63,997 nucleotides of DNA from Octopus bimaculoides (lineage: Eukaryota), in contig NC_068989.1 in NCBI RefSeq assembly GCF_001194135.2, positions 16,914,269 through 16,978,265 of the forward strand. The letters run 5' to 3'. Both the position numbers and the translations under genes were made by a program. Below the pieces are notes generated by a model. The model ran no database searches. It was not told the origin of the DNA and saw only the letters and a list, made by a program, of their open reading frames with translations. This document shows positions 1 to 63,997 of the stretch, one piece after another. Numbering within the stretch: the first letter of the stretch is position 1; the number at the start of each line of letters is the position of its first letter.

Positions 1-660
1 TATATATATATTTGATGGTTTCTCTCGTGAATGACAAATGAGGGTTCAGTAAAATAAAGTAATCATGTTCTATGGACATGAACGTATCTCTTGAGGCCTG
101 CTGGTGCCTTGCAAATCTTTTGGTAAAGGAAACAAGTTGAGGACTTGGTTTGCTCAAGTGCTTGTGGATCATTTACTATGTGTTTTCTTGAGTCGACAGC
201 AAGGACTGCTTTGCTTCATGCCACAAAGCCACAATTACAGGTAAGGTTTTCATTTAGAGGAGCAGCATTTTGCTAGCGTTTTCATTCTTGCACAAAGTTG
301 GAGTCAACTTTGTTCAAATCTTTGATCTGAGGAGAAGCAGGACTGGTGCCAGGTCCTGCATTCTAATGCTTTGTTTCCCCAGAAATAAAATGGAATGTGT
401 GTGTGTACACACACACACACAAATGTACTGCCATGCATGCATAGCTGTCTCATGCAAGCAAGTATAACTTAGTAGTAAGTACCATACTATCAATAATTGT
501 TTTAGGTTCCAATGCAGACATAATTACTTTTTCAATCTACTCACCCTCAACACGTGGAACATTAGAGATGTGACAGCTATATATATATATAAAAATTAAC
601 AGAATGAGATAAAAAAAATCCAAAGCTGTGAATAGTTTTCAGAACATTTACAATGAGAAG

Positions 661-708
661 ATCTTGCAGCTGTTTCCAGGATATTTTAGATATCCCATCA
701 TCAGAGAT
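661..708 (-). ncRNA. Minimal hammerhead-like motif with mutated cleavage triplet (GCA)
   Basis: Minus strand: AUCU-CUGAUGA-UGGGAUAU(CUAAA)AUAUCCUG-GAAA-CAGCUG-CA-AGAU. Confidence 0.6.
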
Positions 709-1152
709 GGTGCAAGAAAATGCTTAAGTAATAGTTATAGAGAAGAGATGAAATACAGAGTGAAGTGGAGGAATGAAAACAGACGTGAGATACGCAAAGA
801 TATTGTATTTGCAGTTCCATTATTTAAGCAGAATCGCGTATATATAAGCTTCCTGTACTTTGTGTGTGAGTTCCAAAGAGAGAGGGAGTTGCATTAGCAT
901 TTGGTTGGTACACATTTTCAGCTGAGTAGACTGGAGTAGCAGGAAATTAAGTGTACTGCTCAAGGACACAATGCACCACCTAGTCCAGGAATTGAATCCA
1001 TGACCTTATCAGCATGAGCTCACACACCTCACATTCATATATTGAAAGAGGTGTGTCTGTGTGTATTAGGTTAGAGTTCACAAAAATCACCTTAGCACCA
1101 GCATATGTTTGTTTGTTGGCACTCCGTTGCTTACAATAATGAGGGTGCCAGT

Positions 1153-1193
<41 letters not shown>

Positions 1194-1379
1194 TAGATAG
1201 AAAGATATACATAAACTAAATCATTTATGCATAAATGCAGATGTGATGCTTTCAGAGGATAGCAGATGGATAAAGCAGTGTCAGGATATCCAGATGGAAA
1301 GAAACTGGGAGAGGAAGATATGGATAGACATATTAAAAGCTGATCTCGTGTTGGTGAACCTTACAAAAAAGATGACACA

Positions 1380-1536
1380 TACTGTATTTTAACATGTATA
1401 AGGAATCCCTAATTTTTGGGGCTTAAAATTTGGAAAAAGGTTTTGTAAGGGATGATAATACTATCCATGTATACCATATTTTTTTAACCTAATTTTTGAC
1501 AAAAAGTGGGTTCCTTAAACATGTTAAAATATGGTA
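1380..1536. mobile_element. MITE, Tc1/mariner-pogo type
   Basis: About 25-bp terminal inverted repeats TACTGTATTTTAACATGTATAAGGA / TCCTTAAACATGTTAAAATATGGTA (3 mismatches), TA at both ends. Confidence 0.75.
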
Positions 1537-3945
1537 CTTTGATGGTAGAAATCATCAGGTCTTGACTCGAAGAATTCATTGAGGCACATTTTTAGTTTCA
1601 TATTGTTGTTGAATGAAATACATTAGGCTGTTGGAGAGTGACTGTTAAAGTTAAAAATCCAAAGGTGCTATATCAAGAGAATATGGTAGGCACAGTAGAG
1701 CCTCCCAAATGAGGTCTTCAATAACATTTTTGGTCAAATTAGCAATGTGGGACAAGTGTTGTCTTATTTTACATGACTTCAAAGGTGCAAAGTGAGAGAA
1801 TTATTTTTCCACAGTAGTGACAGCAACAACACTGCTTGTAACTAAGGATGTTTGTAGCATGCAAATGTAAACAAGCACACAGATACATACACACACAGGT
1901 ATTCAACAGGCTTCTTTCAGTTTTCATCTGCCAAATTCATTCACAAAGCTTTAAACGGCCTTGCCCAAGGTACTATGTAGTGGAACTAAACCCAAAACCA
2001 TGTGGTGGGGAAGTGAATCACTTAACCACATTGCTATACCTGCTCTTATATGTATATATATCTTCATCGTTTAATGTCCACTTTCCATACCGGCATGGGT
2101 TGGACAGTTTGACTATAAACAGGTCAGCTGCACCAGGTTCCAATCTGATTTGGCAAGGTTTTTATGGCTTGATTCCCTTCCTAACGCCAACTGAGTGTAG
2201 TGGGTGTTTTTTACATGCCATTAACCTGACATGGGTTTGACAGGTTTACACAAGCACAGTATATCACCAAAGGTCTTGGTCACCTGTCACTGCCTCCATG
2301 AGACCCAACACTTGCATGGTGCTTTTTACATTCCAAGTGTACAGGTGCCAGTCATATGGTACTGGCATCAGCCATGACTACAATTTCACTTGACTCGACA
2401 GGTCTTCACAAGCACAGCATATCGCCCAGTGCTTGAAGGTTGCTTTTAACAGGCCAGTTATGCAACACTGGCATCGGCCACAACTATGATCTCAATATTG
2501 GCAGTGGCCACAACTACGATCTCATATATGTGTGTGTGAATATGACAATTGTATAAGAGTTACTCTGCAGTTAATACAAATCAAAAGTGTGCTGTCAGAT
2601 ATTCCTAAGTAATATGCATGTTATATGACCTCAAAGGTCATGTACAGAGCAAATTACAAGGTAGTAGTAATAGTAGTAGTATGAGGGCATGCACTATAAC
2701 AATATGTTGCATCCACCATTTGTTGGTGATTCCTTACCCTTGGCAGATGATGCCTTTGCACTACTCAGTCCTCACTAAATTACAGCAGGGATAAACCTTT
2801 CTCTACTGCAATTCATAGCTTGCAATTAGGAATTGGTATCAAATTTTTACCTGTGATATTTCCATCTTGCAGATGCTTATTAATTCAGTAATGATGCATG
2901 TAGACTTGACCTTATCAGAAGCAAAGCAGTAAATAGAAAATGCGTTAATAGGCAATCTCCAAACTAACATGGATGTCATCATGTCAGAGTAACTAATGAA
3001 AATATTGAGTCGTCTGTGAACCCACTGAATTTAACCTAATTAATGAAGCAATATGACCTCCATTACAAAACCCAAAATGCTGGAGTGCTCTAACAGCATC
3101 AAATGTATCAAGATGCAGGACTCACTATCTGTATAATTGTGTAAGTTATACATGAAGATTATTTTCTTTAATATTTTATTATAGTGTTTTCATCAGTGAA
3201 TCAAATTTAAAAAGAAAATTCAATTCAACTGCCCTGAAGATATCCAACAAATATAAGATTTTTAATTTACACACAAATGTGAATGTTTTGTCACAAATTT
3301 CAGTAATAAAATTATACATAAATATCATTCATTTTTTGCCTTTTTACTTCTATGTAGAGAATATTTTTAAAAAATCATCTCAATATTTTCCTCGTTTATA
3401 TTTATATATGTGGTTGGTGAATGAGAATAATTTCTCACATCTGCAAGGTTTTATTACTTTGTGTTACTACTAATAATTAATGAGTTCATGTGAATGACTT
3501 ATAACATGAATAGGTTTTTCTCCAGGGTGTATTTGTGGATTATATGACAAGAATGATTACCAGCTGATAATTTTTGCCTCCAATCTACTTTCAGCTGTGA
3601 GTTACTGGTTACTCATATTTCACACTGATAAAAGTTATATTTTCTGCTCAACTGTGGATTACAAGAGAAGATTTACTTCACACTGAAAGATTCCCCATAT
3701 ATTTCACACTGACATAGCTCTGTTTTTCTTTATTTTGTATGTGTTCATTTATTAACTACAAGTTAATAAATTCACAAATAAGAATTTCTTGAGGATTTTA
3801 GTGAAAGAATTTCTCTCAAATGAAAGCATATTTATAGACTACAAGATGAAAATTTGAAGAGAATGATTTCAAAAATATTTCACCAAGATGGTCTCCAATG
3901 CATACTTGATGGACTAAAAATTCAGATTTGTAAGAGAAAGATTTT

Positions 3946-5526
3946 TCACATTTCACAGTCAAAAGGTTCCTCTTCAGTATGTATTTTTTGGTGTGCTTTT
4001 AAGTAACCATTAGAAACAAAAGATTTCCCACACACTTCACAATAAAATGGTTTTTCTCCAGTGTGACTACGTATGTGGATAACAAGATTTGATTTATTAA
4101 CAAACGACTTTCCACATATTTCACACTGATATGGTTTTTCTCCAGAGTGCATTCTTTTGTGTATTGTTAACTGACCATTAGTACTAAACGATTTCCCGCA
4201 CATCGGACAGTGGAAGGGTTTCTCTCCAGTATGTGTTCTTTTATGTATTTGCAAGAGACCATTAGAGATAAAAGTTTTCCCGCATATTTCACAATGATAA
4301 GGTTTGTCTCCAGTGTGTGTCACTTTATGTGTTTTTAGGAGACCATTTGTCACAAAAGATTTACCACATATTTCACACCCAAAAGGTTTCTCTCCAGTAT
4401 GTATTCTTCTGTGAGTTGCTAAATAACTACTAGAGACAAAAAATTTCCTACATATTTCACAATAATATGGCTTTTCACCAGTGTGTATTCTTTTGTGCCT
4501 TGTTAAATCACTACTGCTGATAAAAGATTTCCCACAAGTTTCACAGCACTGTAGTTGTTCCCCAGTGTGACTACGTGTGTGAACTGTAAGCTTAGAATTA
4601 GAGATAAAAGATCTCCCGCATATTTCACAGCGATATGGCTGTTCTCCTGTGTGACAGCGTATGTGCAATGTAAGCTTAGAATTCGTGACAAAAGATTTCC
4701 CACACACTTCACAGTGGTACGGTTTTTCTCCAGTGTGTAACCTTTTGTGAAGCACAAGACTAGATTTAACAGTAAATGATTTTCCGCATATTTCACAGCT
4801 GAAGGGATTTTCTCCAGTGTGTATTCTTCTGTGTATTTTTAAAAGATCGTTAGTAATAAACGATTTACCACATATTTCACAGTTGTAAGGTTTTTCTCCA
4901 GTGTGTCTACGTTTATGGATAACAAGATTCGAATTCTTAGCATAAAATTTCCCACATATTTCACAATGGTGTAGTTTTTCTCCAGTGTGTATTCTTACGT
5001 GTGTTGTTAACTTACAGTTAGTGGTAAATGATTTTCCACATATTTCGCAATTATAAGGTTTTTCTCCCGTGTGTATTTTTTTGTGCCTGGTTAAATCACT
5101 ATTATTAGCAAAAGATTTCCCACATATTTCACAGGAATAAGGTCTTTCGCCAGTATGTATTCTTTTGTGAGTTGTTAAATTACTATTCTGGACAAAGGAT
5201 CTCCCGCATATCCCACAGTGGAAAGGTTTCTCTCCAGTGTGTATCCGTTTGTGACTGGTTAAATTACTGCTATATAGAAACGATTTTCCACACATTTCAC
5301 AGTGATAAGGTTTTTCTGTGTTATGTATTTCGTTGTGAGTAAAGGTTTCATGTTCTGAAGAGAACACTTTCTTACACATCTCAAAGTGATATTCAGCAGT
5401 ATTTCTGCATAATGTTCTCTGTTTAGTAAATGTTGCACTACGTAAAGGTTTTTCATCCTTGTTTCTCTGTATAACTGTATCTATAATGGTAGAAACAGTT
5501 GTGTGATTAACATCTTCCATATTCAT
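3946..5526 (-). CDS. C2H2 (Kruppel-type) tandem zinc-finger protein, 526 aa, 16 intact fingers plus a degenerate N-terminal finger and a truncated last finger
   Basis: Uninterrupted ORF with repeated CxxC-x12-HxxxH units joined by TGEKP-type linkers; no KRAB or other recognisable N-terminal domain; possible acceptor near 5601 implies a non-coding upstream exon. Confidence 0.95.
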
Positions 5527-6290
5527 ATCCTCTTAAGATCCAAGAGATGTATCAGTATATAATCGATTATGGTTCAGTTTTTTTTCTTGCATATCATGGG
5601 ACTCTGTTAACATGTGTGGAAAAAATGAGGTTTAGATATTTTTTCTATTTTACCACCATAACGCTCGTTGCGGAATAGGTCCTCCCAAAGAGACGCACAT
5701 CTTGTCATCGATAAAGATATTTCTAGTTTAATTTTAAGAGAGATAATTAGGACCAGGAAAGCTAATCGCTTAATTGTTGACAGTTTCAATCCAATTTTCC
5801 TTGTCCCATTAAAGCTGTTTCGGATGAAATCAAACAAGTGTGGAACACCGACTTTAAAACGTGTAGGTCACTGTATGTTATTCATAAATATTAGCGTTCA
5901 TCCTAACATGAGATAATCGCTACACAAATATATACAGATCAGTTGAAGTTATAAAGATTAATAAATTACTGATGCGATAAAAGCATTTTGTTTCAATGCT
6001 ATTTCATACTATAAGAGTACGAAGTAGGCGGTGTCATTGGCAATATGATACCGGTGACATAAGTTAAATGTACCTAATAAAAATACAACTTCTTGATAGG
6101 GCCAAATCGTAATCACCGCTGTTGAAAACATAGGAATCTGAAGAAATTCTTGGAAAAATAAAAATAACAGAGGTAGATGCTTTGTATTGTAGATAGTATC
6201 TGTACGTGACATATGGTGGAAGCAATAAAGTTTGACAAATGAAAGGTTTACGAAATCAAAAGGATGTATGAAGATATATTGTTGCGTAGT

Positions 6291-6677
6291 GGAGGTGCAA
6301 TGGCCCAGTACTTAGGGCAGCGGACTCGCGGTCACAGGATCGCGGTTTCGATTCCCAGACCGGGCGTTGTGAGTGTTTATTGAGTGAAAACACCTAAAGC
6401 TCTACGAGGCTCCGGCCGGGGGTGATGGCGAACCCTGCTGTACTCTTTCACCATAAATTTTCTCTCACTCTTTCTTCCTGTTTCTGTTGTGCCTGTATTT
6501 CAAAGGGCCAGCTTTGTCACACTCTGTGTCATGCTGAATCTCCCTGAGAACTACATTAAGGGTACACGTGTCTGTGGATTGCTCAGCCACTTGCACGTTA
6601 ATTTCACGAGCAGGCTGTTCCGTTGATCGGATCAACTGGAACCCTCGTCGTCGTAACCGACAGAGTGCGTAACAACA
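6291..6677 (+). repeat. tRNA-derived SINE family A, full length
   Basis: A box TGGCCCAGT, B box GGTTTCGATTCCC, (CAA)-type tail; several near-identical copies in the window. Confidence 0.9.
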
Positions 6678-7099
6678 GATCACAATGAAAAGGTGGACGA
6701 GACAGGAACTCTTCGTGTATCATACGTGAAGTTACTTACTCCCACTAGGCTGGTGGAGCTAATAAGGGAAATATTACCTTTATATACTTGTTGCTTTGAG
6801 TTTAAATTCATTGGGTTCAAAGAAAAATGCTTCCAACCTCTAGGAGTGACATCACTAAACACAGTTGACTTTCCTTTCATCTATGTGTGTGTATTTTAAG
6901 TTTAGGGCGTATGATAATTTTAGACAAAAGATAGTCAATGTCAAAAAGAAAAAGAAAATATACCAATGGCCACAGACGGCCGTACTTGATGTCCTAGAAT
7001 GCCACATGCGGCCTTAAGGTTTAGACCTTGACTTTGGAAAAGATAGCAAGGACTCCACTAAGCATGCTTGTATTTATTTACTGATTGTTTTACTTGATT

Positions 7100-7260
7100 A
7101 ACATCGTCTTTCACAGGCGCCTAAGAAGATAGAAGGTGATCGAATGATTTAGAGGTAACTCGTGAGGGTGCTTAGTTGTTCCAGCGCATCAGCCTCACCA
7201 TCACCCGTGGCAACGCTGCAAGCGTGTTGGCGTGCCTCAAAAGTCATCCCCAAAATTTCC
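7100..7260 (+). mobile_element. CRE/RLE-clade non-LTR element C-terminal remnant
   Basis: REGA*LFQRISLTITRGNAASVLAC resembles the FQRLSIAIQRGNAASVLG terminus of CRE-like elements. Confidence 0.6.
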
Positions 7261-7536
7261 AACTTAAGGTGGTCAATTGTTTTTGTTTTTTCTTCTTCTC
7301 ACTCTTATGTATATATTTAAGTATAAGTAAAACTTATATACATAACTTAGGGTATAACTACAGCAATTCACAATGTAAGATAAATTAGTTTGTGGTAAAA
7401 AGAAAAGTCTGATGTTTTTAGCAGGCCCTTCCTTTCGCAGACAAAGGATCCCTTTCTCTTATTCATCGTAACAAAACTACGTGCTTCGTCGGATCCTGTA
7501 GTCTCGCGTTTAAATTAGAGCGTTTATTTGTTACCT

Positions 7537-7572
7537 CCCTTACATTTGTTGCCAATAACAACGAGGCGTTCT
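7537..7572 (+). promoter_or_regulatory. Conserved promoter block with RFX X-box-like motif upstream of CFAP119 copy 1
   Basis: GTTGCCAATAAC at 7548-7559; block conserved at 50773-50808 (GTTGCTATTAAC). Confidence 0.4.
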
Positions 7573-7806
7573 GTACTTTTTGGAGAAACAGTTTCTCTTC
7601 GCACTTCGCCACCACTGCCTCTACACAGTCTATACAGTGTCATTACACCGTCACTACCACCACCTCTATACAATCTCGGTCACTACCACTGCCATTACCT
7701 CTGTCGCTACACTATCGCACCGTCACCACTGCTACTACAGAGTACTGCACCAGTACTATCACCCACTCTGTACCGCCACTCTAATATTACATTAACTAAA
7801 GCTACA

Positions 7807-20144
<12,338 letters not shown>

Positions 20145-20167
20145 GTTAGTTAGCAGATACCTTAAAT

Positions 20168-20726
20168 CATCATCATCATCGTTTAACGTCCGCTTTCCAT
20201 GCTAGCATGGGTTGGACGATTTGACTGAGGACTGGTGAAACCGGATGGCAACACCAGGCTCCAATCTGATTTGGCAGAGTTTCTACAGCTGGATGCCCTT
20301 CCTAACACCAACCACTCAGAGAGTGTAGAGGGTGCTTTTACGTGTCACCTGTACGAAGGCCAGTCAGGCGGTACTGGCAACGGCCACGCTCAAAATGGTG
20401 TATTTTATGTGCTACTCGCACAAGAGCCAGTCCAGGGGCACTGGCAACGATCTCGCTCGAAAATCCTACGAAGGCCAGTCAGGCGGTACTGGCAACGGCC
20501 ACGCTCAAAATGGTGTATTTTATGTGCCACTCGCACAAGAGCCAGTCCAGGGGCACTGGCAACGATCTCACTCGAAAATCCTACGAAGGCCAGTCAGGCG
20601 GTACTGGCAACGGCCATGCTCAAAATGGTGTATTTTATATGCCACTCACACAAGAGCCAGTCCAGGGGCACTGGCAACGATCTCACTCGAAAATCCTACG
20701 AAGGCCAGTCAGGCGGTACTGGCAAC
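20168..20726 (-). repeat. Family D copy with internal 115-bp tandem array
   Basis: Units start at 20354, 20469, 20584 and 20699 (partial). Confidence 0.9.
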
Positions 20727-21303
20727 AGATAAAGATAATAAATTTTCTAGGTTATTAACCTTATATCATCACAAATATGTATGATGTTTATACCTACTCT
20801 ACATGTTCATTGGTTTAATTTCTGATGATCATCAGGTGTCTTATTCTTAATATACATTCAAGGTCCAAACTATGTTTGCACTGTAATAGGTACATTTTTA
20901 TCCACTAAGCTACAACTATAACTTTATCAGCTGAAGCATCATTATCATCATAACATGGTATTATAGATGAAAATTCATGAAGAGACAGTCTAACTATTTT
21001 TTCTGCTTGTTCTTTTAAACCACATGTGGCTCTGCTACTATGTAGTACTCCTTATTCATATTGTTTCTTCATTGATAACCTTATATTGCTGAAGGAGTTT
21101 AAAGTGATTATAATTTGAGTTCCAACCTTTTATGGTAATTTGTGGTAACATTTAGTGCATCTGCATCTATCCGTCCCTTTATCTATCTTACATTTTATCT
21201 ATCCACCTGCATGCATGCATGTATGTATGTATGTATGTACGTGCATGCATACATACACACACCAGACATGTACATACGTACGTATGTACATACATACATA
21301 CAT

Positions 21304-21691
21304 TGTTGTTGTTGGCACTCTGTCGCTTACTACGTCAAGGGTTCCAGTTGATCCGATCAACAGAACAGCCTGCTCGTGAAATTAATGTGCAAGTGACTGA
21401 ACACTCCACAGACACGTGTACCCTTAACGTAGTTCTTGGGGATGTTCAGCGTGACACAGTGTGACAAGGCTGACCCTTTGAATTACAGGCACAACAGAAA
21501 CAGGAAGTAAGAGTGAGAGAAAGCTGTGGTGAAAGAGTACAGCAGGGTTCACCACCATCCCCTGCTGGAACCTCGTGGAGCTTTTTAGGAGTTTTCGCTC
21601 AATAAACACTCACAACGCCCGGTCTGGGAATTGAAACCGCGATCTTATGACCGCGAGTCCACTGCCCTAACCAATGTGCCATTGCGCCTCC
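21304..21691 (-). repeat. SINE family A
   Basis: Reverse-complement copy. Confidence 0.9.
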
Positions 21692-24261
21692 ACACATACA
21701 TACATACATATGTATCATGGATAGAAGTCTAATCAAAGCATGTTTCTGTTTTCCCCAGCTAGAAAGGAAAGAATATAAGGTGTTAGCAAATTTTGTGTGC
21801 AAGGGATGCATGAGGAAAATTCATCTTCATAGTATTCAGTCCTATTAAGTAAGAGTACTTAAAGTGAGAAGGGAGACAGAAATTGTCCAAATAAATTCAT
21901 AGAGTTCTCGAGAAGGTCAATGCTTGCTGGAAAGCTTACAGTGTTTCAGCTTGACAACCTTTCAATGTAGTTCATATTACTAGAATCCATTCAGTCCATT
22001 CAGATAATACCTAAAAGACAACAGAATTCAACTTTTTTTTACTTGCCTTCTTTCCTCATCCAGTCTATATTCTCCCTTGTACCTTGTGAGTATACTGTAG
22101 CATCCTGTCACCAGCACCTTTATCTTCCTTCCAGTGACTCTCATTCACCCTTGCATAATGTAGGGGAAGCCATGTATCTCCTTTATAGTAAGACGCCTAC
22201 ACTTTTCCTTCTATCATATTTTAGCCTTGAACATCTTGCATAAAGCAGCCATCTATCCCTCTCTCAAATACATGCCCACTCAGATGAGCAAGTTTTTTTC
22301 ATTCCCATTCTTTATTTTGTCTTATAAGTTATTTGGTGATCTCAGTAGTGCCAGTGTCATGAAAAAAAAAAAAATAGCACCCAGTACATACTGTAAAGTG
22401 GTTGGCGTTAGGAAAGGAATCCAGCCATAGAACCCATGCCAAAGCTGACATTGGGGTCTGCTGCAGTGCAATGGCATGTCAGAGCCTGTCAAACCATCCA
22501 ACCCATGACAGCATGGAAAATAGACATTAAATGATGATGATGATGATGAAATTTGAGAGAAAATAAAGGTTTGAATCAGTATGTATAGACATCTTTTAGA
22601 ATATAGAGACATGAACTTCTTTGATGTTGGCTGAGATAGCAAATGATTCTATAAGTTGTAATTATTTAACTAATCAGAACCAGTTTTAATCATGATGCTC
22701 ACTGGGTTCTGACTCTGAATGCATGCTAGTGATAATATATATATATATATATATATATANNNNNNNNNNNNNNNNNNNNNNNNNNNNNNNNNNNNNNNNN
22801 NNNNNNNNNNNNNNNNNNNNNNNNNNNNNNNNNNNNNNNNNNNNNNNNNNNNNNNNNNNNNNNNNNNNNNNNNNNNNNNNNNNNNNNNNNNNNNNNNNNN
22901 NNNNNNNNNNNNNNNNNNNNNNNNNNNNNNNNNNNNNNNNNNNNNNNNNNNNNNNNNNNNNNNNNNNNNNNNNNNNNNNNNNNNNNNNNNNNNNNNNNNN
23001 NNNNNNNNNNNNNNNNNNNNNNNNNNNNNNNNNNNNNNNNNNNNNNNNNNNNNNNNNNNNNNNNNNNNNNNNNNNNNNNNNNNNNNNNNNNNNNNNNNNN
23101 NNNNNNNNNNNNNNNNNNNNNNNNNNNNNNNNNNNNNNNNNNNNNNNNNNNNNNNNNNNNNNNNNNNNNNNNNNNNNNNNNNNNNNNNNNNNNNNNNNNN
23201 NNNNNNNNNNNNNNNNNNNNNNNNNNNNNNNNNNNNNNNNNNNNNNNNNNNNNNNNNNNNNNNNNNNNNNNNNNNNNNNNNNNNNNNNNNNNNNNNNNNN
23301 NNNNNNNNNNNNNNNNNNNNNNNNNNNNNNNNNNNNNNNNNNNNNNNNNNNNNNNNNNNNNNNNNNNNNNNNNNNNNNNNNNNNNNNNNNNNNNNNNNNN
23401 NNNNNNNNNNNNNNNNNNNNNNNNNNNNNNNNNNNNNNNNNNNNNNNNNNNNNNNNNNNNNNNNNNNNNNNNNNNNNNNNNNNNNNNNNNNNNNNNNNNN
23501 NNNNNNNNNNNNNNNNNNNNNNNNNNNNNNNNNNNNNNNNNNNNNNNNNNATAACCAGACATTGAAATATATTACAAGGTAATAGGCTTTTTGTTTATAA
23601 TAATAATAATTATAACGGTTTCAAATTTTGGCACAAGGCCAGTAATTTTGGGGAAAGGGTGAGTCAATTACCCCCCCCCCCGTGCTCAACTGGTACTCAC
23701 TTTATTGAGCCCCAGAAAGAAGAAAGGTAAAGTTGACTTTGGTAGAATTTGAACTCAGAATGTAAAGACAGATGAAATGCTGCTATGCATTTCGCCCAGC
23801 ATACTAACAATAATAATAATAATAATAATCCATTCTACTAAAGGCACAAAGTCTGAAATTTCGGTGGAGGGGACTAGTCAATTACATTGACCCCCAGTGT
23901 TTTACTGGTATCTAATTTATTGACTCTGAAAGGATGAAAGGCAAAGTTGACCTTAGCGGAATTTGAACTCAAAATGTGAAGATGGATGAAATACCACAAA
24001 CCATTTTGCCCAGCATACTAACAGTTCTGCCAGCTTGCTGGTCTACTCAACCTGAAGAAAATTCTAACTGGGTCCCACCGCAAGGCTATGTGCTGTTTAT
24101 CTTGATATGAGATCACCATGTTGCACACATATAGTTGTGATACGCGTGCCTGGTGTACCCTTATCAGACAAGTATTCATGGTGGGTATATTGGGTTTCAT
24201 TTGTACCCCATTGTCACTTTGATGGCATGCATTGCTCTCTCATTCAATAATACAATACTCT

Positions 24262-24645
24262 TTTACTCTTTTACTTGTTTCAGTCATTTGACTGTGGCCA
24301 TACTGGAGCACCGCCTTTAGTCGAGCAAGTCGACCCCAGAACTTATTCTTTGTAAGCCTAGTACTTATTCTATCGGTCTCTTTTGCCGAACCGCTAAGTT
24401 ACGGGGACATAAACACACCAGCATCGGTTGTCAAGCGATGTTGGGGGGACAAACACAGACACACAAACATATACACACACTTACATATATACAACGGGCT
24501 TCTTTCAGTTTCCGTCTACCAAATCCACTTACAAGGCTTTGGGTGGCCCGAGGCTATAGTAGAAGACACTTGCCCAAGGTGCCACGCAGTGGGACTAAAC
24601 CCGGAACCATGTGGGTCATAAGCAAGCTACTTACCACACAGCCAC
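24262..24645 (-). repeat. SINE family B
   Basis: Reverse-complement copy. Confidence 0.9.
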
Positions 24646-24646
24646 G

Positions 24647-24678
<32 letters not shown>

Positions 24679-25599
24679 CCTTTTTACTAAAGGCACAAGG
24701 CTTGAAATTTTGGGGAAGGGGACCAGTCGATTACATCGACCCCAGTGTTTCACTGGTGCTTAATTTATTGATTACGAAAGGATGAAAAGCAAAGTTGGCC
24801 TTGGCAGAATAATAATAATAATAATAATGACAGACTTTTCTTTATTAGCTGCAAGGGCTTGATAAGATACAAAAAATATAAAACTTTTACTTGAGGTTAC
24901 AAAGTAAGTATAAAGTGAACTATAAAAACAAAAACAGTTACAAATTATGAAAGGGGAGTATGAGACATTGTACAATATATGGTAGGATATTTTAAGAATT
25001 TTAGAACTTAAAAGTACACACACACACACACACGTGCATATACATATAAATACACATATGCACAAATATATGAATACATGTACACATGTGTGCATATATA
25101 TACATATTTACATAGAAAAAAATTAAAAGTGTACAATTAAAACAGAATAATTAAAACAAAGTATAATTAACAAAAATAAGCAATGAATGACTTTTTGGTT
25201 AGGTTGAATTGGGTACTCTATGATCCCGTTCACTTAAACACATTTCAGATTCTATTTGAGTGCAAACAAATGTATCACTAAGCATTTTTTTGTTTTTTTA
25301 TATATATTTTGATACTGAAAAGCATCAGCATCTTGATGCTATTTTTGTAAAAGTTTGATATGATGTTTTTATTTTCTCTTTTGCATGATGTTTATATTCT
25401 CAACTTAACAGTTCTTGTGTCATTCCAACCCCTTCAGAAAGTCTGTAACTTCAGAATGTAAAAAAAAATGTTAAATATTAATTACTTTTGTCTTCTACAT
25501 TTTCTTTGTTATTTTGCAGAGGAATGATTTTGCTGTCTTTAAAAAAAAAAAATTGTTTCTCATAAACATAGAACAAAGAAAATAGATTAGACTGTTTTG

Positions 25600-27200
25600 T
25601 GCCTTTTTTGTGATTTTTTCATCTATTCACTTTCATATTTTCTTACTACAGGTTGATACTGTTAGATGACAGGGTATTTTCCTCATCTATTTGTTATGCT
25701 GGGCTAAAAGATATTTGCTTTGCTATTCCCAGAATTTTGAATGGTGGTGCTTTGGAAACTGGGGTTTGTAGTTCTTTTGTTGTTGAGTTTCGTTATTTTC
25801 ATTTTTTGTGTGTTTTTGTTTATTCCTCCCTATTCTTTGGGACATTCAGCTCTAATGTGTGTTTTACACTGAGAAATATAGCAACTGTGTTTTCTTAACT
25901 ATATCATTAATCTTGTTGCCTTCTATTAGGCACAATTTCTGTATATCCCTGTGGCCTTCTGGGATCATTACAATGTACAAGTTCATTTTGACATCCACTG
26001 ACCACAGGGTATTGGATTACCTTTCATCATCTTTAGATAAGTCTGCATTGATCATTCTCCTATACAGCTACACAAAAGTCACTACTAACTATGGGTCATA
26101 TCTAATATCTCTTATTGTCACTCTCATGTCAGATTGACTCATGTACTGTAGCACAAATGTATAGTCAAAGATATATATGACAATTTTAGCCAGTGTTTTA
26201 GCTGCATTTTCAGTTTTAAAGGTACAACAAATAGTGCCATAACTTCTGCTTTCTCAATCAAGATAGCTTCTCCCAATATGTCTTTGGGGGACTGTTGTAC
26301 TAATTGATATGTGGAGAATTTTCATCTGCTTGTGTCTTTTCATAAGTAGTAATATATAATTTTCTCTCTTTGCCTCTCCTGGATTATATCATGTGGCGAA
26401 AAAGGCTGTTTTGTTTTACAAAACTCCTCCATTTACATATTTTTTTTGTAATTGTGATGTAAACATTTTGTCTACTCATTTAGTGTTGAGAGAAAATTTG
26501 TTTCCACACAGCTGCAATATGAATGGACTATAATGTTTGAATTTGTTTAAGAGTTGCCAATGTTGTTGTTACTGTTGCTACGTTCCAAATAACTTATTTG
26601 AGTAATTGGGACATTTTTTTCATTCTTTGCGCTACTGTACATTTTTTCTTGCTTTTGTACACTTACTTGTATGTTTTGATTTTGTGTTGCTTTTTTTGTC
26701 ATGTGACATAACTATGTATGGTAGCCGTTTTGGATTTGAAAATGTAATGTATGTAAATAAAATTCTAAAAGTTTGTGAGGAAATGCTCTTTTCTTTCTGA
26801 GATCACAATGCACTGCAGAAGACTGGAAGATTTTAAGAATTGGTAAGTGTGTGCAAAGTGGGTACCTTGGTAGTTGACTCTTGATTTGGAGAAGAGAAGA
26901 GTGGAAGCCTGCTTTGATCTACTGGAAACATTTGAAACCAACACAGGGGACTAAACATAATCCCATACATGGCTAGCCAACTTAGCAGCCTTATTTTTAT
27001 GAATGTGTCAGGAAGAAGACTGGTGGTTTGCATAACAACTTTTAAAATTGCCTTGGCATAAACCTGTGTAATTTTTCTTCTCAATTATGTATCAATTAAG
27101 CTCTTTTGTTGCTTTTTGCAGCCTTTTCAATGATTTTTCTCTTAGCAACTGGTTTAAAAAATTTTCCTCAGATTTCTTGGTTTTCAACAACAGAGATTGC
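25600..27200 (-). mobile_element. Heavily decayed non-LTR ORF1-like sequence
   Basis: A-rich minus strand; degenerate zinc knuckle CYISQCKTHIRAECPK at about 25833-25882; GTICCTFKTENAAKTLAK upstream; many stops. Confidence 0.35.
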
Positions 27201-27806
27201 AACTTTTCACAAAAAGCACTCTTTCAAAATTTTAATTCCTACCCAAACTCAATTTCTTCATTTTTAAAATTTTATTTATTTATTTATTTATTTTTTGAAA
27301 TCCTCATGATAAAATACAGAAATTATGATTCTGAAAATAATTTTTTTTTAAATTTCAGTTTTTTAAAATTTCCCACAATCTTGGCTTTCTGAACATCCAC
27401 CCACTCCTCTTCATAACCATCCCAATATTCCAGATGTCTTTAAGAAATCATAGCTGTAGATGTCTACATGGTAATTTATGTGGACATAAGACTCATGCAC
27501 AGAGGTGCATGTACACATAAACATACATATTTATAAATACTAACAGACTTATTTAAAGAACTTGTACTAATGTAAACAATGAAACAGTAATGCTGGGAGC
27601 TGGCAGAGAAAGAGACACAGTCTGATATAAATGGAAGATTTTACAATGAAAATTAGTGTATTGCTTCACTTAATGGAAAAACAAGACACTGTGACATATA
27701 TAAATAGATAGGTAGTGTTCTCACTATATTAATTAACAAGTTCTGATTAGAAACATGGGAATTTCAAGTGCAGGTCTGTGAAAACAACACAATACAAACT
27801 TTATAA

Positions 27807-27857
<51 letters not shown>

Positions 27858-28358
27858 TTTTCTGTTTTGGTAGTGTGTGTGTTTCCATTTCTTTCAACAT
27901 ATAGACAATACAACACAGACTTTCAAAAAAGACTTTCACTTTGAGCAATTTGTGAAGGTACGTGCATGACTAGCAAAAGTTTTTACTAGCGGCGAGAAAG
28001 AGAGAGAGAGAGAGACAGACAGACAGAGACAGACAGACTGACAAATAGGTTGACAAATCTTTCAAAAGAAACAGCTTATTGGGAAAAAAATAAGAATCTC
28101 TATTTTTTCCATCTGTTCTGTTTGTCTGTCTCCCTCTTTGTCTTTCTTTATATAATGACACAGGTATGTACTCACACACACAGGCATATTCTAACAACAG
28201 GACAATATTAAATGACTCTCTCTCAGCATGTATGAATGTATGTATAGAAAGATATAAATTTCTCAGTATGATCGTTAAAGGCATTTAATTAAATTATAAA
28301 GCTGACACTTTCAAAAATAAGAAATTCTTATTTTCAGTAGTTGTATCTTAATAAGAGT

Positions 28359-28650
28359 GAAGGTACATGGCTCAGTCGTTAGAGAGTCAGGCTCATGATT
28401 CCCAGACTGGGCTGTGTACTGTGTTCTTGAGCAAGACATTTTATTTCACATTGCTCCAGTTCACACAGCTGTAGAAATGAGTTGCGACATCACTGGTTGC
28501 CTTTCCCCTGGATAACATTGGTGGTGTGGAGAGGAGAGGCTGGTATGCATGGGCGACTGTTGGTCTTCCATAAACAACCTTGCCCGGACTTGTGCCTCGG
28601 AGGGTATCTTTTTAGGTGCAATCCCATGGTCATTCATGATTGAAGGGGTT
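28359..28650 (+). repeat. tRNA-derived SINE family E
   Basis: TGGCTCAGT A box and GTTCTTGAGCAAGAC...TTGCTCCAGT block; second copy at about 35768-35950. Confidence 0.7.
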
Positions 28651-29394
28651 TTTTACCCTACCATTTACCTTCATAAGTTAACTTAATTTTTTTAATGATC
28701 CTGTTGAGAAATATTCACTTGTGTACAAACATACGCACATACATACATACATGCATACAACCATACAGTCAGATAATATTGCTGTCGCATATGTATACAT
28801 GTACCTGTGTGTGTGTAAACACGTCATACATACAAATAGAAAGAGAGAGGGGGAGAGAGGGAGAAAGAGATAAACAGAAAGATGCTGGCAAAATAGAGAT
28901 AGATATTTTTGTTCTAATGTCTTTAGTGATAGTGTTGAGAGATATAGGTATGTGTCTGCATAAATTCATATATACATTCATACAAAGTGAGGGAGAGAGA
29001 CCAAGAGAGAGAAAACAGAGTGAGAGAGAGAGATGGAGAAAGAGAGAGAGAGAAAGAGCAAGAGAGTGGGGGAGTTGTGAACTAAACCAGAAGTTATGTT
29101 ACGGACAGAGTTCGCAAAAATTATAATAATAATTACTTTTTACCTTTGTATATATCTATATAGAACTTCATACACATGCTTTCGAGTTTATGCACTGTAC
29201 TGAAGAACTGAGCCCCACTTCCATCAATACGTTATTAGATCATATTAATGGGCCGTTAAGCCTTCTGAGTCCTGGTGCTGCAGTTCCTGTAGCACCCACT
29301 TTAAGATAGTACTCAGCATGGCATATAGTATCTCTTAGTAATCTAAAACTTGTGGAGTCCATCCTTTTCCAGGTGTAACAGCAGTCAATTTTTT

Positions 29395-29439
<45 letters not shown>

Positions 29440-29934
29440 GATATATGATGGTATCAAAAATATGTAAAATCTAAGGAATGTAAGTTCAATACATGGTTTG
29501 CATAAATAATGGAAACTGATTTAACCAAAGATTCAAAAGTTGATGACTCGGGGGAAAACATGAATTCATAAATTCCTAGTAATGATATTTAACATGAAGT
29601 TAGTATCAGTATAATAAATCATTTTATTATTGATATATTCATCATGAAACTAAGCATAAAAAATGTAAATTTATTTTATTTCTTTCTGTTACATTATATA
29701 TTCTGACTTCAAATTCCATCAGAGTCAATTTTGTATTTCATCTTTCTAGGGTTGATAAACTAAGTTCACATCATTCATTGATGTTGGCGAATACCATGGA
29801 ACAGAAGCTAAATTTCTCAGAAACTGAATTTCCATTCTTTGTTCTCACTATTTCTCTTATCATTTTATATAATTAATTGCAGTAAAAAATAAATGTTGTC
29901 TTGTTGTATGAGTATATTTCTGTGTTTGGTCTTG

Positions 29935-32900
29935 TTATTTCCTGTGGTGTTTATTCATTTTTAATGACTTTTTCTTATCTTCATGATAGCCGGCATTCCC
30001 CAGTTTATTTTTCACCATCTGTTCAGAGTGTTTCAGCTTTTCATTAACTGACAATTTTATTTCCCTGATTTTTTCTTGTAACACTTCTGTGATAATCTTT
30101 CTCAAGTATTTCTTAGCTTCCTCTGCAATATGTGAGAGAAATTAAATGATGAAACAGTAAGAAAAGAAATAATTAATTAGTTAACTATGAGAGGTTATTG
30201 TGGGTACGGTGAACAATGTATGAAATTTCCTACAGGTATTTAAACTGATATCAGCTGTATCAATTTGTCTAGTTTCAGAGTTTATGGGAGCACTGCCCCT
30301 CCATCTTGGCAAAAACATAATAGTTAAAAGATACCACATTCAATAATTAGATGCTCAAATGACCTTAGTATTCTGACCAGTATGACATAATAAGTGGTTA
30401 AGTAATCTTAGTATTCTGACCAATAAAACAGTCAATAAATTGTCAAACATTCTCAGTATTGTGACTAATAAATCACAGACAAAATAAGTAAGAAATTCTT
30501 CTATTGATACAAGGCCTTGTGTTTAAATTCAATTACTCCCAGTAAATCTAGTTAATTTCAGTACATAGCTAGTACAGAGGTGAGATGGTTGAGTGAATGA
30601 ACTATTGGCTTATCTATTCTTGCTCATAGATGAGGAGTTCAAATCCAAGTTGCTGTTTCATGTGCAGAACATTCCTTCAGAGTATTTGGCTGATAGAAGA
30701 AATAGATAAGATATCAACTAGGAGTGTTACCTAAAATAGGCTGCCATCCTATCCAGGTGGATGGATATCGCTGAAGCACAATAATGCCATAAAGTCACAG
30801 CTGAGTTGCTTTATTCCTGTTTCCTAGGAAATCTATATACACAGTACATAGCATTATTAACTTTTCTGTTTTACACTGTATAATATAAACAAAACATCAT
30901 AGTTTTTAATTTACTCGGTCTGAAGGAAGAACAGTGCCCATAACCTTTGGAAGCTTTCACAGACTGTGAGACCAATGTTATTAATGGTCAATACAGAAGC
31001 TCGCTTGTTAACTTATAGTAAAAGTATTAATACCAGAGTCAGTTTTCTAACTATATACTAACATGGTAGAAGATAAAAATATAATTTCTAATGCAAACAC
31101 AAAGGGAATGTATGGTGTTTATGCCTTTTCCAAAACCATTACTACCAAAGGAAAAAAAAACAATTTCAAACTGGAAGCAAATCCAGATGGCAGATTCAGT
31201 TCAGCAAAAACTTTCCACAACATTACTGTCTTTTTAAGAGCAGCACATTGAAGACTGGTAGGGAAACTGTGCAAGAATCTGTTACATATGTCATATGCAA
31301 CAATCCATACACACTCTGAAAATTTACACCTGAATGTTAACCTTTTAGAGTGTGTAGTTACATTATGTTTATATATGCTATGTTAGCAGTGGCTTAGTGG
31401 ATATGAACATTACTATCCTTAGTTTAGAAATAAAAAATTTCTACTTCAAAACTAGTTTGGGACACTGAACATATCTCAGGATTATCAAGACACTTGACTG
31501 GAGATTAAACTAATCAAAATACTGTGTAGATATAATTATTGTAAATATACAGTGTAAATATGAGGTTAATAATCTGGAAAATTATCTTCTGAATCTACTT
31601 AAAGGGTTGTTAACAAACCTTTTTCAGAAATCCTGGCCGGCTCATTTTCTTTGTCAATATTTTCATCTGTTGCTTGGGAACCTCTATTTTCAGATATCTG
31701 ATGATCAACTTTGAAATTAAAAAAAAAAAAGAATACATATTGAAGTTTTTGATGTTATTAGAATTTATAAACTTCAAGATAACATGAAATAACTCATATT
31801 AGAGCAGTGAAAATCAAAGCAGAGAAATCTATGAATAGTAGTGTGTGAATACTGGATTAAAAAAAAAAAAAAAAGAACATTTGGATAGGAAAAGTCAAAG
31901 ACAGCCTTTGACCTTTTATTATACAAAGGATTTTTTAACCCAATATTTATACACTATTATTTATAGCTTTAGCTGCTTCAAGTTTCACGATTGAAGTATT
32001 GGTGGAATTCTGCTTTAGACAAAGCATATAACCCCTCATAACTTTTTGATTTTTTTGGAATTTTTGGAAAATTTTTGCAAATTTGTCTTCAGCATGTGAG
32101 AAATCATACAATTATGCAAAAAAAAAAAAAAAATTATTTTGATTTTTTTCTAAATTAAAAAAAAAAGAATTAAAAAAATTTTTCAAACATTTCTTTAAAA
32201 TCACAGTTTAAAATATGGGCAGTCTGAATTTTTGGCTAAATCCCAGAAATAAACCATTAAATGTCTTTATGGAGAAAAAGCTATTGTAAAACATCAATAC
32301 GCCAGAGTATCAAACTAACAGTATGAGGCAGTTGTGAGATATGCTAAAAATAACAGCTGAATACTCCTTAAATCACAAAAAATTTTCTGAAAATTCCTGT
32401 GTGTAAAGCAGTATTCTACTGAAGTATTTTCCAAAATGAATTTTTTGGGGAAGCAGTGCCTTTATATCTATTTCACACCTATTTTCTCCAAAGATATGCT
32501 TTACAAACAAATATTATTTAACCTTAACCTAACCTCATTTTAGCTTTCAAACTATTTATGCTTGCTTTTGCTTCTTATAACCTAGCATCATCGTTATGCG
32601 CCAGAAGATATAACTTAACATTGTAGATGTTATCATAATAATAATATTATTACTGGCTTACATAATCATAAAATAATGAAATGTGAAATTTCTGAGCATG
32701 TGTAGCACCTTCGGCAAATGTCTTCTACTATAGTCTCATGCTAATCAAAGCCTTGTGAGGGAATTTGGCAGATGGAAACTGAAAGAAGCCCATCGTACAT
32801 ATTTGGGTCATCCCATAAATAATGCATTTTTTATACTTCTTTTATTTTTCAAAATTAAAATAAACAAAGTTCTTTCTTAATCTAAAATATACTCTCCATC

Positions 32901-35900
32901 ATATAGAGACTTGTTCACAATCTTTTGATTTTATTGATAAAACTCTTTTTATCATTTTATTGAAAAAAAAACTAATAAAAAAAATTAAATAAAAACAAAC
33001 TAGAATTTGAGGAAATTAACAAAGTTTGTATTGACAAAATCAAAATCAACAGAATTTACAAAAGAACATGAATCTGTGTTGTGTGAGGAGAGTTCTGAGA
33101 TTTCTGCTAGAGTCACTGAATAAAGAAAAAATATGTATGAGTTCTATCAATTTGTTTGTTAACTATAAAGCAGTATAAAGGTTGTATGATATGTGTAAAT
33201 GAACAAATTTTAAGAATCAGCCAATACATATAAATACAGTGTAAACATAAACAATTATCAAGCTACTACTTACCTTGGTTTGTTATGGATTCAGGTTCTC
33301 CAATGTAGACTAAAGCTAAATCAAGCTGCACCTGGTATTGGTAAAATGATTAATGGTTTATGTTATAAATATATTCACAATGTGATCATCATCATCATCA
33401 TCATCATCATCGTTTAACGTCAGCTTTCCATGCTAGCATGCGCTGGACGATTTGACTGAGGACTGGTGAACCAGTGATTCGGCAGAGTTTCTACAGCTGG
33501 ATGCCCTTCCTAACACTAACCACTCAGAGAGTGTAGTGGGTGCTTTTACGTGTCACCCGCATGAAGGCCAGTCAGGCGGTACTGGCAATGGCCACGCTCA
33601 AAATGGTGTATTTTATGTGCCACCCGCACAAGAGCCAGTCCAGGGGCACTGGCAACGATCTCGCTCGAAAGTCCTTACACATGCCGCGGGCATAGAAATG
33701 TACAAATTAAACCGTCTGTCAGTATGACTGCATGCAAGTATGTATGTGTGTATGTATGTATGTATGTATGTATGTATGTATGCATGTATGTAGGTATGCA
33801 TGTACGTACATATGTATGTATGTGTATCGGAGTGATCAAAATATCAGAATACCAAAAGCTTGAAAGACTGAATATTCAGAATGCTAAATTTTAAAATATT
33901 TTAGACATAAATATGAAAATCAGCATTAAAAAGCAATTATTTACAGTTTTAAAATATTATATATTTAAGAAACATTGTAGCAGATTCATTATTTTTTTTA
34001 TTATGCGACATAAAAATAACTATTTTAGAATATAACAAAATGTTTTAAAAACTGTTTATTTGAGAAACAGAAAATATTAGTTTTTTTTAATGCTACATCA
34101 GTACAATTATTTTATGGGAAAACAAGAGGTAAAATGGTTTTTAGAAACATTTCTTTACAGTTTTAACATGGAATTTTAGAAACATTTTATAACATCTACT
34201 GCTTTTATTATGCTATGTCAAAATATATAATAAAAGTGTATTGTAGGGATCCAATATCACAGCTATAAGTGAAAACTTCAATAGTTTATTTATAGAATAT
34301 TTCCTTTTTTAAATTTTCTTATTAAATATTTTCCTTTTTCTTTTCATAACCTTTGGAATGTGAAGTACTTCTCATGACTTCAGGTCAGCGAGATAGTTGT
34401 GACTTGTAAACAAATTCTTAATACCTCTTTTCAAATATTGTATAACATCTCTTACGCACTCCCTTTGTATCTTGTAAATGTGTTTTTTTCATGCTTCACA
34501 TTATCCTTTCTTTTTGGTAACCCCTAGTAAAACTTCCATATTTTTTGTAACTCTTAGATCTCTTGTGGTTAATAAAGAAAAGATTATTACTACTGTTTTT
34601 ATCATTATATGGTAGGAAGCATATTTAATGGACTTAGCATTTAATGAGAAAGATTAAATATGGATAATGAAATAGACTTACCTGTGGAGTGAATGCATAC
34701 TTGTAGAGTTTGAAGTGTCTAAAATATGTGTTAATCATATGGAAAGATATCTTCCTTACTTCACCCAGTGTAAACAATTCAGTACTAAATGGTGGACACT
34801 AAAATATGAACAAATAAATGTGTCATGGCCAGTTGTTGTTTAGCAAACCAATAATCAGATGCATTCTAGCTATGATGACTGATTATTATTCAGGGCATTT
34901 AGGGGTACATTACACTGTGTAATACGATTTTTGTCTTTGGAGATCAACTGTTATTTCCTATTTGCTTACCCCTAGAAAGTATGCAAAAAAGGACTAATAT
35001 TTCCTCCAAACTTTGCTTTTCTTACATTTATTCAAACCCCAAAGAATCCCTCTCAAGACATGGCTATGATGCTCCCCTACTACTCCTGTTCATGATCAGA
35101 GATGCACATATTATCAGCCACTAAAGGACATGCTCAAGTGGTTATGGTCAAGCAAATGACAAGCAAATCTGTGGTATTGAGCAGAATATTTACTATAATG
35201 ATATTTCTGCTTCAGCAGCGCAGCACTGAATCTGCCTGAAGTGTAATGGAATATAGGTCAGTTTCAAAACATTGATGTTCAGGACACAAAAGCAAGGGAG
35301 TAGTAGTCATTTCCTTTGATTTCTAGATAGAAGCAAATAGGAAATAACACTTACTGACCAAAAACAAAAACAATAAAAAATTTTGTTATACAGTGTTATC
35401 CAATGTGTTCGGTCTTCTTTAAAATGGTAAGGGAAGTCTTTATAGTGTCACAAAAATTACTAGAAATAGTTGCCAAATATTCCCCCGATTCCATACTACC
35501 ATCTTAGAAAATGGATACATTGGAAAAATTGCCATAGAAACACTACATCTAAATAACTGGAACATCTTTGGTTATATCAATGGATCAATGTTTACATGAG
35601 TTTAAACAACAACTACAACAATTGTACGAATTACTCAGTATCACGACTAAATTGTAACAGAACAGCTGTCAACATGTTGAAACATCAACCTTATCTAGTT
35701 GGCCCTATTTTCCAGCTTAGAAATAAGGGGGAATTTTCCTCATCCTTTGACTAAATTATAATCACTGTGAAGGTGCATGGCTCAGTGGTTAGAACATCAG
35801 ACTTGCAATCATGAGGCAGTGAGTTTGCTTCCTGGACTGGACTGTGTGTTGTGTTCTTGAGCACGTCACTCTATTTTGCGTTGCTCCAATTCACTCAGCT

Positions 35901-37253
35901 GTAGAAATGAGTTGCGACATTTACTGGTGCCAAGATGTATCAGTGTTTGCTTTTTATCCTTTTTAATCACTGAAAGTGACATGATGACTAGTGTTGGAGT
36001 CAATATGAAGTAAATATAAGATTCCTACATACACATACATCCACTAAGATATATACACATAAATACATAGAAGTGTTAATACATACATATTTACTATATA
36101 TATATATATATATATNNNNNNNNNNNNNNNNNNNNNNNNNNNNNNNNNNNNNNNNNNNNNNNNNNNNNNNNNNNNNNNNNNNNNNNNNNNNNNNNNNNNN
36201 NNNNNNNNNNNNNNNNNNNNNNNNNNNNNNNNNNNNNNNNNNNNNNNNNNNNNNNNNNNNNNNNNNNNNNNNNNNNNNNNNNNNNNNNNNNNNNNNNNNN
36301 NNNNNNNNNNNNNNNNNNNNNNNNNNNNNNNNNNNNNNNNNNNNNNNNNNNNNNNNNNNNNNNNNNNNNNNNNNNNNNNNNNNNNNNNNNNNNNNNNNNN
36401 NNNNNNNNNNNNNNNNNNNNNNNNNNNNNNNNNNNNNNNNNNNNNNNNNNNNNNNNNNNNNNNNNNNNNNNNNNNNNNNNNNNNNNNNNNNNNNNNNNNN
36501 NNNNNNNNNNNNNNNNNNNNNNNNNNNNNNNNNNNNNNNNNNNNNNNNNNNNNNNNNNNNNNNNNNNNNNNNNNNNNNNNNNNNNNNNNNNNNNNNNNNN
36601 NNNNNNNNNNNNNNNNNNNNNNNNNNNNNNNNNNNNNNNNNNNNNNNNNNNNNNNNNNNNNNNNNNNNNNNNNNNNNNNNNNNNNNNNNNNNNNNNNNNN
36701 NNNNNNNNNNNNNNNNNNNNNNNNNNNNNNNNNNNNNNNNNNNNNNNNNNNNNNNNNNNNNNNNNNNNNNNNNNNNNNNNNNNNNNNNNNNNNNNNNNNN
36801 NNNNNNNNNNNNNNNNNNNNNNNNNNNNNNNNNNNNNNNNNNNNNNNNNNNNNNNNNNNNNNNNNNNNNNNNNNNNNNNNNNNNNNNNNNNNNNNNNNNN
36901 NNNNNNNNNNNNNNNNNNNNNNNNNNNNNNNNNNNNNNNNNNNNNNNNNNNNNNNNNNNNNNNNNNNNNNNNNNNNNNNNNNNNNNNNNNNNNNNNNNNN
37001 NNNNNNNNNNNNNNNNNNNNNNNNNNNNNNCTTGTGTGGGTGGCATATAAAAGACACCATTTCGAGCGTGGCCGTTTTCGTGCGGGTGACACGTAAAAGC
37101 ACCCACTACACCCTCTGAGTGGTTGGCGTTAGGAAGGGCATCCAGCTGTAGAAACTCTGCCAAATTAGATTGGAGCCTGGTGTAGCCATCTGGTTGCACC
37201 AGTCCTCAGTCAAATCGTCCAACCCATGCTAGCATGGAAAGCGGACGTTAAAC

Positions 37254-37284
<31 letters not shown>

Positions 37285-40200
37285 TATGTATGTATAAATA
37301 TATATATATATATGTACAAGGTCTGATCAATAAGTATCCGGACTGCTGCCATAGTAACAAACCTAAAGTACACACAATGAAACTACTTGGCACAGATTAA
37401 CCTTGACCTCGGCTGTGCATGCACACTAAGTTTTAACATTCTAGCTCACTTCTGCTATTTACAGCAGTGTTTTGAAATAGCGTCTGTAGCGTGTGTTTGT
37501 CGTATTGACCATGACAGCGAGTTGAGCTGAGAATCTTCATTAAATTTTACCAAAAGCTTGGCCATACCTGCTTCGAGGCCTACGCAAAGTTGCAGAAAAT
37601 GTATGAGTCACACCCTAGTGTACAAGTGGTTCAGACATTTCCAAGATAGCTGAAAAAATATCAATAGTGACGAATGTTCTGGGACACCCGCAGTCAGCAG
37701 AACTGAGAAAGACATCACAGATGTGCTTGCACCTGTGAGGGGAAATCACTGAGCCACCATCTGTGAGTTATCAGAGGATCTGCAGTTATCAGAAGATATC
37801 TAGAGGCTTCCCAATAAAGAATTTGATTTGAAATGACTCCAACCAACTGTGAAACATGGCGGTATCTTTATAATGGTATGGAGAACTGTCACCAGCAATC
37901 GTCGTTCTGAGCTGATCGAATGTGTTGGACCCATAAACTCTGAAAAATACATCGAAATACTTAAGTAAGGACTAATTCCGATGTATTCACACGATAATAT
38001 AATGAAAAATGAGTTTTTATTCATGGAAGATGGGGCTCCATGCCACACAACGAAAAGGAATCAACAATGGCTGACTGAAAATAGGATCAAAAAGCTTCTT
38101 TGGCCGAGCCAATCTCCTGACATGAACCCAATTGAAAATCTTTGGAGTATACTAGATAGAGCTGTACGAAAAACTCGACAGAAACCTAAATCTAAAGATG
38201 AATTGTTTCAATTGTTGCATAAAAAGTGGACAGAAATTCCACCAGAGACAATCACAAAGCTCATCAGTTCAATGCCAAAAAGAGTTTCTGAATTAAAAAC
38301 TGCAAAGGGAATGTCAACTAAATACTAAAGTATGTAGTCCTATCTATCGATTANNNNNNNNNNNNNNNNNNNNNNNNNNNNNNNNNNNNNNNNNNNNNNN
38401 NNNNNNNNNNNNNNNNNNNNNNNNNNNNNNNNNNNNNNNNNNNNNNNNNNNNNNNNNNNNNNNNNNNNNNNNNNNNNNNNNNNNNNNNNNNNNNNNNNNN
38501 NNNNNNNNNNNNNNNNNNNNNNNNNNNNNNNNNNNNNNNNNNNNNNNNNNNNNNNNNNNTATATATATATATACATACACACACACACACACATATAATA
38601 TTTATATACATATGCCCATGCACATACATGGTTTTCAGGCTAAATTTGGAAATATTTTATATCTCTTTTTTATAAAAACAGTTTGATGCATTGGTAAACA
38701 GTCATTGGTGAGCATAATGATTAAAGTTGTAGAAGAGAAAAGGTTAGCTGATATGGAGAGGTGGAAGCCATTTGAATATTGGAAAGGAGTTATTTGTATC
38801 ATGACGATTCATGTCGAGTATCAAAATGCTGACATCATGACTGCTGCTCAATGTTCTGTGAACAGTGTAAAGGTTGTAAGATGTGACATGGACAGCTGTA
38901 ACAGAGACTATGAAGTCATAGCCAACAGGAAGGAACACAGCAGGTATTCAGACTGAGTCTGCATGCTGGAATTGATCCAACAACTGATGAACAGGGCTTT
39001 AGGCTCAATTCAGATGACTATGTTTAGCTGTTGGGGACTGTGGTCAAACCCTGGCTGGAGAGGGTTGCTGCTGGAAGGCCATATGTGGTAAAATTCAGAA
39101 TCTCTATTGACTTCACTCGCCCCAATTTCTAGTCTCTTAATTCTGCTAATTATAATCCCATGGATTACTATGTGAGGAGTGTGGTTGAGAAAGACACCAA
39201 CTATTCTGCCAGCAACACCAAGGCCAAGCTGGTGGCTAAGATCAAGGAGGTGCTTGAGCATCTCCTCAATGTCACAGTGGGAAATGAATGTGCCAGGTTC
39301 CAGAGCCATCTTGAGGCTGTAGTAGAAGCTGAGGGTAGCTACTTTGAATAAGCTGGTTTTTAATCTATTAAAATTCTTTTATTTTCTGATGGAATATTAC
39401 ATAGGCAGTATATCACATATTAAAGGAACTGTTATAGTCATGTAACATGCAATAGAGAGAATGTCATGTACAGTATGACATGCATTAGTGGGAGTTTCTT
39501 CGACAGGGCAACAAATATTTGAGGTACTGTAACTTACATAGACACTATGACACAAGAGTAGTTCCTTGAAATATGAAAATGTTTCATCCAAGTTAATAAA
39601 AGAGCTTTCTGAAAAGGATAAAATAGATTTTGTATGAAATATAATGTGTTGGCTGAGAAAAAAAGACAGATTTACTTTGGTGTATTGAATAATATATATT
39701 GTTGTTACTAATGTATTACTAATGTTGTTATTATTAGCGGTATTTCGTCTGCCGTTACGTTCTGAGTTCAAATTCCGCCGAGGTTGACTTTGCCTTTCAT
39801 CCTTTCGGGGTCGATAAATTAAGTACCAGTTACGCACTGGGGTCGATGTAATCGACTTAATCCCTTTGTCTGTCCTTGTTTGTCCCCTCTATATTTAGCC
39901 CCTTGTGGGCAATAAAGAAATAAGGTGAGGTGATAATAGATTCTATATTTGGTGAAGAGGAATAGGATAATTCTGTTAAAGATAGAATGATATTTGTGGT
40001 TACATGGGAATTAGAGTCTACTGTTTAAAAGAATGCTTTAGCAAGGTCCTTAATGTTTAAAGCGAATGCAGGTGTATACCAGAGAATAGATCTCCCACCG
40101 CTTTTATTAGGCAAATTTGGTGAGGTGTAATTTCTAGTGTATGTTAGAGGAGATTTGGAAGGTTTGATGTTAGTATTCTTAGATCGAGTGTTATCCAAAT

Positions 40201-43200
40201 GTAAATTCACCCCCACACATAACACTCATATACATACCTCCATGATTAACATACACCCTTGTATATCGCTCCTATCTACCTAACCTTAGAACTCTATAAG
40301 ATAAATGTTAATTCTTTAATTTATTTTAAAACTTGAACCTATTAAATCCCCTAATATTTATTTGTAACTCTTATAATCCTTAATAATTTAATATTCAACT
40401 GGTTTCTCCATTCACAACTACCTACACACTCATACCCTCATAGATAGAAATATTTCTACAGCCACTGACTTAAGCCATAAAACAGACACAAACACTTACT
40501 ACTAGATTTCCTCCCCAACCTCTACAGACTAGAAGAATACCACTGGCACCTACTATTCTCATTAAATCCCTTTCATTTTACTTTTTGTCTTTTTCACATT
40601 ATCTTCCTCTACCTCCTCTTCCTCTCTCCATATTTACCCTTATATATTTATTTATTTATCTTCTTGGTTATTTTTGTAAACTATATTCTTATATACCTTA
40701 TTTTATCCTTAATACAAATCTTTGTTTTCTTCTCCCACTCTCTCTATCTCTCTTCCTATTTATTTATTTTTCTTTCTCTTTATCCCTTAATAGCCACCTC
40801 TGCTACCACTCTCTTATGGAACGTTGATATGTTCGCATTTATTTCTGGATATTTACACTATTAAGACTTTAACCTATATGAATTTACACAGAGGATTGTA
40901 CCTAAGGACTTATGGACTGACATCTACACAATCGGAAAGTTGAATTGGGAACTTTTATGTTTCTTTTTTCTTCTCTTACTTTTGTTTCTTCACCTCCTTA
41001 TTCCTTTTCTCCTGTCCTTTATGTTGTCGTTTCATTAATCTATACCCTTCTCATTTTCCCTATTTGTCTCTGATGACAGAATATCTCATATTTTAGGATG
41101 TCCCAGAAACAGCTGTAAGATTTTGAATTTTTCCAATAATAATAATAACGTATATGATTTGAGATGTTTGTCTTGCCTTAACGTTTGTTGTCCTCTTTAA
41201 CAATTATATATATATATATATAATTTCTCCTTCTTTTTCGTCTTTTTCTTTTTACTTATATTTTATTTACTTTTCTGCTCTGATGAAGTTTCATGATTCA
41301 ATTTGGTATAACTAATCATCTACAATGATAACTATAATTACTATTATAGTGGCGGTTAGAGCTGAGAATCATGCTAACAGAAACAGCTGTAAGTCGAGGA
41401 TGTAAATCAATTGTTATCCATTTTCTGTTTTCCTTTGAACTACGTTCTTAACAGAATATACTATAACTATTGTTGTAGTGAAAATGGTACACTCTTTCCC
41501 ATGTGACAAAGTGGTATGACTCAGCCACTATAAAGTCAGACAGTCAGTTGTTGTAGGTCAGTAGTAGTAGATTCATTGTGTGAGTTCTCAGTTGGAGTCA
41601 GTACCAGTTACATGATATATATGAGTTCGAGTTACTGTCAAGCTGAGATTTTGAACTTATGGAGACAATATCTACATATCACCTGAGGAAACACAACTAG
41701 ATCTCATAATGCAGGGAAGCGGTTGCATAATCAAGTACCTGCACACCTGGAGAACTACATTTTGTGGAAACAATTTTAGTGATTAAAAAATAAATGTCCA
41801 ACTGTATTCCTTGTAGACCCCAATTTTTTTCAACTCTCTCTCTCTCTCTCTATATATATATATCTGGTATTGGGATTTATAGTACTGGCCACTATGTGTG
41901 TTTGTGTGACGGTCCCAAATGCATCTTTGATATTGGGACTGTGTGTGTCTGGAACACTGTATGTATCTAGTATATCTGGTATTTATAAGACTATTTTTAA
42001 GTGTGTGATCATCCCAAATAGTCATGTGATTCTGGGGCCATATGTGTATATGGTTGGCATTAATATATCTGTCGTACTGGAACTGTATATGTGTAGTGTT
42101 TGTCTCCAATGCTGGGACTGTAATATATATTACTGTCCAACCTTGTCCATTTTAATGTCTAACCAAGAATAATTAACAACAAAAATAATATCAAAAACAA
42201 AATCTATAAAAAAGATACAAGTTCTGTCTATATCTTGAATACTGATTATTTAACCAGGATCATGCACAGTAGACTTACTTGTACAGAATTCATGAGCATC
42301 TTTCACAATGGAAAAGTAGGTAGACAACTTATCAATTGTGAAGTCTTCATCCCTTGCATATTGTAATGTATATGTGTATAGGTTGAGCAGAATTGCTTCT
42401 CTGAGATCTTCTGCATAATTGGTGAGATTGAAGATTTCAGCAAGGATACTAAAACCACACAGAAAGCAGAATTGAAGAAGAAAATATTATTAAAATAACT
42501 TTGAAAAGCAATTTTATAATCTCAAAAATATATCTCTTGTTCTGTTTGGAGTTTACTAACTAACAGTGTTTTGATGTCTCTTGCAGAGTAACATGGTATG
42601 GTAACCTATTATCTTATTTTACCCAGATACACTTATGATCTAAGAGTCTTAAGAGAATTTTCTAGAAATGGTATAAAATGTAAACAATGTATGTGTAGTG
42701 AAACTACCTATCGTCACTAGATACAAAACTGCTAACGCGAATGTAGCGGAAAACATTAACCTTGTCATCACGTGACTGATCATTATTCGAATCGGCAACT
42801 TCTTTGAACCGTTCCCGCCAGAACGCAAACTGACCAATCACAGCCCTTAATAAGGTCACGTGATAGTGTTTTCCTACTACCGTCTTGGAGCCCTCTTAAC
42901 GCTTTAAATAGAACAACTCATATCCAGCAAATTTGTCTCGGTCCAGTTTCTCTTTGAGATCTGTTCCGTGTACCACACGACAGCAGCAGCAACAATCAGC
43001 CAGCGACCACTTCAACAGCTTCGTCCAGCCAACGATGACCACTGCCGTCGCCACATCAGCGACACGATTCTACGATTACTACTAACCAGCGTCAATCTCC
43101 ACCAGCGTCTACACGACTTTCTATGTACACCANNNNNNNNNNNNNNNNNNNNNNNNNNNNNNNNNNNNNNNNNNNNNNNNNNNNNNNNNNNNNNNNNNNN

Positions 43201-46200
43201 NNNNNNNNNNNNNNNNNNNNNNNNNNNNNNNNNNNNNNNNNNNNNNNNNNNNNNNNNNNNNNNNNNNNNNNNNNNNNNNNNNNNNNNNNNNNNNNNNNNN
43301 NNNNNNNNNNNNNNNNNNNNNNNNNNNNNNNATACTATTGGGTACACAAGAACTGGTATAATTGCTCACGTGTTATTGACTCTCTTTCTATCTGCTGTAA
43401 TAACTCACATACACACACATGTATCACTCACATACATACTTTTCTTTGTATGAGGGCCTGTCTTTGATTATGTTATTATATGTCACATTCACACTCTCAC
43501 ACAGACATACATCTTTAACGCTACAATAAATATTTCTGTTATTCATCTTATACGGTTGTGGTCTTTCATTACTGGTCATCTATGTTATCGTCGTATAACA
43601 TATCATGTATATCATCATTGATATATATAATTTTGTGTTCGACCGTGTGACATGTTTAAATAAAAGGAGTCCTCTGTTTTTCCATTCGTCACCATTTCTC
43701 CTTTTTGAGTTCGCACGGTCGTTCCTTACAAATGTATCAATAAACGACAACTACACCGTACACGGATCAATTTTAAATTTCGGAGAAGCATTTAATCACG
43801 ATAAACCGAAAGGATCAAACTTCACATGGGATGGTTGTCTAGACGTAACAACTGCACCACAACTCGGAGTAGAAGGAAATGTACACGGTGAATCGGTAGG
43901 CGAAACGAGAAAAAGAAAACGACAGTTCTGGAAAGAAGATTTAAATTACACAGAATACGGAGACTGATCACCATAACCTAGTTAAAGACGCAAACGGCAA
44001 TATGGTTCCCGCCAGTGGAAACATGGTTACGGCAAACAGAACAGTCATTAACAAAGTCCTATATACATCGGAAGACTCGCCAGAAATGATACTCATCAAC
44101 GTGCCACAGATCGTCAGACCCACGGTAGCAGCGCACAACAATACTTTGCATTCGATATCACGTACACCATAACACTAGACGCATACTACGAAGCTATGCA
44201 ACATCCGCAAAAAGTAGCCACCATATGCCACAAGGCAGCTGAGAACACTACTTATCCAGGATTTGAATATAATCTATTCTGCGCTACACCACCTTGCAGA
44301 CACTTGAACAATCTCCCGCCAAAAGGGAAACGGCACGGGAGAACTACTTACATAGATGCGGATTCAGCTGGCGACAAGGCACTTAAAAATTGTTCAGGAC
44401 ACTTTGTAAACAAGTAAGTAGACAGCGCTTGCCTGTCACTTGCTAATCACCTTCCAGGCCCTAAACACTATAAATACACACAGGCAACAGTGACAGCCAG
44501 CAGTCATGGACACACCAGTCAACAACTTCAACATGAGCGAGAACGACGACAAAAATACATTCGACCAGGCAGTGAAGTCGGAAGAGTTGAAACCATACAC
44601 GTGGGTGTACAGACTCAGAGATGAGAACGAGATAACTTGGGATGAGACGATCACCATCAGCGCAGCGACAGACACCTTCACACACGACTACACGCCGCAG
44701 ACAAATTATTTCATGAACATTCTATCGAAACATCCCAACATAACGATATTTCACAAGCGTTCCATTTCGGCGATAAAACATTGCTACGACAGACCACACT
44801 TTCACGTAATATCATGGCATAAAGACCATCCGACAAACCTACATAGCTTTTCACAACTTAAAAATTTGTTAAAAAAACGACCTCGGAAAACTGTACAACA
44901 TGGCAGCTATGAAGCTATTCACACCATATGGATTCGCAAACTACCTAAACAAAGACAGCTCCATCAGATGGGTAGTATCTGCTGACAACATCAAAACACT
45001 CGGACAAAAGATGATGTATGAAAAGCTCACATGCAAATCATTGAATACAACAACAAATTACTCACAGGAATCAGACGAAGACAAACAACTCATTAACAAC
45101 AAGACTGTAAGAGGATCTAAATATGATTTTATTAAGAAAATCATGCNNNNNNNNNNNNNNNNNNNNNNNNNNNNNNNNNNNNNNNNNNNNNNNNNNNNNN
45201 NNNNNNNNNNNNNNNNNNNNNNNNNNNNNNNNNNNNNNNNNCCAACATAGAAGCACTTTCTACACCGATCTGGGAACAGATTAGGCAAAAAAAAGACTAT
45301 TTTCAATCAAATGCAAACAATTACCATAATATCCAAAGATCGTTAGACATTTACGAAGAATGGCTAACACACTACAATATTGACGCTGATAATTTCTCCA
45401 AACACACATTCGAGGTTTGTCATAAGATAAACCCGAAAGTTAACGGGCTGCACATAACCGGAGTTTCCAATTCTGGGAAGAGCTATATACTACGTTCGAT
45501 AAGAAACGGATTGATCAACTGTGGACGCATGCGATGTCAGGCATCGGACAACTTTACATTTGGTTCCTGCGTAGACAAAACAATCATTTATACTGACAAA
45601 ATTATTATGGATATCAAAGCAGCTCCTCTTTAAACTGAAAAACTATGAAATACTGAGACAAAACAATATGCCAAGATGAATCTGCAGAAATGCCAATATG
45701 ATGAGATATAATTTTCAACAACAGATACTTACGTTTTCACATTTTGCAGTGTTAGGGCATCCTTAAGTGCTTGTGATTGGTCTGGGTCCAAGTCTTTCCT
45801 GTAGTTATTTCATTATAAACAACAAAAGACAAATATATTACTCAACAAGCTTCAAACTATTTCACTTTCATATGAAATTATTTCTACAAAACTAAATTCT
45901 CTGTTTAAATATTATTTGAATAAATTATGAAGGTAATTTTTTTTTTATATAAGTTACTTTTAAATCTTTAAGTATGACAACTTATTTCTTCTGTATTGTA
46001 GTGGCATAAAGGGAGTCAAATCAGAAGAAGGTGTTGTGGTGATCATTCATTTACCAAGATTCATCATCATCATCATCATCGTTTAACGTCCGCTTTCCAT
46101 GCTAGCATGGGTTGGACGATTTGACTGAGGACTGGTGAAACCGGATGGCAACACCAGGCTCCAGTCTGATTTGGCAGAGTTTCTACAGCTGGATGCCCTT

Positions 46201-46972
46201 CCTAACGCCAACCACTCAGAGAGTGTAGTGGGTGCTTTTACGTGTCACCCGCACGATACGTGTCAACAGAAATTTATTTGTCAAATCTATTTCAGATACA
46301 TACTTAATGCCGTCCTGTTAAATGTAGAGGGAGATATTCTAAACCCTTCAGAGATATTCTAAACCCTTAACATCAATTTTTATTAGAGAAAAAAAAAACA
46401 AAAAATCAGTTTTTGCTCTAAAATCACCTAAAAACACCTTTAAAAAGTGCCAAAACTATAAAATCCATTAACTTCAATTGCAACTTGATTTAACGGAAGT
46501 TAAATGTAACAGAAGTTAATTAGTCCGATAATGATTTCCAAAGTTAACTTAAAAGTTAAATTGTTAACGAAAATGTTTACTTCATTAATTAATTACAGGT
46601 GCATGAGTGGCTGTGTGGTAAGTAGCTTGCTTACCAACCACATGGTTCTGGGTTCAGTCCCACTGCTTGTCACCTTGGGTAAGTGTCTTCTACTGTAGCC
46701 TTGGGCCAACCAAAGCCTTGTGAGTGAATTTGGTAGACGGAAACTGAAAGAAGCCNNNNNNNNNNNNNNNNNNNNNNNNNNNNNNNNNNNNNNNNNNNNN
46801 NNNNNNNNNNNNNNNNNNNNNNNNNNNNNNNNNNNNNNNNNNNNNNNNNNNNNNNNNNNNNNNNNNNNNNNNNNNNNNNNNNNNNNNNNNNNNNNNNNNN
46901 NNNNNNNNNNNNNNNNNNNNNNNNNNNNNNNNNNNNNNNNNNNNNNNNNNNNNNNNNNNNNNNNNNNNNNNN

Positions 46973-47005
<33 letters not shown>

Positions 47006-50000
47006 AAAGTTTGTGTGTCTGTATTTGTCCCCCCAACTTCGCTTGACAACTGATGCTGGTGTGTTTACGTCCCCGTAACTTAGCAGTTCGGCAAAAAGAG
47101 ACCGATAGAATAAGTACTAGGCTTAGAAAGAATAAGTCCTGGGGTCGATTTGCTTGACTAAAGGCGGTGCCCCAGCATGGCCACAGTCAAATGACTGAAA
47201 CAAGTAAAAGAGTAATGATTAACAGATTAAGTTTGGTGCCCAGGTTTGTTTCTAAAGGTATTTTTAGGTGGTTTTAGAGCAAAGACTGATTTTTTGTTCT
47301 TTTTTTCTATAATAAAAATGAATGTTAAGGGTTTATTCATAACTGACGTTACATTTTTAAAGAATTAACTGATTAATGGTTATCAAATTAACTGATTAAC
47401 GGTTGATGGCTAATGTTAGTGATGATGCTTGGTATGATGGTGATAATAGATAGGCGATAGGTACCTCTGTAGAAAGACAAATGACCACCTGTCAGAAAGA
47501 TTGTGAGGAAGCTTCAAAGGGAAAGACATCACATATGTGCATGTGCATGCAACCTTCACCCTTCTCACACGCACAAAAGTACTGATGATAAATAAATACA
47601 TACTAAAGGTTGGTAATAGTACCAACTGTGATGGTAATAACTAATGGTAGGAACGAAAAATAGCAGTTATGCTGGTGGTGATGATACAGAAAATAAAATA
47701 ATAAAAGTGTATGTATGCATTAGTGAATTTTATTTTTTTAAAAGTTTCATTTAAAAATGTTTCTCATTTGCATCACATGGATCCCACAAGAGCTGGACCG
47801 AATGAATCTGTCCCCACTACCACTGGCTACACCTGTGGGTGTTGTGGCAGTGTGTATTGGCATTGTAGTGTCTGCGTGTTTTGTTGTAGTGAGAGCGTGT
47901 ATTGTCGTATGTATTACTGTTGTGAAGTATGTACTGGTGGAGGTTATGTTTTGTTGGTGTAATATCTGTCTATTGGTCTTGGTCAAGTAATGACTGTGTG
48001 CATTAGTGATGTAGGGGCTGTTTATGAGTGTTGTAGTGGTTATGTGTATTGTTGCTGTAGTTGTGCTCCGGTTAGTATGTAGGTGATGTGTATGGGTAGT
48101 TGGTGTGGTAGCTGTGTTTTCCTGCGTTGTTGATGTCTTTAGATGTGACTGAGGTGTTACTATGACTGTCTGTTTGGTTAGAGTAATAGAACCTTTTTAG
48201 AATTAGATGCTGATATCATCTTACTTACCAAATGACTACCTTGATCCCCAGTTTTGGAGGCTGGAGAAAAAGAAATAATTAATGTATTATTTTAATTATT
48301 CGAGTATCTAAGAACAACGTTTTAGAGATGACATTTATAAATAACATGCATATGGATGAAGACAGCTGAATAAAGAAGTTTTAATTGTGGAGGGTACCTG
48401 TGGAAGGGGTAGATCCAGAAAGACACGGGATGAAGTGGTGAGAAAGGGTCTTCAGATGCTGGGCCTCACAGAGGAAATGACAAAGGACAAGGATTTTATT
48501 CAACATATTCCCCTTCTCAAATTCATACAGTTATTGCAGCAGTCCTTCAATTTTTCTAAACCCTCTAGAAGAACTCGGATGATTAAGCCGCCAATCAGGC
48601 CTTTTGCAATACTTATAAGGTCAGAAACTTTTCAGCGAACCCTCATATGTGCATGTTTGTAGACACATATAAATATACCGTTTATATGAATCCCAATATC
48701 AACAGTAATATTATGATATTTATGCTTTTTTAGTCATCAGCAAAGTTGACCATTATTATCAAGAATCACAATGTATCATTCATAATACCAATATTCCAAG
48801 AATTAACAAATATTTTAATATAGTTAACAGCAACAAAGGTGAAACAGCTATCAGTTTGAGGGAAATTCCTTCATTACAATAGATTTTTACACTGGCATAA
48901 TGCCAAAATTATATAAAGAGTGGGGGTGAGTACTTAAATGATTGATAAACAATATATTATTGGTGCTTAACTTGTTGAATCCTGGATGGATGAAGAGGAT
49001 ACATGAATGTAATAAAACAAAACTAAACACTACAGGGCTGGCAATTTACTGACTCTAGCATTTACTACTACTAACAACAACAACAACAACAATAATGATA
49101 ATAGTAATAATGGTTTCAAATTTTGGCAAAAGGGCAACAATTTTAGGGGAGGGGATGAGTCGATTACATTGACCCCAGTGTTCAAGTGGTACTTATTTTA
49201 TTGATACTAAAAGAATGAAAGGCAAAGTTGACCTTGGTGGAATTTGAACTCAGAACATGAAAATAGATGAAATGCTGCTAAGCATTTTGCCTGGCATGCT
49301 AACGATTCTGCCAGCTCGCCTTATCAGTATCATTATTCATCATCATCATCATCATCACCATCATCATCGTTTAACGTCCGCTTTCTATGCTAGCATGGGT
49401 TGGACGACTTGACTGAGGACTGGTGAAACCGGATGGCAACACCAGGCTCCAATCTAAATTTGGCAGAGTTTCTACAGCTGGATGCCCTTCCTAACGCCAA
49501 CCACTCAGAGAGTGTAGTAGGTGCTTATTATTAAACAATAATCCCATGTCAGATTTGTCTTGCAAATAGCAGCCTTATTGGACACAGCACACATCTTAAG
49601 GAAAGTATCATCTGTCCGAGGTCCTTGAAGTGACTTTTTTTAAATAGCATAAATATGTTTATGGCGAGAAAAATATTCTTTACTCTAGGCACAAGGCCCG
49701 AAATTTTTTGGGGAGGGGGTCCAGTCGATTAGATCGACCCCAGTATGCAACTGGTACTTGATTTATCGACCCCGAAAGGATGAAAGGCAAAGTCGACTTC
49801 GACGGAATTTGAACTCAGAACGTAAAGAGAGATGAAATACCGCTAAGCATTTCGCCTGGCATGCTAACGTTTCTGGCAGCTCACCGCCTTATGACGAGAA
49901 AAATATTGAAAAACGTCAATACATGTAAGAGTGACAAAGAAAATGGGGAAGGTGGTCGTGGGATGTGCTAGAAACAAAAGCCAAATCTCCCTTAAGTCAC

Positions 50001-50208
50001 ACACTTTTTCGTCGGGAAATATTTTCAATTTCTTTTTTCTTTCCGCAAAAGCCTCTCCCACCATGAATTTTGAGTGCATAGTACAAAAATAAATAAATAA
50101 AAAAGAAAAGGAGAAAGAAAAATATTGATCAGAATCGGTGGGGGAGGTAAGTTTAGACAAAAAATCATAAATTTTCAAATTTATTCTTCCTAAAAAGACG
50201 CTTACCAT
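29935..50208 (-). CDS. CFAP119: CFAP119/CCDC189-like copy 2, 9 exons, about 264 aa
   Basis: Minus-strand exons: 50206-50208 (candidate ATG-only exon 1), 48229-48260, 45733-45798, 42279-42448, 39538-39608, 34682-34798, 33274-33331, 31619-31708, 29935-30122 (stop). Exons 2-7 match copy 1 in length (32, 66, 170, 71, 117, 58 nt) and phase; frame open throughout; last exon encodes coiled coil EEAKKYLRKIITEVLQEKIREIKLSVNEKLKHSEQMVKNKL. Confidence 0.88.
33386..33680 (-). repeat. Family D copy
   Basis: (CAT)n tail plus core. Confidence 0.85.
37031..37283 (+). repeat. Family D copy
   Basis: Core plus (GAT)n tail. Confidence 0.85.
37317..37800 (+). mobile_element. Mariner transposon 5' fragment (left TIR plus HTH region)
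   Basis: TA-CAAGGTCTGATCAATAAGTATCCGGAC terminus; decayed IKFYQKLG...YKWFRHFQD...ATICELSEDLQLS. Confidence 0.75.
37801..38353 (+). mobile_element. Tc1 DD34E transposase C-terminal fragment
   Basis: PTVKHGGIFIMVW, FMEDGAPCH, WPSQSPDMNPIENLW; 34 residues between D and E; in-frame stops upstream of the 115-aa ORF. Confidence 0.9.
38625..39370 (+). mobile_element. Decayed, internally deleted Tc1/mariner-superfamily element (maT/DD37D-like)
   Basis: N-terminal RKEHSRYSD; C-terminal KPWLERVAAGRPYV, NPMDYYV...NTKAKLVAKIKE...CARFQSHLEAVVEAEGSYFE*. Confidence 0.7.
39736..39923 (+). repeat. SINE family C, 5' truncated
   Basis: Nearly identical to 14465-14655. Confidence 0.85.
39930..40200 (-). mobile_element. 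Penelope-like retroelement remnant
   Basis: RSILWYTPAFALNIKDLAKAFF followed across frameshifts by FPCNHKYHSIFNR and SSPNIESII, resembling the IIWFNPPFS...HFP..HKYHKIFNRN...YSCMPNI block of Penelope-like ORFs. Confidence 0.7.
41066..41121 (+). ncRNA. Hammerhead-like motif, degenerate stem II
   Basis: GTCT-CTGATGA...GAAACAGCTGTA-AGAT. Confidence 0.5.
41277..41394 (+). ncRNA. Hammerhead-like motif with long stem II insertion
   Basis: GCT-CTGATGA-AGTTTCATGATTC...GAATCATGCTAACA-GAAACAGCTGTA-AGT. Confidence 0.5.
42765..42915 (+). promoter_or_regulatory. Promoter-like cluster at the left end of the viral-like insert
   Basis: Two CACGTG E-boxes, a CCAAT box and TTTAAATAG within about 150 bp of CpG-rich sequence. 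Confidence 0.4.
43605..44417 (+). pseudogene. Frameshifted ORF upstream of the Rep, candidate viral capsid (jelly-roll) C-terminal part
   Basis: Three overlapping frames join into one reading (shifts near 43950 and 44130); PEMILINVPQIVRP/GSSAQQYFAFDITYTITLDAY resembles the last two beta strands of parvoviral capsids; same CpG-rich, C/A-rich composition as the Rep. Confidence 0.45.
44469..44508 (+). promoter_or_regulatory. TATA box plus CAGT initiator-like motif before the Rep ATG
   Basis: TATAAAT at 44469-44475, CAGT at 44501-44504 (32 nt downstream), ATG at 44506. Confidence 0.55.
44506..45633 (+). pseudogene. Endogenous parvovirus-like NS1/Rep (HUH endonuclease plus SF3 helicase), frameshifted and 3' truncated
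   Basis: RPHFHVISW (HUH, 44797-44805); after a frameshift near the A-run at about 44875, ANYLNKD (YxxK, 44942-44953); after the N gap KVNGLHITGVSNSGKSYI (Walker A, 45460-45483) and KTIIYTDK (degenerate Walker B, about 45583-45600); stop at 45633. Confidence 0.85.
46361..47335. mobile_element. Foldback/MITE-like element with about 85-bp inverted repeats, interrupted by a SINE
   Basis: 46361-46445 is the near reverse complement of 47250-47335. Confidence 0.7.
46598..47213 (+). repeat. SINE family B spanning an N gap
   Basis: Head before and tail after the gap. Confidence 0.85.
49678..49888 (-). repeat. SINE family C
   Basis: Reverse-complement copy. Confidence 0.85.
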
Positions 50209-50896
50209 CTTTTTCCGAGTCCGTGGTCAAAAAGAATTGGGGAAATCCCGTCAAAAACGGAGAAAATTCAACTTTTGTTGGGTAGGCTTCCCGATCTGAA
50301 ATTCCGCTTACTTTTGATACTTTGACTAGAAATTGTACATGTGAAGACGACGATGACGATGATGATTTCAAACTATGAAAATTGTTTTGTTCTTAAACTG
50401 AATGTTACCTTGCTCCTATTTTTAGAAGGAGACCTGTTTACTGTGTCGAGAGCTATGAATGATAAGCGGCACCTGTACACGTCGTTGCTATATACGCCTC
50501 ACTCTCAGAGCTGGTGGTAATGGAAAAATCTGTGTAAATATAATTGCTGTTGTTGTTTATCATCTGATCGGGTAGACCTATATATCTCAAGTTCTTTCAA
50601 TATCACTTAATCTTCTTGTATTCCTCACAGCAACTAATTTATTACACTTGATGAAAGTTTTGTACTTACGAATATTCGTTGCAAAGTCGCAAGTCTTTTC
50701 CAGCGATACATCGTTTACACTTTAAAACGAACAACGCTTTTTTTTTTTTTTTATTTGGTCACAAAATTATTTCCCTTACATTTGTTGCTATTAACAACAA
50801 AGCGTTCTACATACCATTAAACAATTGGAACCATTTTAAGTCGTCGTCGTCCTCGTGGTCGTCATTGTCGTCGCTGCCACCACCACCACCACGGTG

Positions 50897-50953
50897 ATGA
50901 ACGGAACAACTTTCACTAGCTGTAATATGTCTGAGGCAGCGACTGACCCATCG
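50897..50953 (+). pseudogene. Orphan copy of CFAP119 exon 1 with upstream promoter block, opposite in orientation to copy 2
   Basis: 50773-50808 matches 7537-7572; ATGTCTGAGGCAGCGACTGACCCATCG|GTAAC resembles copy-1 ATGTCGATGGGCAGTGTCCCTTTG|GTAAG (phase-0 donor); no plus-strand exon 2 seen downstream. Confidence 0.5.
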
Positions 50954-51391
50954 GTAACGAGGACTGGGAATGGCGAGCGGCNNNNNNNNNNNNNNNNNNN
51001 NNNNNNNNNNNNNNNNNNNNNNNNNNNGCATGTTACCGTCTCTCTGAGAGACAGTGGATATGGAAACAATTTGGACAAGGATAGTTTTCTTGTTCAGCCT
51101 CTCTGATATGGCAGACCTATGATGAAAGACATTCCAGACATGACCATACAGTCTTTTCTTACGTGTAGAGAAACCAGGGCAACATTGTTTATCATGTCCT
51201 TCTTTTTTCAAGATAGTAGGGTGTGACTTGAGGACGATTTGGCTGCTATTTCTAAAAAAAAAAAAACCCCACAAAACGAGCGACTAAGTAGAGGCTCCCT
51301 GGTGAAGTGTCCTCTAAGCCCGTGACAGTGAATTCGTCTGGCAAACCTTAATGGCATTACTTTGCATGTCAAGTTTCACACTCTCCTTTTG

Positions 51392-51785
51392 TATACTCTT
51401 TTACTTGTTTCAGTCACTTGATTGCGACCGTGCTGGAGCACCGCCTTTAGTCGAGCAAATCGACCTCAGGACCTATTCTTTGTAAGCCTAGTACTTATTC
51501 TATCAGTCTCTTTGGCTGGACCGCTAAGTTACGGGAACGTAAACACCCCAGCATCGGTTGTCAAGTGATGTTGGGGGACAAACAAACGCACAAACATATA
51601 CACACACGTATATATATATACATATATACGACGGGCTTCTTTCAGTTTCCATCTAACAAATCCACTCACAAGGCTTTGGTCGGCCCGATACTATAGTAGA
51701 AGACACTTGCCCAAAGTGCCATGCAATGGGTCTGAACCCGGAACCATGTGGCTAGTAAGCAAGCTACTTACCACACAGCCACTCC
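51392..51785 (-). repeat. SINE family B
   Basis: Reverse-complement copy. Confidence 0.9.
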
Positions 51786-52427
51786 TAACCCTAACCCTCG
51801 AAGATAAAACAAGCATATGCAGCCTTATTCTGCCATTACTTGGAACAGAAAAAATATAAAGCATATAAATATTTTAAATGGTGACAATCAACAAACGCAT
51901 GTACAGCATGTGCCTCTCATTTTCTCAAACACTGCAAGTTTACAATTGTGCCAAAGTACAACAATGAATTGTTTTCATTCATAAGGATTACACTGCCAAA
52001 AATATGGAAGCCTGACATGGAAAACTACTGAAAATTAAGCGCACAAAGTGTACCTCCTGCCCAAAGGCACATAATCAATTTTCTACGCTTGGATTCCACA
52101 CAGACACTTGCTTATCTGGTTTCCATACACTTTCTATAACCTTTTCACATGTCCTTCAGAACAAGCTTCAAACAAACTATGTATATAAAGACAATTTTGT
52201 CTTTCTTATTTCATTTGTTTACATTGCTTGCATTTTCATTCTGCATTATTATTTTTTGTTTTGCTTGGGCTTGCAACACTTGAATTTTGTTATGAACATA
52301 AATACTCTTCTTCACATACATATTAACATGTCCTCTCTGCTTTTTATCTCATATGCATTCACCTTGCACACTTCAAATGCATGGATATAACACCTGCTTG
52401 TTTTTTCATTCATACTGATGACAGCAC

Positions 52428-52800
52428 TGTAGTGACGTCATATTGGCGCCAAAAGGCATAGTCGCCATTGCTGAATCCTTAACCACGCATGCGTGGGTTT
52501 CAACATCGAAGCGTTCCCGCTATTAGTCTGTCTCTTTACCAAGCCTGACAGCGACCAAGCAAGCTCTCCCATTTGAGTGTGGTTGAACCAAGTTGTCTCT
52601 ATAAAGACACCAACTCGAAGAACCGTACATCTACATTTCAGGCTACTCTAAAACCGGACAATTGGAAGCTGTTTTATTTTCCACCATACAATAAATATTT
52701 GTTGTTGTTGATCAGTTTGGAGTTTCTACGTTTAGTTCACTTCTAATTTAATATAGGAAAGTTAGGTGTATATCTAATGATATATAACCCACTTTCCTAA
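52428..52800 (+). mobile_element. Solo LTR-like element with 5-bp TSD (AGCAC)
   Basis: Starts TGTAG; contains TATAAAA and AATAAA; AGCAC at 52423-52427 and 52801-52805; homologous to 60043-60434. Confidence 0.7.
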
Positions 52801-53189
52801 AGCACTTTTCACTCTGCAAACTTCATGTTGACCACTTGGGAAATCTTACTGGATAACAATGTCCAACTTTTTGCAGTCAACCTTGTGCACAAACTCATTC
52901 ATAACCTGCAGCTTCACATGCATCTGGTGTTTGATTTATGTGCATACACGTTTTCATGCTGCTCTTTTCTCTTTAACATGCAATCCATAATGTCATCACA
53001 TTACACTTTGTTTTATTATTTTTTTTTGTTTTTCATTGCCTGTATTTCACGTTAATGTTTTCATTTTCTTGGAACACTCAACTTTTCCTACATTATCCTC
53101 TGGCTTAATGTTGCAACTTACATAGACATTCATTCAATACTACAATACAGTTTATTGAATTTGATCATTACCACTTCAACAACCTAGAA

Positions 53190-53630
53190 TGCTGGCCACA
53201 TCTTTAAATATCCTCCATCTCCATCACATATCCACATCAGTGCAGTCTTCTTCATGCATACTACACCTGACTCCTCTTATATCCACCTTTTCTATCAGCT
53301 CATTTGTGCACCTTTGTTTCTGCACACCAGCTTTACACATTCAGCCTCTGTTATTCTCAGCTTGTGAAAATCCTGCACATTCAGGACCCACATTTATTGA
53401 TCATGCAATATCATACTTCATACACAAGTATCATACAACATGCACTTCACTATAAGAGAGAAGTCTTTTGTTGCTAGAAGAGATAATAGATCTCCAAATT
53501 TTTTTCCAACTCATTCTTACTTTGGCTATTATACTTTCAGAACATCCATCTCTACTGCTAATTAGGTCACCAAAGCCACAAAGGCTATCAACTACATCTA
53601 AAAACTGATCATATGGTTGGATCATATAAG
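53190..53630 (-). mobile_element. RTE-type LINE 3' fragment
   Basis: VVDSLCGFGDLISSRDGCSESIIAKVRMSWKK matches the post-RT region of RTE elements; weaker fragments near 1235-1375, 22020-22320 and 48345-48500. Confidence 0.7.
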
Positions 53631-53635
53631 GAGAA

Positions 53636-54008
53636 GGAGGCGCAATGGCCCATTGGTTAGGGCAGCGGACTCGCGGTTTCGATTCCCAGACCGGGCGTTG
53701 TGAATGTTTATTGAGTGAAAACACATAAAGCTCCACGAGGCTCCGGCAGGGGATGGTGGCGAACCCTGCTGTACTCTTCCACCACAACTTTCTCTCACTC
53801 TTTCTTCCTGTTTCTGTTGTGCCTGTAATTCAAAGGGTCAGCCTTGTCACACTGTGTCACGCTGAATATCCCCGAGAACTACGTTAAGGGTACACGTGTC
53901 TGTGGAGTGCTCAGCCACTTGCACGTTAATTTCCCGAGCAGGCTGTTCCGTTGATCGGATCAACTGGAACCCTTGATGTCGTAAGCGACGGAGTGCCAAC
54001 ACACAACA
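53636..54008 (+). repeat. SINE family A, inserted at the RTE fragment
   Basis: Homologous to 6291-6677. Confidence 0.9.
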
Positions 54009-54670
54009 CACATATAAGGAGAAATTGTTGCAATTGGTTGACAATTGGGAATGTTGAAAATAGATATATAAAATATTCTAAAAATATGCACATAATAGAA
54101 TTAATGTATATTTATAGCTGAAGCATAAAATTACAAATTTAAATTCAGTTTAAGATGTTATATCTACTTAACAATGTGCTTGGAACAGTCAAAAAGGATC
54201 AAGTAATTTGAGAACAATTAGCCTCATTTGAAAATAAATACTTCAACTGCATTTAAGACATACGAGTTTAAAGCAGAAGCTTGCTGAAATTGAAAATATA
54301 AAATAATTGTTGAAACTGAGGTTTGTTTGGTGAACCATAATATCACCAATAATTAAGAAAAGAAAATGAAAATGTAGAGATCATCTTTTGAGAACAGAGT
54401 GAAGGAAGATTAACAAACAAGCCTTGAATGGAAAATATTTGGAAAAATGAAAAGACAGCTTCATAGCAAATTTAGACAGAGTGAGTTAGAAGAATAGAAA
54501 GAAAGATGGATGGATGGATGGATAAATAGACAGACAGACAGATAGAGAGAGAGTGGGTGAAAGAGACAGAAATGACAGGTTATATCTGATAGCCAATGAA
54601 GTAAATCTGAGGCGTGGTTATTGCAAGTTGAAAACTAGAAAAATGTATGATCTAAGGAATATAAGTTTTT

Positions 54671-54806
54671 TGGGAGAGGCATTATGCCAGTAATAAACAC
54701 ACGCACTGGTTCAGTCCTTTATTAACTTATAAACAGTATACTGTTTATAAATTAATAAAGGACTGAACCAGTGCGTGTGTTTATTACCGGCATAATGCCT
54801 CTCCCA
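54671..54806. repeat. 136-bp near-perfect palindrome
   Basis: 68-bp arms, 2 mismatches, no loop, centre GTA|TAC at 54738/54739. Confidence 0.95.
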
Positions 54807-55317
54807 AGGTTTAATTGTATATCTTTCAACACACGTATCCACATCAAGAATCTTGCACACAAAATACACATACGGAATATAAGTTAAAGATATGGTTTTC
54901 ATAAATAATGGAAACAGATTTAACCATAGATTCAAAAGTTGAAAACTTTTCATAATTTCGTTTAAATTTTATTTTACATAAAGTTAGTACCAAAATTTAA
55001 ATCATAATCTTTTCATTTTTGTCATAAAACTAAACATTTATTTTTATTGTGTGTTGCATGATGCATTATTTTTTCCCATGTGATAATTCTACCAAGGTCA
55101 ATTTTGTATTTCATCTTTCCAGGGTCAATAGGTACCTTTTAGTCATTGACTGATGCTGATTCTATTGGCCATCACCCCTTGTTACAATGTTAGAAATTGG
55201 AGTATATTAGTGAATACTTTGGAACAAAAAAAGTTACTTTTCTTGTTAATTTTTTTTCTCATTACTCTTGTTTTTCTTGTATATTTTACTGTCACAAAGA
55301 ATAAATATCCTGTCACC

Positions 55318-58300
55318 TTAGTATGTACTTTTGTCTTTTGTTTTGATATTTCCTTCGGTTGTTAGTTTTCTCCCATATCTGCCAAATCTTCTTGATGAGA
55401 GTCTTTTAAGAAATTCATTGTAGCCAGTATTTTCCAGTTTATAATTCAACATCACTTCAGATTCCTTTAGCCTTTTGTTCACTGTCATTTTCAGTTCATT
55501 GATTTTATCTTCTAAGAATTCTGTGATGATTTTTCTCAAGTATTTTTTAGCTTCCTCTAGGATATGTGTGAAAGCAACAATTAAATGATAGAAAGGTAAG
55601 AAAAGAAATAATTATTTAGTTGTCCTTGAGAAGTTAGAAATCAATTGATCTTACATATAGACCATCACACAAACAATTTTTCCCACATACATTGATTTAC
55701 ACATATTTAAACAGATTACCAACTGTGTCAGTCTCTCTGGTCTCAGGTGTCACATTCAATAAATAAATGATCAAATGATCTTAGTATTCTGACCAGTATG
55801 ACATAATAAGTGGTTAAATAATTTCAGTATTCTGGCCAATAAAAAACAGTCAACAAGTTCTCAAACATTCTCAGTATTGTGACTAATAAATCACAGACAA
55901 AATATATAAGAAATTCCTCTGTTGATACAAGGCTTTGTATTTAAATTCAATTAATCCTAGTAAATATAGTTAATCACAGTACATAGCAGGCTGAGTAGAT
56001 GAACTATTGGCTCATCTATTCCTGTTCAAATCCAGGTTGATGTTTCAAGTGCAGAACACTTCTTACATCCCTTCAGAGTATTTGGCTGATAGAAGAAATA
56101 AATAAATCAGCTGGGAGTATTACCTAAAATAGACTGCCACCCTATCCAGGTGGATAAATATCTCTGAAGTGCATATAGCACTATAAAACCACAGCTAAAC
56201 AATATTTCACAAAAGTTGCTTAGTTCCTGTTGCCTAGTAAATATATATACCTAGTACATAACAATATTCACTTTTCTATTTTACACTGTATAATATTTAC
56301 AAAACATAATTTTTAATTTACTAGGTCTGAAGGAAGGACAATGCCCATAGCCATTGCAAGCTATCACAGAGTGGTAGGACCAATGCCATTAATGCTCCTC
56401 TTGAGCCTTTGCAAGTCATGCAGAAGCTTCTTTGTGGACTTGTAGTAGACGTTTCCTATTACAGTTGTTGTTGTTGGCACTCCGTCGCTTACGACGTTGA
56501 GGGTTCCAGTTGATCCGATCAACGGAACAGCCTGCTCGTGAAATAAATGTGCAAGTGGCTGAGTACTACACTGACACGTGTACCCTTAACGTAGTTCTCC
56601 GGGATATTCAGCGTGACACAGTGTGACAAGGCTGACCCTTTGAATTACAGACACAACAAATACAGGAAGTAAGAGTGAGAGAAAGTTGTGGTGAAAGAGT
56701 ACAGCAGGGTTCGCCACCATCCCCTGCTGGAGCCTCGTGGAGCTTTAGGTGTTTTTGCTCAATAAACACTCACAACGCTCGGTCTGGGAATTGAAACTGC
56801 GATCCTATGACTACGAGTCCGCTGCCCTAACCACTGGGCCATTGCGCCTCTACCCTATTACAGTAACAAGATTAAAAAAATACAAAATCTAATGCAAACT
56901 AAAGGAATATGTGATATTTATGTCTTTCCCCAAGCCATTACTACCATAAGAGGAAACCATTTTCGAAAAGGAAATAATGTAACAAAATATAGAACAAGAA
57001 AAGTCATGAAAAGATACAGGAAATATACGATGTTTATGCCTTTCTGTCAAAGAAGCTCCCTTCTTCCCTCCAGTTAGTCTTATACAAGCTCCCTTGTTGA
57101 TTCCATTGACAATGAAAAGGCTCCAGTGACCATAAAGAGATTTCCTAACCTAGTTGCAGTGGTTACATTGACTCCCTGGTTGGCTCGTGAAGCTACATAG
57201 AAACTCCCTTGTTGGAGCTTATGACACTGGCAGACCTTGTTAGGTCTCCCAGTCACTAAACTGAAACTCACCCATTGTTCTCAATGACCATACAATAACT
57301 CCAAAGTTGGCTCCAGCTACTCTATAGGAGCTTACTGGGTGGATCCCAGATTGTGGTCTAAGGGAGATGATCCTTTGCACTGTGCTTGATCTTCTTTGTG
57401 TGTACAAAAACTATCCATGAGACTTTTCTCCTCCATTTTGGAGAGAGGTTATAGGCCACTACCCATTAGGGTCTAATGAGATGTATGTGAATGGATGCGA
57501 AATCCTGGGTAACCTTATGAACCGGCCATAATTCTCTCTCTCTCTCTATATATATATAAGGGCATAACTATACAAGAATGCCTCACTTTATTATGGTAGT
57601 TAACGTGAGACATTCTTGTATAGTTATGCCCTTATATATATATAAATAGATAAATATGATTTAGGGAAAAACGATAGATTCTTCCGTATGAATTTTTTTC
57701 ACGATAACTACTTGATAAATTCTTATATAAGAGTTTATCCTATTATTGTATATATATATATGTATATATATATATAAATATACTAATCTGCTATATATAT
57801 AAATATACTAATCTATATATATATCTAATCTATATATAATTTAATATATATACTAATCTATATATATACTCTCTCTCTATATATATATATATAAAGTGAT
57901 AACTAAAAGAGATCAGTCATTCTAGACTTTACATGAAACATCTATTTTATAGATTTAATGTTTAAATATGTGACATGAGTTGTTATTAAGATTATAATGC
58001 ACCAGAGTATTAACCTTTTAGAATGTGTAGTTACAATTTTTATTATATGTTATGTTTTCATTGATAAACTAATAGTAGTGGCTTAGTGGATATGAACGTT
58101 ACTATCCTTACTTTAGAAATAACATTCTTGTTCCAATTTAGTTTGGGGGTCATGTACACATCTCAACATAAAGACACTTGATAATGACAGGAAATTAAAC
58201 CAATCAAAATGTGGTTTAAATTCTTTTACTTGTTTCAGTCATTTGACTGTGGCCATGCTGGAGCACTGTCTTTAGTCGAATCAAATCGACCCCAGGACTT

Positions 58301-61300
58301 ATTCTTTGGAAGTCTAGTACTTATTCTATCGGTCTCTTTTTGCCGAACCGCTAAGTTACGGGGACGTAAACACACCAGCATCGGTTGTCAAGCGATGGTG
58401 GGGGGACAAACACAGACACACAAACACATATATATATACATATATACGACGGGCTTCTTTCAGTTTCCGTCTACCAAATCCACTCACAAGGCTTTGGTTG
58501 GCCCGAGGCTATAGTAGAAGACACTTCCCCAAGGTGCCATGTAGTGGGACTGAACTCGGAACCATGTGGTTGGTAAGCAAGCTACTTACCACACAGCCAC
58601 TCATGCACCTATGAATAATGTAAATATATAATTTAAATATATGGTCAACAGTCAGAAAAATTACTTCTGAATCTATTCAAGATGTTGATAAAATACCTTT
58701 CTCAGAAATCAAGGCCAACTCCTTGTCATTGATAGCGTTTTCGACCACTGCTTGTACAATTTCAGTTTCACATTTCCCTTTCTTCTCCTTTAGAGAATCA
58801 ACTTGTATTTCTTCATTTGAAAAAGAAAAAGGAACATGGTAAAAATTGTCATGAAGACAGTTGGCTTACTCCTCATTTACATCTGTTTTCTCCAAGTGAA
58901 CACCTTTCAAATGAATATTATTAATAATAATAGTAATAAACCTATTGTATACAGTGCTCAAATGCACTACAACTCACCAGAAAAAAGTAACCAAAACTGC
59001 ATGAACAGTACATAGAATATGCACAGGAAGTGAACAGTGAATAAATCTTAACAGAAAAAAACAGGCTTAGTGGGCATCAGGTGTACTGTTGGTGAAATTC
59101 AGGAATCATGGACGTTGCCAGTGCTGCTGGACTGGCTCCTGTGCAGGTGGCACATAAAAAATAACATTTTGAGCATGACCGTTGCCAGTACCGCCTGACT
59201 GGCCTTCGTGCTGGTGGCACGTAAAAGCACACACTACACTCTTGGAGTGTTTGGCGTTAGGAAGGGCATCCAGCTGTAGAAACTCTGCCAGATCAGATTG
59301 GAGCCTAGTGCAGCCATCTGGTTCACCAGTCCTCAGTCAAATCGTCCAACCCATGATGATGATGATGACGATGATGATCATGATGGAAGTTTTGAAGGAT
59401 GCAATGTCCTGACAGATAACTGATGCAGGTAGTTTATTCCAGGCTTCAGCAAAATTTAACCTAGTCTCAATTTTGTTTTTATTTATGCCTGTTTTTGTTT
59501 TCTTATAAACTGACACCATTGTCATGTGCTAGAAGGAATAACTTGATGTTGTATAACAACAGTATTACTGTATATAAAAGTACAAAGTAGTAAATTATGA
59601 AATTTGTGAATAATTGTAATGAAGTTTCTTCTTCTAACTTCATGTCCTAGTCAATAGTTGGAACGAGTACAACTCAGTTATCAATTACCTGAAGGTTAAT
59701 ACAATATTAAATCACAAAAATCATAAAGTCAAATATCATTAGTCAAATTTACATATACAAACTTGGCTGCACTTCTCCATCACTTTGATACAGGTTTCTG
59801 TACAGAACACCTTGGTCATGTGATTCTACCATAACATCAAAATAACACAATGTTTTTGAGATAAACTGGACAGAAACTGTTGTCAAAAAAACGGTACTTG
59901 TTCTTATTCTGTACACTTAACCCATTAACCAGTTTGATGTCACTACATAACCTTGGATATCGTAGCAGAGTTCATACTGTTGAAAATGTTTAGAGCAGAT
60001 CTCAGTATGATATTTAGTCCTTCCTGCAGTAGCAATATATGTATAGGAAAGTTGGTTATACATCATTAGATGTATACCTGACTTTCCTATATAAAATTAG
60101 GAAATATAATGGAACACTGAACTCCAGACATTCAACTTATACAACACTTTATTTAGGTGGTAAATATATACATCTTTAGCTCTTGTTGTTACAGCTTCTG
60201 TGTGTGTGAGTATAGTTGTTGGGACGTTGTTATGTAGATGTGAGCGAGCTGTCGAGTGTAAGTCCGAAAGATGGAGGGTGACAGCTATACACGTAAAGAG
60301 ACTGTCTCCAGAGTTGGGATGTTGGAGACACTGATTGACACGTCTATGCTCTATTGCTGGCCAGCAAGAAAGATATAGAATTAAGCGGGAAAGCTTGCTT
60401 GTTTAATTCCACGCATGCGCACGGCGTTACTACATATGTGTCTTATTTTAGCAGAGTTCATATTGTTGTAAACATTCAGTCAGTCTCAATATACTGTTGT
60501 GATCCTTCTTACTGTCACAACCTGTAAGTCATATTTCGGTAGAGTCCACTCTGTTATAAACATTTAGAGTAGGTCTCTCTATATTTTGCACCTTCCTATA
60601 ATAGCGTCTGTGTGTCATGATTTCTTCCACCCTTACCTAACATTCTTAGAAACCCTATAACTGTTATGTGTTCTGCCCTTCGTCTCTATATTATGCTTTT
60701 TCCTAAAATAGTGACTGTGACATGGTTTCTTTAATCATTATCCAATGTTCTTAGAAGCCCTGTTACTGTTATATGTGCTACTCTTCATCCTCTGATTAAA
60801 TCATAAAAGAAGAAGCATTCCATTGATCAATCTTCAATACACAAAGACACTGACCCTTAAAATATCATTGATACAGAAAAAAAAAAAGTATCTGAGGAAA
60901 CTAATGATGGTTTGTATTGGCTAAAACAAAATTGATAAAATTTATAAAATGACATAAATCTATGTATCTTAAGGAGAGGTGAGTTCTAAGTTTTATAAGG
61001 GACGCCTTGTATAAAGAAAAAATACTCATGAACCGCTATCATTTCATAGTTAACTACAAAGTTAACTATAAAGGTTGTATCATTTTTGCAATTTATAGAA
61101 TCAGCCAATACTTATTTACTATGGTGAAAACATAAACAATTGCTCCTTACCTTGGCTTGTCATGGATTCAGATTCTCCAATGTAGTTTAAAGCTAAATCA
61201 AGCTGCACCTGGTATTGGTAAAATGATTAACAGTTCACAGTAAAATATATTCATAACTTAATGTATGTAGAAATGCACAGTTAAACTATCTGCCAATCCA

Positions 61301-62903
61301 TCCATCCATTCATCTATCTGTTTGTCTGTCCATCTCTCTCTCTCTCTTTCTCTCTGTGTTTGTGTATGTGTGTGTATCGATAACAAACTACTGTGGCTGT
61401 CACTCACAACTGAGAATGACTTGGTAGCATGTAGGTTTTCCCTAATTCTTTTTGGTTCCTTTATAGTTATGAGTAGATACAGATGCACCTTCTCATCTCT
61501 CATGCTTATCCCTACGAAGGCTGCAATGGTACTTTCTTTACCAATCTTGAAAAGATGAAATGCAAAGTTAACCTTGGTGGGATTGGAACTCAGACTGCAG
61601 AGAGCTAGAATAATACCATGATGCATTTTGTCTGATGCTCTAATGAATCTGTCAATTGACACAAACTCTAACACACACACACACACACACACAAATATAT
61701 ACATCATACACCTATCTAACAAGCATTTACTCTCACAAGGTGTTTTGTTGTTGTAGCCACATGAAATTCTCTCTATAAATTAACAAGAGACATAAATGAC
61801 CATTCACAGACGAGTTAGAAGACTCAACAGGAGTTACTTAGAAATGGTTAATTTGCAATCTTGAAACTTAAAAAGAATCATTGAAAGAAAAGCAAAACAA
61901 AATAAGGTAGGATTTTTATTTCTTATACTGCTGTAAATAAACAAAGCGCATTACTACTGTTTCTTACCCAGAACAACATTGTATTGTTTCCACGCCTGCC
62001 CTATTTGCCAGATTTAGCACCTGTAGACTTCCAGCTCTTCCTCAAGATGAAAAGGCAGCTCAAAGGTCACCGTTGTTGAGATCAACAGCAAATTGCAGAA
62101 GGTCTCTGACTCACCTACAGTAAACAATGTCCAGGCCGAATTCCAAAAATGGCAGGAACACTGAGACCAATGCATTGCTGCGCAAGGTGACTACTTCAAA
62201 GGAGATGATGTTAAAATCTTAGCTAAATAAGTTATTTTTTATAAAACGTAACTAGTCTGGGAACTTTTTAATACTACCTTGTAGTTACATTAAAGATTTC
62301 GATGTCAAATGAATCAGGTGGAATGATGAAGGTATATAGCAAGCTCTTTCACATCATCTTTCATGTTGCATTCTTTTTATTTCTTTCATTTTTTCCCATT
62401 TAAATCGAGAAGTAACGTTCAATTTGATCTGCCATATAAAATCTCATTACTTTTATAAAAATCTTACTTGATCTCATAGTTGTCAGGTCAAATGATACTC
62501 AGATGGTTACAAAATGCTTTCTTTATCACTGGATATACACTACCCTGTAAATATCTAATATAGTGCAAATCTATTGCTGTGTACATCTCATGTTGAGTGT
62601 ATATTTGGTGCAGTATATATATATGTATATATATATATATATATATAAATCTCTCTCTCTCTATATGTATATATCTATCATCTATCTTGCCATGTATTGA
62701 ACATATATGAGGGCTTTATAAGGGAGCAGAATGTAAAGAACATACATAGATAAAGATCTTACATATAGATAAAGCAATAAGTTTACCTGTGGAGTGAATG
62801 CATACTTGTATAGTTTAAAGTGCCTAAAATATGTGTTAATCACATGATAGGATATCTTCCTTACTTCACTTATTGAAAACAGTTCAGTGCTGTATGGTGG
62901 ACG
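55318..62903 (-). CDS. CFAP119: CFAP119/CCDC189-like copy 3, exons 6-9 (5' part beyond window end)
   Basis: Exons 62787-62903 (RPPYSTELFS...[14 protein letters not shown]), 61151-61208 (VQLDLALNY), 58697-58810, 55318-55556 (EEAKKYLRKIITEFLEDKINELK...stop); canonical splice sites, phases match copies 1 and 2. Confidence 0.88.
56464..56850 (-). repeat. SINE family A
   Basis: Reverse-complement copy. Confidence 0.9.
57547..57644. repeat. Hairpin with about 40-bp arms and 18-nt loop
   Basis: TATAAGGGCATAACTATACAAGAATGCCTCAC ... GTGAGACATTCTTGTATAGTTATGCCCTTATA, 1 mismatch. Confidence 0.9.
58222..58610 (-). repeat. SINE family B
   Basis: Reverse-complement copy. Confidence 0.9.
59385..59480 (-). 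mobile_element. CR1-like LINE 3' fragment
   Basis: FAEAWNKLPASVICQDIASFK. Confidence 0.5.
60043..60434 (-). mobile_element. Solo LTR-like element with 5-bp TSD (TATGT), same family as 52428
   Basis: Minus strand starts TGTAGTAACG; shared 3' block ATATAGGAAAGT(C/T)AGGT...ACTTTCCTA; TATGT at 60038-60042 and 60435-60439. Confidence 0.7.
61950..62283 (+). mobile_element. Mariner transposase 3' fragment with right TIR
   Basis: LPYLPDLAPVDFQLFLKMKRQLKGHR...CIAAQGDYFKGD; terminus similar to the reverse complement of the TIR at 37317. Confidence 0.75.
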
Positions 62904-63543
62904 CTAGAAAGAGAAAGTAATAAATGAGTGGTGGCCACTCATTTATTGTTGTTGTTTAGTTCAGGTTAGATCTGATTCAGCAGACGTATGGTTAAAGATA
63001 TTTCATCTGAGACCATCTTGTCTTTTACTATTGGGTCACATTATCCAATATGCATTTCTTTTATTAAAACAAGGAAGTTTCCACAGAAACTAAATGCTCC
63101 TCATATTCTACTCTACCATCTTAGCAAGTGAAGAACACACTGGATAATATAGTGATAGATACACTGTTTAAATAATTAAAACACCTTCGATCATGTGTCT
63201 GCTGGAGCAATGCTTACCTGGGGTTAAACAACAACTACTATAACAATTGCATACATTACTCAGTATAAGAATCAAACAGTAACAGAACAAAAAGTATTTA
63301 TATGAAGCATTTTCCAGTTTGGGGATAGGAAAAACTGGAGTGCCATACTAATACTTTGACTTAATATTGATCACAGAAAGGAACTTGATGATTTGTGTGG
63401 AGGCAAATATGTAGTATAAATAAGATCATGCATACATGCACACAGAAGTGTAAACAAATGCGCATATTTACAAACATTGGAGAAATATAAAGGACTTGTA
63501 CTGTTGTAGACAATGTAACATTAACAAAGGGAACTGGCAGAGT

Positions 63544-63815
63544 GAGAGACAGTGTGATACATGTAAGGAAAATTACATACGAGGAAAATTAATGTAGATA
63601 CTGTCTCATTTAATGGAAGAATAAAACAGTGACACATCTTAGAGAGATGTATGTCATAAAGTAATTGAGAGATGTATGTCATAAATTGAGAGACAGTATG
63701 ATACATGTAAGGAAAATTACATACGGGGAAAATTACTGTAGACACTGTCTCATTCAATGGAAGAACAAGACAGTGGCACATCTTAGAGAGATGTATGTCA
63801 TAAAGTAATTGAGAC
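63544..63815 (+). repeat. 144-bp tandem duplication (about 2 units)
   Basis: GAGAGACAGT(G/A)TGATACATGTAAGGAAAATTAC at 63544 and 63688. Confidence 0.85.
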
Positions 63816-63997
63816 AGATGGTGAGATATAGGTTACCAGAACTAACACAAACAGTAAGACATATATTAGTGGGACTGCAATACACAAAGTAATTTATTGG
63901 GTCATCCCATAAATGATGCCCCACTCACCATATTCGCCAGACATTGCTCCATCTGATTATCATTTACTCTACTTATTGTTTAGTCTTCAAAATCATT

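What the first reader, a model, noticed from the sequence alone, without database searches (positions are those of the whole stretch)
44506..45633. Endogenous parvovirus-like Rep/NS1 (HUH plus SF3 helicase) in a probable cephalopod genome
Seen: HUH motif PHFHV, YxxK motif YLNK and a Walker A GVSNSGKS / Walker B-like IIYTD(K) pair about 40 aa apart, on one strand and in the right order once a frameshift and an N gap are bridged. The ORF track misses the helicase part (45244-45633, no start codon). Established: this architecture defines parvoviral NS1 and CRESS Reps, whereas Helitrons use an SF1 helicase. Inference: a fossil of an invertebrate ssDNA virus lineage; the Walker B E-to-K change and truncation before motif C imply inactivity. 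Parvovirus-related fossils are known from invertebrate genomes, so novelty depends on the phylogeny.
Basis: partly seen in the sequence, partly recalled or inferred. Interest (0 to 1): 0.85.

Follow-up and report, generated by a model that had tools for sequence, protein, structure and literature searches.

The report
Octopus-type genome parvovirus fossil, capsid-first
This is a dead, truncated piece of a parvovirus-like virus (end of the capsid gene plus the first 70% of the replication gene) embedded in an animal genome; it belongs to an undescribed multi-copy family whose gene order, capsid before replicase, is the reverse of that of classified parvoviruses.

Summary
PHFHV, YLNK, GVSNSGKS and IIYTD lie on one strand in the stated order. 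The helicase piece reaches Pfam Parvo_NS1 exactly at its cut-off, and aligns Walker A to Walker B with AAV Rep40. Relatives, 58-90% identical, exist only as unnamed short contigs from sequencing runs; their fuller copies hit Parvo_NS1 at about 1e-15.

The two sides of the N gap match consecutive parts of one NS1, so they are colinear. Frame across the gap cannot be known.

Intact relatives encode a VP1 of about 610 aa with a PLA2 domain, followed by an NS1 of about 520 aa. Every locus examined, including seven or more outgroup lineages from metagenomes, has capsid before NS1 co-directionally. This is non-canonical for Parvoviridae.

NS1 homology stops within two codons of the Walker B aspartate, where a host interspersed repeat begins. 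The "E-to-K" may therefore be junction sequence rather than a mutation.

The HUH nuclease is supported only by invariant motifs; structure models failed. The host taxon could not be tested.

Verdict: a genuine, inactive parvoviral EVE. The window copy is ordinary; its lineage is an interesting variant.

The parts
43332..43709 (.). Left flank: non-viral sequence between an assembly gap (43133-43331) and the element
   Evidence: It has no match to VP or NS1 proteins and no repeat copy elsewhere in the window.
43710..44417 (+). Capsid (VP1) gene remnant: the C-terminal ~40% only, ending at the VP stop codon
   Evidence: tblastn with intact relatives' VP1 (P0022-P0026, 606-621 aa) matches their residues ~360-608 (E to 1e-32). 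Breaks: 5' truncation (the first ~60%, including the PLA2 domain, is absent), at least 2 frameshifts, and no stop codon inside the homologous blocks.
44418..44505 (+). VP-NS1 spacer (88 nt) with a TATAAA 37 nt upstream of the NS1 ATG
   Evidence: Read directly from the sequence. A TATA-like motif within 80 nt upstream of the NS1 ATG is also present in L015, L009 and L001, but not in L014. A promoter role is inferred, not tested.
44506..45603 (+). NS1/Rep gene remnant: residues ~4-383 of a ~520-530-aa protein. It holds the putative HUH nuclease region, the linker, and the SF3 helicase up to Walker B. It includes the assembly gap at 45147-45241.
   Evidence: Homology evidence:
- Matches to intact NS1 of L014 and L015 at E = 1e-54 to 3e-55 for the helicase part.
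- Pfam Parvo_NS1 at 3.7e-4.
- The alignment to AAV Rep40 runs from Walker A to Walker B.

Motifs: PHFHV at 44794-44808, PYG...YLNK ending at 44953, GVSNSGKS at 45460-45483, IIYTD at 45583-45597.

Breaks: 1 frameshift; no stop inside the homologous blocks; 1 assembly gap hiding ~48 codons; 3' truncation that loses motifs B', C and the C-terminal ~28%.
45610..45942 (.). Host interspersed repeat that starts right after the NS1 homology ends
   Evidence: 73% identical over 355 nt to window 10235-10587 on the opposite strand. It lies in the same gap-free stretch (45242-46755) as the helicase piece.
46061..46256 (.). SINE-like host repeat downstream, preceded by a (CAT)n run
   Evidence: At least 9 copies in the window at 75-97% identity. 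It links the helicase block to host-type DNA.

Best explanation
Window 43710-45603 is an endogenous viral element: an internal ~1.9-kb fragment of a parvovirus-like ssDNA genome fixed in animal chromosomal DNA and now non-functional. It keeps the last ~40% of the capsid gene, the short spacer with a TATA-like motif, and the first ~72% of NS1.

Intact relatives show what the source virus encoded. First came a VP1 of ~610 aa whose N-terminus carries a phospholipase A2 domain; in known parvoviruses this domain is used for endosomal escape. Then, on the same strand, came an NS1 of ~520 aa with an N-terminal His-hydrophobic-His region (putative origin-nicking nuclease) and a C-terminal SF3 helicase with Walker A, B, B' and C.

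Shown here: homology, the architecture of relatives, truncation at both ends, the frameshifts and the junction with host repeats.

Inferred: integration by non-homologous recombination of a genome fragment, nuclease activity of the N-terminal region in the ancestor, and absence of any present function.

The capsid-first, co-directional order appears to be the native order of the lineage. It recurs in independent insertions and in free-standing ~4-kb metagenomic contigs of outgroup lineages.
For: Parvoviral helicase:
- The window piece hits Parvo_NS1 at 3.7e-4.
- Relatives hit it at 1e-14 to 5e-17.
- A profile of the family hits only AAV Rep40/68 (1.5e-10) and a parvoviral NS1 (3e-3) in the PDB.

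Capsid:
- VP1 of relatives passes the Pfam PLA2 cut-off (4e-8 to 3e-7), with FLGPG and HDxxY motifs.
- The window's upstream ORFs match the VP C-terminus.

Gene order:
- VP is followed by NS1 on one strand in L001, L003-L007, L010, L014-L016 and the window.
- The same holds in outgroups L017/L025, L020, L022, L026, L027 and L018/19.
- A normal ambisense densovirus contig (L034) served as a control and was picked up correctly.

Host linkage:
- The helicase piece is contiguous, without gaps, with a host repeat and a SINE-like repeat present 9 or more times in the window.
- Relatives' flanks are AT-rich and unique per locus. Orthologous flanks are 99.7-100% identical across independent sequencing runs.

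Decay: 3 or more frameshifts in total, and both genes truncated.
Against: - The block holding the VP remnant and the NS1 N-terminus (43332-45146) is bounded by N gaps on both sides. Its link to the host rests on scaffolding plus 378 nt of unidentified flank.
- No orthologue of this particular insertion was found, so fixation and age are unknown.
- No terminal hairpins or repeats were found in any relative. A linear parvovirus-type genome is therefore not shown, and a circular genome linearised at a preferred site is not excluded.
- The nuclease fold is unverified.
- Within the homologous blocks there are no stop codons, and differences from relatives are biased to third codon positions. Decay since insertion is modest.
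Confidence: 0.85

Rival explanations
1. The fragment is not inert. Its 159-aa N-terminal ORF, which has its own ATG and a TATA-like motif, or transcripts of the locus, are used by the host, for example as a truncated Rep-like protein or as a template for antiviral small RNAs.
For: - An open 159-aa ORF with a start codon, and TATAAA 37 nt upstream.
- No stop codons inside the homologous blocks.
- Differences biased to third codon positions.
- Some relatives keep both ORFs intact.
Against: - The gene is frameshifted and lacks the helicase core beyond Walker B.
- The codon-position bias is equally explained by divergence before insertion.
- There are no expression data, and no conserved orthologue was found.
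Confidence: 0.08
2. The family is a parvovirus-derived mobile element that multiplies inside the genome, and this is one dead copy, rather than one of many independent germline infections.
For: - There are many copies per host: at least four distinct loci in the samples that share L003.
- About 15 close clusters at 50% identity.
- An HUH protein could in principle mobilise DNA.
Against: - Copies within one sample are only ~64-72% identical in DNA. This does not fit a recent burst.
- No terminal repeats were seen.
- DNA homology between copies stops at the coding region.
- Every fuller copy retains a capsid gene with a PLA2 domain, which a transposon would not need.
- Target-site duplications were not looked for.
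Confidence: 0.05
3. The viral sequence is a contaminant or a mis-scaffolded contig from an exogenous virus present in the sequenced tissue.
For: The N-terminal block is bounded by N gaps on both sides. Intact relatives sit on short ~4-kb contigs.
Against: - The helicase piece continues without a gap into host repeats.
- The copy is truncated at both ends and frameshifted.
- Both blocks are colinear with relatives, on the same strand and in the right order.
Confidence: 0.03
4. It is a Rep of a CRESS-DNA virus, or a Helitron-type or other HUH element, rather than a parvoviral NS1.
For: The HUH plus SF3 architecture is shared with CRESS Reps. No terminal hairpins were seen.
Against: - Only parvoviral NS1/Rep was hit in Pfam and the PDB, with the papillomavirus E1 helicase as a weaker SF3 hit.
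- The partner gene is a ~610-aa VP1 with a parvoviral PLA2 domain.
- Outgroup capsids touch the IHHNV capsid model.
- There is no SF1 helicase.
Confidence: 0.02

Closest known systems
Parvoviridae NS1/Rep; solved representative AAV2 Rep40/Rep68 (PDB 1s9h, 1u0j, 7jsi)
   Same: The SF3 helicase has Walker A, B, B' and C in the same order and spacing. A full relative matches Rep40 at E = 5.8e-7, and the family profile at 1.5e-10. An N-terminal His-hydrophobic-His motif precedes the helicase.
   Different: Identity is low and confined to the helicase. The N-terminal domain gives no sequence match to any solved nuclease domain. NS1 lies downstream of the capsid gene instead of upstream.
Unclassified metagenomic parvo-like viruses: Turdus hortulorum parvoviridae sp. 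(QTE03882.1), Motacilla cinerea parvoviridae sp. (QTE03847.1) and Pot worm parvo-like virus 2 (WPR17604.1), plus unnamed ~4-kb contigs (L017, L020, L022, L025-L027)
   Same: They are the nearest helicases outside the family, at 110-146 bits against 166 or more within it. The unnamed contigs also have a capsid-like ORF upstream of NS1 on the same strand.
   Different: Their capsid ORFs are shorter (434-468 aa) and show no PLA2 hit. L026 is an exception, with a 674-aa ORF. They are free-standing contigs, not shown to be integrated. The gene order of the three named viruses was not seen here.
IHHNV (penstylhamaparvovirus of shrimp) and its endogenous copies in Penaeus monodon
   Same: It is an invertebrate parvovirus known both as a virus and as genome-integrated, hairpin-less fragments (PMC11357303). 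Capsids of the outgroup contigs touch the Pfam IHHNV_capsid model (1.8e-5 to 5e-3, just below cut-off). They also align with the family's VP over one shared block.
   Different: IHHNV has NS genes first and VP last, and lacks PLA2 (PMC11357303). The family here has VP first and carries PLA2.
Parvovirus-related sequences reported in Octopus bimaculoides (Francois et al. 2016, PMC5013282)
   Same: Parvoviral helicase-like sequences were already recorded in a cephalopod genome assembly and protein set.
   Different: The helicase fragment printed there (KOF81493) differs clearly from this family's highly conserved Walker A-to-B stretch. That study described no capsid gene, gene order or intact copies.
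Ambisense densoviruses (Densovirinae)
   Same: They are invertebrate parvoviruses with a PLA2-bearing VP1. One such contig (L034, Denso_VP4 plus PLA2) turned up as a distant NS1 relative.
   Different: In them, VP is on the opposite strand. The family's VP does not hit Denso_VP4.

Membership tests
Parvoviridae-type NS1 (Pfam Parvo_NS1, SF3 helicase) | Match to the Parvo_NS1 profile at or above its curated cut-off | tested here: met
   The window piece scores 20.0 bits against a cut-off of 20, E = 3.7e-4. Relatives score 53-62 bits.
Parvoviridae-type NS1 (Pfam Parvo_NS1, SF3 helicase) | Complete SF3 motif set: Walker A, B, B' and C | tested here: not met
   The window copy has only Walker A and the Walker B aspartate. 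B', C and the rest are absent because the gene is truncated. Intact relatives have all four.
Parvoviridae-type NS1 (Pfam Parvo_NS1, SF3 helicase) | N-terminal HUH (rolling-circle) nuclease domain with motif II (HUH) and motif III (catalytic Tyr) | tested here: inconclusive
   Both His of H-F/Y-H are invariant in five natural sequences, and PYG...Y is conserved. However, the K of YLNK is Q in two of five relatives. There is no Pfam or PDB match, hhalign to the outgroup N-termini gives only E = 0.004, and the AlphaFold model has pLDDT 33.
Parvoviridae (family-level genome features) | VP1 with an N-terminal PLA2 domain (present in some subfamilies) | tested here: met
   Met for relatives: PF08398 at 31-34 bits against a cut-off of 23.9, with FLGPG and HDxxY motifs. 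The window remnant lacks this part of VP.
Parvoviridae (family-level genome features) | Jelly-roll capsid core | tested here: inconclusive
   The family's VP has no Pfam capsid hit, and its model has pLDDT 35. The link is indirect: outgroup capsids touch IHHNV_capsid below cut-off and align to the family's VP at E = 5e-5 to 1e-3.
Parvoviridae (family-level genome features) | Canonical gene order: NS upstream of VP, or the two on opposite strands | tested here: not met
   VP lies upstream of NS1 on the same strand in the window and in all 10 or more family loci, and in 7 or more outgroup loci.
Parvoviridae (family-level genome features) | Linear ssDNA genome with terminal hairpins | tested here: inconclusive
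   No terminal inverted or direct repeats were found in L014-L018 or L020. Short-read contigs and endogenous copies usually lack termini, so this absence says little.
Endogenous viral element | Virus-derived sequence physically continuous with host DNA | tested here: met
   The 3' side is gap-free from the helicase into host repeats. The 5' block is joined only through N gaps. The window holds a host C2H2 zinc-finger gene.
Endogenous viral element | Same insertion present in independent individuals or species (germline fixation) | not tested
   No exact or orthologous copy of the window's insertion was retrievable. For relatives the feature is met: L001/L002 and L003-L007 share flanks at 99.7-100% identity across runs.
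CRESS-DNA virus Rep | Match to CRESS Rep profiles or structures; circular genome with a small capsid gene | tested here: not met
   No CRESS Rep family or chain appeared among the Pfam or PDB hits. The partner gene is a ~610-aa PLA2-bearing VP1. No terminal overlap was seen on contigs.
Helitron | RepHel protein with an SF1 (Pif1-like) helicase | tested here: not met
   The helicase is SF3 (Parvo_NS1, with a weaker hit to papillomavirus E1).
Named parvovirus subfamilies (Parvovirinae, Densovirinae, Hamavirinae, Penbrevirinae, Hepanvirinae, Metallovirinae) | Monophyly with the subfamily in an NS1/SF3 phylogeny | not testable with these tools
   No named reference NS1 sequences could be drawn from the tools, apart from PDB chains and three unclassified viruses.
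Cephalopod host | Window or relatives assigned to a cephalopod species | not testable with these tools
   All relatives come from Logan assemblies of runs whose organism the tools do not give. Paper searches for the run accessions found nothing.

The most novel reading that the evidence does not exclude
The fossil marks an unclassified, deep (genus- to subfamily-level) parvovirus lineage with a capsid-first, co-directional genome and a PLA2-bearing VP1. This VP1 sits in a clade whose other capsids are short, IHHNV-like and lack PLA2. The lineage has entered the germline of its molluscan hosts many times. Some copies still have both reading frames intact, which means either very recent endogenisation from viruses that still circulate or retention by the host.
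Probability: 0.45. Interest if true: 0.7.

Novelty: new variant of a known kind. Interest (0 to 1): 0.55.

Why it matters
Parvoviral fossils in invertebrate genomes are known, and one more truncated copy is ordinary. What is less expected is the lineage behind it.

Across independent insertions and free-standing metagenomic contigs, the capsid gene precedes NS1 on the same strand. The literature read here describes NS-then-VP as canonical for the family (PMC13426907). If the capsid-first order is confirmed, it widens the accepted range of parvovirus genome plans.

The lineage would also add a further PLA2-bearing group. That same paper describes PLA2 as limited to two subfamilies plus one transfer.

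Finally, it provides dated-in-principle markers of virus-mollusc association, including copies with intact genes whose status (recent, retained or circulating) is open.

Tried and rejected
- **Structure route.** AlphaFold2 of VP1 (9-sequence alignment) gave pLDDT 35, with only the PLA2 helices moderate. The model of the uninterrupted N-terminal relative P0020 gave pLDDT 33. Fold searches were not run, because such models give meaningless matches.
- **Sequence route for the nuclease.** Pfam, PHROGs and the PDB gave nothing for the N-terminal region, whether single sequences or a 5-sequence profile were used.
- **IMG/VR scans.** Scans with the family's and the outgroups' helicase alignments found no relatives.
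- **Exact-sequence look-ups.** Look-ups of the window's NS1 ORF and its zinc-finger ORF found nothing, so the source assembly and species stay unknown.
- **Other searches.** Rfam gave no match in the window. Paper searches for run or assembly accessions, for cephalopod parvoviral EVEs and for capsid-first parvoviruses found nothing relevant beyond Francois 2016. All ten searches are used, so absence from the literature is not established.
- **Rejected reading.** The idea that a transposon split NS1 and the rest lies downstream is rejected. No further NS1 or VP match exists anywhere in the window at E < 0.1.
- **Not done by rule.** The frames were not joined, and no consensus of the family was built. 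align_proteins and protein comparison print consensus lines on their own; these were not used, copied or saved.
Full report
**Observation.**
- PHFHV at 44794-44808
- YLNK at 44942-44953
- GVSNSGKS at 45460-45483
- IIYTD at 45583-45597

The Walker A lysine lies 39 residues before the Walker B aspartate. The helicase stretch has no start codon because its frame runs out of the N gap.

**Gap, tested first.** The sequence left of the gap ends at about residue 215 of intact relatives' NS1. The sequence right of it starts at about residue 264, on the same strand and in the right order. At DNA level a contiguous relative (L009) matches both sides with similar spacing. The 95 N thus stand for roughly 110-145 nt. 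The sides are colinear, but the frame across the gap cannot be known. An uninterrupted relative (P0020) spans the two frames upstream of the gap, so the frameshift is real.

**What the helicase is.**
- The 129-aa window piece reaches Pfam Parvo_NS1 exactly at its cut-off: 20 bits, E = 3.7e-4.
- Its best PDB alignment, to AAV Rep40, runs from Walker A to Walker B.
- Fuller relatives score 53-62 bits on Parvo_NS1. One matches Rep40 at 5.8e-7.
- A profile of the family hits only AAV Rep40/68 (1.5e-10) and a parvoviral NS1 (3e-3) among all PDB sequences.
- No CRESS Rep and no SF1 helicase appears.

**The family.**
- Nineteen relatives of the helicase piece (58-90% identity) and one of the N-terminal ORF were found. 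All are unnamed and come from Logan assemblies of sequencing runs.
- Their contigs show degraded copies (L001-L013) and copies with intact genes:
  - L014: VP1 of 608 aa, then NS1 of 517 aa.
  - L015: VP1 of 621 aa, then NS1 of 530 aa.
  - L016: VP1 of 606 aa, followed by a shorter called NS1 gene of 370 aa.
- VP1 passes the Pfam cut-off for the parvoviral PLA2 domain and has FLGPG and HDxxY motifs.
- Copies differ by about 30% in DNA. Their homology stops at the coding region, and their flanks are AT-rich and unique. Orthologous flanks are 99.7-100% identical between independent runs. These are germline insertions.
- Differences among intact copies, and between the window pieces and those copies, are concentrated at third codon positions. 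Most divergence therefore happened under coding constraint.

- Directly upstream on the same strand, 43710-44417 matches the last ~40% of VP1 up to its stop codon.
- An 88-nt spacer follows, with TATAAA 37 nt before the NS1 ATG. A similar motif is seen in three of four relatives checked.
- The window thus holds an internal genome fragment, VP 3' end to NS1 5' part.

**Break counts.**

| Gene | 5' truncation | 3' truncation | Frameshifts | Stops in homologous blocks | Assembly gaps |
|---|---|---|---|---|---|
| VP | yes | no | at least 2 | 0 | 0 |
| NS1 | no | yes | 1 | 0 | 1 |

The NS1 truncation removes motifs B', C and the C-terminal ~28%.

**Ends and host junction.**
- NS1 homology ends at 45597-45603.
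- At 45610 a host interspersed repeat begins, with a copy at 10235-10587.
- A SINE-like repeat with 9 or more copies in the window follows at 46061-46256. Both lie in a gap-free stretch together with the helicase.
- The lysine after IIYTD therefore sits within two codons of the junction, and need not be an E-to-K mutation.
- No further NS1 or VP sequence exists in the window.
- The window also carries an intact 526-aa C2H2 zinc-finger gene.

**Gene order beyond the family.**
- A profile search of 1.84 billion representatives gave 1153 hits. About 15 are close (166 bits or more), followed by a drop to 146 bits.
- The named neighbours are unclassified: two bird-associated 'Parvoviridae sp.' and Pot worm parvo-like virus 2.
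- Outgroup contigs of ~4 kb (L017/L025, L020, L022, L026, L027, L018/19) also place a capsid-like ORF upstream of NS1 on the same strand.
- Those ORFs touch the IHHNV capsid model just below its cut-off. They align to the family's VP over one shared block.
- A distant hit, L034, is an ordinary ambisense densovirus. This shows the census detects canonical layouts when they are present.
- No terminal repeats were seen on any contig. A linear genome with hairpins is therefore not shown, and a circular one is not excluded.

**Nuclease.** The two histidines of the H-F/Y-H motif and several neighbouring residues are invariant in five natural sequences, and a PYG...Y block follows about 40 residues later. 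The K of YLNK is Q in two of five relatives. No profile or structural confirmation was obtained. The HUH assignment is reasonable but rests on motif-level evidence only.

**Literature.**
- Francois et al. 2016 already listed parvovirus-related sequences in Octopus bimaculoides, with a different helicase sequence.
- A 2026 paper describes NS-then-VP as canonical for the family, lists six subfamilies, and describes PLA2 as limited to two subfamilies plus one transfer.
That the canonical order has no known exception is my own knowledge, not a test.

**Verdict.** This is a genuine, inactive parvoviral fossil. The window copy is ordinary. Its lineage is a likely new variant, being capsid-first and PLA2-bearing with some intact endogenous copies. 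Host identity as a cephalopod is plausible but untested here.

Noticed in passing
window 3946-5526 (-): Intact 526-aa single-exon ORF made almost entirely of C2H2 zinc fingers (14 or more; Pfam zf-C2H2 at 3e-96). It is a host gene 38 kb from the element.
   Followed up: partly
window 46061-46256, 13583-13778, 37078-37273, 20166-20356, 14088-14268, 49349-49526, 33392-33564, 59206-59355: SINE-like ~196-nt repeat, 85-97% identical between copies, preceded by a (CAT)n run at 46066. Two weaker copies (74-76%) lie at 2060-2211 and 22373-22549. It translates into spurious ORFs in the ORF list.
   Followed up: partly
window 46588-46755, 58452-58619, 24497-24645, 51634-51784, 19401-19520: A second interspersed repeat family (84-93% identity). 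One copy abuts the assembly gap at 46756.
   Followed up: no
window 20352-20726: Tandem repeat of a 115-nt unit, 3.3 copies at 98% match, next to a SINE-like copy. It is open in all three + frames.
   Followed up: partly
L028 (Ga0224511_10013220) 4228-7425: A 7.6-kb metagenomic contig with a 1066-aa ORF carrying a Parvo_NS1 helicase (2e-14). This is about twice the usual NS1 length. Two unassigned ORFs (370 and 509 aa) lie upstream on the same strand.
   Followed up: no
L026 (JAAUYG010294627.1) 462-2483: Outgroup contig whose upstream ORF is 674 aa and gives the best outgroup match to the family's VP profile (1e-8), without a Pfam PLA2 hit. It may be the nearest link between the short IHHNV-like capsids and the long VP1 of the family.
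   Followed up: partly
L003-L007 (five sequencing runs): This degraded copy has 52% G+C, against 39-43% in the other copies and ~33% in its 5' flank. One run (L007) has a longer open VP frame (559 aa against 444 aa).
   Followed up: no
L017 1731-2375, L025 1832-2476, L020 1871-2497, L022 1398-2204, L027 1782-2693, L018 1746-2501: The outgroup contigs share an extra 200-300-aa ORF that overlaps the 5' part of NS1 in another frame. Its position resembles that of an NS2-type accessory gene.
   Followed up: no

What the first reader, a model, noticed from the sequence alone, without database searches (positions are those of the whole stretch)
43605..45633. Capsid-like ORF lies upstream of Rep on the same strand: permuted order pointing to a circular parvo-like genome
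Seen: a frameshifted ORF of roughly 250 codons ends at 44417 and the Rep starts only 88 nt later at 44506, with no long terminal hairpins between them. Its C-terminal PEMILINVPQIVRP-GSSAQQYFAFDITYTITLDAY looks like the final beta-H/beta-I strands of a parvoviral jelly roll. Established: linear monosense parvoviruses run NS then VP between hairpin telomeres. Inference: VP then short stem-loop then NS fits a circular ssDNA virus with parvovirus-type proteins, or a deleted concatemer. This is the best candidate for an undescribed system here.
Basis: partly seen in the sequence, partly recalled or inferred. Interest (0 to 1): 0.82.

Follow-up and report, generated by a model that had tools for sequence, protein, structure and literature searches.

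The report
Parvovirus fossil with capsid gene first
This is a broken fragment of a parvovirus buried in an animal (apparently cephalopod) genome. Its capsid gene really does sit in front of the replication gene, a rarely reported gene order that turns out to be the normal layout of a whole lineage of linear, hairpin-ended parvoviruses, not a sign of a circular virus.

Summary
Window 43725-44417 holds the last ~230 codons of a parvoviral VP. An 88-nt spacer (44418-44505) with a TATA box follows. Then, on the same strand, comes an NS1 with HUH, YxxK and Walker A motifs, cut off at Walker B (~45603). The copy is a dead endogenous viral element: truncated at both ends, three frameshifts, one N gap inside NS1.

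The VP-to-NS order is genuine. At least eight independent cephalopod loci show it, including the cuttlefish Acanthosepion pharaonis. These copies diverged under purifying selection (synonymous sites saturated, pN 0.22-0.28). Intact ~4-kb metagenomic relatives show the same order, and their upstream ORF matches solved parvovirus capsids.

The genome is not circular, and the order is not a concatemer artefact:
- The spacer has no significant fold.
- No locus shows NS followed by VP.
- Hairpins or palindromes lie at the outer ends (left of VP in the cuttlefish copy, right of NS in two relatives).
- Full-length contigs have no head-tail overlap.

A 2024 review says NS is always on the left. One 2022 virome paper noted VP upstream of NS in two goose-derived genomes. 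I rate this a new variant of a known kind, of moderate interest.

The parts
43725..44417 (+). Remnant of the capsid (VP) gene: the last ~230 codons, through the natural TAA stop at 44415-44417. It is 5'-truncated, lacking the PLA2 domain and the first part of the shell domain, and is broken by two frameshifts with no internal stop codons. Homology may begin a few codons earlier (43710).
   Evidence: tblastn against the VP core ORF of L002 (E 7e-26), against P0002 (E 7e-45) and against the L009 VP ORF, residues 28-277 (E 1e-19). P0002 lies in L002 downstream of a PF08398 PLA2 domain (E 8.8e-11) on the same strand.
44136..44165 (+). Most conserved C-terminal VP block (QQYFAFDITY).
   Evidence: The block is conserved in L001, L002, L003 and L009. 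The same stretch aligns to the capsid ORF of L016 (BLASTP E 0.002). The strand assignment was not verified.
44418..44505 (+). VP-NS intergenic spacer (88 nt) carrying a TATA box (TATAAATA, 44469-44476) about 30 nt upstream of the NS1 ATG. This is the inferred internal NS promoter. It has no significant secondary structure.
   Evidence: A TATA-like word at the same relative position occurs in six copies (alignment A2). Fold z-scores are +0.1 to -1.4 in four copies.
44506..45603 (+). Remnant of the NS1 (Rep) gene, running from its ATG to Walker B. Motifs present: HUH (HFHVIS, 44797-44814), active-site Tyr motif (YLNK, 44942-44953), Walker A (GVSNSGKS, 45460-45483) and Walker B (IIYTD, 45583-45597). 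It is broken by one frameshift in the nuclease domain and interrupted by the N gap, and its 3' end is missing (helicase motifs B' and C and the C-terminal ~150 residues).
   Evidence: Pfam Parvo_NS1 E 3.7e-4, 20.0 bits, equal to the cutoff. P0001 is 59% identical (E 1.5e-37). P0005 and P0006 are 72-77% identical over the helicase part. The relatives' helicase matches AAV Rep40/68 (E 4.5e-7).
45147..45241 (.). Assembly gap inside NS1, in the linker between the nuclease and helicase domains. Judged from homologues, about 48 codons are missing.
   Evidence: Anchor-motif spacing in P0006, P0016 and P0004 is 55 residues, of which 7 are kept in the window.
45597..45695 (+). Host interspersed repeat that abuts and ends the element at its 3' edge.
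   Evidence: 71% identity to window 10489-10601 on the minus strand (E 2.6e-10). No NS or VP homology lies further downstream in the window.

Best explanation
Window ~43725-45603 is a dead endogenous viral element. It is a 1.9-kb internal fragment of a parvovirus genome that entered the germ line of the host (apparently a cephalopod) and has since decayed.

The fragment preserves the virus's own internal junction: end of VP, a short spacer holding the NS promoter, then the start of NS1.

The donor virus belonged to a lineage whose linear, hairpin-ended, single-sense genome runs: left hairpin, VP, NS1, right hairpin. This is the reverse of the canonical NS-then-VP order.

**Shown:**
- The identity of both genes.
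- The conservation of the order and of the TATA-bearing spacer across independent, selectively constrained copies.
- The same order in intact ~4-kb relatives that end in palindromes.

**Inferred:**
- VP is transcribed from a left-end promoter and NS1 from the internal TATA promoter.
- Replication is by NS1-driven rolling-hairpin synthesis, as in other Parvoviridae.
- The window copy itself does nothing today.
For: **Gene identities.**
- The NS1 helicase fragment hits Pfam Parvo_NS1. The same region of L001 scores 55.5 bits, E 5.4e-15.
- HUH, Tyr and Walker A/B motifs can be read directly.
- The VP remnant is homologous to P0002 and the L002 ORFs. These continue upstream into a PF08398 PLA2 domain with the YxGPG and HD motifs.

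**The order is lineage-wide.**
- VP then NS on one strand is found in the window, L001, L002, L003 (Acanthosepion pharaonis, GCA_903632075.3), L008, L009/L010, L011/L012 and L013.
- Their flanks are unrelated.

**The copies diverged as viruses, not as duplicated pseudogenes.** Window versus L001 and L002 gives pS 0.74-0.87 (saturated) against pN 0.22-0.28.

**The spacer.** It carries a conserved TATA box and no structure.

**Intact relatives show the same order.**
- L014, L016/L021, L017/L018 and L019 are 3.5-4.2 kb. Each has a 434-452-aa ORF directly followed by a 610-704-codon NS frame.
- The profile of that upstream ORF hits solved capsids: PmMDV 6wh3 (E 2e-7), PstDV 3n7x (E 2.7e-4) and 9nek (E 4.6e-3).
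- That capsid profile finds the cephalopod VP frames as its top six hits among 1872 open frames, in collinear positions.

**The ends are hairpins.**
- L003 has a hairpin at 4804-4907, ~100 nt before the VP ATG (dG -37 kcal/mol, z -8.6). The L009 contig begins exactly after the homologous position.
- L018 has a right-end hairpin (34-nt perfect arms, z -12.9).
- L021 has a 72-nt palindrome after NS (z -10.9).
- L017 nt 5-22 is the exact reverse complement of L018 3117-3134.
- No full-length contig has a head-tail overlap.
Against: - The cephalopod VP core has no direct hit to Pfam or PDB capsids. Both AlphaFold models were uninformative (pLDDT 41 and 35). Its capsid identity therefore rests on the PLA2 domain, its size and position, and weak collinear similarity to a capsid-positive clade.
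- Only one cephalopod copy (L003) shows an end hairpin. None shows a right-end hairpin.
- The ~4-kb relatives share only ~32% helicase identity with the cephalopod clade. Their being one VP-first lineage is inferred, not shown by a phylogeny.
- The left ends of the ~4-kb contigs look incomplete.
- L020 shows that circular or tandem forms exist in the group.
- The host species of the window was not identified.
Confidence: 0.8

Rival explanations
1. The donor was a circular ssDNA virus with parvovirus-type VP and NS genes. VP-spacer-NS would then be one of its two intergenic junctions.
For: - No right-end hairpin was found in any cephalopod copy.
- L020 is a 2470-nt unit with a 127-nt head-tail overlap, so it is circular or tandem.
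- The left ends of the ~4-kb contigs are not obviously hairpinned.
Against: - All eight or more cephalopod loci are VP then NS and none is NS then VP. Random linearisation of a circle should give both permutations.
- Strong hairpins or palindromes lie at the outer ends, with inverted complementarity between left and right termini.
- Full-length contigs from the same assembly project as L020 lack the 127-nt overlap.
- L020 itself lacks both termini and parts of both genes, so it is a deletion derivative.
- The spacer has no origin-like stem-loop.
Confidence: 0.07
2. The donor had the canonical NS-then-VP order. The window would then preserve the junction of a head-to-tail concatemer from which the telomeres were deleted.
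For: - Head-to-tail junction forms do occur in this group (L020).
- From general knowledge, integrated dependoparvovirus genomes are often head-to-tail arrays.
Against: - No VP lies downstream of NS in L009 (2.6 kb) or L003 (8 kb), and no NS lies upstream of VP in L003 (5 kb).
- The junction, with a TATA box at the same place, is kept in copies whose synonymous sites are saturated.
- Intact ~4-kb contigs have VP abutting NS and palindromes outside.
Confidence: 0.03
3. The upstream ORF is a PLA2-bearing accessory protein rather than the capsid, as in the megaparvovirus-like lineage (PLA2 protein, unknown protein, NS1, VP). The real VP would lie downstream of NS and would be lost from all copies.
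For: - That gene order exists in another parvovirus lineage (PMC13426907).
- The cephalopod ORF has no direct capsid hit in Pfam or the PDB.
Against: - The DNA downstream of NS is unrelated between five loci.
- The ORF is ~570-600 codons, the size of a VP1.
- It shows collinear, though weak, similarity in two separate blocks to an ORF family that hits solved capsids.
- The ~4-kb relatives have no room for another gene after NS.
Confidence: 0.07
4. The feature is a host gene, a domesticated viral gene or a transposon, not a viral fossil.
For: Many copies exist in cephalopod data: 48 helicase clusters.
Against: - The window copy is truncated at both ends and frameshifted.
- Other copies carry stops or frameshifts too.
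- There are no terminal repeats of transposon type.
- Both genes are parvoviral.
Confidence: 0.03

Closest known systems
Endogenous parvoviral elements of invertebrates (for example, the parvovirus-related sequences of François et al. 2016, PMC5013282, which include marine molluscs branching outside known genera)
   Same: Germ-line fragments of NS1 and VP genes carrying stops and frameshifts, flanked by host repeats. A mollusc host, and an NS1 that fits no established genus.
   Different: That paper does not mention cephalopods or gene order. Here the element keeps a VP-to-NS junction that canonical genomes do not have.
Goose-cloaca parvovirus genomes MT138329 and MT138334 (Shan et al. 2022, PMC9001828)
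   Same: [quoted passage not shown] This is the only report of that order I found.
   Different: Those genomes are over 7 kb and carry an extra transglutaminase-like ORF. The units here are ~3.7-4.2 kb with two genes.
Unclassified Parvoviridae genomes from metagenomes: Turdus hortulorum parvoviridae sp. (QTE03882.1), Turdus pallidus and Motacilla cinerea parvoviridae sp., and Pot worm parvo-like virus 2 (WPR17604.1)
   Same: They are the nearest named NS1 relatives of the cephalopod helicase profile (E ~1e-35 to 1e-29), with 36% helicase identity to P0060.
   Different: Their gene order could not be read with the tools at hand.
Penaeus monodon metallodensovirus (capsid 6wh3) and Penaeus stylirostris densovirus / IHHNV (capsid 3n7x)
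   Same: They are the best solved-structure matches of the capsid ORF that precedes NS in the ~4-kb relatives. They have small single-sense genomes and capsids without PLA2, like those relatives.
   Different: They follow the canonical layout as the 2024 review states it for all parvoviruses (NS left, VP right); I did not check it for these two viruses individually. The similarity covers only ~55 residues. The cephalopod VP, unlike these, carries a PLA2 domain.
Canonical single-sense Parvoviridae (Parvovirinae, Hamavirinae)
   Same: An HUH plus SF3 NS1, a VP1 with an N-terminal PLA2 (Parvovirinae), terminal hairpins, a ~4-kb linear genome and both genes on one strand.
   Different: The gene order is reversed. 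A 2024 review states that all parvoviruses encode NS on the left-hand side and VP on the right-hand side (PMC11357303).

Membership tests
Parvoviridae (as source of the element) | NS1 with an SF3 helicase domain of parvovirus type | tested here: met
   The window fragment hits PF01057 at E 3.7e-4 and 20.0 bits, equal to the cutoff. Relatives score 55.5 bits. AAV Rep40/68 matches at E 4.5e-7. Walker A and B are readable.
Parvoviridae (as source of the element) | NS1 N-terminal HUH endonuclease with motif II (HuH) and motif III (active-site Tyr) | tested here: inconclusive
   HFHVIS and YLNK are present and conserved in P0001 and L002. There is no Pfam hit to the N-terminal domain, and the AlphaFold model had pLDDT 35.
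Parvoviridae (as source of the element) | Capsid protein VP with a jelly-roll shell domain | tested here: inconclusive
   There is no direct Pfam or PDB hit for the cephalopod VP. It shows weak collinear similarity to a clade whose VP hits 6wh3, 3n7x and 9nek. The model of P0002 was unusable.
Parvoviridae (as source of the element) | VP1 N-terminal phospholipase A2 domain (Parvovirinae and Densovirinae) | tested here: met
   PF08398 is found in L002 (E 8.8e-11) and L009 (E 3.5e-8), with tblastn traces in L003 and L013. It is absent from the window copy, which is 5'-truncated.
Parvoviridae (as source of the element) | Linear genome ending in palindromic hairpins | tested here: inconclusive
   Cephalopod clade: one left hairpin (L003) and no right one. 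The ~4-kb relatives have right-end palindromes and inverted terminal words. The physical ends of virion DNA cannot be tested here.
Parvoviridae (as source of the element) | Canonical layout: NS cassette left, VP cassette right | tested here: not met
   VP precedes NS on the same strand in every locus examined. The review's statement is in PMC11357303.
Circular Rep-encoding ssDNA viruses (CRESS-DNA type) | Circular genome | tested here: not met
   No full-length contig has a head-tail overlap, and the ends carry palindromes. Only the deleted L020 is circular or tandem.
Circular Rep-encoding ssDNA viruses (CRESS-DNA type) | Origin stem-loop in an intergenic region next to rep | tested here: not met
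   Spacer fold z-scores are +0.1 to -1.4 in four copies, and no stem is conserved.
Endogenous viral element | Viral genes inside host DNA, disrupted and bounded by host sequence | tested here: met
   The window has 36% GC, microsatellites and SINE-like repeats. The element is truncated at both ends and frameshifted. A host repeat lies at the 3' edge. A related copy lies inside an 849-kb cuttlefish scaffold.

The most novel reading that the evidence does not exclude
The cephalopod elements and the ~4-kb metagenomic contigs may represent an undescribed, possibly subfamily-level, group of Parvoviridae. In it the single-sense genome would be organised left hairpin, VP, internal promoter, NS1, right hairpin. 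One branch of the group carries a VP1 PLA2 domain and has repeatedly colonised cephalopod germ lines. If so, gene order in Parvoviridae is not fixed, and the textbook rule that NS is always on the left is wrong for a whole lineage, not just for two odd goose-derived genomes.
Probability: 0.55. Interest if true: 0.65.

Novelty: new variant of a known kind. Interest (0 to 1): 0.55.

Why it matters
**For the field.** Parvovirus genome maps, annotation pipelines and taxonomic descriptions assume that NS is on the left and VP on the right. A lineage with the reverse order would have a different layout of control elements. The capsid promoter would sit at the genome end and the replication-gene promoter inside the genome. 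The origin next to the NS gene would be the right-hand one. That bears on how transcription timing and packaging polarity evolved in the family.

**For hosts.** The finding adds cephalopods to the hosts with a record of parvovirus endogenisation. It also supplies dated-in-principle fossils for a lineage that is otherwise known only from metagenomes.

**For the scan.** The window copy is an ordinary dead viral fossil. The interest lies in the lineage it points to, not in any activity of this locus.

Tried and rejected
- **Second copy in the window:** none by blastn or tblastx or by tblastn with VP and NS queries from relatives.
- **Pfam on the window's VP pieces:** nothing.
- **AlphaFold:** the VP C-terminal protein P0002 gave pLDDT 41 and the NS1 N-terminal protein P0001 gave pLDDT 35. 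Both are unusable, so I ran no fold search.
- **Cephalopod VP profile against PDB sequences:** no capsid hit.
- **IMG/VR scans** with P0062, A3 and A6: nothing. The first metagenome scan found nothing; the second gave L019-L021.
- **Spacer stem-loop as an origin:** rejected.
- **Right-end hairpin in cephalopod loci:** none found.
- **Literature:** no paper on cephalopod parvoviral elements. The sample accession was not found. The PmMDV paper (PMC7443866) is not held, so I could not read its gene map.
- **Conserved frameshift in VP as programmed frameshifting or an intron:** rejected. The shifts lie at different places in different copies, and L009 reads through in one frame.
- **Bacterial-type promoter scan of the spacer**: not meaningful for a eukaryotic virus.
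Full report
**1. What is in the window**

The window looks like animal DNA. It has 36% GC, eight N gaps, microsatellites and interspersed repeats.

Between ~43725 and ~45603 on the + strand lie two gene remnants. The first ends at a TAA stop (44415-44417). The second starts at an ATG (44506). The 88 nt between them carry TATAAATA (44469-44476).

The second gene reads as a parvovirus NS1:
- HUH motif HFHVIS (44797-44814).
- Tyr motif YLNK (44942-44953).
- Walker A GVSNSGKS (45460-45483).
- Walker B IIYTD (45583-45597).

Its helicase piece hits Pfam Parvo_NS1 exactly at the cutoff (E 3.7e-4, 20.0 bits). From 45597 onwards the sequence is a host repeat that also occurs at 10489-10601 on the minus strand. 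NS1 is therefore cut off at Walker B. No second copy exists in the window.

**2. State of the copy**

- VP remnant: 5'-truncated, two frameshifts, no internal stops.
- NS1 remnant: one frameshift in the nuclease domain, one assembly gap, and a 3' truncation that removes helicase motifs B' and C and the C-terminal region.

The N gap sits in the linker between the nuclease and helicase domains. The two flanks align collinearly to P0006, P0016 and P0004. These proteins have 55 residues between the anchor motifs, of which the window keeps 7. About 48 codons are therefore unread, where 95 N are written. Frame continuity across the gap cannot be decided.

**3. The upstream ORF is the end of a capsid gene**

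Its last 96 codons found P0002 (E 3.7e-35). P0002 lies on a 2.8-kb contig (L002). In that contig it is preceded, on the same strand, by a 255-codon ORF and by an ORF with a parvoviral VP1 phospholipase A2 domain (PF08398, E 8.8e-11). It is followed after ~90 nt by an NS1. The window's remnant aligns to the last ~100 codons of the 255-codon ORF and to all of P0002.

Direct capsid evidence for the cephalopod protein is thin. There is no Pfam or PDB sequence hit, and the AlphaFold model was useless. The PLA2 domain, the ~570-600-codon size and the links described in section 6 make VP the best reading.

**4. The order VP then NS is conserved, and was conserved while the virus was alive**

A helicase-profile search returned 48 relatives. 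All but one come from assemblies of sequencing runs. The exception is from the cuttlefish Acanthosepion pharaonis.

tblastn maps show VP then NS on one strand in the window, L001, L002, L003 (cuttlefish scaffold), L008, L009/L010, L011/L012 and L013. Flanks are unrelated between loci. The one exception is the ~200 nt just upstream of VP shared by L003 and L009.

Nothing VP-like follows NS in 2.6 kb (L009) or 8 kb (L003). Nothing NS-like precedes VP in 5 kb (L003).

Between the window and L001 or L002, synonymous sites are saturated (pS 0.74-0.87) while pN is 0.22-0.28. The copies therefore diverged under purifying selection on both genes. This means they diverged as viruses, and they represent separate insertions rather than decayed duplicates of one rearranged insertion.

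**5. The spacer**

In six copies the spacer carries a TATA-like word ~25-35 nt before the NS1 ATG. Several copies also carry AATAAA just before it. It has no fold beyond chance (z +0.1, +0.3, +0.4 and -1.4). I read it as the internal NS promoter, which is an inference.

**6. More distant, apparently intact relatives have the same layout**

A search of 1.84 billion representative proteins with the helicase profile gave 1398 hits. The best full-length NS1s lie on 3.5-4.2-kb contigs. L014, L016/L021, L017/L018 and L019 each carry a 434-452-codon ORF. It is directly followed on the same strand by a 610-704-codon NS frame that opens where the first ORF stops.

A profile of that first ORF matches solved parvovirus capsids:
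- Penaeus monodon metallodensovirus 6wh3 (E 2e-7).
- Penaeus stylirostris densovirus 3n7x (E 2.7e-4).
- 9nek (E 4.6e-3).

It also gives near-cutoff Pfam IHHNV_capsid hits.

The same profile, run against 1872 open frames from all cephalopod loci, puts cephalopod VP frames in its top six places, in two collinear blocks. Three further points agree with this:
- hhalign gives E 0.005 for the first block.
- BLASTP gives E 0.002 for the second block.

Helicase identity between the cephalopod clade and these contigs is ~32%. It is ~36% to the named Turdus hortulorum parvoviridae sp.. The groups are therefore distant relatives within a poorly charted part of the family.

**7. Linear or circular**

Evidence for hairpinned, linear genomes:
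- In the cuttlefish copy, a 104-nt hairpin (42-nt arms, dG -37 kcal/mol, z -8.6) lies ~100 nt before the VP ATG. It carries TGACGTC words.
- The L009 contig starts exactly at the position after that hairpin. A graph assembler would be expected to break there.
- L018 ends in a hairpin with perfect 34-nt arms ~390 nt after NS (z -12.9).
- L021 has a 72-nt palindrome just after NS near its end (z -10.9).
- The first bases of L017 are the exact reverse complement of 18 nt inside the L018 hairpin.
- The first 11 nt of L021 are the reverse complement of its last bases. I read this from the sequences printed.
- None of the full-length contigs has a head-tail overlap.

The only circular or tandem object is L020. 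It is a 2470-nt unit with a 127-nt overlap, and it lacks both termini and parts of both genes. It is a deletion derivative.

Taken together, this favours a linear, probably homotelomeric genome with VP on the left. It argues against both a circle and a concatemer origin for the VP-NS junction.

Caveats: only one cephalopod copy shows a hairpin, and the left ends of the ~4-kb contigs look incomplete.

**8. Comparison with what is known**

- A 2024 review states that all parvoviruses encode NS on the left-hand side and VP on the right (PMC11357303).
- The only report of the reverse order that I found is a remark on two genomes over 7 kb from goose cloacal swabs (MT138329 and MT138334; PMC9001828).
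- A 2026 paper describes a lineage with a PLA2 protein and an unknown protein upstream of NS1, but with VP still downstream (PMC13426907). I treated this as a rival reading in section 9.
- I found no paper on cephalopod parvoviral elements. My literature search covered open-access texts only.

**9. Verdict**

The gene identities are right. The permuted order is genuine and of lineage-wide significance. The circular-genome and concatemer readings are not supported.

The rival reading from section 8 (an upstream PLA2 accessory protein, with VP downstream) I judge unlikely, for three reasons:
- Downstream DNA is not conserved between loci.
- The ~4-kb relatives have no room after NS.
- The upstream ORF family hits solved capsids.

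The locus itself is a dead fossil. I rate it a new variant of a known kind, interest 0.55.

Operators' rule on my notes: my first notebook entry lists the bounds of the open reading frames as the ORF tool printed them. This report gives only whole-gene bounds and counts of breaks.

Noticed in passing
L020:1-2597 (JACSEB010000851.1): The first 127 nt equal the last 127 nt, giving a 2470-nt circular or tandemly repeated unit. It is made of a partial VP followed by a partial NS of a relative of L019 (75% nt identity), and both termini are missing. It looks like a defective head-to-tail or circular derivative.
   Followed up: partly
L014:3996-4162; L015:2363-2529; L017:3397-3529; L018:2660-2792: The 8-mer TCTTACCT recurs 4-5 times at ~40-nt spacing between the NS stop and the right end in two different viruses. 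Its complement AGGTAAGA resembles a splice donor. Function unknown.
   Followed up: no
L021:130-270 and 3955-3972; L018:3077-3085; L014:384-392, 3801-3809 and 3870-3878: CCCTAC/GTAGGG words cluster at both genome ends in inverted orientation. They are candidate NS1-binding repeats near the origins.
   Followed up: no
window 46651-46666, plus 7935, 19481, 24586, 51723 and 58541: A SINE-like word (GGTTCAGTCCCACTGC, up to 2 mismatches) occurs six times in the window against 0.04 expected. One copy lies ~1 kb downstream of the element. Together with CAT-type (CATCAT…) microsatellite repeats, this marks host repeat-rich DNA.
   Followed up: no
L003:8484-8822: In the cuttlefish scaffold, the annotated 'Parvovirus non-structural protein 1' gene (P0043) reads through the end of NS1 homology into ~110 further codons. 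These have no counterpart in other copies, so this is probably flank read as coding sequence.
   Followed up: no
L004-L007 (SRR29271461-78): The same NS helicase locus was recovered from four sequencing runs at over 99% identity, flanks included. No VP or NS N-terminal homology lies upstream, so this copy may be 5'-truncated or rearranged.
   Followed up: no
L016:1768-2247, L014:1871-2500, L017:1746-2501: An overlapping ORF of ~160-250 codons in another frame covers the start of the NS frame in the ~4-kb relatives. It is conserved at E 1e-5 to 1e-15 between them and looks like an NS2-type accessory gene.
   Followed up: no
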